Shown: one piece after another, positions 1 through 55,001 of the stretch | Numbering within the stretch: the stretch's first letter is position 1 | Layout of the letters: each line of letters opens with the position of its first letter | Virus record (IMG/VR): IMGVR_UViG_3300024288_000002 | Location: 1 to 55,001 of that record | Source of the DNA: a virus | Lineage: Duplodnaviria > Caudoviricetes | Direction: 5' to 3' (one strand) | Length of the DNA: 55,001 nucleotides | Translations under genes and position numbers: made by a program | Notes under the pieces: generated by a model | Told to the model about the DNA's origin: nothing | Databases searched by the model: none | What the model saw: the letters and a program-made list of their open reading frames with translations, nothing else

Positions 1-149
1 AGAAGTGAGTAGTACCTTAAGGAGGTATACTGAGATATAGTGAATTGTTGGCCTTTATACGAGGAACAAGGTATAATCAGATGAAGGACCCTGGGAGGTG
101 TGATGAGCAAGATCGATAGGGACTCACAAGAGTGGATCTCTGACGAAGC
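1..149 (+). repeat. Terminal direct repeat, left copy (assembly overlap or short DTR)
   Basis: Identical to 54855-55001 except that the right copy lacks 2 nt (GACTCACAAG vs GACTCAAG). Confidence 0.9.
31..80 (+). promoter_or_regulatory. Putative late promoter 1
   Basis: TGAGATATAGTGAATTGTTGGCC-N18-TATAATCAG; a near-identical motif precedes the head protease gene. Confidence 0.75.
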
Positions 150-423
150 GTTGGCAGCTATCAACATGGAGCGCATCCTCGAGCCTGACAAGACGCACGA
201 GGAAATTGCTCGCGAGATCCTCATGTCATCTGCTCCGATGGCTGCGAAGTCGGTAGCTTGGTTGTCAGCCCATGCGTCGGCGGAGCAAGTGCGGCTAGCG
301 GCTTCCAAGTACATCATCGACGGTGTGGTCGGTGGTGGGTTCAAGGCTGCAGGCTCTGTGGACGACTTGCTCATGTCATTGGTTTCGCAACTGGCTTCCA
401 ACGATGTAGAGGTCATGGAATAA
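100..423 (+). CDS. Possible terminase small subunit / helical DNA-binding protein
   Basis: First gene after the late promoter; GGAGGTG RBS; helical 'VRLAASKYIIDG' segment resembling small terminases. Confidence 0.45.
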   Translation: MMSKIDRDSQEWISDEALAAINMERILEPDKTHEEIAREILMSSAPMAAKSVAWLSAHASAEQVRLAASKYIIDGVVGGGFKAAGSVDDLLMSLVSQLASNDVEVME

Positions 424-480
424 AGCAAGCCGCCCCTGTGGGTCTTTACTCCATAGGGGCCCGGTTGCATAGGAGGAAAG

Positions 481-1020
481 ATGCCGAATAGGCAAGCGCA
501 GCTTGGCGATACTGTTCAGTATCGCGATGCTCGGGGTAAGACACACAACATTCAGGTCATTGGGACACAAGCGAATACGGGAGCAGCGCCTGCGGCCCCA
601 GCGGTTGCGAATAGCGGTACCGGTGGGGTGCTAACAGCTGCTACGTACAGCTACAGGATTTCGGCTGTACGCTTTGGCGCTGAATCCCTTGCGTCGGCAG
701 CTGGGACAACGGTGGTCGGTGCGGGTACTACGAACAAGTGCACGATCACGTTGCCGGGTGTAGCTGGGGTGCAGTACGCCATCTATGGCCGCGTTGGGGG
801 TTCCGAACTCTTTATCGGTCTCAGTGCGCTGGGAGCTAGTTCCTTCGATGATACTGGCAGCGTTGTTACGCCGGCTGGAGCATTGCCTTCCACAGACGGT
901 AGGGTAGGTGCGATCCAGTACCACCAGGAGCCGGAGATGCTCGGGATGCCTGGGCAGCCGACGTCGCCGCTACTGAAGGCAACCTCGGTAGCTTCCGTGA
1001 ACGCCTACTTCAAGTACTAA
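481..1020 (+). CDS. Putative virion protein with Fn3/Ig-like domain
   Basis: AGGAGG RBS; 'GGVLTAATYSYRISAV...YAIYGR...ELFIG' resembles the N-terminal domain of the major tail protein. Confidence 0.55.
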   Translation: MPNRQAQLGDTVQYRDARGKTHNIQVIGTQANTGAAPAAPAVANSGTGGVLTAATYSYRISAVRFGAESLASAAGTTVVGAGTTNKCTITLPGVAGVQYAIYGRVGGSELFIGLSALGASSFDDTGSVVTPAGALPSTDGRVGAIQYHQEPEMLGMPGQPTSPLLKATSVASVNAYFKY

Positions 1021-1033
1021 GAGAAGGGAGACC

Positions 1034-1276
1034 ATGTTGAGTAGCTGGGATGGTAGGCACCCGAGCGTCCAGCATTTCGAGGACTTGTTCATGTATGACC
1101 ACCTGCCTGAAGGTCTTCTGCGTGACACTTCTATGGTGCTTAGTCAGGTAGCGGGCACGATGCTTACCGTGCTTGAGGATGGACCTGAGCTGAGCGCAGG
1201 TCTTCGCAAGCTGCTAGAGGCTAAGGACTGCTTTGTACGTCAGGCAGTCAAGGACCGGAAGAAAGCTGCAGGGTAA
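1034..1276 (+). CDS. Small helical-hairpin protein, candidate Acb2/Tad1-like nucleotide-signal sponge
   Basis: Conserved phage pattern F-x-Y-x-HLP...GPE...LRKLLEAKDCFVR; 80 aa; function inferred. Confidence 0.45.
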   Translation: MLSSWDGRHPSVQHFEDLFMYDHLPEGLLRDTSMVLSQVAGTMLTVLEDGPELSAGLRKLLEAKDCFVRQAVKDRKKAAG

Positions 1277-1611
1277 TGGGAGTCTACACCGGCGGGAATA
1301 CAGGAAGTGGGGATACGCACATGGCCAGCATGATTAGTGGTGGCAAGAACCAGCCGAGTAGGGGAATCAAGAAAGCTGCTAAGGCAGCACCAGCGAAGAA
1401 GGTGGCGAAGGTGGCAAAGAAGGCGGTAGCAGCTGAGTCGCCGGCCGTTGAGTCGGCTGAGGTCGGAACGCCTCGACAGAAGAAGGCGACAGCTGCCAGC
1501 AAGAAGGTACCGCGTAAGGTGGCTAAGGCAGCTGCCCCGACGGCTCGCGTAAGGCGACAAGCTACGCTGATGGCAACCAAGAACAACAGTAATGCCATTG
1601 GTGGGTACTAA
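1276..1611 (+). CDS. Lys/Ala-rich histone H1-like basic protein
   Basis: KKAAKAAPAKKVAKVAKK repeats; start overlaps the upstream stop (TAATG). Confidence 0.6.
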   Translation: MGVYTGGNTGSGDTHMASMISGGKNQPSRGIKKAAKAAPAKKVAKVAKKAVAAESPAVESAEVGTPRQKKATAASKKVPRKVAKAAAPTARVRRQATLMATKNNSNAIGGY

Positions 1612-2004
1612 GTGGCAGGTTATCTGCGAAGGCTAGCGAGTGCCACGTTCACGCGCGGTTCTTCGTTGACTGCTTCTTCAGGCAACGTTGCGGCTGCCGT
1701 AGCTACTGCTACACTTGCTGCCAATGCTACGAAGACAACGTACATTACGGGCTTTGAGATCACAGGTGCTGGTGCTACTGCAGGAGCAGCTGTTGTTGTT
1801 ACCGTTACAGGTACTATTGGCGGTACAATGTCGTTCGTCTACACGGCTGCTACCGGAGCCGCAGTAGGCAACTTTCCCTTGATCGTCGACTTTCCAGAGC
1901 CGGTCCCAGGCTCTGCGATAAACACTGCGATCGTAGTCTCGTGTCCTTCCCTGGGCGCCGGCAATACGAACAACGCAGTAGTGGCTCACGGCTTCCAGCT
2001 GTAA
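1612..2004 (+). CDS. Putative virion structural protein
   Basis: Ala/Thr/Gly-rich beta-type composition; abuts the upstream gene. Confidence 0.5.
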   Translation: MAGYLRRLASATFTRGSSLTASSGNVAAAVATATLAANATKTTYITGFEITGAGATAGAAVVVTVTGTIGGTMSFVYTAATGAAVGNFPLIVDFPEPVPGSAINTAIVVSCPSLGAGNTNNAVVAHGFQL

Positions 2005-2046
2005 GTCGAAAAGCATTCCTTATTATATAAGGGAGGGTGGGTTCAA

Positions 2047-2250
2047 ATGTTCGACAGATATGCGAAGGCGATTGTAGGAGCGTTAGTAGCTGGAGCCGGA
2101 ACGTGGGGAACCGCGGTCGCCGATGGGTCGATCACTGCGACTGAGTGGTCGGCCATTGTTGTGACCGTACTGTTGTCCCTCGGTGTGGTTTGGGCAGTCC
2201 CGAACACTGGTACTGTCGCATCGACAAAGCCAGCTGATGGCGCTAAGTAA
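2047..2250 (+). CDS. Holin-like small membrane protein
   Basis: Two hydrophobic segments; 'YAKAIVGALVA...ITATEW...LGVVWAVPN' is typical of actinophage holin-like proteins. Confidence 0.6.
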   Translation: MFDRYAKAIVGALVAGAGTWGTAVADGSITATEWSAIVVTVLLSLGVVWAVPNTGTVASTKPADGAK

Positions 2251-3715
2251 GGCGAAGTACTTCGATCTGGTTGGGTACAAGCCACACCCCAAGCAGCAGC
2301 TCTTCCATGATTCCACTTCCCGCTTTCGGATTCCGTGCTGCGGTCGACGGTTCGGAAAAAGCAACATGGCCGGCCGCGACACGGGGGCGGAGCTGTTCCT
2401 GCCAAAGCGTCGCTACTGGATTGTCGGACCTACGTATGACCTGGCCGAGAAGGAGTTCCGAGTTATCTGGGACGACCTGATTATTGGTCAGAAACTTGGG
2501 TTAGACAAGCGCGTGAAGAAGTCGTATTCCAAGCGTGGCGGCGAAATGTGGATTGAGTTCCCCTGGCAGACGCGCATCGAGTGCCGATCAGCTGATCACC
2601 CTGAAGGCCTGGTTGGCGAGAAGCTACACGGCGTGATCATGTCGGAAGCTGCTAAGCACCGGAAGGATACCTGGGAGCGGTTTATCCGGCCAGCTCTTGG
2701 TGACGTGCGAGGCTGGGCTACGTTTCCGACGACACCTGAGGGCTTCAATTGGCTGTATGACCTCTGGTCGTTCGGCAGATCACCTGATCCGATGCTTAAG
2801 GACTACGCTGCTTGGCAATTTCCGAGCTGGGACAATCCCTACATCTACCCGAACGGATTCGACGACCCCGAGATCCAGCTGATCAAGCGGACTGTGCTAC
2901 CTGCATTCTTCGACCAAGAGATCGCAGCTAAGTTCAACGCATTCGTCGGCAAAATCTACGACGAGTTCAGTGAAGTAACACACGTTAAAGGTCACACATA
3001 CCGGCCCGAATGGCCAAACTACATGGCGTTCGACTGGGGATTCACGAACCCACTAGCGTGCATCGAGTTCCAAGTTGATCCTTGGGGGCGCATCTACATA
3101 TGGCGGGAGCACTACAAAGCTGGGATGATGCTTTCCCAGCACATCCGGATGATCAAGGAGCGTCCGAATCCTGCTGGTTGGAAGATCGACCTAGCCTTCG
3201 GAGACGCTGCCAGTCCAGAGTCAGTGATGGAAGTTTCCACGACGCTTGCACCGTGCTATGCCGATCCTCGATCAAAGTCCGGCACGGCAAAGGTAACGCA
3301 GGATAGTCAGGGTCGTCATAGCTCTCAATCCGGATGGCGTGAAGGCGTAGAGCTAGTCAAAGGCTTTCTTCAGACACGTGAAGTAGGCGTACAGGATGAG
3401 TATGGAACTCCAATCCTCGAACCCTGGCTGTTCGTGGATCACTCCTGCGTCAATACGATCCGGGAATTTAACAATTACCGTGCCCCCGATATGGGCAAGG
3501 GAGATCGGAACCTTCGAGAAGATGCCCGACAGCATGACAACCATGCGCTGGATGCAATTCGGTATGCATTCATGCACATCTTCAAGCTCGGTGCAACAGC
3601 GAAGCTGAGCGACATCTACAACCTGGAAGACCTGCAGCGTGCTAGCGATTCCATCTTCGATACTACCGGCACGACGAGCTCGGGCTTCTTCCAGTCGGAA
3701 CTACTTCGCTTTTAA
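2237..3715 (+). CDS. terL: Terminase large subunit
   Basis: Walker A CGRRFGKS, VGPTY motif, TTPEG, nuclease motifs AFDWG and DNHALDAIRY. Confidence 0.93.
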   Translation: MALSKAKYFDLVGYKPHPKQQLFHDSTSRFRIPCCGRRFGKSNMAGRDTGAELFLPKRRYWIVGPTYDLAEKEFRVIWDDLIIGQKLGLDKRVKKSYSKRGGEMWIEFPWQTRIECRSADHPEGLVGEKLHGVIMSEAAKHRKDTWERFIRPALGDVRGWATFPTTPEGFNWLYDLWSFGRSPDPMLKDYAAWQFPSWDNPYIYPNGFDDPEIQLIKRTVLPAFFDQEIAAKFNAFVGKIYDEFSEVTHVKGHTYRPEWPNYMAFDWGFTNPLACIEFQVDPWGRIYIWREHYKAGMMLSQHIRMIKERPNPAGWKIDLAFGDAASPESVMEVSTTLAPCYADPRSKSGTAKVTQDSQGRHSSQSGWREGVELVKGFLQTREVGVQDEYGTPILEPWLFVDHSCVNTIREFNNYRAPDMGKGDRNLREDARQHDNHALDAIRYAFMHIFKLGATAKLSDIYNLEDLQRASDSIFDTTGTTSSGFFQSELLRF

Positions 3716-3724
3716 GGAGAAGGT

Positions 3725-4096
3725 GTGACGCTATACATCTATGCCGCTACTGTACAGCGGGTGATTGACGGCGACACTGTGGTACTGGACGTCGATCTGG
3801 GTTTCAAGACCTGGCACCACGGACCCTTTAGGCTTGTCGGTATCAACGCTCGCGAGTTGCACTCACCTGGTGGGTTGGAGGCACGTGACAACCTCATGGC
3901 ACTCTTACCGCCAGGCACATCTGTTGGTTTGTCTAGCGTCAAGCCGGACAAGTACGCGGAGCGCTACGACGCCAAGATTGTCATGCCTGATGGAAGTGAC
4001 CTAGGCGAGCTGCTTGTGTCGACGTCTTGGGCAGCGGTTTGGGACGGACGCGGATCGCCCACGATTCCACCGTGGCCACGGGTTGCTGCTAGCTGA
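3725..4096 (+). CDS. Thermonuclease (SNase-like) family nuclease
   Basis: RVIDGDT...RLVGINARE...DKYAER motifs. Confidence 0.85.
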   Translation: MTLYIYAATVQRVIDGDTVVLDVDLGFKTWHHGPFRLVGINARELHSPGGLEARDNLMALLPPGTSVGLSSVKPDKYAERYDAKIVMPDGSDLGELLVSTSWAAVWDGRGSPTIPPWPRVAAS

Positions 4097-4168
4097 ACAG
4101 GCGATTACACGGATCTTGCGATTTAGGTTGATCCGTTATATCATGACTTAACGGTTCAGAGGGGGTGA

Positions 4169-4516
4169 GTGGTGACAACCAAGTACGACATTACTATTCA
4201 GCAAGGAGCTTCCTTCCAACGTACTATCGCAGCCCTTAACCGGGACAGGACGGTTAAGAGCCTAGTTGGATACTCAGCTAGGATGCAGATTAGGCCGACA
4301 GTTGGTTCTGCGACTATCCTGCTGGATGCCAACACTGCTAACGGTATGCTTACCGTTAATGGGATAGCTGGCACGGTTTCGATTGACGTTGGAGCTGACA
4401 TCACTACTCCCATGACCTGGACTACAGGGGTCTGGGACATAGAGGCGTATCTGGGCAACACTGTAATCAGACTTGCGGAGGGATTCGCTTCCCTTAGTCA
4501 GGAGGTAACACGCTAA
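4169..4516 (+). CDS. Ig-like virion accessory protein
   Basis: 'YDITIQQGASF...LVGYSARMQIR...GVWDIE' pattern of small phage beta-sandwich structural proteins. Confidence 0.6.
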   Translation: MVTTKYDITIQQGASFQRTIAALNRDRTVKSLVGYSARMQIRPTVGSATILLDANTANGMLTVNGIAGTVSIDVGADITTPMTWTTGVWDIEAYLGNTVIRLAEGFASLSQEVTR

Positions 4517-5385
4517 TGCCTGTTCAGCTTCCCCCGAACTCGACGGGTGCTGTCATCGAGACTCGTACAGTCAGTAGCAAGGAACGCCAAGTGTTTGCGC
4601 TGGGCGAGCCTCCTCGTCCAGCACCAACACGTGCAAGTGGCGGTCAGCTCCTCTACGTCGAAGACTTCTGTGCCGTTCAGCCAGGCTTGTGGAATGACGG
4701 TGTAGGCTGGTGTGGTATCGACACAGACATCATATTCAATGGCAAGCCAACGCTTCGGCTTGATACTGGTGGCAACTCCAACGGTGGTCCGGCAAACCCT
4801 AACCGGACGGCAATCACATCCGGCGTGGTAACGAAGCGCCGCATCCATGATGGCTACCGTCATAAGTTCGGTATGGAGTTCTGGTTCCGATTTACCTCGT
4901 TGAACCTTACGACCAACACGATGTTCTCCGCGTCGATCTACAACCGCAACGGTACACAGGCACATCACGGTCGGGTGTGGCTTGATCCGAATGGTAATAA
5001 CGTACCCATGCACGCTCGTATCCTCGACGGTGCTGCGACCTTTGCATTGTCCGGAACGAACGGTGCAAGTGCTGCAGTGTACACCGACGTAGTAACATCA
5101 GTCAATCAGAATGGCGCGGGCACTCACACCTACGACGTTCCGTCCGGTCGGCTGGACCGAGCAGGTGGTTGGCACTGGTGCAAGCTGGTCGTCGACTTTG
5201 TGGCTGCAAAGTACGTATCAATCCAGCTGGATGGCGAGACAGCAGTAGACTTGTCCGCCTACAACCTGGATGTCACCGACACTACTGGCTTCGCAGGCAT
5301 GCACCATAGCTTCGAGTTCAGTGCCTCCACATCAACTCGACGGTACGTCAACATCGCCAACATCATCGGAACGGTGGAAGACTAA
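4516..5385 (+). CDS. Putative virion protein with lectin/concanavalin-like beta-sandwich
   Basis: Beta-rich; 'GGWHWCKLVVD...IQLDG' resembles LamG/ConA-like domains; coupled to its neighbours. Confidence 0.45.
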   Translation: MPVQLPPNSTGAVIETRTVSSKERQVFALGEPPRPAPTRASGGQLLYVEDFCAVQPGLWNDGVGWCGIDTDIIFNGKPTLRLDTGGNSNGGPANPNRTAITSGVVTKRRIHDGYRHKFGMEFWFRFTSLNLTTNTMFSASIYNRNGTQAHHGRVWLDPNGNNVPMHARILDGAATFALSGTNGASAAVYTDVVTSVNQNGAGTHTYDVPSGRLDRAGGWHWCKLVVDFVAAKYVSIQLDGETAVDLSAYNLDVTDTTGFAGMHHSFEFSASTSTRRYVNIANIIGTVED

Positions 5386-5807
5386 TGGCAATCAAGCTAA
5401 CCATCCCGATGTGGACGTTGTCTACCGATAACGAGCAGTCCCTCGGTGCAGGACGTACGGTTGTCACAGCTACGACCACAGTGAGTCGTGAGTACCCGGA
5501 GTTTAGCCGCTTCGCCAAAGCCATCTTCATCCTGGATGTGTCGGCTGCTACTGGAACGTCCCCCACTCTCGATGTTACTGTCCAAGGCTTCAACGAGGCA
5601 TCTGGAAAGTGGCACACAGTAGTTACTTTCCCACAGCAGGTCGCTGCGTCTGCAGCTAGCCCACTCGCTGCGAACTCGGTTCTAGTTCAGTCGGCAAACT
5701 TGGACTACACCCGATACCGCGCTCAATGGGTAACTGGTGGTACTGGTATTTCCATCACGTTCACGCTTGTCGCAATTGCACACACAGAAGAGGCTGTGAC
5801 TCGATGA
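5385..5807 (+). CDS. Putative virion structural protein
   Basis: 'LDVSAATGTSPTLDVTVQG...RYRAQW' jelly-roll-like pattern. Confidence 0.5.
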   Translation: MAIKLTIPMWTLSTDNEQSLGAGRTVVTATTTVSREYPEFSRFAKAIFILDVSAATGTSPTLDVTVQGFNEASGKWHTVVTFPQQVAASAASPLAANSVLVQSANLDYTRYRAQWVTGGTGISITFTLVAIAHTEEAVTR

Positions 5808-5832
5808 TCATCGCATCGTTTTGGCTAAACGG

Positions 5833-5979
5833 ATGGTAATCGCCGCTGCATTCTGGCTTGCTGGTTGGGGACCTGCTCTCCAACCGGCTATTGTTTGGCA
5901 CGATGAACAAGTCGTTGGGTACATCGATCCAGACATCATCTACTGGTACACCGAACCGATACTCACCGTAGTTATTTAA
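5833..5979 (+). CDS. Small hypothetical protein (48 aa)
   Basis: MVIAAAFWLAGWGPALQPAIVWHDEQ..., translated by hand; fills the gap before the portal gene. Confidence 0.4.
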   Translation: MVIAAAFWLAGWGPALQPAIVWHDEQVVGYIDPDIIYWYTEPILTVVI

Positions 5980-6020
5980 TTCGCCAATCGACTATTTCGC
6001 CCTGTGGGAGGTTGAACAGC

Positions 6021-7601
6021 ATGAGCGCGGTTGATCCGGGTAGCGCGGCACTCTCACAGTACCGCGAGATTTCGATTCAGGAACTAATAGAGCAGTACGA
6101 AGTTGTGAAGGTTGATGAAGGTAACCGCAACCTCGGTACGTCGCCCTTCATCGTTGTGTCCGAGAGCGGTGGCATCAAGCTTGCAGGTACTCCGAACATA
6201 GATGCACAGTTCGGGATACAGGAGCTCGGTTATACTTCCATGAGCCCTTGGACTGCATGGACTCGAGAAGAGCTCATTCCCGAGCTACGAAACAAGCAAG
6301 GCATTCGCAAGTTCTACGACATGAAGCGTAACGATGGTGCTGTACGTGGCTCGCTTCGTTTGCTGAAGACTCCAATCCAGGCTGCTCACTGGTTTGTAGA
6401 GCCGGCAAGCGACAGCGCTCTAGACAAGAATATCGCAGACTTTGTCAAGGCGTGTTTGTTCGACAAGCTAAACGTCAACTGGTCACAGGTACTCGACGAC
6501 GTACTACTGATATTCGAATACGGTTACATGGTCTTCGAGAAGGTGTACGACATTGATCGGGATGGTAAGGTCGTCCTGAAGAAGCTCGGTCCACGACACC
6601 CTCTCGACATCCAGGAATGGATATTCGACGATCATGGTGGTCCTGCAGGTATTGTTATGGAGCCGTTTGTCCCGTACGGTAACCAGTACATCACTGGCAA
6701 TAATAGTCCCTATGCCACTACCGATCAGTTCGGTGCTGTTATGGCACTCGGACAATTCATTCCGATCAACAAGCTGGTAATCTTCTCTCTCGAAGCTGAA
6801 GCTGGTGACCTTCGTGGCATCTCTGTTCTTCGGTCCGCGTACAAGCACTGGTACTACAAAGACACGCTCTATAAGATCGACGCTATACAGAAAGAACGGC
6901 ACGGTATTGGGGTACCTATCATCAAGCTTCCGCCTGGGTTTAGTCCTGCGGACAAGAAGCTCGCCGACGAGCTTGGTCGTAACCTACGCACCAACGATCG
7001 TGCTCACATCGTTGTGCCTGCGAACTGGGAGATCATGTTTGCGGTACTTGGTGGCAATCCGGTTTCGGCCATTGAGTCAATCAACCACCACAACGACCAG
7101 ATACTTCTAAACATCCTTGCACCCTTCATCACAGATGCACGAGTGCGTGACGTAGCTGCCGACATGTTTCTCAAGTCGACTAGGTACCTAGCTGACGCAG
7201 TCGCCTCGATCTTCAATAAGCACATCATCGAACAACTGGTTGATCTGAACTTTGCAAGGGGCAAGTACCCAAAGCTTCGTGCACGTCGTATTGGTGAGTG
7301 GGACGATCTTCGTACGCTCAGCTTTGCCGTTCGTAACTTCGTTGGTGCTGGTCTGATAACGCCTGACGATGTACTCGAAGCATCGCTACGTGAAGAGACC
7401 GACCTTCCGAAGATGGATAAGGCTACTCAACGTATTCCTGTTACGCCTCAAGTACCGGGTGGAGGTGCTCCAGGCGACGGTGGAGACGCAAATGCTCCTA
7501 GTGCACCTAAGCCGCCAAAAGCAGGACCTCCTAGGCAAGGACCCCCTTCTACCGGTGGCTCAGGCGCTCCTACTAAAGGAAGGGATGCCTCAGGGGGTTA
7601 A
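6021..7601 (+). CDS. Portal protein (Mu gp29/DUF935-like)
   Basis: 'YGYMVFEKVY', 'GISVLRSAYKHWYYK', 'ERHGIGVP' motifs; position in the head module. Confidence 0.9.
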   Translation: MSAVDPGSAALSQYREISIQELIEQYEVVKVDEGNRNLGTSPFIVVSESGGIKLAGTPNIDAQFGIQELGYTSMSPWTAWTREELIPELRNKQGIRKFYDMKRNDGAVRGSLRLLKTPIQAAHWFVEPASDSALDKNIADFVKACLFDKLNVNWSQVLDDVLLIFEYGYMVFEKVYDIDRDGKVVLKKLGPRHPLDIQEWIFDDHGGPAGIVMEPFVPYGNQYITGNNSPYATTDQFGAVMALGQFIPINKLVIFSLEAEAGDLRGISVLRSAYKHWYYKDTLYKIDAIQKERHGIGVPIIKLPPGFSPADKKLADELGRNLRTNDRAHIVVPANWEIMFAVLGGNPVSAIESINHHNDQILLNILAPFITDARVRDVAADMFLKSTRYLADAVASIFNKHIIEQLVDLNFARGKYPKLRARRIGEWDDLRTLSFAVRNFVGAGLITPDDVLEASLREETDLPKMDKATQRIPVTPQVPGGGAPGDGGDANAPSAPKPPKAGPPRQGPPSTGGSGAPTKGRDASGG

Positions 7602-7606
7602 TATAT

Positions 7607-7656
7607 TGAGATATAGTGAATTGTTGGCCCGTAAGCTTTGAAGATGATATAATCAG
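7607..7656 (+). promoter_or_regulatory. Putative late promoter 2
   Basis: TGAGATATAGTGAATTGTTGGCC-N18-TATAATCAG, second copy of the motif at 31-80. Confidence 0.75.
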
Positions 7657-7675
7657 GTGAGGAGGTACCGCTAGA

Positions 7676-8839
7676 ATGGATAAGCACTTCGGTTGGTGGG
7701 TTGACTTAGAGAAAGTCACCCTGAGTGATACTACCGCGGGTGCGTCCAGCTGGGTCCACGCCCTACCACTCGGTAAGTATCAGCACCCGCTTCACGGTGA
7801 ACTGAACTTCGACATCGCCAAGCTTACGGCTCTGGCATCGAGTGTGAAGACGAAGGCACGTGGTATAGACCCTGACATCGACTACGACCACAAGGCGGAC
7901 CCTGCTAAGGGCAACCAAGCGGCGGGGTGGGTGAAGGACGCTGAAGTTCGTACTGATGGTTTGTACCTCAGTGTGGACTGGACGAAAGACGCAGCATCGG
8001 ACATCAAGGAGAAGAAGTACCGTTACTTCTCCGCCGAGTTCGTAGACGAATGGAAAGACCCTCAGGGCGCAAGTCACAAGGATGTTCTCTTTGGCGGAGG
8101 TCTTACCAACCGACCGTACATGAAGAACCTCTTGCCAGTGAACCTGTCGGACCTCATCATCTCAGAACCACCCCGAAACCAACCACCCACGGAGGCAGAA
8201 GTGGATCTGAAGAAGCTCGCAGAGCTTCTTGGTCTGCCCGCGACTTCGACCGAAGAGCAGGTACTCGCCAAGCTGGGTGAGATGGCCTCGGGCGTCGTCA
8301 AGTTGACGGAAGACAACAAGAAGCTCGCCGACGAGATCGAGAAGCTCAAGAAGGACCCGACGGAGGGTCTGGACCCGGAGCTCATGCGGCTGGTCGAAGC
8401 AAGTCCCGCGTTCTCCAAGATGTTCGCGGACATGCAGGAGAAGGACAAGAAGCTCACCGAGATGCAGACCGCTATGCGGCTGACCGAGGTGAACTCCCAG
8501 CTCGGCGAATTGCAGCGCGGGAAGATGTTCGCTCTGGCTCCCGTCGTCAAGGAAGACGTTCGGAACATCCTGCTCAAGTCGACTTCTGAGGCCGGTGAGC
8601 AGCTGTTCAAGTTCCTCGCGAAGGTCATGGACGGTACGGCGATGGTCGACCTGTCCGAGCGCGGTCATGCAGGTCGTCGACTCGACGAGGCGGACATCAC
8701 CAAGCGGTTCAACGACATGGTCACGCAGCACATGCAGACCAAGAAGTCGAACTACGGCGAAGCCGTTGAAGCCATCGCGCGTGAGAACCCGCAGATGTTC
8801 AACGACTACCGCGAAGCGTCCTACCAGTTCAAGGCATAA
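7676..8839 (+). CDS. Capsid maturation protease with scaffold region (Mu gpI-like)
   Basis: IDYDH, AAGWV, VDWT, YRYFSAEF, GLTNRP motifs; coiled-coil C-terminus. Confidence 0.9.
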   Translation: MDKHFGWWVDLEKVTLSDTTAGASSWVHALPLGKYQHPLHGELNFDIAKLTALASSVKTKARGIDPDIDYDHKADPAKGNQAAGWVKDAEVRTDGLYLSVDWTKDAASDIKEKKYRYFSAEFVDEWKDPQGASHKDVLFGGGLTNRPYMKNLLPVNLSDLIISEPPRNQPPTEAEVDLKKLAELLGLPATSTEEQVLAKLGEMASGVVKLTEDNKKLADEIEKLKKDPTEGLDPELMRLVEASPAFSKMFADMQEKDKKLTEMQTAMRLTEVNSQLGELQRGKMFALAPVVKEDVRNILLKSTSEAGEQLFKFLAKVMDGTAMVDLSERGHAGRRLDEADITKRFNDMVTQHMQTKKSNYGEAVEAIARENPQMFNDYREASYQFKA

Positions 8840-8855
8840 GGGGAGGTGAACTAGA

Positions 8856-9305
8856 ATGGCTGGATCAAACTACGTACTCGACAAGGGCTTCGATGTCCTG
8901 TCGACCTACAACTCCTCGGCCACAACGGGTGTAACGGCTTACCGTTGTGTAGCAGTGAATAGCACGACCGGTAAGATCGACCTGAATGCCACCTCTACTG
9001 TAATGAGCATCGGTGTCGTTCAGGAGAACGTCGACGCGACGAAGGTCGTGCAGGGCAAGGCCGTAGTCGATGTTCGACTGCTAGGCATTACCAAGGTTCG
9101 TGTGTCAGACACCCCTGGTACAATCGTCCTCGGGTCGAGAGTAGCGGCTAGCGGTACTTCGACGAACTCCGGCGGCGTGAAGTTGGCCGTCACAACCAAT
9201 GCGGTCCTCGGCATCGTGGTTGGTCCCGTGCCAATCGGTACACCTGCCGCTGGCGACCTCATCGATGTGCTGTTGACGCCTGGTGCCGTCGCAGTCCTAA
9301 CGTAA
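8856..9305 (+). CDS. Capsid decoration/cement protein (DUF2190-like)
   Basis: 'IGVVQE...VDVRLLGITKV...AAGDLIDVLL'; lies between protease and capsid genes. Confidence 0.75.
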   Translation: MAGSNYVLDKGFDVLSTYNSSATTGVTAYRCVAVNSTTGKIDLNATSTVMSIGVVQENVDATKVVQGKAVVDVRLLGITKVRVSDTPGTIVLGSRVAASGTSTNSGGVKLAVTTNAVLGIVVGPVPIGTPAAGDLIDVLLTPGAVAVLT

Positions 9306-9327
9306 TCTGAAGGGAGTGAAATAACCA

Positions 9328-10320
9328 ATGCCCGTTTACAACCCGACAGGTTCCGTTAACGTCCACATTGATCAGATCCTGACCCAGATCAGTGTCGGAT
9401 GGCCCAACAACGGACTCGTAGGTGAGCAGCTCTTTCCTACCGTCAACGTTCAGAAGCAGTCGGACAAGTACTACGTCTTCGGCCGTGAAGGTTGGAGCGT
9501 TCAGAACGATGTGCGTGCTCCGGGCGCCGAGGCGAACGAGATTCCTGGTCTCACGCTGTCGACTGACACGTACTATGCACAGGAGCACTCGCTTCAGATT
9601 CCGGTAACGGATGAAGAGCGTTGGAACGCTGATAGTCCTCTGGCGCCGGACCGTGATGGTGCTGAGCTCGTGACCTCCAAGATCTGGTTGGGTCGCGAGA
9701 AGGCGATGCAGCTGTTGGCGACCACCGCTGCGAACTACGCATCGACTAACACCATCACGCTCTCCGGCACGAGTCAGTTCAACGACTACATCAACTCGGA
9801 CCCGATCTCGGTGCTCCGTGTTGGCAAGTCGGCTGTACACTCGCGCATCTTCCAAGCGCCGAACCTCATGGTGATTCCCTACCAGGTCATGACGATCCTG
9901 GAAGACCACCCGGACTTCATCGAGCGCATCAAGTACTCGGAGCGCGGCATCGTCTCCTCGGACTTGATCGGCGCGGTGCTCGGCATCGACAAGATCATCA
10001 TCCCAGGCGTCGGCATCGACAGCGCCGCTCTCGGCCAGGCTCCGTCGCTGAGCTACCTCTGGGGTAAGGATGTTCTACTGGCGTGGGTTCCTCCGCGCGC
10101 CGGCCTGAAGATCCCTGCCTTCGCGTACGAGTTCGGATGGGTCGGCAACCCTGGTGGGTCTCTTCAGTACGTCGACCGTTGGCGTGAAGAGAAGCGGAAG
10201 TCAGACCTTGTTCGGGTCTGCCGCTACTACGACCTGAAGCTGGTAGCCCAGGGCGACCCGGGCACAGCCGATGCCGGCAAGGCCATTGCTGGCTACCTGA
10301 TCAAAGCCGCTGTGGCGTAA
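9328..10320 (+). CDS. Major capsid protein
   Basis: 'HIDQILTQISVG...LFPTVNVQKQSDKYYVF...RAPG'; 330 aa; strongly biased codon usage; synteny. Confidence 0.9.
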   Translation: MPVYNPTGSVNVHIDQILTQISVGWPNNGLVGEQLFPTVNVQKQSDKYYVFGREGWSVQNDVRAPGAEANEIPGLTLSTDTYYAQEHSLQIPVTDEERWNADSPLAPDRDGAELVTSKIWLGREKAMQLLATTAANYASTNTITLSGTSQFNDYINSDPISVLRVGKSAVHSRIFQAPNLMVIPYQVMTILEDHPDFIERIKYSERGIVSSDLIGAVLGIDKIIIPGVGIDSAALGQAPSLSYLWGKDVLLAWVPPRAGLKIPAFAYEFGWVGNPGGSLQYVDRWREEKRKSDLVRVCRYYDLKLVAQGDPGTADAGKAIAGYLIKAAVA

Positions 10321-10332
10321 GGGAGGTGTGAG

Positions 10333-10641
10333 ATGGCATCACAGTACTACGCACTATCGAAGATCCTTCATGGTCAGGGCGCCGCTGGCGAGTTGGTGTT
10401 TGAGGTCGGCGACCAGGTCAAGGGTCTGAACAAGGACGCCATGATCTCGTTGTGGAACGCGGGCGTTCTGACCGAGCGCGACCCTAACCAAGCACCCCCG
10501 GACGATCGCGACGATCGGATCAAGGCGTTGGAGAAGGAGCTCGCGGACCTCAAGGCCTCGCAGACCGCGCCAATTCTGCCTGAGGGCGAAAGCCCTGCAG
10601 CAGAAGCGGCCGATGATCCGGCTGCTGAGCCTGTAGCCTAG
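10333..10641 (+). CDS. Hypothetical head-associated protein
   Basis: GGAGGTG RBS; directly after the capsid gene. Confidence 0.6.
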   Translation: MASQYYALSKILHGQGAAGELVFEVGDQVKGLNKDAMISLWNAGVLTERDPNQAPPDDRDDRIKALEKELADLKASQTAPILPEGESPAAEAADDPAAEPVA

Positions 10642-10665
10642 TAGCAACGTGAGGAGGGTGGAGAT

Positions 10666-11109
10666 ATGTCTCGTATTACTGTGGCGGAAGCCAAGGCATG
10701 GGCAGACGGTACGAAGCTGACTATCTCCACCCTAGACGCGGATCTACTTGACCACCTCGAAGAAGAAACTATTCGCCAGCTTACGGGCTTCGATGCTACG
10801 ACGTGGGTAGATGCGACGACCACTCCTAAGCTCGTACGAACGATCATTGCCAAGCTGTATGTAGCGTGGCTCTATGATCGGCAGTACTCAGAAGACATTG
10901 ACCAAGGTAGTAACTACGCTGATCGCCTGAAGACGAATGCTAACAACCTCATCGCAGGCTTGATCGCAGGTACCATCGAGCTTCCGGGTGTCCTTGACGT
11001 GTCGGGATCACCTACCTTCTATCCAACCGATGCATCGTCGGCTATGACTGCGACGACTGACGATCCCTCCCTCGGGCCTGCCGCATTCTCGATGGGGATG
11101 CGCTTCTAA
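10666..11109 (+). CDS. Head-to-tail adaptor (Mu gp36-like)
   Basis: 'TPKLVRTIIAKLYVAWLY' helical motif; synteny. Confidence 0.7.
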   Translation: MSRITVAEAKAWADGTKLTISTLDADLLDHLEEETIRQLTGFDATTWVDATTTPKLVRTIIAKLYVAWLYDRQYSEDIDQGSNYADRLKTNANNLIAGLIAGTIELPGVLDVSGSPTFYPTDASSAMTATTDDPSLGPAAFSMGMRF

Positions 11110-11119
11110 GGAGGGTACT

Positions 11120-11809
11120 GTGACACTTCCCCGCGAGCCCATTCAGAATACGCCTCTTAGGCTTTCGGAGATCAAGCGAGCCATTTATGGTGGCCTAAGA
11201 TTCGATCGGGTCTTGTATGCGGGTTGGTCATTTCAACCCTCTCCCGGCATCGTCGCTAAGGACATTGATCGTCTAGGTATAGACATCCGCTCCTTCAAAG
11301 AGCCTCTCATTAAAGCCATCCGTCTAGTCATGATGCCATCTATTCGAAAGAACTTCGAGATGGGTGGACGTCCTGAGCCCGGGTGGCCGCCTCTTGCCGA
11401 GTACACAGTCAAAGTTCGTGGTGAGGCTTGGCCCATCCTCGTACGCTCTGGCGCCCTGAAGAAGGTAGCGACGAGCTTCTCGATCTGGACCATTGGTCAG
11501 ACTACGGCTTCGATTCGAGAACTACCTTCCAAAGTCTGGTATGGTAATCTTCACCAGGCTGGCTACGGTAGCATTGGACAAATTGCACGTAAGGAACTTG
11601 GCCCTCGAGCAACGCCTCAGGACATTCAAGATCGTGCAATGCAGTTGTTCCTAGGTGCTCGACCGGCCCACCAGCAGTCCAAGATCGTAATCCCACAGCG
11701 GGAGTTTGCCGTATTCCAAGATGAGGACATGGAAAAGATCCAGGAGATCTTCATCGATTGGGTTGAGCAACGTGCTGACAGAGTCGGAAGGACGTGGAAC
11801 TTGCTATGA
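11120..11809 (+). CDS. Virion morphogenesis / tail completion protein (Mu gpG-like)
   Basis: 'NFEMGGRP..WPPLA...ILVRSGAL...HQAG...IPQREF' motifs. Confidence 0.8.
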   Translation: MTLPREPIQNTPLRLSEIKRAIYGGLRFDRVLYAGWSFQPSPGIVAKDIDRLGIDIRSFKEPLIKAIRLVMMPSIRKNFEMGGRPEPGWPPLAEYTVKVRGEAWPILVRSGALKKVATSFSIWTIGQTTASIRELPSKVWYGNLHQAGYGSIGQIARKELGPRATPQDIQDRAMQLFLGARPAHQQSKIVIPQREFAVFQDEDMEKIQEIFIDWVEQRADRVGRTWNLL

Positions 11810-12276
11810 CAGGTCCTTACGGCTACACTTCCGATCCGACAGTTATCACGCAGCTCATCCTCGACAAAATCGAAGCTGCCAAAGCTACATTTCGCATTCC
11901 TGTGATTGACACGTACTACGGAGATCAGGATCGTATCCTACACACGCCTTCCATATGTGTCGAGACAGGTGAGAAGCAGCGAGCACTGCATGGCACTGTT
12001 ATGACCGAGAATGAGTTCCTAGTCTACATCTTGGTGTACCATAACAAGGTGCAAGGCAATGAACTCACTCGTAAAGAGTGTGACATGATAGGGTACGACG
12101 TCGAGATGCTGCTACACCAAGACCTGCAACTAAAGAATGGTGGAACAGTTGCTAACGTGATTCACGGGTATGTACAGTCGCACGAGTCGGGCTACACATT
12201 CAAGCAGAACACGATGTACAGGTCAGCACGATTGACTTGGCACGGTCTGAACAAAACGTCGCTGCCGGTTGCATAG
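11806..12276 (+). CDS. Tail terminator
   Basis: Synteny, size and ATGA overlap. Confidence 0.6.
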   Translation: MTGPYGYTSDPTVITQLILDKIEAAKATFRIPVIDTYYGDQDRILHTPSICVETGEKQRALHGTVMTENEFLVYILVYHNKVQGNELTRKECDMIGYDVEMLLHQDLQLKNGGTVANVIHGYVQSHESGYTFKQNTMYRSARLTWHGLNKTSLPVA

Positions 12277-12288
12277 ACAAGGAGTGCC

Positions 12289-12525
12289 ATGACTGCAGTG
12301 AGGGTACAGTTCGAGGTGACGTCAGAGCACCCTTGCCAGATTCCAATCATCGGCGAGTTCGCTGCTGGCGAGACCAAGGTGATCGACGACTACACACTCG
12401 AGCTGTTCGAGGTGAACTACGGATACAAGCTTGGAGCCAGTTCCTTCGCTCGCAGCATAACCTGCGTGGCACGTGTGATCGAGGACTCCGAGCCTGTGAA
12501 GGATGAGGAGGTAACAAATGCCTAA
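12289..12525 (+). CDS. Hypothetical protein
   Basis: AAGGAG RBS; fills the gap before the tail tube gene. Confidence 0.55.
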   Translation: MTAVRVQFEVTSEHPCQIPIIGEFAAGETKVIDDYTLELFEVNYGYKLGASSFARSITCVARVIEDSEPVKDEEVTNA

Positions 12526-13780
12526 CCCGGGTATTGGTGCTAGCGGACAAGTAGGCATCGCCGCCGAAGTCCTAGTTCCGCCAGTCCTAGCAGGGTCTCC
12601 TGTCGCTGGTGGTGCTCTCACGGCTGGTACGTACAAGTACTACGTCACGGCGATCAACGCCAATGGTGAGACAAGCATTAGCAACGAGGTCACCGTCACT
12701 ACCGCAGCCGGCAACCTTACTGCTGCCATGACTTGGGGCGCAGTGACAGGTGCAACGGGATACAAGATCTATCGCACAGCTGCTGCGGGTGCTACTGGCA
12801 CTGAGCTCTTGCTTGCGACACTCGGCCTCGTTCTCCTGTACAACGATGCGGCAGTCGGAGCTCCAGCAGGAGCCCTTCCAACGATCAACACCGCAGCGAA
12901 TGGTGGTGTGTACGCTGCACCAACCAAGTTCTTCCCAATCAACAACGAGTCGCTCAAGTTCCAGCAGAACACCCAGTGGCGTCGGCCGATTCGCAAGACG
13001 GCTGACATCGTAGGAGCTGTTCCTGGTGACGTCCACATCGAGGGCGACATCGAGATGGAAGCTCTCGAGGACGTCGTACCGTGGTTCCTGTACTCGAGTC
13101 GTACGGCCGTAGTGAAGTCGGTTACGGGTCCAAACTACACGTACGTCTTTACACCCACAGCGGCGGCCATTCCAGTGCGCACGCTGAGTATCACGGTAGA
13201 GCGCAACGCCGTTATCTTCGGGTACGTCGGATGTGTCGTAACTAGCTACAAGTTTACTGTCTCGAATGGCATGCTGATGTTTACCGTCAGCATTGTAGGT
13301 CGGGACGAAGCCACGCAGTCACTGCCTACTCCTTCGTTCACTACCACGACGCCGTTCGGTGCTGGCAACTACAGCATGGAGATCCCGACTGCAACACAGG
13401 TCTTCGACATCGACACCTTCGACTGGTCTTGTGACGACAACGGGACGCCGCAGTACCGTATGAAGAACACGGGACGTGGTGCGCAGTTCATCAACTTCGG
13501 CGAGCGCGCGTTAGCTATTACATGTGACCGTGACTTCCTCGACCGGACTGACTACGACGCCTTCAAGGCACTGACGGCGCAGGCAGTAACGTTCACGGCC
13601 ACTAAGGGTGTCAACAACCTGATCACGCTTCTCACATCCGTTTCTATCAAGGACACATACGAACTCGGTCTCAGCGGCGAGGGTGATCTGATCCGAGCTC
13701 ACATCGCTTACCAGCTGGCGATCGACGGCGGCGGTATCTCATACCAGATCACGATCAAGAACCAAGAAAACGTGTTGTAA
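12518..13780 (+). CDS. Major tail (tube) protein with an N-terminal Fn3-like insertion
   Basis: Tail-tube-like core (P..FFP...ESL, GDIEME, YTYVFTP); precedes the chaperone and tape measure genes. Confidence 0.8.
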   Translation: MPNPGIGASGQVGIAAEVLVPPVLAGSPVAGGALTAGTYKYYVTAINANGETSISNEVTVTTAAGNLTAAMTWGAVTGATGYKIYRTAAAGATGTELLLATLGLVLLYNDAAVGAPAGALPTINTAANGGVYAAPTKFFPINNESLKFQQNTQWRRPIRKTADIVGAVPGDVHIEGDIEMEALEDVVPWFLYSSRTAVVKSVTGPNYTYVFTPTAAAIPVRTLSITVERNAVIFGYVGCVVTSYKFTVSNGMLMFTVSIVGRDEATQSLPTPSFTTTTPFGAGNYSMEIPTATQVFDIDTFDWSCDDNGTPQYRMKNTGRGAQFINFGERALAITCDRDFLDRTDYDAFKALTAQAVTFTATKGVNNLITLLTSVSIKDTYELGLSGEGDLIRAHIAYQLAIDGGGISYQITIKNQENVL

Positions 13781-13969
13781 GGAAACCAGAGACAGTAGAA
13801 AAGACAATCGAGATAGCATAAGAGACGAGATGAATCGATGGATTACGTAGAAGGAGTACGTGATTCGTCTAACACACGTCTATTAGCTTTTGTTCGGAAA
13901 TTGGTTAAAGCCGCCCTGTGGGTATTGATTCACATGCTCCGGCTGACCACGTCATTACTGGAGGGTGAG

Positions 13970-14416
13970 ATGGCAAGGGCAACGGTTGCAAAAACGACGG
14001 AGAAATTCCCACTGACTACCATCGAGGCTACGGAGCAAGATCCGGAAGGTGGTTGGGTGGAGCTCCGTCGTTTAGCTTATGGCGAGAAGCTTCAGAAGGA
14101 CGCCGAAGCGATGAAGATGCGCTTCGCAATGGACGACGCTCGGAGTGGAAGTAAAGGCATCGATGCGGAGGTGTCCTTGATCAGCGAGTTCGTAACGCTG
14201 GCCGAGTTTGCCAAGTGCATCGTGGCTCATAACCTCACGGGTCCAATCGATCCGAACGACGATACTAAGGGAGAACGTCCGCTCGACTTCCGTAAGCCAG
14301 AAGACGTTCGGGCATTGGACCCTCGAGTCGGCGACGAGATCTCAACCCTGATCGGCGAGCTCAACGACTTCGAGAAGGCCGTAAGAACTAACATCATGGA
14401 TGCCTCGGGAAAATAA
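13970..14416 (+). CDS. Tail assembly chaperone (short form)
   Basis: GGAGGGTG RBS before ATG at 13970; ends at slippery G GGA AAA TAA. Confidence 0.8.
   Translation: MARATVAKTTEKFPLTTIEATEQDPEGGWVELRRLAYGEKLQKDAEAMKMRFAMDDARSGSKGIDAEVSLISEFVTLAEFAKCIVAHNLTGPIDPNDDTKGERPLDFRKPEDVRALDPRVGDEISTLIGELNDFEKAVRTNIMDASGK
14407..14413 (+). promoter_or_regulatory. Programmed -1 frameshift site GGGAAAA
   Basis: The -1 frame from 14413 is open and in frame with the ORF at 14458-14649. Confidence 0.85.
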
Positions 14417-14649
14417 TTAGGCCTGGTCTAGCCTGGCGGCTAAGGGCATCAATCGTTATGGATCGTCCATCTGACGAAGAAGTTGTACAGGTCCTAGCGG
14501 TGGTGCGAACGTGTCAAAGCATGAAGGTGCTTCCACGTGCAGGAGGGCTACTAGACCAGGACGCATATTTCGTTCTCCTGCTTCAATTGGTTCTAGCGGC
14601 TGACTCAGAAAGAGCGGCGCTTGACAAGGCTAGGCAGAAGGCGGCGTAA
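14413..14649 (+). CDS. Tail assembly chaperone, frameshifted C-terminal extension
   Basis: 'LPRAGGLLDQD' is typical of actinophage long chaperone forms. Confidence 0.8.
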   Translation: MIRPGLAWRLRASIVMDRPSDEEVVQVLAVVRTCQSMKVLPRAGGLLDQDAYFVLLLQLVLAADSERAALDKARQKAA

Positions 14650-17336
14650 TGGCCCTCGCGACACGAAACTTGTACCTCGTCCTGAAAGCAAGGGACGAGG
14701 CATCTCGTGTCATCCGAGGCTTTGGGCGTGAGCTAACTAGAGCAGGCCGTCTCGCCGAAGCAGAGAACCTTCGTACTCGGGCTGGGCTAGCTTCATTGAA
14801 GGCGGCGCAGTTAGCAGCCTCTGGAGCTGCCCAGGCCGATATCGACAAGCAGAACCTTCTCGCTAAGACCCTTAGAGGTCAAGCGCAGGAACTTGAACGA
14901 GCGCATAGAGCATCTGTGCGGTATGCCAATGCTCTACACTCTGTTAGTGCTACCCTTATCACGGTTGGTTCCGGTCTAGCTATTGCCGGTGCGGTGGGCC
15001 TAGCCTTTCTTACCCAATCAGTACAAGTTGCCAAGGAATACAACCGCACAGTAGCGTTGACCTCTACCCAGATTACAGACTTCAAAGCAAGCCTGCAGGA
15101 CCTGTCTGCCTTAGGTCTCAACGTCGCTAGAACTATCGCTGCACCTTTCGAAGAGATCCAGCCAGCCCTGTATAACATTTTCTCGTCGACCAATGCTAGT
15201 ATGGCACAAGCGTCAGTTCTGTTAACATCGTTTGCGAAGACAGCTGTAGCTGGCCAAGTCTCGATCGAGGATGCAGCTAAGGGCACTATCCCGATTCTCA
15301 ATGCGTTCAACATCCCGCTTGAGAAGGTCAATAGTGTTCTAGACATTCAGTTCCAATTGGTTCGTAAGGGTGTTGGTACCTACGCAGACTTCTCGAGTGT
15401 GTTCGGTCGAGTCGTTCCATCAGCGACTCGTGCTGGACAAAGCTTTGAGACTGTCGCGGCTATGCTTGCGTACTTGACCCGTAACGGTCTAAGTGCTGCT
15501 ATGGCTTCCTCTTCAGCAGCACGTGCTCTTGATGCTATGTCGAATCCAAAAGCCGTAGCGAGTATGGAAGCGCTAGGCATCAAGGTTCGAGATGCTGCGG
15601 GCAACATGCTACCGCTAGAGCAGTCACTCCAGAACTTGCAGAAGTACTTGTTGGCGCTTCCTAATAAGGATCGCATCCAGGCACTGGTCGACATCTTCAA
15701 GGGTGCTGGCGGAACTATCCAGGCTCGAAGGTTCCTTGACCAGATTCTATTGAAGCCTGGAGAGCTTAACGAGTACATTGGCTTCTTGAACGACATGAAG
15801 AATGCCAATGGTTCGTTCGAGCAGGCGTACGCCACGATGAGCAATACAGTAGCTGCTCAGACTACCCTCCTGCGTAACAACTGGAAGGTCCTTCAGGTAA
15901 ACCTAGGCAACGCTGTTACGCCTGCATTCGTTGTACTACTGTCTTGGGTCAACAAGCTGCTGACAGCCTTTAATGGCCTAAGTCCCAATATGCAAAAGGT
16001 CATTGCTATTGGTATCGGCATTGTTAGTATCTTCGGGGTGGTCGCTGGCGTCATCCTCATTGTGCTTGGTGCTCTCGCAGGAATCGCGGCGGCCATCATT
16101 GGTGCAGGTGCATCGTTCTTCTATCTGGTCGGTGGCGTTGTTGCCCTGATAGCCGCTCTTGCAGCTTTCACTGCTGCATTGGTTCTAGCGTGGACTCGTA
16201 GTGCTCAGTTCCGTGGCATGGTAAGCGACATGCAAAAGCATCTCAAGTCCTTGTGGCATGATGTCATAGTCCCACTTGGACAAGCAATTCAAGATGCGTG
16301 GGACAAGCATATGGGTCCTGCGCTTACTAAACTAGCTGACATTATCGAACAAAAGATCATGCCAGCTGTAAGGGAATTCTATAACCAGTTCTGGGCGAAA
16401 CTACTTCCGGCATTGAAAGAAGTAGCGATGTTTATTAAGACCCTGCTGGTAGGTGCCTTCACAGGTATCGGGTGGGTAATTACTAACATACTTGTGCCAG
16501 CAATAAACTGGCTCATACAAAAGTACCAGGAGCACAAGGCAACAGTTGATATGGTTGTTAGTGTCTTGATTTGGCTCGGTAAGTGGATCCTGAAGATTGC
16601 TGCAGTTGTAGGCATAGTACTAGCCGGAGCATTCGTTGGATCCGTAGTCCTTTCGATGCTAGCATTCATTGCCGCAATCGTGGCAGTGATTGCCGTTGTC
16701 GTTTTGTTGGTTGAGGGCATCAAGTGGTTGGTGGAATGGATTGGTACTAACGTTCCAAAGGCGTGGGACTGGGTTGCCGCAAAGAGTGTTGCTGTTTGGA
16801 ATTGGATAGCAGCGTTCTTCGCAGGTGTTTGGAATGGTGTTTGGAATACCTTCTGGACCACTCTTAGTAAGATTCAAACCGGTGTTACGACGATTTGGTC
16901 TTCCATTGTCAACTTCTTTAGTAACGCGGGTACTTGGTTGTTCAACGCAGGTAAGAACATCGTCCAAGGTTTGATTGACGGTTTGCTAAGCATGCTCGGA
17001 GCTGTAGGTAAGATCGCTGGACAAGTTGCACAATCAGTGAAGGACTTCTTCCCGCACTCGCCAGCTAAGAAGGGTCCCCTCTCAGGTGCTGGCAGTATGT
17101 TTTATGCCGGCAAGAAGATGGCTCAACAGCTCGCCGATGGGTTGTCGTCACAAAATGCAACCATCAGCATGAGTGCTGCATACCAAGCAGGGACAGCCGC
17201 AAGCAACTTAACACCTCCTCCTCCAGGTAGTTCTAATGGTGGCGATGTACAACAGACCTTCAATATCAATACGCAGGAGATCAACCCCAGAAGGCATGCT
17301 GCGGAGCTGGGCTTCTTGTTGGCAGGTAGGTTGTAA
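14649..17336 (+). CDS. Tape measure protein
   Basis: 895 aa; Ala-rich helical; TP901-type core, hydrophobic segments and Trp-periodic repeats. Confidence 0.93.
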   Translation: MALATRNLYLVLKARDEASRVIRGFGRELTRAGRLAEAENLRTRAGLASLKAAQLAASGAAQADIDKQNLLAKTLRGQAQELERAHRASVRYANALHSVSATLITVGSGLAIAGAVGLAFLTQSVQVAKEYNRTVALTSTQITDFKASLQDLSALGLNVARTIAAPFEEIQPALYNIFSSTNASMAQASVLLTSFAKTAVAGQVSIEDAAKGTIPILNAFNIPLEKVNSVLDIQFQLVRKGVGTYADFSSVFGRVVPSATRAGQSFETVAAMLAYLTRNGLSAAMASSSAARALDAMSNPKAVASMEALGIKVRDAAGNMLPLEQSLQNLQKYLLALPNKDRIQALVDIFKGAGGTIQARRFLDQILLKPGELNEYIGFLNDMKNANGSFEQAYATMSNTVAAQTTLLRNNWKVLQVNLGNAVTPAFVVLLSWVNKLLTAFNGLSPNMQKVIAIGIGIVSIFGVVAGVILIVLGALAGIAAAIIGAGASFFYLVGGVVALIAALAAFTAALVLAWTRSAQFRGMVSDMQKHLKSLWHDVIVPLGQAIQDAWDKHMGPALTKLADIIEQKIMPAVREFYNQFWAKLLPALKEVAMFIKTLLVGAFTGIGWVITNILVPAINWLIQKYQEHKATVDMVVSVLIWLGKWILKIAAVVGIVLAGAFVGSVVLSMLAFIAAIVAVIAVVVLLVEGIKWLVEWIGTNVPKAWDWVAAKSVAVWNWIAAFFAGVWNGVWNTFWTTLSKIQTGVTTIWSSIVNFFSNAGTWLFNAGKNIVQGLIDGLLSMLGAVGKIAGQVAQSVKDFFPHSPAKKGPLSGAGSMFYAGKKMAQQLADGLSSQNATISMSAAYQAGTAASNLTPPPPGSSNGGDVQQTFNINTQEINPRRHAAELGFLLAGRL

Positions 17337-18190
17337 TGACACTCACTAGCGATTACACGTGGCAGCTCAATTCAGGAGTCATCCTAAACGATGACTCCCT
17401 GTCGCTACCCTTCGTCGACATTGCCAAAGTCTCCGGCTTGGACTCTGCTCCCTACAGGGAAACGATTCGAGACCATGAAGGTACCGATGGCGGGTTCATC
17501 GATGCCCAGTTCGAGCAAGGCAGGGAGCTTTCCCTAGAGGGTACTGCTTATTGTGACGTAGCTAACGTCGAGCCTTACTTCGATACGCTGAAGGCTAACT
17601 ACGCTCCGGTGACTTCCCCTATCCCGCTCGTCTTCAAGGCGTCTGGTGTATCTGAGCGAGTCATGTTTGTCAAGCCTCGGGGTATCAGGTACGACTGGGA
17701 CACCGCACGTCGAACTGGAATGACTCCGATCCAGTTCTTGATGTACGCAGAGGATCCACGTATCTATGACAACAGCCTTCTCAGCGTGGTCATTCCGTTT
17801 GGTGGTCTGGCCACGACTGGTTTTGGGTTCTCTTTTGGGTTCAACCTAAGCTTCGGTGTATCTGTTCCGCCTGTTGGTGGGATTGTACTTGTAACAGGCA
17901 ACAGACCTACACCGGCACTTCTAACTATAACAGGTCCTACTGTTGATCCTCGCATCATTAACGACACAGACAGTAAGACACTAGGACTTAGTTTTACGTT
18001 AGGTGTCTCGGACGTTATTGTTATCGACCTGGCTAATAGAACTTGCATCCTTAATGGCTCAGCGAACCTACGCGGTTTCATGACGCAGGCGGACTGGTGG
18101 CTGTTCAATCCTGGAAGCACGTCTATCAGGTTCGGTGGAGCATCAGGTTCAGGGACGCTAACAGTGAGCTACAGAAATGCGTGGAGGTAA
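17336..18190 (+). CDS. Distal tail protein (Dit-like)
   Basis: Follows the tape measure gene; 'AEDPRIY', 'ITGP..DPRI', 'YRNAW' motifs. Confidence 0.8.
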   Translation: MTLTSDYTWQLNSGVILNDDSLSLPFVDIAKVSGLDSAPYRETIRDHEGTDGGFIDAQFEQGRELSLEGTAYCDVANVEPYFDTLKANYAPVTSPIPLVFKASGVSERVMFVKPRGIRYDWDTARRTGMTPIQFLMYAEDPRIYDNSLLSVVIPFGGLATTGFGFSFGFNLSFGVSVPPVGGIVLVTGNRPTPALLTITGPTVDPRIINDTDSKTLGLSFTLGVSDVIVIDLANRTCILNGSANLRGFMTQADWWLFNPGSTSIRFGGASGSGTLTVSYRNAWR

Positions 18191-18193
18191 GAC

Positions 18194-19288
18194 ATGGCCG
18201 AATTCAACCCGCCTGGCTGGCTACAGAATGCGGGTGCTACTCACACAGCCGTTCAGATGCGGAGTTATGTTTCCGCCCTTCTTACAGGCGCAAATGCTTC
18301 TGCTTCGTTAGTGGCTCGAGGCGGCGTCGCACCAGCTCTGGGCAACAAGCTTCAGGTAACACAGACGGGCTCTCCGTCGATGGCGGTGATCATTAGGTCA
18401 GGCTTAGCGTGGGTGCCTGGAACCGAGCTAGGCTCGCAAAGCGTCTACGGCGTCTTGAACGACGCAGACCTAACTGTAGCCGTTACGACGGCGCATGCTA
18501 CTCTCGCTCGCATCGACCTCGTGTGCTTCAAGGTTCAGGACACGCAGTACTCGGGAGCTGTAAACGCTTCCTCCTTGGTTGTCGTAGCAGGTACGCCTTC
18601 AGGATCACCTGTAGCTCCTGCAGCACCTAACAACTCGATCACGTTAGCTCAGGTAGCAGTAGGCGCAGCTGTCACTTCGATCACCAATGCTAACATTACT
18701 GACAAGCGTATGTACCTCGCTACAGGTGTACTCCTGTGCACCTCAGCTACGCGACCAGCCGCAGGAACTGTTGGCGTCGGCCAGACCATCTTCCAGTCGG
18801 ACAACAACAGGATGTACACAACTTCCGATGGTGGTACAACTTGGATCGAGTTGACCAAGCGCAAGTACCTTGCAGGTGTTGCATATGTTACGGCTGGCGA
18901 CCAAACTATTGCCGCTGGCAACAATGCGGTGGTTGCCAACGTAACCTTCACTGCGGAAATCAACAACACGTATGTTCTAACAGTTACTGGTAGAATCAAA
19001 GGATCTGTAGCTGCTAGCCAGGCTCTCATCCAAGGCAAGCACAGAACAGGTGCAGGCCCCGCTGTTGTTGGTGATGCGAGTACAACAAATTCGCTGGACT
19101 ACATTGTGGGCACTGATGTCACAGTCGGTGATATCTACACCTTCATTGGTGAGTTTGTCGCCTCAGCTAGCGGTACGTATACTGCAGGTCTACTCGTCAA
19201 CTTCTTCAGCGGATCTGGTACTATGACTGTCTTTAGCAATAGCAACACGCAGATCCGAATAGGAGTTACTGAAGCAATTCCGGTGTAA
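18194..19288 (+). CDS. Minor tail protein / receptor-binding candidate
   Basis: Actinophage minor-tail N-terminus 'RIDLV...GTPSGSPVAP...ITLAQV...ITNANITDKR'. Confidence 0.75.
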   Translation: MAEFNPPGWLQNAGATHTAVQMRSYVSALLTGANASASLVARGGVAPALGNKLQVTQTGSPSMAVIIRSGLAWVPGTELGSQSVYGVLNDADLTVAVTTAHATLARIDLVCFKVQDTQYSGAVNASSLVVVAGTPSGSPVAPAAPNNSITLAQVAVGAAVTSITNANITDKRMYLATGVLLCTSATRPAAGTVGVGQTIFQSDNNRMYTTSDGGTTWIELTKRKYLAGVAYVTAGDQTIAAGNNAVVANVTFTAEINNTYVLTVTGRIKGSVAASQALIQGKHRTGAGPAVVGDASTTNSLDYIVGTDVTVGDIYTFIGEFVASASGTYTAGLLVNFFSGSGTMTVFSNSNTQIRIGVTEAIPV

Positions 19289-19303
19289 GGAAAGGAGGGT
19301 GAC

Positions 19304-20269
19304 ATGTTAGTTGGAGTAGATGTTCACGGAGCGTTTCAGTCAGGAATCGACTTCAACCTGCTTAAGCGTCAGGGCTACTCGTTCGCAGCAATGAAGTTCA
19401 CACAAGGTACAAGCTTCACTGCACCTAGTGTCGACACATGGCCACGAATGATTAGGGACGCTGGTCTAGTACTAGGTGGCTATCACTGGATCAATCATGG
19501 GCAAGCTGTTCAGCAAGCGGAGTTCTTCTTCAATACGCTTGAACGAACTAAGGCCCTGGTTCCAGGCCTGCCTACGCTGATCCAGCTCGACTGTGAAGAC
19601 AATGCTACCTACACAGACGTGTTGCAGTGGAAGGATAGATGGAATCAGCTTTCAGGCAACCATCCATTCTTGCTGTATACAGGCAAGTGGTGGTGGGCTC
19701 CTTCAGACGGAAGCCGAAATTGGAACGGTCCGAACGTTACTCCGTTCCTGTGGCATTCGCAGTACCTAGTAGCCGACACAGATACAATTCAAGACGACCC
19801 ATTTGTATTCGCTGCTCGCATTCCAAGCAGCTGGTGGATTCCAGGCTATGGTGCTTGGAACCGCGCAACGTTCATCCAGATGACGTCAAAGGGTGATGCT
19901 GGCTCGTTAGGTAACAACGTCGACCTGAACGCCTTTCAGGGTACGATGCAGAACCTACTTGCGCTCACTGGTACAGTACATCAACCGGAGGCTGTGAGTG
20001 ACATGAAGGTATTTACCTGGAACAAGGGAATGTGGGTGTCTGGTGGCAATGCTCGTAGGAGTATTCCTGACGGCGGAGCTCTTACAGACATCTACGAAAG
20101 TGGTGGCGTGAACCTGGGAGATCGTAGCACGTGGTCGCAAGAGCGAATCGACAAGTGCTTCGGTCCCGACCAGGATACGCTCAAGGGTCAGGCTGGACCG
20201 CCCGGACCGGCGACCTACGTTCCACATACCCACACGGGCGATGAAGGTACGCCTACAGCGAAGGGGTAA
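19304..20269 (+). CDS. Endolysin, GH25 muramidase
   Basis: GVDV..FQ, K.TQG, GGYHW, LDCE catalytic motif, YTG.WWW, VDLN. Confidence 0.88.
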   Translation: MLVGVDVHGAFQSGIDFNLLKRQGYSFAAMKFTQGTSFTAPSVDTWPRMIRDAGLVLGGYHWINHGQAVQQAEFFFNTLERTKALVPGLPTLIQLDCEDNATYTDVLQWKDRWNQLSGNHPFLLYTGKWWWAPSDGSRNWNGPNVTPFLWHSQYLVADTDTIQDDPFVFAARIPSSWWIPGYGAWNRATFIQMTSKGDAGSLGNNVDLNAFQGTMQNLLALTGTVHQPEAVSDMKVFTWNKGMWVSGGNARRSIPDGGALTDIYESGGVNLGDRSTWSQERIDKCFGPDQDTLKGQAGPPGPATYVPHTHTGDEGTPTAKG

Positions 20270-20278
20270 TGAAGCCAG

Positions 20279-20539
20279 ATGTTTGGTGCGGAGTTAGGTC
20301 AGCTGGGTCCTTGGGGTTTGGCTAGCGCCTGCTTTATGCTCGTGTTCCTTGGTGGCCTAATTCCGCGCTGGACACATAACCAGAGGATCAATGATCTCAA
20401 GGACCTGAACAACAAGCTTGAGGCGGCACTGGATAAGCGCGATGAACAATTCGATAGGCTTATTGGCCAGAATGAAATCATCGTGCATACGCTGGAGGAA
20501 ATAAAGGCGATAAGCAAAGAGACGAGGCCTGTGTCGTGA
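20279..20539 (+). CDS. Membrane protein of the lysis cassette
   Basis: N-terminal transmembrane segment plus coiled coil; follows the endolysin. Confidence 0.6.
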   Translation: MFGAELGQLGPWGLASACFMLVFLGGLIPRWTHNQRINDLKDLNNKLEAALDKRDEQFDRLIGQNEIIVHTLEEIKAISKETRPVS

Positions 20540-20718
20540 AGTGGCCGCCGTGGCGTAAGTCTGAGCACTCGGAAGAGATAGCTCGGGCCCAAGAACGGCT
20601 TGAGAAGGTTTACAGTGACGATGCTAAAGTAAATGATCTCTCTCGCCGGGCAAGAAAGATAGTGCATGAAAACGAGTTGGCTCCGGCCATCATGAAAGCA
20701 TTGGGGGTGCGCAACTAA
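20536..20718 (+). CDS. Small lysis-cassette protein
   Basis: GTGA overlap; 60 aa helical. Confidence 0.55.
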   Translation: MKWPPWRKSEHSEEIARAQERLEKVYSDDAKVNDLSRRARKIVHENELAPAIMKALGVRN

Positions 20719-21014
20719 TGTACCAGTGGTTCCTTGGGAGTATAACCGCTGCGGGACTTGTTGGATGTGTTACCTTCGTCCTACGCTACGCCATCCGTAG
20801 TAGGGGGGCCTGGCGTCGTAGTGAGGCTGGACGCTTCATGATGGTTACGTACTTTTGTACTGGGGCGCTTTTCACTTCAGTTCTTGCGAGTCAGATCTTT
20901 GGTGATTGGCCTGGTCGCAGGATCGTAACGGTAATCTTGTTTTCGGCTTATGTAGTCTTTACCTGGTGGCCGCAACGCCTACTGACTAAGGCTGGTAGGC
21001 TAAACAATGACTGA
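20718..21014 (+). CDS. Putative holin (three transmembrane segments)
   Basis: Three hydrophobic segments; 'WRRSEAGR', 'DWPGR' motifs. Confidence 0.6.
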   Translation: MYQWFLGSITAAGLVGCVTFVLRYAIRSRGAWRRSEAGRFMMVTYFCTGALFTSVLASQIFGDWPGRRIVTVILFSAYVVFTWWPQRLLTKAGRLNND

Positions 21015-22092
21015 CTATAAATACATCTTCGGGTCTCTTCGTGATGAACAGATCGTTGCGGAGATTCCTTTGTACGGAACTTTTATGGACTTGGAGTTGA
21101 ATGTCGGAGGAACGTTCAACGGTTCTTTCAACCTTGACCAGACGGGAATAAGTAACCGCATTCTTCTGGATGCAACATCGCCAGGACGAACCTGGGTAGT
21201 CTGCGAGCGTAACGGTCAAGCTGTCTGGGCTGGATTTATTTGGAGTCGTGTATACCAAAGTCAGTCTAAGTCAGTGCAGCTATTTGCGAACAGCTTCGAG
21301 AAGTATCCGGCGAAGCAACTTATACGTTCTCAATTCACAGAAGGAGGAGTTGATCAACTTCAAACCTTCCGGGACCTTTGGGCGCACATGCAAGCTGTGC
21401 CGGGACGCAATATAAACATCAACCTTCCAACGGCTACTCCGCCTATAGTCGTTCCGAAGTATGTGGACATTGCTCCTACTGACTACAAGTACTATTCCGA
21501 GGTCATGGATGCCTTGGCCACCGGCACAGACGGTTTCGACTGGACGATCGATGTTGCTAAGTCAGGTCAATACTACCTCAAAACACTTCGCTATGGCTAT
21601 CCTATAACGGGTAGCGCTGATCCAAAGAACCTGACGTTCGAATATCCCGGTGACATCTTAAACTACTACGCTACTGAGTCAATGGTAGATGCAGGGACTA
21701 ACGTCTTCACACTAGGAAATGGTGAAGGCACATCAATGCCAACTCGAGAGGTTATCCATCAAGACCTTCTCGACGGTGGCTTTCCTAGATGGGACTCTGT
21801 AGCTCCTCACAAGGACGTTGACAATCAATCAACGATCGACGGGATAGCTATACAGGAAGCAGCTATTAGGCGACCACCAATGTTGGTGATGAAGCCTACA
21901 CTGAAGGCGAATCTGATTCCTGAGTTTGGAAGCTTCGGACTTGGTGATGCTTGCACCGTCTATATCAAAGATCCCAGGTTCCCTGAAGGCTTCACATTTA
22001 CGTCTCGGATTATCAAGTGGACTCTAAATCCACAGGCGTCGGACCAGACTGATGAGTTCACCATAATCTTTGCAGGTGACGAGAATGGGTAG
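21007..22092 (+). CDS. Minor tail / baseplate hub protein
   Basis: 'ERNGQAVWAGFIW...GFDWTID...FEYPGDI...FGLGD' motifs. Confidence 0.75.
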   Translation: MTDYKYIFGSLRDEQIVAEIPLYGTFMDLELNVGGTFNGSFNLDQTGISNRILLDATSPGRTWVVCERNGQAVWAGFIWSRVYQSQSKSVQLFANSFEKYPAKQLIRSQFTEGGVDQLQTFRDLWAHMQAVPGRNININLPTATPPIVVPKYVDIAPTDYKYYSEVMDALATGTDGFDWTIDVAKSGQYYLKTLRYGYPITGSADPKNLTFEYPGDILNYYATESMVDAGTNVFTLGNGEGTSMPTREVIHQDLLDGGFPRWDSVAPHKDVDNQSTIDGIAIQEAAIRRPPMLVMKPTLKANLIPEFGSFGLGDACTVYIKDPRFPEGFTFTSRIIKWTLNPQASDQTDEFTIIFAGDENG

Positions 22093-22903
22093 ATATAGGA
22101 CTGACAAGGATCTGATTGACAAAATCAATGAGCTCGAAGCTCGTCTGTCCAAGCTAGAACGGACGCCTCAGGCAAGCAGCATGGGCGTAAACATTGCAGG
22201 CATCACGGTTCAGGGCGGGTCCGTTACAACCCGTCGTGATCCAATAGCCGCACAAGGTCTAATTAGCACAGGATCAAACAACAGTGTTAATGGCGAAGTA
22301 GGCATGAGCCATAGCATACAACGTTCCAATTCAGTGAAAGGTGATGACCACTTCACTGATGGTACCACTGTCGATGGCAACATCGCTATGCAGGTCGGAA
22401 CAGTTGATGGTGGCCACGACTTTCCTGGCTTTGCATTCCCTACACTTGTCCTGTACGACAAGTCGGGAAGCCCGTTAGTAGCTGACTCGGGCAACGCTCG
22501 AAGAGGCTTCTCGGATCCAGTACTGCATCAATCGTTCACGGATGGCACGTACTTCTCGAGCACCTCGACGACGTTCTCATTCATTATGTCGGCAGAGTGG
22601 TACATGTACCATCCGCACTGTCGGATCCGAGTAATCGTTCAGAACGATGCTGCGAACTCGAGTGAGCTTCGCGTTTCGGAGAATGGTGGGAACAACAGCA
22701 TTCTAGTGACACCCATCGGACTAGGAGCTTTTCAATACGTGGACTTGATCGTTAGAAGGTCAAGCATGGTGTCTGGTGTCGCACCAAATGGTAACGTCGC
22801 AGCACTGAACCTCGAACACAGACGTGTCACAGGCGCAGGAACGATTAGGACACAAATCATCAGTGTGGTCGGCATTGACTTGTCCGCCTCCCAACCGTTC
22901 TAG
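22085..22903 (+). CDS. Minor tail protein
   Basis: N-terminal coiled coil 'DLIDKINELEARLSKLER' followed by a beta-rich domain. Confidence 0.7.
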   Translation: MGRYRTDKDLIDKINELEARLSKLERTPQASSMGVNIAGITVQGGSVTTRRDPIAAQGLISTGSNNSVNGEVGMSHSIQRSNSVKGDDHFTDGTTVDGNIAMQVGTVDGGHDFPGFAFPTLVLYDKSGSPLVADSGNARRGFSDPVLHQSFTDGTYFSSTSTTFSFIMSAEWYMYHPHCRIRVIVQNDAANSSELRVSENGGNNSILVTPIGLGAFQYVDLIVRRSSMVSGVAPNGNVAALNLEHRRVTGAGTIRTQIISVVGIDLSASQPF

Positions 22904-22915
22904 CGCCACACAGAC

Positions 22916-22964
22916 CACTAGCCGGCAGCCTGGGCATTCACCCTCCCTCAGCTGCCGGCTAGTG
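22916..22964. terminator. Bidirectional terminator between the convergent arms
   Basis: 14-bp inverted repeat CACTAGCCGGCAGC / GCTGCCGGCTAGTG. Confidence 0.8.
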
Positions 22965-22984
22965 TTCTATCTGTAGCTATACGC

Positions 22985-23506
22985 TTATAGAATCTCTACG
23001 CCTGTTGCAGGTGGTCGAAACGGTTCGAAGAGCGACAGATCGTTCAACTGAAATGAACGATAGGCAAGCAGGTGTCTAGTGGCATCCATGGCGTGCCGCT
23101 GGCCAGGAACCCACAGGCCGAGTGCCTTGATCTTATCGTCAATCCAGAAGCCTTTACCCTTTGATGCACCGGATCGAACCAGCTTGACGTAGTCTCGAGA
23201 GTACGCCCAGAGACGAAGAGCTCCTACAACCTCTGCTGCGGTGTAGTCGATCTTGTAGCGGTCGCGTTCGTCCTTGCGAAACTCGAACGGCTCGTAGACG
23301 ATGTGCACGCTCTTGTGGCCTGTGAAAGGTTGCGCATACCGACAAATGCCTTCGAGCCGGCTGAACAACGTGCTGAGCCGGAAGTCATCATCGCAGCAGT
23401 CGATCTGCTCACGACCCCACAAGTCGTCCAAGGTCCAGTACGCCAGGCCCGTAGTACCTCCTGGGTCCATTGCGATGATCAACTTCATCGGGCTGAATGT
23501 TACCAT
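22985..23506 (-). CDS. RuvC-like Holliday junction resolvase
   Basis: IIAMDPGGTTGLA, IVYE.F, HAMDATRH motifs. Confidence 0.8.
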   Translation of the reverse strand: MVTFSPMKLIIAMDPGGTTGLAYWTLDDLWGREQIDCCDDDFRLSTLFSRLEGICRYAQPFTGHKSVHIVYEPFEFRKDERDRYKIDYTAAEVVGALRLWAYSRDYVKLVRSGASKGKGFWIDDKIKALGLWVPGQRHAMDATRHLLAYRSFQLNDLSLFEPFRPPATGVEIL

Positions 23507-23928
23507 TAAATCCTATCCAATCCTAGGGGATTGATGCGAGCTGCGATTTGTGGAGTGATCGTTGCCTCAGCCTTGACGACATCTGGTTGAGCTGGACCGA
23601 GTGGAATGTACGTAGCATTCATCGACATGAACTCGAGAGTCACGCCGTACAGTACCCTGAAGACCTCTTCGGCATCGTCGATGGCTACCTGAGGGAACTG
23701 AAACGCAGGGTTCCTTCCTCGAGAGTATCCGCCGATCCCGATCTGGTTGGCAGTAATGACGTGGTGCTTCCACGGGTAGTCCCGGATGTGACTACGAAGA
23801 CGATCAATGATGTACTGTGCACGACCTTCATGTGCAACGATCACGCATCGCCTGTCTGGGTCCTCTGCAATCCATCGACACACAGCTGTGGTCTTACCTG
23901 TTTGTCTTCCACCTGCAACGATGATCAT
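23506..23928 (-). CDS. Small stand-alone P-loop protein
   Basis: Walker A GGRQTGKTT and Walker B-like VAIDDAE in only 140 aa. Confidence 0.6.
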   Translation of the reverse strand: MIIVAGGRQTGKTTAVCRWIAEDPDRRCVIVAHEGRAQYIIDRLRSHIRDYPWKHHVITANQIGIGGYSRGRNPAFQFPQVAIDDAEEVFRVLYGVTLEFMSMNATYIPLGPAQPDVVKAEATITPQIAARINPLGLDRI

Positions 23929-24029
23929 ACACGCACTCCTTGGATAATCAATGCAGCGACCCATCCAATAGCGAGCCCGAAAAGCAAGCCAAGCCCGGTC
24001 CACATAAGTGCTTCACCAAATCTTTTCAT
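23925..24029 (-). CDS. Small single-TM peptide (34 aa)
   Basis: MKRFGEALMWTGLGLLFGLAIGWVAALIIQGVRV; AAGGAGG RBS; ATGA overlap. Confidence 0.55.
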   Translation of the reverse strand: MKRFGEALMWTGLGLLFGLAIGWVAALIIQGVRV

Positions 24030-24080
24030 CCATTCCTCCTTGTGGCCTATCGCCCCTGTGGGCGTTGCTAGATTCACTTG

Positions 24081-24153
24081 TTAGACCTAAGAGAGACAAA
24101 ACTGCGCTGATCGTTTCCTAGAAGCTCATTCATCTTGTCTCTCTTAGGTCTAA
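24081..24153. repeat. Perfect 19-bp inverted repeat
   Basis: TTAGACCTAAGAGAGACAA (24081-24099) / TTGTCTCTCTTAGGTCTAA (24135-24153). Confidence 0.85.
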
Positions 24154-24165
24154 GACTATTAGACG

Positions 24166-24354
24166 TTAATTAGACTTTCCTGCGTGCTTGCTAAAACCTA
24201 AAACACATGCTCCGCATTTCAATCCTTTGGACGCTTCATACAAGTTGCCAGCATCAAGGCTTTTACCACACCCGATGCATTTGTTATCTTGACGAAGAAG
24301 TACTTTCCGAATCCTGATGGAGACGTTCTTCCTGTTTCGGTAGTCTCGCACCAT
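24166..24354 (-). CDS. Small zinc-binding protein
   Basis: CIGC...CGAC motif. Confidence 0.5.
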   Translation of the reverse strand: MVRDYRNRKNVSIRIRKVLLRQDNKCIGCGKSLDAGNLYEASKGLKCGACVLGFSKHAGKSN

Positions 24355-24356
24355 AG

Positions 24357-24677
24357 CTAAAGGTTCTCCTGGATCCTAAGTCGACGTTCTAGTTCCATCT
24401 TGGTCGCCTCAAGACTTTCGATCTGTGCTTCGACTTGTGCCAGCTTACGCTTCAGTGATGTGCGTCCGCGAAACTGGACAATGATGTTCGATGGGTCGAG
24501 GTTGGTACGGTTACCATCCTTGAAAGTGACATACTCATGAGCACGTAGAGTGCGTCCAAGATTTCGCTCGGCAATAACTCTGGAGGTGAGTTCCCAACCT
24601 TCGGGCGTCTTGACGTACTGGTATCCATTGGGTGCCACTCTCTCCGTTCCTACAGGTGAAGCTTGTCCTCTAGGCAT
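24357..24677 (-). CDS. Degenerate HNH-fold protein with C-terminal coiled coil
   Basis: 'RVIAERNLGRTL...YVTFKDGNRTNLDPSNI' has HNH_3 spacing but lacks the histidines. Confidence 0.65.
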   Translation of the reverse strand: MPRGQASPVGTERVAPNGYQYVKTPEGWELTSRVIAERNLGRTLRAHEYVTFKDGNRTNLDPSNIIVQFRGRTSLKRKLAQVEAQIESLEATKMELERRLRIQENL

Positions 24678-24855
24678 GAAGTCCCTCAGTATCTATAGCG
24701 CTCCAGAGTTTGTTTTCCAAAAGGCGATAATCCCTTTCTAGGTCAGCATCTCTGAATTCAAGGGCGGTGTAGGCAAGCTGCAACGAGTGCTTACCATTAA
24801 TCACTTTGATTATGTGCCTGCGTCGTGACTTGTCGTAGTATAGTTCCCGTATCAT
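24670..24855 (-). CDS. Hypothetical protein
   Basis: Coupled to the polymerase stop codon. Confidence 0.55.
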   Translation of the reverse strand: MIRELYYDKSRRRHIIKVINGKHSLQLAYTALEFRDADLERDYRLLENKLWSAIDTEGLHA

Positions 24856-27281
24856 TATAAGTCACCCCAGTTCTTGCCTACGGAGATGTCGACGGGGAAG
24901 GGAACGTAGTCGGTAAACTTTGTTCCCTCTTCGGCCATGACTGTACTGAGTAGTTTCGAAACTTCGTCTGTCCTAGTTTCTGCACACTCAACCACAAGTG
25001 CATCATGGATAGTAAGTCGGATGAAGCCCAGACCACGCAACATCGGTCGCAGACGTATAAGAGCGCTAAGGCAGATGTCGGAGGCAGTTGATTGTGGCAG
25101 GTAGGACAGCGCTTCATTCATCACCTCTCGCTTGTTCTGATCCGTGATCAACCAGAATCGTCGATGTCTTCCGAATGGAGTGACAAGGGGCTTGCCCGAC
25201 AGTACATGCGCCTTGATACCCTCTTGCCACCTCATCACGTCCGGGATCAGATTCGTAAAGCCTCTGTATAGCTTCTCGCCCTCACTAGCCGACAAGTTAT
25301 ACTCTTTTGCGACGGACCAAGACTCTCGACCATAACCGATGCCGTAGAAGAATGCCTTAGTTCGAATGTATTCTTCCTTGCCCCACTTGCCTGAGCCGTA
25401 CAACTGATCGGACAACTCGTTGAAGAACTTGTAGTCCGGATCAGGATTGCTCAGGATTTGTCGGAGGTATTCGTCCTGAGCTAGGAACGTCATCACTCGA
25501 GCTTCGACGTTTTTGTAGTCGGCTTGGATTAGGACATTCTCAGGTCGTGTGACACCAAACTGCCGTCTAATTTCCTTATCACGTACAATGTTCTGGAGAT
25601 TTGGATTTCGAGATGCCAACCGTCCTGACGTCGAACCGTGGAGCATGTAAGTAGTATAAACACGTCCGCGGTACATTCGTTTGCGGATTCCAGCGATATA
25701 TGTACTGTAGAGCTTGTGCTGTCGTCGATACCTGAGAAGAGCTTTGACAAACTCTCTTCGGGCACTCCCAACAGGCAGTCGGGTGAGCAGCGCTGTGAGT
25801 GTTTCTTCGTTCGTAGAAGCAACTTGCACCTTCTGCGTTTCTAGATACGCCTTAACTTGCTTCGGCGATCGTGGGTTGATTCCAAGCCATGCACCATCAT
25901 CCAAATGCCCTGTTGACTTCTGGATGACGACGTCCATTTCATTCTCGATGCCATCGAGACGGTTGAGGTACTCCGTCTCAAGCTTCGCCATGGCATCCCG
26001 ATCGATCTGGATCCCATTCAACTCTAGGAACATGAGCTGGTTGGAAGCCTTAACCAGGAAGTCATGGACCTTACGAACGTCCTCACGTTCCATCGCCTCT
26101 GTGAATAGCTCGTACAGTTCCCAAGTACATGCTACGTCATATGCATTGTACTTGTAGAGGATTGGTCGTGGAATGTTCGCGTAGTTACCACGCCTAGGAA
26201 TGAACCGCTTGATCTCGTCGTCGTACTTCGGAGCGCCAAGCTTTTCTACTGCGAGGACTTTAAGACCATGGTTACCTGGTCGTTCGTCGAGACAGTAGGA
26301 GGCGAGCATGGTATCGAACCAGAGCTCGAGGGCTCCGAGCTTGGGGTAAAGTCCGGCAAGGTCAAATTTGCCGTTGTGAGCAATGAGTCGCTTTCCACGA
26401 AAGAGCTCCCGCAGTCGACTGACCACCTTAGGGTCGGTAAGTGGATGCTCACCCAACACCACAGCTCGTCCCCTTGCGTAAGCAATTCCCACGCAAAGTA
26501 GAGAGTAGTTGTTCGGGTGGTCATCGCCGGCGACGTCTTTCTCAATACCCACCTCAATGTCGATAACGAGAGGTCCCTCAAGTCGTTCCAGTTCGTCGAT
26601 GACTGCGAGCGTCTGATCAACATCGTCAAATGCTCGCCACTCAGGTTCACGCCAAGACTCACGTCTACTCTCCTTCAGCTTCCCTATATCCGAAACGAGC
26701 GCTGGAAACGCATCTGCATTGCGCAGGCAGTACGCCGGGTGCCAAGTCGGAACAACCCGGATATGATTCGCCTCGCCCGCATTTGCACTGAGAAATCTTG
26801 CGCCAGTCTTAGGTGGGCCAACTCGGAGAGTGGTAATTGTGCCTGGATCGTCAACCAGAAGGGTGCCCGCCGTGCCGCCAAGTGCAATGATATCGGTAGT
26901 CTCGAATTGCTGTACTTCCCGTGCGAGACGAGCCTTACATGCAGTAACCGCACTACGAGGAGGAGTTGCGTTACTCTCAGGCCTACATAGACAAACATTG
27001 GTAAGAAGTACCTCGCTTCGTTTTATACTGTGATGCTTAAGTACAGCATCCAGCAGTTTTCCGCTAGGTCCCGTGAATGGTTTTCCGTAAGTCCCCTCGT
27101 AGAAACCAGGAGCCTCACCGACTACAACTAATCTACGTTCGCCTTCAGCTCTCGGGCGCCACAGATCTCTTCCAGCTGCTTTCACCCCCTGTGGGATTTG
27201 CGAAGGCACATACGGGGCGTCTCGCAGCGGGCAGTGGGAACAATCAGCTCCTAGCGCTTCAGCTTTCACTGTCCTGCCCAT
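24855..27281 (-). CDS. Family A DNA polymerase with N-terminal uracil-DNA glycosylase-like domain and 3'-5' exonuclease
   Basis: UDG: CSHCPL, VGEAPG, PFTGPSG, TNVCLCRP, TWHPAY. Exo: DIE, HNGKFD, YNAYD. Pol: SGRLASRNPNLQNI, DYKNVEAR, KAFFYGIGYG, TIHD. Confidence 0.93.
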   Translation of the reverse strand: MGRTVKAEALGADCSHCPLRDAPYVPSQIPQGVKAAGRDLWRPRAEGERRLVVVGEAPGFYEGTYGKPFTGPSGKLLDAVLKHHSIKRSEVLLTNVCLCRPESNATPPRSAVTACKARLAREVQQFETTDIIALGGTAGTLLVDDPGTITTLRVGPPKTGARFLSANAGEANHIRVVPTWHPAYCLRNADAFPALVSDIGKLKESRRESWREPEWRAFDDVDQTLAVIDELERLEGPLVIDIEVGIEKDVAGDDHPNNYSLLCVGIAYARGRAVVLGEHPLTDPKVVSRLRELFRGKRLIAHNGKFDLAGLYPKLGALELWFDTMLASYCLDERPGNHGLKVLAVEKLGAPKYDDEIKRFIPRRGNYANIPRPILYKYNAYDVACTWELYELFTEAMEREDVRKVHDFLVKASNQLMFLELNGIQIDRDAMAKLETEYLNRLDGIENEMDVVIQKSTGHLDDGAWLGINPRSPKQVKAYLETQKVQVASTNEETLTALLTRLPVGSARREFVKALLRYRRQHKLYSTYIAGIRKRMYRGRVYTTYMLHGSTSGRLASRNPNLQNIVRDKEIRRQFGVTRPENVLIQADYKNVEARVMTFLAQDEYLRQILSNPDPDYKFFNELSDQLYGSGKWGKEEYIRTKAFFYGIGYGRESWSVAKEYNLSASEGEKLYRGFTNLIPDVMRWQEGIKAHVLSGKPLVTPFGRHRRFWLITDQNKREVMNEALSYLPQSTASDICLSALIRLRPMLRGLGFIRLTIHDALVVECAETRTDEVSKLLSTVMAEEGTKFTDYVPFPVDISVGKNWGDL

Positions 27282-28009
27282 TCCTTGAAGATTCGAATGT
27301 TAGCTGCTAGTACTCTAGGGTCAACCTCCTTCTTCACGGTGAAGTAATCGGATCGTCGTGTGCTCCAGGCATCGATTGTGGTAAGTTGCTTACCAACCTC
27401 TGCCAGCTTGAACGGCTGTGCTGAGTCCATAGATCGGACTCCCTCGAATTGTACGTGATACATCTCTTGTGGATATATGCTGTTCAATCCGAGTAAGTGG
27501 ATCTTAAACCTTTTTGGATAGACTCTATGGATAGCACGTGCGATCTTCCGACGGATCTCTAGGTCTTCATGTGTAACGAGGACCTTCGGAATCCCGATGG
27601 CGGTGATCAAACTATTCTGAGCGTACTTCTTTAGCAGGAACTGTCTGTCGCTTAGCTCCTGTCCTTGTAGTACGCCCATGATGTTGTAGTTCGATGCTTC
27701 CGGACCATACTCGTCTAGGAAGGCATTTGTTGCTTCGAGTGTTGCAGCTGCGTCGTTCATAACGTCAGGTGCAACAATCTCGTGCGGCTTGATAGCTCGG
27801 GCGAAGTTCAGAAGATCTTCACCGTTAGCGAGCTGATTCTCAGCACACCCATTGTCTAGGATGATGTAGTGCCCACGTGCCCGAGCTGTTGCGTATGTTC
27901 TCAGGTATGAAAGGTTGCGACGCAGCGAGGCTAGTGGCAACACTAGGTGGATGTCACTGTGAAGTGCTTCCTCTTCATACCCCTTAGGAGGGATTAATGC
28001 TGCGCGCAC
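27266..28009 (-). CDS. Divergent DpdA/TGT-like TIM-barrel transglycosylase
   Basis: IILDNG, VAPD, GVLQG, KIHLLG, SMDS motifs in TGT order; adjacent to the preQ0 genes. Confidence 0.65.
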   Translation of the reverse strand: MRAALIPPKGYEEEALHSDIHLVLPLASLRRNLSYLRTYATARARGHYIILDNGCAENQLANGEDLLNFARAIKPHEIVAPDVMNDAAATLEATNAFLDEYGPEASNYNIMGVLQGQELSDRQFLLKKYAQNSLITAIGIPKVLVTHEDLEIRRKIARAIHRVYPKRFKIHLLGLNSIYPQEMYHVQFEGVRSMDSAQPFKLAEVGKQLTTIDAWSTRRSDYFTVKKEVDPRVLAANIRIFKEWAGQ

Positions 28010-28377
28010 TACTGTTCCTTTACGCTTGTGAATCGGGAGGACTTGATGAAGCCTGACTCGAGACTGTCCGGTGGAAGTGCAGCTGCGATTGACTCTTGTA
28101 GTAGACGCAGCTTGATGTAGGTGTATCGGGCGTAGTTGGCTAGATCGACGATCTCGTGGAGCGCTTCCTCGATGGTATCGACGGTTAGGAACTTTCCGGG
28201 GCCATACTTCTCGGCGCCCATTCCATGACGCTCTTCGGTCATGCGATCGAACTCTTCACTCAAGGCGAAGACGACCCCTGCGAGCTCTTGTGCGGCCTCT
28301 TCAGCCTCGGCTGACCCACGAAAGGTCATGTGCTCCTCGTCAGCCTGACGTTTGAAGTCGTCGGTTATATCAGGCAT
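28009..28377 (-). CDS. All-alpha (MazG-like) dNTP pyrophosphohydrolase
   Basis: 'RHGMGAEKYG...EEALHEIVDLANY' contains an EExxxExxD acidic helix. Confidence 0.6.
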   Translation of the reverse strand: MPDITDDFKRQADEEHMTFRGSAEAEEAAQELAGVVFALSEEFDRMTEERHGMGAEKYGPGKFLTVDTIEEALHEIVDLANYARYTYIKLRLLQESIAAALPPDSLESGFIKSSRFTSVKEQ

Positions 28378-29036
28378 TAGTGACCACCATTCAATCTTGA
28401 AAGGAATTCGGCCTTTGCGGTCCGGGTGTGATCGTTGAATACACCTGACATGACGGCCGTGTACGTCTTAGTGCCCGGTGTTTGTACACCGCGAATTGTC
28501 ATGCAGAGGTGTTCTGCTTCCATGACAACCGCAACGCCACGAGGCTTGAGGTTCTTCTCGAGGAAGTCTGCAACCTGTTGAGTGAGTCGTTCCTGAACCT
28601 GTAGAGCCTTGGCGAAGTGATGTACAACACGGGCGAACTTACTTAGTCCGGCCACGAACTCACCCGGCACGTAGCCTATGTCTGCCTTCCCAATAAACGG
28701 GATAACGTGATGATTGCAGAGGCTCACGAATGGAATGTTACGGACGATGATCATCTCGTCCATTCCATCATTCGGAAAGCACTTCCACTTGATCGGAAGT
28801 GGTTCGGTAAGCTCCTTCAGCATGTGAACGAATCGTGTTGGTGTGTCCTGACCATGTATGTCGTTGACGTCGAGACCTGCGGAAGTACGAAGAAGTACCT
28901 CAGCCGCTTCGATCGCCTCCTTCTCAGGATCGGCAAACATATGTGCAAGAGATGGATGGTTCCGTCGGACTAAGTCCAGGCCCATTCGTTCGAACACGCC
29001 TTGCAACTCTTCAGGTATTGGTTGTTCTCCAGGCAT
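28377..29036 (-). CDS. folE: GTP cyclohydrolase I
   Basis: DTPTR, SLCNHHVIPF, GLSKFAR, LQVQERLT, AEHLCMTIRG motifs. Confidence 0.95.
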   Translation of the reverse strand: MPGEQPIPEELQGVFERMGLDLVRRNHPSLAHMFADPEKEAIEAAEVLLRTSAGLDVNDIHGQDTPTRFVHMLKELTEPLPIKWKCFPNDGMDEMIIVRNIPFVSLCNHHVIPFIGKADIGYVPGEFVAGLSKFARVVHHFAKALQVQERLTQQVADFLEKNLKPRGVAVVMEAEHLCMTIRGVQTPGTKTYTAVMSGVFNDHTRTAKAEFLSRLNGGH

Positions 29037-29374
29037 TAGGCGTCCTTGTTTTCGAATTGAGCCCTTGGCACAACGATCTTCCGTATAGCACCGTTGTCCT
29101 GTTCTTGGTGAATGGCGACCAACGTCTGTAGCGATGGGGGCGACAGACGAAAGCGGGTGAGACGTCCGAATGGCTTTCCCGTACGTCGGGTGTGATTCAT
29201 CCCCATCGAACGGAGGTGCGCACGATTCGGAACCGACTCGCTTCGGTGCTTGGCGATCTCCTTCTCGTCTGCGCCTTCGCTCTTCAGACGCTTGAGAAGG
29301 TTCTTCTCCAATAGTGCTGCCATACGATCGATAGCACCCTTACGGTTCTGCTTGCCTGTACGTGTACGTAACAT
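29036..29374 (-). CDS. Basic hypothetical protein inside the modification cluster
   Basis: AAGGAG RBS; coupled to folE; Arg/Lys rich. Confidence 0.55.
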   Translation of the reverse strand: MLRTRTGKQNRKGAIDRMAALLEKNLLKRLKSEGADEKEIAKHRSESVPNRAHLRSMGMNHTRRTGKPFGRLTRFRLSPPSLQTLVAIHQEQDNGAIRKIVVPRAQFENKDA

Positions 29375-29382
29375 GCTACTCC

Positions 29383-29853
29383 TTATGGTAGCTGGTACTC
29401 AGCTCCGTTGGTGTTTGTTTCCTGGACAAAGATCCTTATTGGGAACTTGGCTCCAAACTTGTCGCACATGGCTTCGCAGATCCACTTGGCGATGTTTTCC
29501 GTCGTAGGATCTCCTGGCCATGTACGCAGACCAGGCAAAGTACTCCATGAGATTGCCGGAACTTCTTTCATGGGATCGTACTGGTGATCGTTGATGAGTT
29601 CACGTGACCATGGATCTTTGTAGTTGAGGTGGAGTTGGTGATCGAGCTGCTCGTCGATGAGCGTACGAAAGACCTTCTTCACCGATCCGAAATCGAGTCC
29701 AGCGAGAAGACCTTTCTCATCGATATGTCCTGCGATATGCATCTCGATCTGCAACGAGTGACCATGAATGTGCTCGCACTTACCTGGCAGGTTCATGAGC
29801 CGATGTGCGATCTCAGCATTGTGACTTACGTAGATACCTGCTCGATGGCTCAC
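29383..29853 (-). CDS. queD: 6-carboxy-5,6,7,8-tetrahydropterin synthase
   Basis: AHRL...CEHIHGHS, LDFG, LDH, PTTENIA, ET motifs; GTG start at 29853 with GTGA overlap. Confidence 0.9.
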   Translation of the reverse strand: MSHRAGIYVSHNAEIAHRLMNLPGKCEHIHGHSLQIEMHIAGHIDEKGLLAGLDFGSVKKVFRTLIDEQLDHQLHLNYKDPWSRELINDHQYDPMKEVPAISWSTLPGLRTWPGDPTTENIAKWICEAMCDKFGAKFPIRIFVQETNTNGAEYQLP

Positions 29854-30215
29854 GAGTCGTCTCCCAGTTGCAAAAGCATCTGAGCGGCTTCGAGATTTGC
29901 TTCGACCTTTTCGGTCATCTTGTCGGCGAGCTGCTCGGAGCGACTTGACTCCGGTGCGACCTCGGCTGTCTTGATCATGGTACATGGAGGAAGGAGATGA
30001 CCTATTTTTAGGCCATTCTCGTCGTATACCATGACGAACGCACCTTCGACGTTCCACCCACCGTACGTCGAGTAAACCACAACAGGGTCGATCTCCCCGT
30101 CGTATACTTCGACACGATACTTGATTGGAATCACTTCGGGCTCTATCCCTTCGTAACCATCATCCAGGAAACTTCTAACATGCTCGCCCATTACCTGCCC
30201 CTTGTGTCGCTCCAT
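29850..30215 (-). CDS. Hypothetical protein
   Basis: Fills the gap between queE and queD. Confidence 0.5.
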   Translation of the reverse strand: MERHKGQVMGEHVRSFLDDGYEGIEPEVIPIKYRVEVYDGEIDPVVVYSTYGGWNVEGAFVMVYDENGLKIGHLLPPCTMIKTAEVAPESSRSEQLADKMTEKVEANLEAAQMLLQLGDDS

Positions 30216-30931
30216 AGTAGGATGTGTGTACGGAATGATAGTCCGTATCCACGCGCAATTGCTTGGTCCACGATGCGTCGAGCTGTATCGACGTTCTGCG
30301 CAACGCTTGTACCTTCAGGCATGACCATTACACGATTCGTATCAATACCTGCGACACGAACGATCTCGTCGACCTCGGGAAAGTCTTCCGTGGATCTTAC
30401 TACGAACTTGAACCACGCCTTAGGACTTTGTGCAAAGTACTCTAGCGTTTCCCAGCGACGACGTTTGTTGATTATGTTACCACTGTGCTTCAGCTTTGGC
30501 GACACGTTGTATTGTGCTACGTGTCTATCGAATGGAAGCGTTGGTGTTATTGTTGCGGCTGTCTCGATGTGAATCGAATCTCCCCAGCCAGTCAGCGTCT
30601 GAATGAGTGGCAGCAAATCGCGCTGCTGCATCATAGGCTCACCACCAGAAATGACAAGCATGGTAGGCCAAGTAGCTATATCCCATAGCTTGCGAAGCTC
30701 GGAGATAACCTCGTCGACCTGCATTGTCTTGCGGTTCGCAGCCTTGTCGTGAATGATAGGCACTTCGAGCTTGCTGGCGAGCTCCGCGTTGAACGCCCAC
30801 GTGTATGCAGTATCACACCACGTGCACCGAAGATTACAGTCCGCCATCCGGAGGAAGAGGCAGTGTCTACCACTTGCTGCCCCTTCCCCCTGGACCGTAG
30901 GTCCGAAGATCTCATTGACCTGCAAGGTCAT
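30191..30931 (-). CDS. queE: 7-carboxy-7-deazaguanine synthase (radical SAM)
   Basis: EIFGPTVQGEG, CNLRCTWCDT, ISGGEP, IET, VSPK motifs. Confidence 0.95.
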   Translation of the reverse strand: MTLQVNEIFGPTVQGEGAASGRHCLFLRMADCNLRCTWCDTAYTWAFNAELASKLEVPIIHDKAANRKTMQVDEVISELRKLWDIATWPTMLVISGGEPMMQQRDLLPLIQTLTGWGDSIHIETAATITPTLPFDRHVAQYNVSPKLKHSGNIINKRRRWETLEYFAQSPKAWFKFVVRSTEDFPEVDEIVRVAGIDTNRVMVMPEGTSVAQNVDTARRIVDQAIARGYGLSFRTHILLWSDTRGR

Positions 30932-31800
30932 TAGTTACTTGCCTCCATGGATCGATGAGTAGTGGCGATTTTCCAGTACTCAGTGTCGTCGTATACCGTT
31001 GAATCCGTGTACGGGAAGTCGTCCGGGCGCTCGTTGTTGAACTTGCGAAGTGCCTCGTCGATTGCCTCGAGACGTTCGACACACGTGCCACAACGGCCAC
31101 AGTGGTTCTCGCCGCCCTTGTAGCAGCTCCACGTCAGGTGGAACGGAACACAAAGCTGCAGCGCACGATAAGCGATGTCGGCCTTCGTCGAGTTTAGGTA
31201 TGGTGTTGTGATTGGCTTGGCTACGCTAGTGAAACCTTCAGCGATGACTTGAGCATCTCGGGTCGGATCAAGCTCGATGTCGAAGTTGTGAAAACCTTCG
31301 TTGCCAGCAAGCATTGCCTGACCGAGCGTGTAGATAAACACCGGACGACAATCCGGGTAGATGAAGTGATCACCTGCGTGGACGCCCATAGCGATTGTAT
31401 TCGCCTGACGATTCACAGCCATACCACATGCGATGGACAGCATGATCATGTTACGGTTAGGTACAACCGTCTGCTTCATGGTGTCCTGAGCGTAGTGACC
31501 CTCAGGCACGTCGATGTGCTTGCAGCCACCTTCAGTACCGTAGGTGTCAGATGTACCTGGGTGCGAAGTGAGTGCGCTGTTCGAGATGAATGGGGTGAGG
31601 CCGGAGAGGTCGATGACGCTGTGACGAAGTCCGAGCGCCCTCGATGTGTTCGACGCGAAGATAAGCTCCTTGCGATGACGCTGTCCGTAGTTGAACGAGA
31701 CAGTTTCAACCTTGTAGTCCTGCGCTAGCAAGTCGTATACCATGGTGGTGCTATCGAGCCCACCACTAACGATTGCTAGCGCTAACTGCTTTTGGGTCAT
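30931..31800 (-). CDS. queC: 7-cyano-7-deazaguanine synthase
   Basis: SGGLDS, YGQRH, VPNRN, YPDCRP, TWSCY...CGRCGTC motifs. Confidence 0.95.
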   Translation of the reverse strand: MTQKQLALAIVSGGLDSTTMVYDLLAQDYKVETVSFNYGQRHRKELIFASNTSRALGLRHSVIDLSGLTPFISNSALTSHPGTSDTYGTEGGCKHIDVPEGHYAQDTMKQTVVPNRNMIMLSIACGMAVNRQANTIAMGVHAGDHFIYPDCRPVFIYTLGQAMLAGNEGFHNFDIELDPTRDAQVIAEGFTSVAKPITTPYLNSTKADIAYRALQLCVPFHLTWSCYKGGENHCGRCGTCVERLEAIDEALRKFNNERPDDFPYTDSTVYDDTEYWKIATTHRSMEASN

Positions 31801-34033
31801 TGAACTTGATCCTTCCAACTGCTTCGTAAACGAATGTTCTCCCAAGACGTGACGACAAGATAAGCCCACGCTGCTCGAGAGTCCCGAAGACAATGTCGGC
31901 TTGACGTGCTTCGAGATGGTACCATTGCATCAATCGAGATCGAGTCACGCCAGGATTTCGACGTATACTCTTGAAGATCCGTTGCAGTAGGATCTCGTTG
32001 GCGGAACGTCCAATACCGTTGATGATCTCGGTAGCATAGTCCCTCCAACCTTCTCCGTACTTGATTGCAAGCAACAGGTCCTCTACCTCGACAGTTACAA
32101 TGTCTTGCTGCAATCGCGACGCTGCGATAAGTACAGCAACCTTCAATATGGACTTAGACAACCGGTCGTACACCGGCGTCATGATGTCTGGCTGGTCGTT
32201 ATTTACGCCTGCGTAAAGCAAGGTCGCTTCGAGCCTGTTGTATCTCTGCCAAGCCTCCTGAGTTAGCTCCGCATTCCATCTACCTTCCGAGATATCTACG
32301 GTCTTACCCTTAACGATTACCTCGGTGTTAAAGATGTAGTGGTCGCGAAGCTCTTCCAATTCATCGAGGAGGACTTGACGTCCAGCCAAGTTCTGCTCCG
32401 TTGGAGGTCCCAAAGGCTGTAAGGTACTCACATCCGATTCCGCCGTTAAGAACAAGAACCGCGGGACAAAACCAGATGATACATGATCTAGGGTCAATAA
32501 CGACTGGATTCGCGTCTTGATCCCGCCTGCGAATATCAGGAGGCATGGTTCCCTAACCGTCACCGTTTCACGCTTGAGGACTCTTTTCATGGTCTTGCCG
32601 TCGTACAATTTTGTAAGAGCCTCGGCCATGCCAGCCATGTAGTCCTTGCGCGCCATCGCTTCGATGAGCCCCGAGAACTCGTCGCGCAGAAACATTGATG
32701 GCTTTCCAGGCCGGATTTCTAGTGACTGCATGAGCCCTTCTAGCGAGCCATCTGTTGCCAAGAGGACGTTGTCGTCCACCTCGTCCAGCATGTCCATTGC
32801 TATATCCATAGCAGTCGATTTTCGTGTCAGCGTCGTATCCGCCAGAAGCATGAACCACAAGTTCGGCATAATGGTCCCGAACGAGGTTGGCAAGCGAATC
32901 GTACCAGCAAGAAGTGAACTGAGGATCATAAGGGCGCCGGCTTGGTGGTACGCTACTGCCGCGTCCCCAAGAGTACTGGCCCATTCTATGTACCTTTCGA
33001 CGAATGTTTCGTAGCCATCCAGAGACTTGAGCTCGTCAGGCGTAATGAGGGGGGCTTGCTTTTCTGTCTCAGGTACAAGGATGTTAAGCTTCTCAACCGT
33101 CATAAGGTATGCGCGACAAACTTCTTCCCATAACAGACGTGGGTGCTTGCCATCGCGCTTGTACTTATTGCAGGCTGCGTCTGAAGCTACAACGAACACT
33201 TCTTCTCGGGACAGACCGGCTTCGAAGCAAAGCATCTGAAGCTGCCATAACGGCTTGCTCCATCCACCTTCTTCGTCGTCATTAGGCGGTTGACTATGAA
33301 TGCTAAATACGATTGGGTTGATCGATCTTCGATACCTTTGCAGGATGTCTACTGCAGCTTCGGTGGGAAGCACTTCAGGCATTGGATCATGGTCAAGGGT
33401 GTTGACTCGTGATTCGGCGTAGTCGCTAAAGTCTTCGATGTGGTAGTAAGTCTTTTTCGCCGTTAAGATCTGGACTTCGTACGGTAGTGCATACTTCATG
33501 TTGAACGTTCCAGGCACACGAAGCAGCTGCGTAAGATCCCAGCCACCACTATCAGCACCATCTGGTACGTGGTGGTACGTGATGTTCCTACTTACTTGCT
33601 CGGCCACCGCGGGGGTTACTGCTTTGTCGAAAACCCACAGGGCCTGCCATCTTGCGGGCGACGTTTGGACTATGATCGATGGGGCGACGAGCATAAGTGA
33701 TGGATCACACGCGTCGAGATCAGCCCAAGCCGCTGTACACATCTTGACGTTCTCTTTAACTCTTGCGCTCTTTGTTCCAGGCGCACGTTGGTTAGTCTTA
33801 AGGAGCTGGGGACAGAAGTACACATTTGCCGTTGCCTTGTTTTGGGAGATATGGTGCATCATTCTTGGAAGGTCTTCTGGGTACTTAAAGAACTCTTCCG
33901 TAAAGCCCTTCTTGCCTGTAATGTTTGTTATGTACGCAACGCATACGTATCCATCTGCTTCTGTCCCGAACAGCAGCTTGAAGAACGTTTCCTGTCTTAG
34001 GCGTTGTTCTTCCGGCGAGGCCGGTGTTGCCAT
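31766..34033 (-). CDS. DNA primase-helicase (RepB-like primase plus DUF3987-type helicase domain)
   Basis: WADLD, VQTSPARWQALW, LLRVPGT.N primase motifs; RKST, DGS.EGL, RDEF, SGFVPRF in the C-terminal domain. Confidence 0.85.
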   Translation of the reverse strand: MATPASPEEQRLRQETFFKLLFGTEADGYVCVAYITNITGKKGFTEEFFKYPEDLPRMMHHISQNKATANVYFCPQLLKTNQRAPGTKSARVKENVKMCTAAWADLDACDPSLMLVAPSIIVQTSPARWQALWVFDKAVTPAVAEQVSRNITYHHVPDGADSGGWDLTQLLRVPGTFNMKYALPYEVQILTAKKTYYHIEDFSDYAESRVNTLDHDPMPEVLPTEAAVDILQRYRRSINPIVFSIHSQPPNDDEEGGWSKPLWQLQMLCFEAGLSREEVFVVASDAACNKYKRDGKHPRLLWEEVCRAYLMTVEKLNILVPETEKQAPLITPDELKSLDGYETFVERYIEWASTLGDAAVAYHQAGALMILSSLLAGTIRLPTSFGTIMPNLWFMLLADTTLTRKSTAMDIAMDMLDEVDDNVLLATDGSLEGLMQSLEIRPGKPSMFLRDEFSGLIEAMARKDYMAGMAEALTKLYDGKTMKRVLKRETVTVREPCLLIFAGGIKTRIQSLLTLDHVSSGFVPRFLFLTAESDVSTLQPLGPPTEQNLAGRQVLLDELEELRDHYIFNTEVIVKGKTVDISEGRWNAELTQEAWQRYNRLEATLLYAGVNNDQPDIMTPVYDRLSKSILKVAVLIAASRLQQDIVTVEVEDLLLAIKYGEGWRDYATEIINGIGRSANEILLQRIFKSIRRNPGVTRSRLMQWYHLEARQADIVFGTLEQRGLILSSRLGRTFVYEAVGRIKFNDPKAVSASNR

Positions 34034-34059
34034 TACTCACCTCCTATTCAATTAGTAAG

Positions 34060-34139
34060 GAACGCCAGGAATCGAACTTCCATATGAGCACCCGTTCGGC
34101 CCGGGCCTACTAGGCTAACCTCGCCGATTCCTGGCGTTC
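34060..34139 (-). ncRNA. Structured intergenic element (15-bp stem containing GTTCGATTCC)
   Basis: GAACGCCAGGAATCG / CGATTCCTGGCGTTC enclosing 50 nt; second hairpin at 34146-34172. Confidence 0.45.
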
Positions 34140-34174
34140 GCCTTCTACTGTAACTATAGTTCAGTTACAGTACA

Positions 34175-34729
34175 TTACGACAGCAGAGAGGAACGCGCCC
34201 CCGACTTGGTCTTGGTCGTAGCGGTTCCAGCAGCTGCAGTCCACTGCGCCTCGGCCCAGAAGCCCTTCGGCTCGAACTTCGGCTGGTAGGTCTTGCTCGG
34301 GTCCTGCTTGTCCTTCTGCTCTCCGACGTAGAGGCCGCCGACCATCATGACCTTGCCGATCAAGAAGTCAGGCGAAGGTACGCGCATCCGACCTGAGCTG
34401 ACGGGAAGGCCGAGCGCCTTCATCATGTTCGAGATGGTGTACAACGCCGGGTTGAAGAGCATAGCGTTCGTCCAGCACTTACGGTTGACGAACTGTCCAC
34501 CCTTCTTGTCGGCGACGACGGTGAACTCGATGGCGTAGTATGGCTTGCCAGGGTTCTTGCTTGCCAGGCCGCACTCCCTGAGGTTCACGTCGGTGATCGT
34601 CATCAGGTACTTGCCGGTCGGAAGAGGCTCGATGTCTCGCGACTCGGAAGCTGCTTCCTCTTCCGAGAAATTGACGTACAAGCCGCCATCGTCGTCCATG
34701 TCTTCCATGTAATCGCTGGGATCAGTCAC
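34175..34729 (-). CDS. Single-stranded DNA-binding protein (DUF669-like)
   Basis: 'EPLPTGKYLMTITDV...SKNPGKPY..IEFTV' motif; next to the Sak4-like ATPase. Confidence 0.7.
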   Translation of the reverse strand: MTDPSDYMEDMDDDGGLYVNFSEEEAASESRDIEPLPTGKYLMTITDVNLRECGLASKNPGKPYYAIEFTVVADKKGGQFVNRKCWTNAMLFNPALYTISNMMKALGLPVSSGRMRVPSPDFLIGKVMMVGGLYVGEQKDKQDPSKTYQPKFEPKGFWAEAQWTAAAGTATTKTKSGARSSLLS

Positions 34730-35627
34730 TTGTTACTCCTGGGTTTAGTAGCGCAAGCGCTTCGTCGGTTACTTCCATGTTTGGTTTGGTAGGTTTGGGA
34801 TTTTCGATTTCCATCTTAGCTGCGCTCATGATACCTGTCTGACGGACAATGATGTCGTACAGTTGCTCCATGTCCGGATTTACTAGGACAGGTGGGAGAA
34901 GACCTGATCGGTCCTTTGCAACTGTTGACTCGGTAGCCGCTGACTGCAGGACTCGTACCTGCGTTTCCTCGCCGTCTACAACCACCTCCTTGATGTTGTA
35001 GTACAATACGATGTCCAGGAATGCTGCGACTTCCTGGGCCATCTTCCCGCTGAGTGACGGGAGCTTAATGGGTCGCTTCATCCGATCCATGTCTTCACGT
35101 TCCAACGCCGTGAAGATCACGTTCATTGGAAGGTCACGGAACGCACGAACGAAGCGCCGAGTCTGTTCGAGGTTCTTGCCCCACTCGCGAATGCTTGGGA
35201 CGTCCATGTCGCGCTCGTCGCCCTTGTCGTCCAAGAGCTTCAGCATGATCTCATTCATGTTGAACTTCTGGATCTCTGTCAGGCTGTCAAGAACGACAGT
35301 CGAGAAGCCGTGACCTCCTGCGTAGAGTGCATCGTATACAGCCTGCATCTCTTTCCAGGTCTTGATTCGGACTCGCTCGACGCCAGGGAATTCCTTCCTG
35401 AGAGTCAGCACACCGCCTTCGATGTCGATGTACAGCACTCGACGCATCTCCGGAACTGCGAAGGCTGAACCTGCAAGTCGAGTCTTACCGACACCTGACT
35501 TGCCGTAGATCATCAGGTTGAAGTGAGGAGGTACGTCCGCGACCTTCTCCAGCTTGAGACCTGCAATCGTTCCTGGCGTCAGACTTGTTACTCGGCTGAC
35601 TCCGTCGATCACTCTCGGATGTGTCAT
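34722..35627 (-). CDS. AAA_24 / Sak4-like ATPase
   Basis: IYGKSGVGKT, IDIEGG, VVLDSLT, AKDR motifs. Confidence 0.85.
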   Translation of the reverse strand: MTHPRVIDGVSRVTSLTPGTIAGLKLEKVADVPPHFNLMIYGKSGVGKTRLAGSAFAVPEMRRVLYIDIEGGVLTLRKEFPGVERVRIKTWKEMQAVYDALYAGGHGFSTVVLDSLTEIQKFNMNEIMLKLLDDKGDERDMDVPSIREWGKNLEQTRRFVRAFRDLPMNVIFTALEREDMDRMKRPIKLPSLSGKMAQEVAAFLDIVLYYNIKEVVVDGEETQVRVLQSAATESTVAKDRSGLLPPVLVNPDMEQLYDIIVRQTGIMSAAKMEIENPKPTKPNMEVTDEALALLNPGVTSD

Positions 35628-35665
35628 TGCTCTCCTTCTCTTGCGGTCCTCATCGGTTTGGACCT

Positions 35666-35839
35666 TTAGTTACCGTTCATTGCCTGACAAAACGCTACCC
35701 AGCAGATCATCACTGCGATGACGATGATAGCAACGTTAGCGACGATAGTAGCGTCGCGGCCTGTGTGGGTTACGACATATGCAGTAGCGACGCTGCCAAT
35801 TCCTAGTACACCTGCAACAACTGCCCATACGTGCCTCAT
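35666..35839 (-). CDS. Small two-TM membrane protein (57 aa)
   Basis: MRHVWAVVAGVLGIG..., translated by hand; part of an ATGA-coupled chain. Confidence 0.5.
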   Translation of the reverse strand: MRHVWAVVAGVLGIGSVATAYVVTHTGRDATIVANVAIIVIAVMICWVAFCQAMNGN

Positions 35840-35943
35840 ACCATCACCACGTCACAGCAACGGCAGACGTAGTAGTTGTGCCCCTTGACATCTTTGCCTG
35901 CGTAGCGTGGCCAGTGGATCCGAAGCTTGCAGATCAGTCTCAT
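35836..35943 (-). CDS. Small Cys/His protein (35 aa)
   Basis: MRLICKLRIHW...CRCC; ATGA overlaps at both ends. Confidence 0.45.
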   Translation of the reverse strand: MRLICKLRIHWPRYAGKDVKGHNYYVCRCCDVVMV

Positions 35944-36098
35944 TGTTTGCCCTTGATTTCTATTTCGCCGGTACATGAGCCCTTACCATCGAGGTGTTCA
36001 GTGGTTGTGTGACCACATTCGCACACAACAATTATGTCTTCCTCGTTGTCGGTTTTGTACCAGTACTCGAAGCCTGAGCAGTCGCACATGACTATCAT
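35940..36098 (-). CDS. Small Cys/His protein (52 aa)
   Basis: MIVMCDCSGF...CECGH...H...C; ATGA overlaps. Confidence 0.45.
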   Translation of the reverse strand: MIVMCDCSGFEYWYKTDNEEDIIVVCECGHTTTEHLDGKGSCTGEIEIKGKQ

Positions 36099-37333
36099 CG
36101 TCCGCCCTTGCTCTCGGTGCTCATGGGTTCGATCTCCCAGTAACGACGAATACGCTTTTCATAGTTCGAGAGGAACATATACTCGACGTCCTCGTCTCGA
36201 TTCGTACCAAGGCAAGGTTGGCGGTAAGCGCAAAACGTACATGCAAAGCGTCCGGGAGATGGGTAAACACGAAGGGCCGGATCGATGATGTCCATGGCTT
36301 CGAGCCAGATGTTATATCCCGCATTAGCCAGTTCTGTCGGCGTACGAAGTACCTGCTTCCGACTGAAGAACCTCGGACCTTCATCCTTCAACCACTCCAA
36401 GAAGTTGTCGTACGCTCCCGCTGCGAGACCTTGAGGGTCGCCCTCGCCGATGGTCTCGAGGTAAATGTCGTACGAAGTGTTTTGCGACTTGCTAACGGAG
36501 TACCAACATCCCTTACGCTGGACCTTGTTCGGCTCAGGCTCGATCGGGAATGCCTTCTTGATCTCGTGGTGGATGAACCCAGCGATGTCGAGTCCTAATA
36601 CCCACAGGGCCCAGCAGTACGAAGTGATCTGGTCGTCGAGTAGGATGAACTCGTCGGGAGCGTCGCCCTCTTCCTGTCCGGACAGACGAGCTGCTGTCTT
36701 CCAGTCAACGATCCAAAGGCGCCCATGCTCATCTTCCATCAGGCAGTCGATACGGCCACCATAGGTAACAGGAAGTCCAGGCCATGAAACCTTTTGGCTA
36801 GTGTCTTCAGGATCTGCCTTGAAGTGTGTCATGAAGAGCTTCCAGCACTGGTTGCACTTACACCAAACGACTCGGCCTTCAGGGTTACAAATAGGCACCT
36901 CGAACTCGATCTCTACCTTGATCGGTTTGAGGCGCCATCCGTCTAGCTTCGGACTGACCTTTGAGCAGTGATAGCGTAACATTCCTTCGCCAAGCGCGAC
37001 ACGCTCTTTGAAGTCCTGATCAAGCTCTGGGTCAATCTGTCCGTTATTCAATTGTACGTAGTGGTTCTTCTGCTCGATGCACATGTTCTTAAATGCAAGC
37101 AGAGCTAGTGTCTCGCGAGTCTCAGCGTCTTTGCCCCACATATCCGGGTCGTACCAGGTCTCCATCGCCTTGTGAAAGGCGCTGCCGAACTCTAACGGCT
37201 TGGGAGTTGTCTGAGGGTACCATCTGTCGACGAACAACCAGTGGTGACGTCGACGACATCCTCGGAAGCTGAGACGTTCGCTCGTGTGAATTGAGTGTGA
37301 AAGTTTAGCTTCGATGTAGTCGTTTAGATTCAA
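36095..37333 (-). CDS. RecB/Cas4-like PD-(D/E)XK exonuclease
   Basis: GSAFH, GRID, IVDWKT, QITSY and C-terminal CTFCAYRQPC motifs. Confidence 0.88.
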   Translation of the reverse strand: MNLNDYIEAKLSHSIHTSERLSFRGCRRRHHWLFVDRWYPQTTPKPLEFGSAFHKAMETWYDPDMWGKDAETRETLALLAFKNMCIEQKNHYVQLNNGQIDPELDQDFKERVALGEGMLRYHCSKVSPKLDGWRLKPIKVEIEFEVPICNPEGRVVWCKCNQCWKLFMTHFKADPEDTSQKVSWPGLPVTYGGRIDCLMEDEHGRLWIVDWKTAARLSGQEEGDAPDEFILLDDQITSYCWALWVLGLDIAGFIHHEIKKAFPIEPEPNKVQRKGCWYSVSKSQNTSYDIYLETIGEGDPQGLAAGAYDNFLEWLKDEGPRFFSRKQVLRTPTELANAGYNIWLEAMDIIDPALRVYPSPGRFACTFCAYRQPCLGTNRDEDVEYMFLSNYEKRIRRYWEIEPMSTESKGGR

Positions 37334-37361
37334 TTTTTAACCCTCCCCTATACTATACTTA

Positions 37362-37393
37362 ATTATACCCTGCACCACGTATTTGACCTCAAG
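37362..37393 (-). promoter_or_regulatory. Conserved leftward promoter, copy 1
   Basis: CTTGAGGTC-N17-TATAAT. Confidence 0.65.
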
Positions 37394-37453
37394 GGGCCTC
37401 ACAATCGTCCTACTGAAAGTCTATTAGTCCGATTGTGAGGGACCTTCAGATCA

Positions 37454-37849
37454 CTACTGGTAGACCTTGAACGACGACGATTGGTCGTTGTGGAAGCCGG
37501 TCAGGTTCATCTGTTGACCTGAGCCGACGTAGCCCTGGAACGTACTGTAGTCCGACGTGATACCGCCGAGGCAGTTCGCATCGTAGTACGTGCTGACCTT
37601 CCAGGGTGAAGAGTAGTTGTTCCTGATCGACGAGACCTGATCGTTGAACGGGTAGCCGATGTTCTGGCAGTGACCGAGATAGGCCGTATCCCAGTAGTAC
37701 ATCGTTCCGCCGCCGTTGCTGTCGATCCAAACGCAGAACTTGTTGGACGGGCAGTTGGAGAACGCCGCCGATGCAGGCGAGCCCGTCGCGAGGAGACCTA
37801 CGACGACAACCATCAGTAGGGCTGCCAATAAGGACAAAGCACGTTTCAT
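37454..37849 (-). CDS. Secreted peptidase-inhibitor I36 (SMPI/beta-gamma-crystallin-like) family protein
   Basis: Signal peptide ending ASA-A; CPSNKFCVW, NDQVSSIRN, YYDAN, NDQSSS motifs. Confidence 0.8.
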   Translation of the reverse strand: MKRALSLLAALLMVVVVGLLATGSPASAAFSNCPSNKFCVWIDSNGGGTMYYWDTAYLGHCQNIGYPFNDQVSSIRNNYSSPWKVSTYYDANCLGGITSDYSTFQGYVGSGQQMNLTGFHNDQSSSFKVYQ

Positions 37850-46408: not shown

Positions 46409-46858
46409 TTAGATGCCGTGCTGTTCGGGCTGGAAGACGAATGCCTCGTTAGCGTCGGCTGCCAGACCTTCCTTGACGGCGTCGGCGATCTTGTCGAGCT
46501 GATCGTCGGTCGTATCCTTCTCGACCATGTTGAACTTCATCCCCGGCTCCCGATGCCCTGCCTCAGGCCTCGTGAGGAACGTTGGGCCATCCGTCGGAGT
46601 GCGCGGAAGGTCCGGGATCGGTCGTGAAGCGACATCCCCGTTGTCCGTGTCGATCAGGTCGACGGTTCGCGTCTGCTCGATCCCGTCGCCGGGCTCCCGC
46701 ATCTGCATAGCCATCATCACGGTTTCCCAGCGGGTCTCGTCGTCGGCGTCCATCTCAGCTGCCCGAGCCTTGTCGAGGTCCATACCAGGGTAGGTGGCCT
46801 CGGTGTACTCGACGTCAGTGACGACCCGCACGGTGTCGATGATTCGGAACGTTTTCAC
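46409..46858 (-). CDS. Hypothetical acidic protein
   Basis: GGAG RBS; high-GC codon bias. Confidence 0.65.
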   Translation of the reverse strand: MKTFRIIDTVRVVTDVEYTEATYPGMDLDKARAAEMDADDETRWETVMMAMQMREPGDGIEQTRTVDLIDTDNGDVASRPIPDLPRTPTDGPTFLTRPEAGHREPGMKFNMVEKDTTDDQLDKIADAVKEGLAADANEAFVFQPEQHGI

Positions 46859-46952
46859 TTGTCATCTCCAGGTTTGACGTTAACAAGCAAGAGAACAGTC
46901 ACAAGCTGTAGCTTCCTGTTACGCTGTGGCTATTCTCTTGCTTGCTAATTCA

Positions 46953-46984
46953 ATTATACGCTGGACATACCTCGCGACTACAAG
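46953..46984 (-). promoter_or_regulatory. Conserved leftward promoter, copy 4
   Basis: CTTGTAGTC-N17-TATAAT. Confidence 0.75.
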
Positions 46985-47319
46985 GTGTCTCTTTGAGGGC
47001 TATTAAATGTAGTCATGGTTCTTAGCCTTGTGCATGCGACGAGCCTGTTGCCTAGTAAGAATCGGATGCCAACCAGCAACGAACTTGAGAAAGAGGCAGG
47101 CGCACGTCCACCCAGTACAAAAGGCGGTGACTATGATCATCCACTCAGGCATCTGAGTACTCCCCAATCCAACCAGCGTCAGGGTGACGCAACTGCTTCG
47201 GGTCACCAGGAATAATCGGAACGGTTTTGTTCCACTTGCCCTTGATCGTGGTGTCGATGATGTCGATCACGTTACGGAGCTCATCGATGGTAACTCCGAA
47301 GTGCTTGATCTTTGCCACG

Positions 47320-47399
47320 AGGGGATGAAAGGAATCGAACCTCTATATACCGTGCAGCAGCCAGTAAGCACGGGCGCTCTACCATTGAGCTACATCCCC
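47320..47399 (-). ncRNA. tRNA-like RNA 4 (anticodon arm extended by about 8 nt)
   Basis: Acceptor GGGGATG/CATCCCC; D arm GCTC-AATGGTA-GAGC; T arm AGAGG-TTCGATT-CCTTT. Confidence 0.8.
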
Positions 47400-47473
47400 A
47401 TATGTAGTTAGGTTTCGACAAAAACGATCTCCTTAGAGATGCGCCAGTTAATCAAGCCAGCCCTGTGGGTTAC

Positions 47474-47683
47474 TCAGACGCCTACGGCTCCATTCATCGT
47501 CATGAACGCGAAGGCCGCGTCATGCCAAAGGTTGACGAAGTAGCCTGGAGCGTTGTGACGCTTCTTCGACTTGTCCAGCGACCGAACGTATCGACGCCAG
47601 CCACCACCAATTCGACCGAGCTCCCTGTCTACCCAACTCCACTTGGATTCGCAGGGCCGGATGATGTTGTTTGATCTGTGCAT
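47474..47683 (-). CDS. Small basic hypothetical protein
   Basis: AAGGAGG RBS after promoter copy 5. Confidence 0.6.
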   Translation of the reverse strand: MHRSNNIIRPCESKWSWVDRELGRIGGGWRRYVRSLDKSKKRHNAPGYFVNLWHDAAFAFMTMNGAVGV

Positions 47684-47708
47684 TGTACCTCCTTGCTAGT
47701 CTTCCTTA

Positions 47709-47740
47709 ATTATACCGTGACAATCAAGTCTGACTACAAG
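47709..47740 (-). promoter_or_regulatory. Conserved leftward promoter, copy 5
   Basis: CTTGTAGTC-N17-TATAAT, overlapped by an upstream hairpin. Confidence 0.75.
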
Positions 47741-47772
47741 CGTCTCCTCTGGTTGAGAGAAGACGCTTGTGC

Positions 47773-48063
47773 TCAGGCTTGCTTCTGAGCTGGCAAACGC
47801 CTTGTGGGCGTTACCGGATTCGACCGCAACATAACTGCCATGTTCGATGCGAGCAGGGCGCATGTCATGAACTTGTTACGGTCGCCGACCGCATCCTTGT
47901 ATCCCTTGTTGTCACGTAGGAGCACTGACGCGTCGTTCTTGTTGCCAGCCCTATTAAGGGCCTGCTTCTCGTACTCATTTACGAGTTCCTGCATCTCAAG
48001 GTACTGAGCGTAGCAGAGTACTGCCTCTTGTGCATAGTATTGTGGATTGGTTAGGTCGGGCAT
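47773..48063 (-). CDS. Hypothetical protein
   Basis: AAGGAGG RBS before ATG at 48063. Confidence 0.6.
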   Translation of the reverse strand: MPDLTNPQYYAQEAVLCYAQYLEMQELVNEYEKQALNRAGNKNDASVLLRDNKGYKDAVGDRNKFMTCALLASNMAVMLRSNPVTPTRRLPAQKQA

Positions 48064-48118
48064 GTTTTCCTCCTTTGTAACCATGAAGGCCGACATCCTT
48101 AGATGTCGACCAACATTG

Positions 48119-48463
48119 CTACATGGTGGAAAGGAAGTCGTGCGTGGGTGTTAGCACGATCTCATCGAGGCTGTGGTCCGTCACCTCAACGTGTGGAACG
48201 AATCCGCTTTCGTCGAGGCCGATGTCCGTCACGTTGCCACTACGCATTTGCTTGGGGGTATACTTCCTGGCCTTGTGCTCCAGGAGGTCCTGCGCCTGAC
48301 GTACCCTTGCCAGATGCGGCCGGGCAACCAACCGTCCAGCTCCCACGTTCTTCAGGGAGGCGCACTTCTTGCCCTTTTGCTGACCGCAGAGCGGACATCC
48401 AACGTGGAGTGCCCTGATCTCGCCAGGATTGAGTTGTACCTTACGCACGTTCTCTCCTCGCAT
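48119..48463 (-). CDS. Phage zinc-finger protein
   Basis: CPLCG..KG.KC...H..R motif. Confidence 0.6.
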   Translation of the reverse strand: MRGENVRKVQLNPGEIRALHVGCPLCGQQKGKKCASLKNVGAGRLVARPHLARVRQAQDLLEHKARKYTPKQMRSGNVTDIGLDESGFVPHVEVTDHSLDEIVLTPTHDFLSTM

Positions 48464-48679
48464 GTACTTGTACGATTCCAGTGGGGGATTTGGAAACGCG
48501 GACGATCTCGAGCTGATCGCCCACCTGGTACACTGTGCCTGGACCGTCGGTCAGAACGATCTGTATCTCAAGATCGTTCTCTCCCATGAACGCCCGATGA
48601 AGGTGTTCAAGGGCTTGTGTGTACTTCACACTACCTCCTTTCCATGAACGCACACGTCTCCGAACGTGTGCGAACAAAG

Positions 48680-48904
48680 CTAGGAGCTTTCGTCGACTTT
48701 TACTACCAGATCTCCGAACGGGCACTTGCATTCACCCGTAGCGCTCCGTTCGATGTTACCCTCCGGAAGCTTGATCACATGCAGACCTCGCTGGTAAGGG
48801 TTCTTGGTGAAGTACTCGGCGGTCGGGTGGTTCTTGCAGGTGAGCGCGAACATGTCTGGTCCAGGCTCTGGAAAACGGAACTCTTTTACAGGCACCAATG
48901 GCAT
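48680..48904 (-). CDS. Small Cys-containing hypothetical protein
   Basis: AAGGAGG RBS; CKNH...CKC. Confidence 0.55.
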   Translation of the reverse strand: MPLVPVKEFRFPEPGPDMFALTCKNHPTAEYFTKNPYQRGLHVIKLPEGNIERSATGECKCPFGDLVVKVDESS

Positions 48905-48962
48905 GGCTACCTCCTTCCACAGCCAACGACGAACCGAGGCTCGCCGATGACTGAAGCTGGAG

Positions 48963-49268
48963 CTAGAACTTTGGCTCGAACCACTCTCGGATGTCGAGCT
49001 TGATCTCGCCTCGCTTGGTGTGAACGACGGTCACCCGAAGTTCACCTTCCTTGTAGGGTATCGCAACGTACACCTTGCGGCCGAAGTTGTCCTTCTCCTC
49101 GGTCCACTGGTTCATCTCGCTTTCCAGCAGCGAGTCGAGGATGGGATCGAACGCCTTGTCGTCCGCATCCTCGTCGCTGTAGCAGATGTCGATGTCCTCG
49201 AGCACCTTCTGCAGCCAGTTGAGATAACGGTCGTTCAGTTCGAGGTGTGCACCCTTACCTGGAAGCAT
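48963..49268 (-). CDS. PC4/YdbC-like ssDNA-binding protein
   Basis: C-terminal 'ELRVTVVHTKRGEIKLDIREWF' matches the PC4 signature. Confidence 0.6.
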   Translation of the reverse strand: MLPGKGAHLELNDRYLNWLQKVLEDIDICYSDEDADDKAFDPILDSLLESEMNQWTEEKDNFGRKVYVAIPYKEGELRVTVVHTKRGEIKLDIREWFEPKF

Positions 49269-49705
49269 TACTCTCCTTTTCGTACGCCGTCGACGATGAT
49301 CGCGGCGATGCTACGATCGATGGCTGACTGGATCGTTCCGATCGACCGGGCAAAGTTGATTGCCCAGAGAACCGTCTGGATCCGCTCTTCCCGTGATCCG
49401 GACAAGGTCGTAGCCCAATCGGCGAGGATGTTCTCCTTGCCATGGTCTACTGCTGGCTCCGATGGTCCAAAGCTGTCATCCTCCTGGTGTACTCGGTTGT
49501 CGCCGTTCTTGACCAACCCACCAGTGGAATCCTTGCTCCACACGCTGCCACCGCTGGCGTCGTTGAAACTCTTCCACAGTTCCTTGCGGGCCTTGTGCGA
49601 CTGTGCAGGTGGGTACCTGCGGCGGCCTGTACCATCAGCCACCTCACACCTGTTACCAACCGCAGCACCACATGCGGGGCACACAACCGTTAGGTACTTA
49701 TGCAT
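49268..49705 (-). CDS. Phage zinc-finger protein
   Basis: CPACGA..G.RC...H..R motif, shared with 48119-48463. Confidence 0.6.
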   Translation of the reverse strand: MHKYLTVVCPACGAAVGNRCEVADGTGRRRYPPAQSHKARKELWKSFNDASGGSVWSKDSTGGLVKNGDNRVHQEDDSFGPSEPAVDHGKENILADWATTLSGSREERIQTVLWAINFARSIGTIQSAIDRSIAAIIVDGVRKGE

Positions 49706-49808
49706 TCACCCTCCACTGTCAAACGGGTCCCTGTCTCATCATTCCCACAGGGGCTTTCCGTCCGTGAGCAACGGCGCTACTTCGATGCTGACCCGTTGCT
49801 TCCCTGTT

Positions 49809-50288
49809 TCAGTACGAAACTCCTTGTGCAGTCAAAGCCTTGATGGCGGCTTCTGTGTTACGGAGCTCTTCCGTAAGGAACGCCTCGTCCTCTTGGCTCC
49901 AGCTCGGGTGACCGTTGTACTTGCTGGTAAGGTCGAGATGAAGTCGTTGCTTGTAGGAACGAAGAGCGAACCAGACAGTCTTTCCATGGTTCTCGTTCAG
50001 CGTTACAGCGCCGACTTCTAACCCGTCGAGAGCTGCAATCTCCCAGCCGCTGACAGTATAGAGGCGAATACCTAGATTCCAGCCGTCGTCCACCCAGCCT
50101 TCGAAGGCCTCACCGTCCTCGTTAATTCCGCGAACCCAGTGGATTTCCTCCTCTTCGCCCATCTCGAACATCCGAGTCATGGTATCGAAGAGTGCCTTCT
50201 CGTCGTATCCCAAAGTGCGGATATCGCTGAGTGTAGCGTCATCGATTTCCACCTTGTACTTACGGGCGACCTTTATAGTTGTAGGCAC
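49809..50288 (-). CDS. Hypothetical protein
   Basis: AAGGAGG RBS; 159-aa ORF. Confidence 0.6.
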   Translation of the reverse strand: MPTTIKVARKYKVEIDDATLSDIRTLGYDEKALFDTMTRMFEMGEEEEIHWVRGINEDGEAFEGWVDDGWNLGIRLYTVSGWEIAALDGLEVGAVTLNENHGKTVWFALRSYKQRLHLDLTSKYNGHPSWSQEDEAFLTEELRNTEAAIKALTAQGVSY

Positions 50289-50505
50289 GATGAATGCCTC
50301 CTTTCGAAGATTGGCTGCTTCGATGCTACGGCCTTGTTTCAGCCGACCAACCCTTTCCCTTTGTTACTCCGGCAGCGGTGGACAAGTCCAGTCGCCGTCG
50401 AAGAGCACATCCAAGGCCTCTCGATGCGCCTCAACCCACTCAGCGGTCACGATGGCCTTGAAGTGCCAATCTCCGTTGATCCTGACAAACAGTCCGTAGA
50501 CCATA

Positions 50506-50727
50506 TCAGTCTCCCTTCGGAGCTTCTACCCGCCAGAGAACGTCGTCTCCCGCGTCACCGCTTTCGCCGAACTTGAAGTAAGCCGCCTCACCATCGGATG
50601 GCCAGACGATTAGATCGAAGTCCGAGTGTAGCGAGATCTCCACCTTGACGATGTCTCCCTCGCGTTCGGTGTCGAGACCTGCGATCTCCTGCAGGTAGTC
50701 GACGATGTCTTGCTTGTGTTCGGACAT
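50506..50727 (-). CDS. Small acidic hypothetical protein
   Basis: ORF with an RBS in the early region. Confidence 0.55.
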   Translation of the reverse strand: MSEHKQDIVDYLQEIAGLDTEREGDIVKVEISLHSDFDLIVWPSDGEAAYFKFGESGDAGDDVLWRVEAPKGD

Positions 50728-51098
50728 TCAGTTGTTCCCTTCGGAGTGATGGACTCGTCGGCGTAGGCATTACCTACGGACAACGTTCGTCTCCCGACAA
50801 TCGCTGTTTCGTCCTTGTTCTTACTCTCCTACCTCCGGAAAGTAGCCCTCGATGGGTTCGGTGTTACGCTCCTGCTCTCCCCAGAAGTCGCAATCGATCT
50901 TATGAAGGCGCTCCGTTAGCTCCTTCATCTTTGGGAGCTCCCTCGGGTCGTACACTACCAGGTAGCGACTCCCTTTGTTACCCTTGTTGATCATGTTACC
51001 GGCCTTTCTATCTCAACGGTCAACTGATGATTCTGACCGTTTAGGGCCGAACGTTTAGGACCTGGATAACTCATCCCTAGCGAGTTACCGTTGATCTT

Positions 51099-51374
51099 TT
51101 ACGAAATGTTCCGCCGATCCAGCTTGGCGAGGTTGTTGGCACTTGCTCCTTGGCGGATGTGCCAATCTACCGTGTTGTCGAAGTCGCACGGATTGATCTT
51201 GTAGAACTGTGCGGCCATCTGCAACACTCTGTCGCGATGACGATCGACCGCTTTCTTCATGGCAGTCTTTTTGCCAGATGGATCCAACGGTAGGTCCGCC
51301 ACATCCAAAGGCGCAACGATGACAGCGATGAGTGCCGCCATCCCCTCTGGATGGTACTGCTTTGGAATTTTCAT
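51099..51374 (-). CDS. Hypothetical protein
   Basis: GGAG RBS. Confidence 0.55.
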   Translation of the reverse strand: MKIPKQYHPEGMAALIAVIVAPLDVADLPLDPSGKKTAMKKAVDRHRDRVLQMAAQFYKINPCDFDNTVDWHIRQGASANNLAKLDRRNIS

Positions 51375-51476
51375 TCGTTACTCCAGTGTGATGGATTGGA
51401 GTGGCTCGAACGAACCCCGTGATCGTTCGAACTGGAAATGTAGGAGAGCTGATGAGACTCTCCTACACCTCTACGT

Positions 51477-51692
51477 TTACATGTACGCTAGGAAGTTACC
51501 ATCGTCATCGACGATGGTACCAGAGAACTCGTGCTCTCCTTCTCCTCCTGTGCAGTACAAATTGCCATCGTCCAACTTCCAGTACGCTCCGTCCTTGAAG
51601 AAAACGAACGGCGCAGCATCAGCAGCTGGATTGGACTCGGCGGAGATTACCGCCGAGGTGTGCGTGTTGCATCGAATCTGAAACTTAAACAA
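51477..51692 (-). CDS. Hypothetical protein
   Basis: GAGGAGG RBS. Confidence 0.5.
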   Translation of the reverse strand: MFKFQIRCNTHTSAVISAESNPAADAAPFVFFKDGAYWKLDDGNLYCTGGEGEHEFSGTIVDDDGNFLAYM

Positions 51693-51773
51693 GGTCTTAC
51701 CTCCTCTCAGTAGACCCCGCGACTACTGAGCGAAGATGATAGGCTGATGTGGCCTATCATCTCCTACGCCTGT

Positions 51774-52103
51774 TTAGAACTCTCTCGTCCAATCCTCTTG
51801 CTCTTGTCCTGTTCTGTCACTATAAACGGCTTTGACAAAATCCAAGCCGTAGAATCGTGACGAGCCAGGACTTTGAGCAATGATCCTCTGGTTCAGAGTT
51901 CCTTGATTAGATACAGGTCGCTTACCAAGCTTCTGACCTGCCTTACATCCAATACCAGGACTCATCAGCGATCGGATCCGATCTTCGATTCGGCTAGATT
52001 CTGAGTCAGTCTGTCCGTTTCGAAGTCTAGCCTCTCGTTCAGCCATTAGCTGCTCGAGTTCGACTAGGCGGAGCTCTCGCTCCTTGTACAGGTAGTTACG
52101 CAT
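51774..52103 (-). CDS. Hypothetical protein
   Basis: AGGAG RBS downstream of promoter copy 6. Confidence 0.55.
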   Translation of the reverse strand: MRNYLYKERELRLVELEQLMAEREARLRNGQTDSESSRIEDRIRSLMSPGIGCKAGQKLGKRPVSNQGTLNQRIIAQSPGSSRFYGLDFVKAVYSDRTGQEQEDWTREF

Positions 52104-52166
52104 GTTACTCCTGTCTCTGTGTGGTGCTATTTAGTTGATAGGTGTTGATGTTTTGTTGCTAATTCT

Positions 52167-52197
52167 ATTATATAGTGAGGCTACAACGGAACACAAG
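52167..52197 (-). promoter_or_regulatory. Conserved leftward promoter, copy 6
   Basis: CTTGTGTTC-N16-TATAAT. Confidence 0.6.
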
Positions 52198-52271
52198 GGT
52201 CTTTTTAGGTGCTCTTTCAAGATCTTTTGCCGGGTTATTGGTAAGGTAAAGACCCACAGGGCGAGTTTCCC

Positions 52272-52547
52272 TTAATCCCACCAGTGGTCGTGTTTCTTCC
52301 CTAAAGACGGGCAAGAGAGGGCGGCGCAACGTTCGGCGCGGCTCTCGTAACACTGGAAATTGAGTAGCCCCCGAGTCATGTCACGACTACATTGAAACCT
52401 GACAAACTTACGAGCTGCCCTAGCTTTCGTGAATAGCATAGACCTGAATGACAGCATCTCGGATCTTGTTTCGTACTCGACACGGACTATACGTCCGTCG
52501 AGCCATTGTTCCCATAACATCTTCGAATGCTTAAGCGGTGGCTCCAC
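52272..52547 (-). CDS. Hypothetical protein (WxxWxDG type)
   Basis: Resembles its upstream neighbour. Confidence 0.55.
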   Translation of the reverse strand: MEPPLKHSKMLWEQWLDGRIVRVEYETRSEMLSFRSMLFTKARAARKFVRFQCSRDMTRGLLNFQCYESRAERCAALSCPSLGKKHDHWWD

Positions 52548-52552
52548 TGATC

Positions 52553-52978
52553 TTAGTCCTCAGGTCCTTTGTCGCCATATCCGTCATCGTACTCTACAGC
52601 CCACTTAGCATCTCGTTCTTCGGTAGACTTGAAGTACTGAAATCCGATACGTCCTCCAAGACCCTTCGTTTCCGTTTTCAGGATAAGACCCGAAGACCTG
52701 GCTCGGTTGTGCAACCTCTGCTGTAACGCACTGAGCGTGATCCCGAATTCCGTTGGTTCGGCATCGTGATATTCGCCGTTAGTCCAGAGTAGCCACGGGT
52801 ATTTCATGGTCTGACCTGATTTGGAAGGAAGTTGGTTATCTATCTTACTATCTACCTTGCTAGGTAGATAGGTAGGTAGGTGGGTAGATGGATGGGTAGG
52901 TAGATAGCCAGTAGTTGCCTCCTTACCAAAAACCTTCTCAAGATCAGCGTCAGTGACGGGGTCAAATGATCTAGACAC
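52553..52978 (-). CDS. Hypothetical protein (KYPWxxWxNG type)
   Basis: First gene after promoter copy 7; low-complexity linker. Confidence 0.55.
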   Translation of the reverse strand: MSRSFDPVTDADLEKVFGKEATTGYLPTHPSTHLPTYLPSKVDSKIDNQLPSKSGQTMKYPWLLWTNGEYHDAEPTEFGITLSALQQRLHNRARSSGLILKTETKGLGGRIGFQYFKSTEERDAKWAVEYDDGYGDKGPED

Positions 52979-53028
52979 AGTATACCCTTTCTGGGTAGCT
53001 ATCTAACTAGCTTGTTATCTATCTACCT

Positions 53029-53060
53029 ATTATACTGTGACTACATTACTCGACTACAAT
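53029..53060 (-). promoter_or_regulatory. Conserved leftward promoter, copy 7
   Basis: ATTGTAGTC-N17-TATAAT. Confidence 0.65.
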
Positions 53061-53634
53061 GGGGCGCTTTTCTATACTAAACGTCTATAAACCCGGTTTC
53101 CGAACGAGTGCTTTTTGTGAAAAATCCATCGGACCTGTCCCAGGCTATCTATCTATCTATCCTCTGTGTATATAGAAACATAATACTACCTGTATATATA
53201 CTACTATATAAGTGAGGGATAGGGGATTGGAGTCGGGAATTAGTATCATATTATACTGTACACGAAGGGCTTGTGGGTTTATAGAGAAAATTTTGTTACT
53301 ATCTACCCAGCTAGTTAGATAGTTACGTGGATAGTTAACTTCCGTACCCCTGTCACCGGGGCGCACTCGCCCTATTTCATCCCGTTTTACCCGTCTCGCA
53401 AATCCCTCCCGACGCCCCGTGGGATTCCTGTGTAGTTCGATCAGGGGGTCCGTACCCTAAATGCGGAATGCCCGAGAGGCCGAGTGAAGCAGAATTTTTC
53501 CTGGACCTGTATCGTCCTCCCGCAGGATCTTGAATCGACAAGATCCTCTTCAACACAGACGGGTGCCCTCCTGGTTCTAGCGGATAAAACAGTATAAATC
53601 CGGACATAGCTGGTTCTAACCGTACGATGATCAA

Positions 53635-54074
53635 GATCATGAGTAGGTTGGTTAGACGAACCTTCGGAACTTACTAGTTAGTTCGGAACTTACTTGTTCG
53701 TAACCGACTCAAGATCCAATTCGAGCTGGTTAGGATCTTGAATCTGCATGATCTGGATCTTGTTACGCTCCAAGTAACGAACTAGGAAGTTCCGTACTTC
53801 CTCGTTCGTAACGTTCCTGAGGTTCTCTCCGAAGATCTTTTCGCCTTTTACGATCATTCCGTTCCGGAGGTAGTTATACATCATCTGAGGACGAACCTCA
53901 GCCTTACCTACGCTCCGTAGGATCGTGTTAAGGATCTTAGAAATACCATACGCAGTATATAGATCCTCTGTGACGTACTCTTCGATACTAAACATAGCGC
54001 TTACCCTTCGGTTAGGTGTGTATCGAGATCTTTGAATCCCTCCGAAGGTTCGCCTAACGAACCTACTCATGATC
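53635..54074. repeat. 34-bp inverted repeat pair flanking one gene
   Basis: 53635-53668 vs reverse complement of 54041-54074, 32/34 identical. Confidence 0.85.
53690..53995 (-). CDS. Putative DNA-binding protein
   Basis: 'TAYGISKILN...VRPQMMYNYLRNG' HTH-like; related to 45624-46184. Confidence 0.6.
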   Translation of the reverse strand: MFSIEEYVTEDLYTAYGISKILNTILRSVGKAEVRPQMMYNYLRNGMIVKGEKIFGENLRNVTNEEVRNFLVRYLERNKIQIMQIQDPNQLELDLESVTNK

Positions 54075-54110
54075 CTCTCTCCGCTCCGTAGGATCTGGAG
54101 CATATGGAGG

Positions 54111-55001: not shown

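Follow-up and report, generated by a model that had tools for sequence, protein, structure and literature searches.

The window, meaning the whole stretch of 55,001 nucleotides analysed here, belongs to the record of an uncultured soil phage. This record is ~85% complete, so that genes may be missing from it. On the minus strand we found a tightly packed run of genes leading from a primase through QueC, QueE, QueD, FolE, a 122-aa protein and a 247-aa TGT-like protein to a UDG-PolA polymerase, with two small ORFs in between:

31766..34033, minus strand: primase/helicase-like protein (RepB primase N-terminal domain and DUF3987), its end overlapping the QueC start
30931..31800, minus strand: QueC (7-cyano-7-deazaguanine synthase), ~289 aa; probable Met start at 31800, the frame being open to a TTG at 31893
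30191..30931, minus strand: QueE (7-carboxy-7-deazaguanine synthase, radical SAM), 246 aa; phrog_2076, 1.3e-52
29850..30215, minus strand: conserved acidic ORF of 121 aa between QueE and QueD, no known family
29383..29853, minus strand: QueD (6-carboxytetrahydropterin synthase), 156 aa; GTG start at 29853
29036..29374, minus strand: basic ORF of 112 aa between QueD and FolE, closest relatives only
28377..29036, minus strand: FolE (GTP cyclohydrolase I), 219 aa; PF01227, 5.4e-54
28009..28377, minus strand: P0002, acidic helical protein of 122 aa, new family, directly upstream of the DpdA3-like gene
27266..28009, minus strand: DpdA3-like 7-deazaguanine transglycosylase of 247 aa; TIM barrel of the TGT fold in minimal form
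24855..27281, minus strand: UDG-fused family A DNA polymerase, 808 aa, with an N-terminal family-4 UDG domain

Neighbours overlap by 1 to 25 nt (16 nt between the polymerase start and the DpdA3-like stop) or are separated by a gap of 8 nt, and the whole run forms one operon within the replication module, its genes coupled in translation. The primase/helicase-like protein matched DUF3987 (4.5e-17) and RepB_primase (1.3e-06) in Pfam as well as phrog_10514 DNA primase (1.8e-84) in PHROGs, and the polymerase matched Pfam DNA_pol_A (1.8e-56) and UDG (3.7e-26), TIGR00758 (1.2e-29) and phrog_17 (5.4e-93). The synteny primase, QueC, QueD/E, FolE, P0002-like, DpdA3-like, PolA holds over 80 IMG/VR loci, with DpdA3-like proteins of only 28-59% identity. 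Among the related loci with room downstream, the gene order of the window was kept in 78/78, each time with the polymerase directly 3' of the DpdA3-like gene, which places the cluster far beyond chance. QueC was present in all 52 related loci with at least 5 kb upstream, FolE was present in 51, and QueC was preceded by a primase in 50. The initial annotation had described one gene run, and its order and packing stand, but not its assignment of the 122-aa gene to the all-alpha NTP pyrophosphatases; it had also overlooked the two small ORFs.

The identities proposed earlier for queC, queE, queD and folE were borne out by Pfam, NCBIfam and PHROGs matches on the minus strand. First, QueC matched Pfam QueC (7.7e-51) and TIGR00364 (163.4 bits, cut-off 150.3), and its translation shows both the SGGLDS PP-loop and, at the C terminus, the CGRCGTC motif. 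Second, QueE carries radical SAM and Fer4_12 (2.8e-07) domains, with TIGR03365 (1.9e-25) under its cut-off. Third, QueD matched Pfam PTPS (3.3e-23) and phrog_2389 (2.2e-27); its start, previously placed at 30057, was corrected to the GTG at 29853, the PTPS part being kept in 58 loci and the 74 codons upstream in none (tblastn). Fourth, FolE reached 179.8 bits for NF006826 (cut-off 162). The absence of queF and of a Gat-QueC noted before also held, as the only QueF match in the record was the FolE T-fold, under cut-off, and no glutamine amidotransferase domain was found in QueC with Pfam. By homology, FolE, QueD, QueE and QueC lead from GTP through CDG and ADG to the free base preQ0. Concerning the small ORFs, the stop of the 121-aa ORF overlaps the QueD start as GTGA, and tblastn found it in 6 related loci (34-45% identity) while neither Pfam nor PHROGs gave a family. 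The 112-aa ORF was found in 8 close loci (24-49% identity, tblastn) and in 5/52 loci with at least 5 kb upstream, and had no family match in searches that included Pfam, PHROGs and NCBIfam.

The family profile of the 247-aa protein was tested against the DpdA subfamilies, as had been proposed. With hhalign it aligned end to end with DpdA3 of phiST (99.4%, E 3e-21), immuto (99.1%) and Campylobacter CC_R7 (97.8%), against 0.65% for DpdA1 of 9g and 1.2% for DpdA2 of Rosebush. Likewise, a tblastn search of 50,697 phage records found DpdA3 phages and no match to the other DpdA subfamilies. These comparisons place the protein, over its full length, with the DpdA3 subfamily, which was described in 2023. 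Its best PDB profile match was the bacterial DpdA 7ui4 (E 0.021), and the NCBIfam DpdA model gave 23 bits against a cut-off of 200. The AF2 model (pLDDT 96.3, pTM 0.92) returned only tRNA-guanine transglycosylases as the best 50 Foldseek matches in the PDB (E ~5e-7 at top), and in VIA it tied between TGT (Z 15.9) and 7ui4 (Z 15.3), with an rmsd of 3.2 over 223 residues to the latter.

D52, D82 and D195 are invariant or near-invariant in the family. D195 aligns with the bDpdA nucleophile Asp256, Q115-G116 with His181-Gly182 and L173 with Leu236 (chain offset 20); D52 and D82 fall on the DSG and LDV motifs, in which Asp95 and Asp130 lie; the residue roles are those given in the available part of PMC10164549. 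The protein has a confidently predicted TGT fold and all three catalytic aspartates. The bacterial DpdA/DpdB/DpdC system of Salmonella Montevideo, as far as the same source describes it, shares this TIM-barrel fold and the catalytic Asp. In contrast to bacterial DpdA, the window protein lacks Ins1, Ins2, the large Ins8 insertion and the CXCX2CX22H Zn site, and the window has neither a DpdB ATPase partner nor DpdC. The 247-aa protein has 52 residues after D195 and a single Cys, and its family is not basic (median pI 6.2).

P0002 (pI 4.6) belongs to a new family whose known members all come from uncultured phages, with 233 representative clusters, none of them named, and G54, E75, D78 and N81 as invariant residues. 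In the 58 loci found through P0002, a DpdA3-like ORF lies directly downstream in 58. Searches of Pfam (up to E 10), NCBIfam, PHROGs and PDB sequences gave no match, and no family member was found in five cultured DpdA3 phage records or in 50,697 GenBank phage records. Its AF2 model is a helical hairpin (pLDDT 76) without a Foldseek match in the PDB or BFVD, VIA-wide giving coiled coils only. The earlier proposal of an all-alpha NTP pyrophosphatase at 28009-28377 is unsupported by sequence, profile or fold search; we detected no relation to any NTP pyrophosphatase family.

We then compared the window with known systems. The DpdA3 phages, as presented in the accessible part of PMC10516641, also have a full-length, Zn-less TGT-fold protein of ~250 aa, co-encode FolE, QueD and QueE (and QueC in immuto), and keep pathway, transglycosylase and polymerase in one run, which in phiST reads QueD, QueE, FolE, MazG, DpdL, kinase-like gene, DpdA3, polymerase. 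The window differs in that its protein is only 22-24% identical to the named DpdA3 proteins, that its pathway ends at QueC, predicting dPreQ0 or dADG, that it has no DpdL, QueF, DpdN or DpdM and no MazG or kinase in the record, and that P0002 is fixed upstream of the transglycosylase. The best isolated-phage relatives of the 247-aa protein are the Bacillus phage BSP7 group and Brevundimonas vB_BpoS-StAshley/MaInes (tblastn E 1e-10 and 3e-4), whose DNA modification was unreported in the literature searched. Both have QueC, QueD, QueE and FolE, and in both the polymerase follows directly on a DpdA3-like gene; BSP7 also resembles the window in size (~55 kb) and in its primase upstream of QueC. 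Unlike the window, both lack a P0002 family member, a P-loop protein precedes the transglycosylase in BSP7, and StAshley has an extra RNR, dNMP kinase and phosphoribosyltransferase. Enterobacteria phage 9g (Queuovirinae, DpdA1) carries dG+ at ~25% of G. Its replication module runs polymerase, dpdA, folE, queD, queC, queE and, further along, helicase, Cas4-like nuclease, DUF669 SSB and Sak4-like ATPase, an order similar to that of the window; its DpdA1 is a 317-aa protein of undetectable profile relation (0.65%), and it has a Gat-QueC and a separate clamp, whereas the window polymerase has a UDG domain.

Taking these observations together, the virion DNA most likely carries dPreQ0 or dADG, two outcomes that are indistinguishable by sequence. 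The earlier view that the DNA bears a preQ0-derived 7-deazaguanine is well supported: the FolE/QueD/QueE/QueC set is full, its scores exceed or come near the curated cut-offs, and its neighbour is a full-length DpdA3 homologue whose catalytic aspartates are intact. The best explanation, to which we give a probability of about 0.5, is a DpdA3-type 7-deazaguanine DNA-modification module working by base exchange on DNA. In the available part of Cui et al. 2023 (PMC10516641), G is reported to be fully replaced in the DpdA3 phages examined by mass spectrometry, and insertion after replication is proposed for all DpdA; the authors also state that DpdA3 tests in E. coli failed. Several points count against exchange on DNA: the missing Zn site and Ins8, which make nucleic-acid contacts in bDpdA and TGT; the short tail after D195, the one Cys and the non-basic family; and the free-nucleotide enzymes in relatives' modules, which it does not need. 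We also know of no DpdA3 enzyme with demonstrated action on DNA.

Exchange before replication, the earlier suggestion, is a tentative reading that we consider less probable, though it keeps substantial weight. The substrate of the DpdA3-like enzyme would be a free deoxynucleotide (dGMP, possibly dGTP), in which preQ0 takes the place of guanine; kinases would then phosphorylate the product up to the triphosphate, for incorporation by the polymerase encoded next to the enzyme. MazG or DUF5664, where present, would turn dGTP into dGMP, feeding the exchange and removing the competitor. The pyrophosphatase pillar of this suggestion, the gene at 28009-28377, is unsupported, and the polymerase linkage is real (78/78) yet not diagnostic, because 9g, whose DpdA1 is regarded as DNA-acting, has dpdA two genes from the polymerase. 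In its favour, the order FolE, MazG, P0002-like, DpdA3-like, PolA was found in 45/66 loci of the wider clade, with MazG only in 6 more and DUF5664 plus MazG in 1 (MazG in 52/66, 7 of these loci having supplied training rows for the MazG model); among sampled ORFs Pfam MazG was the best match in 10/10, 3 over cut-off. PRA-PH or MazG exceeded the cut-off in loci L077, L081, L079 and L071, and in L079 PF18909 (DUF5664, 1.6e-21) lies directly upstream of the DpdA3-like gene.

Moreover, each of the five cultured DpdA3 lineages examined carries, within a few genes of DpdA3, a nucleotide kinase(-like) gene, an NTP pyrophosphatase or both: MazG and AAA_18 in phiST; PRA-PH, a 'thymidylate kinase' and a PRTase in immuto; an AAA_28 kinase between DpdA3 and polymerase in Campylobacter CC_R7; a weak P-loop/dNK match in BSP7; and a dNMP kinase, RNR and PRTase within ~6 kb in StAshley. 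The controls Rosebush (DpdA2) and 9g had no such genes adjacent, but they are two genomes only. The lack of Ins8 and Zn site would also suit a nucleotide substrate, a modified-dGTP route was once proposed for Campylobacter phages (recorded in Hutinet 2019), and the available text of Cui 2023 (PMC10516641) cites ADG nucleoside in infected cells together with complete G replacement. The Z-genome phages (DutZ/DUF5664, DmtZ, DpoZ), in the part of PMC12884076 available, are a functional analogue for this reading only: the logic of dNTP pyrophosphatase, dNMP base exchange, kinase and phage polymerase is common, the DUF5664 family hydrolyses dATP, dGTP and dUTP to dNMP, DmtZ is a phage precedent for dNMP-level exchange, and L079 shares the DUF5664 gene. 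However, DmtZ has an NDT fold rather than a TGT fold, and the record has none of DutZ/DUF5664, DmtZ or DpoZ. Searches at E ≤ 1 found no MazG, PRA-PH, DUF5664, nucleotide kinase (AAA_18/AAA_28) or phosphoribosyltransferase in the record; MazG is absent also from its 12 closest relatives, no kinase was found in 80 related loci (phmmer, five DpdA3-linked kinases as queries), and P0002 has neither P-loop nor pyrophosphatase signature. Hence, with MazG and a dedicated kinase missing here, the route would depend on enzymes of the host and on dGMP released as host DNA is degraded. To our knowledge, no TGT-superfamily enzyme acts on mononucleotides.

It is improbable that P0002 is an all-alpha NTP pyrophosphatase that has diverged strongly, with two helices per unit and a four-helix bundle in the dimer; such a protein would have assumed the role of MazG in a subclade that lost it. 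Its invariant E75-x-x-D78-x-x-x-Y82 is spaced like the second motif of MazG and is the sole stretch that hhalign pairs with MazG neighbours (14 columns); there is a weak match to the same motif stretch of PDB 2p06 (E 0.91), R-H-E-x-G-A-x-K-Y aligns to the DUF5664 stretch Y-E-x-G-A-x-K-Y (19 columns, E 0.021), and P0002 is retained, without MazG, in the 12 loci nearest to the window. Nevertheless, hhalign probabilities against MazG-like and DUF5664 profiles were 0.2%, 0.4% and 2.2%, 0/41 family members matched NTP-pyrophosphatase families among the Pfam matches listed at E ≤ 1 (25 of 31 families), and no fold match emerged. MazG needs four acidic residues, against just two invariant ones in P0002. 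Co-occurrence with true MazG in 45/66 loci indicates that P0002 is not simply a replacement.

Finally, we regard it as very unlikely that the module leaves phage DNA unmodified and raises host preQ0/queuosine for tRNA, tuning translation in infection, and give equally little credit to a TGT-like protein acting on tRNA itself: Hutinet 2019 raises the idea for phages with pathway genes but without a recognised DpdA, and the fold matches TGT as well as DpdA, but this protein is a full-length homologue of DpdA3, whose phages, where analysed by mass spectrometry, had fully modified DNA (PMC10516641, available part), the insertions with which TGT grips the tRNA anticodon arm are missing from it, and its gene is fixed between pathway and replicative polymerase in 78/78 loci.

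In the favoured base exchange on DNA, the DpdA3-like enzyme would use D195 as aspartate nucleophile and D52 as general acid/base, displacing guanine from deoxyribose and putting in the 7-deazaguanine, with P0002 as a putative accessory of the transglycosylase step. Following the literature model for all DpdA, exchange would by default take place while the co-translated polymerase synthesises the DNA, or afterwards. The virion DNA would then carry dPreQ0, or dADG should QueC go no further than the amide, with a large share of G probably replaced; this modification would protect the DNA from restriction.

In the record (55,001 bp, linear, about 85% complete according to CheckV), the first 22.9 kb or so hold structural genes on the + strand, and replication and early genes follow on the - strand. 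The public runs matching it were assembled soil-metagenome contigs only, one, probably the source, with all words of the record and two with 6-7% of them, which we do not take as a sign of habitat; assembled contigs carry no signal of base modification. On the - strand, the genes of a preQ0 pathway, a TGT-like gene and a DNA polymerase form a packed run, and both the coordinates and the family matches confirmed this part of the initial annotation:

31766-34033, - strand: primase, first gene of the packed run
30931-31800, - strand: QueC (PF06508, 173 bits; TIGR00364 above cut-off)
30191-30931, - strand: QueE (phrog_2076, 1.3e-52)
29850-30215, - strand: 121-aa acidic ORF between QueE and QueD, kept in 6 close relatives
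GTG start at 29853, - strand: QueD (PF01242, 82.4 bits)
29036-29374, - strand: 112-aa basic ORF between QueD and FolE, in 8 close relatives
28377-29036, - strand: FolE (PF01227, 182.8 bits)
28009-28377, - strand: 122-aa ORF (P0002), no family match
27266-28009, - strand: 247-aa ORF (P0001), DpdA3-like
24855-27281, - strand: 808-aa family A polymerase with a predicted N-terminal family-4 UDG domain, end of the run

Neighbouring genes of the run share one stop/start base, overlap by 4-25 nt or leave a gap of 8 nt, and this close packing suggests translational coupling of the whole run as one unit. All four preQ0-pathway enzymes (FolE, QueD, QueE and QueC) were found with family-level matches in the same operon as P0001. 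While the run itself stood as first mapped, the start of QueD had to be moved to the GTG at 29853, and the 121-aa and 112-aa ORFs had been missed. For the 74 codons that precede this GTG in the long ORF, no equivalent was found among the relatives; the PTPS part is kept in 58 loci. As first described, neither queF nor Gat-QueC is present: the sole queF match was the T-fold of FolE itself, below the cut-off, and QueC has no amidotransferase domain. About 140 nucleotides of QueC (31516-31657) match the QueC genes of Gordonia, Mycobacterium and Rhodococcus phages (52 records) at 70-74% identity, which is the sole nucleotide-level similarity of the 7-kb region 24855-31893 to GenBank phages. Also, the order of QueD and QueE varies among close relatives, being QueC-QueE-QueD in the window and in the related locus L002, and QueC-QueD-QueE in L005, L006, L008 and others.

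The UDG domain of the polymerase is predicted from a UDG match at 3.7e-26, with TIGR00758 at 103 bits, below its cut-off of 125. A recent study (PMC13697223) connects UDG-polymerase fusions with phages whose genomes carry modified T. No thymidylate synthase-like gene was found among the ORFs scanned, which did not include the structural genes of the + strand and many of the small ORFs. At 34175-41735, the replication module is similar, both in its genes and in their order, to that of the Queuovirinae phage 9g, although the transglycosylase belongs to another subfamily. Genes of this module and four other ORFs are:

34175-34729: DUF669 SSB-like gene
34722-35627: AAA_24 Sak4-like ATPase
36095-37333: PD-(D/E)XK Cas4-like nuclease
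40248-41735: SNF2 helicase
37454-38164: 236-aa ORF of the early region with a Peptidase inhibitor I36 domain (PF03995, 1.7e-12, above cut-off), unusual in a phage
24357-24677: HNH_3 endonuclease-like ORF (6e-05, just below cut-off), directly downstream of the polymerase and kept in most relatives
22985-23506: 173-aa ORF, phrog_1981 of unknown function (1.7e-16), downstream of the polymerase/HNH region and kept in most relatives
48119-48463: Phage_zn_bind_8 zinc-finger ORF (1.3e-06)

For P0001, 49 homologues were found, 220-300 aa long and all metagenomic, and its alignment comprises 28 of the 50 listed proteins, query included, after fragments and near-duplicates were left out. P0001 scored well below the cut-offs of the NCBIfam DpdA equivalog NF041059 (23 bits, cut-off 200) and of DUF6610/DpdA4 (PF20314; 18.1 bits, cut-off 27). 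At the level of the family, 8 of the 28 members match PF20314 at E<=0.01 (best 8.6e-07) and 4 match TGT. By sequence P0001 had no PDB match, and the best PDB match of the family profile was bacterial DpdA (7ui4, E 0.021). When P0001 was searched by tblastn against 50,697 GenBank phage records, 20 records matched (6 Bacillus, 5 Cellulophaga, 4 Flavobacterium, 2 Brevundimonas, 2 Rhodococcus and 1 Campylobacter), with no halovirus match at E<=10. The two Rhodococcus matches (26% coverage, E 0.04) are probably due to chance, and those to Cellulophaga, Flavobacterium and Campylobacter are exactly the DpdA3 phages of Cui et al. 2023 (PMC10516641). The initial annotation had proposed comparing 27266-28009 with the DpdA subfamilies. 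With hhalign, the P0001 profile aligned to DpdA3 of phiST (CGPG_00065; 99.4%, E 3e-21, 240 columns), immuto (gp206; 99.1%, E 8e-19, 243 columns) and Campylobacter phage CC_R7 (97.8%, E 1e-12, 201 columns), whereas DpdA1 of 9g and DpdA2 of Rosebush, as single-sequence templates of low power, reached 0.65% and 1.2%, respectively. Profile comparison thereby places P0001, by full-length homology, in the DpdA3 subfamily.

The AlphaFold model of P0001 reached a pLDDT of 96.3 and a pTM of 0.92, and its best 50 Foldseek matches in PDB were all tRNA-guanine transglycosylases (E from 5e-7). VIA-align gave Z scores of 15.9 to TGT and 15.3 to DpdA 7ui4, with which the unrelated TIM barrel PdxJ ties (15.2). 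The VIA Z score cannot tell TGT apart from other TIM barrels; the fold call rests on Foldseek and the profiles. Taking residue roles from bacterial DpdA (bDpdA), as given in PMC10164549, we found that D195 aligns with the nucleophile Asp256 (chain numbering offset by 20), Q115-G116 with His181-Gly182 and L173 with Leu236, and that D52 and D82 lie within the Asp95 and Asp130 motifs. Across the 28 family sequences D52 and D195 are invariant, D82 is near-invariant, and the columns of Q115-G116 and L173 are invariant or nearly so. [quoted passage not shown] In contrast to these canonical enzymes (bDpdA, DpdA1 and DpdA2), P0001 lacks both the zinc site and Ins8, since the chain ends 52 residues after D195 and contains just one cysteine; the alignment of 28 sequences has no conserved Cys column. 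The family is not basic (median pI 6.2).

P0001 has at least 164 relatives in IMG/VR, 80 loci of which were kept, and they belong to a large clade of uncultured soil phages with genomes of about 50-55 kb. First, the polymerase follows the transglycosylase in all 78 loci with room downstream. Second, where 5 kb or more of upstream sequence was available (52 loci), tblastn (1e-5) with the proteins of the window, a search of little power for diverged QueD and QueE, found QueC in 52, FolE in 51, primase in 50, QueD in 44 and QueE in 34. Third, a P0002-like protein was present in 69 of the 80 loci and absent from 9, the other 2 having no room for it. Conversely, in 58 of 58 IMG/VR loci found via the P0002 family, a DpdA3-like ORF lies directly downstream on the same strand.

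The initial annotation had called P0002 an all-alpha NTP pyrophosphatase, and we found no library match for this by sequence, profile or fold. P0002 matched no family in Pfam (E<=10), NCBIfam (E<=0.1) or PHROGs (E<=0.001), and none of the 41 aligned members of its family matched an NTP-pyrophosphatase family such as MazG, PRA-PH, dUTPase_2 or DUF5664, among the 25 Pfam families listed out of 31. Searches of PDB by sequence and by profile returned nothing usable (best E 0.5-0.9), and the ESM Atlas gave unnamed viral clusters only, the nearest named one, at 0.76, being likely a chance match. The predicted model, a two-helix hairpin with a pLDDT of 76, had no Foldseek match in PDB, matched coiled coils only in a VIA-wide search (Z<=5.5) and stayed at E>=2.7 in BFVD. 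With hhalign, P0002 scored 0.2% against phiST MazG, 2.2% against the DUF5664 profile and 0.4% against the profile of the MazG-like neighbours, single motifs being paired. From these family and fold nulls and the hhalign values, the pyrophosphatase call is therefore unsupported. All-alpha NTP pyrophosphatases have four conserved acidic metal ligands, ExxE...ExxD; in the 41 sequences of the P0002 family the only acidic invariants are E75 and D78, and the upstream acidic positions vary.

The P0002 family comprises 233 representative clusters, none of them named, and is acidic (median pI 4.6). It is marked by the motifs R-H-E-x-G-A-x-K-Y-G and E-E-x-x-D-L-A-N-Y, and G54 and N81 are invariant besides E75 and D78. 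One of the 41 aligned members has an N-terminal Phage_zn_bind_8 zinc finger (7.2e-05). A tblastn search of the 50,697 phage records gave two chance matches (E=4), and no family member was found in the five cultured DpdA3 phage records. DUF1599/Nmad1 was likewise absent from these five records and, at E<=10, from the window. A complex prediction of P0002 with the DpdA3-like protein scored 0.00 against a mark of 0.32, which is no evidence either way. P0002 is the element that is truly new.

In loci without P0002, nucleotide enzymes fill the slot upstream of the transglycosylase: DUF5664 (PF18909, 1.6e-21) in locus L079, PRA-PH/MazG above cut-off in L077 and L081, and weaker MazG matches in L019, L023 and L065. 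From nine such ORFs we built a MazG-like model; seven of them come from these loci, so that those rows match by construction. In the 66 loci that extend 1.5 kb or more upstream, we counted a MazG-like gene followed by a P0002-like gene in 45, a P0002-like gene only in 12, a MazG-like gene only in 6, DUF5664 with MazG in 1 and neither in 2. Pfam MazG was the best match of 10 out of 10 ORFs sampled from the 45 loci, with 3 above cut-off. The 12 loci with P0002 only are the closest relatives of the window. MazG or DUF5664 in the P0002-less loci had suggested that P0002 is a positional replacement of MazG, and simple replacement is rejected because the two co-occur in 45 of the 66 loci. The window itself has no MazG, PRA-PH, DUF5664, AAA_18, AAA_28 or phosphoribosyltransferase match at E<=1. 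Nor did phmmer find a hidden kinase in the clade, with five DpdA3-linked kinases, two phosphoribosyltransferases and other neighbours as queries and every ORF from the window and from loci L001-L134 as targets.

Cultured DpdA3 phages also keep nucleotide enzymes near the transglycosylase. In phiST, the order is QueD, QueE, FolE, MazG-like, DpdL (a gene of the phiST module), AAA_18 kinase-like, DpdA3 and polymerase, and in Campylobacter phage CC_R7 it is QueC, DpdA3, AAA_28 kinase and polymerase. In immuto, FolE has a phosphoribosyltransferase as neighbour, and DpdA3 is preceded at a distance of two genes by a PRA-PH hydrolase (3e-10) and followed, again two genes away, by a 'thymidylate kinase' homologous to the CC_R7 kinase (E 2e-7). 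BSP7 has, in this order, a weak P-loop/dNK protein, the DpdA3-like gene and the polymerase, while StAshley has QueC, QueD, QueE, the DpdA3-like gene and polymerase, then RNR, a dNMP kinase, FolE and a phosphoribosyltransferase. The phosphoribosyltransferases beside FolE in immuto (L136, 4819-5214) and StAshley (L083, 15302-15763), both Pfam Pribosyltran, are homologous (32% identity, E 7e-18) in two unrelated phages; possibly, they return released guanine to GMP/GTP for further 7-deazaguanine synthesis. As for the controls, the DpdA2 phage Rosebush has none of these enzymes nearby and its DpdA2 is not next to a polymerase. In the DpdA1 phage 9g, dpdA lies two genes from the polymerase, with no adjacent pyrophosphatase or kinase. 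Since dpdA of 9g is also near its polymerase, polymerase linkage is not diagnostic, and we dropped it as an argument for pre-replicative incorporation. Linkage to nucleotide enzymes may be diagnostic, in a very small sample of 5 DpdA3 lineages and 2 controls.

Exchange of every G for a 7-deazaguanine is known from DpdA3 phages alone. From the pathway set and the DpdA3-like enzyme, we are confident (probability of about 0.8) that the phage modifies its own DNA with a preQ0-derived base of its own making, placed there by this enzyme, and the earlier claim that the DNA carries such a base is kept. Sequence cannot separate the nitrile (dPreQ0) from the amide (dADG) here.

For the insertion step, we take exchange on DNA as the default, at roughly even odds, because it is the sole activity shown for any relative and because the record holds no pyrophosphatase and no kinase. 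Insertion at the nucleotide level is less likely in our view; the stripped-down enzyme, the company of MazG, DUF5664 and kinases in relatives, and the complete replacement in DpdA3 phages speak for it. Put tentatively, the DpdA3-like enzyme might be a deoxynucleotide transglycosylase rather than a DNA transglycosylase, exchanging guanine for preQ0 on dGMP with P0002 as obligate partner; the modified G would be built before replication and then polymerised. Pre-replicative precedents are hmC in T4 and 2-aminoadenine in Z-phages.

Cui et al. 2023 (PMC10516641) attribute complete G replacement to DpdA3, report that DpdA3 could not be made to work in E. coli and propose post-replicative insertion for all 7-deazaguanine modifications; the words kinase and phosphoribosyl are absent from the main text. 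Hutinet et al. 2019 recorded an earlier proposal of modified dGTP for Campylobacter phages, and in a 2025 paper 7-deazaguanine is still the example of nucleic-acid-level modification. According to a 2026 paper (PMC12884076), DUF5664 hydrolyses dATP, dGTP and dUTP to the dNMPs. In the literature searched, DpdA3 is named in a single relevant work, and we found no test of the DpdA3 mechanism.

Together, these data describe a clade in which the DpdA3-like gene has a fixed place, flanked by a small protein family that had gone unnoticed and by the replicative polymerase, with MazG just upstream in most cases. If the nucleotide-level proposal were true, 7-deazaguanine would be the first case of a TGT-fold enzyme replacing a purine on free nucleotides. 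The minimal gene set for reconstitution would be the pathway, MazG, the 122-aa protein, the DpdA3-like enzyme and the polymerase. The 122-aa protein is a candidate missing partner, and its absence might explain failed heterologous tests of DpdA3. Bacillus phage BSP7 and Brevundimonas phage StAshley are cultured phages in which the question of pre- versus post-replicative insertion is approachable. Finally, densely modified G bears on the evasion of restriction and CRISPR, and on the recovery of such phages by sequencing.
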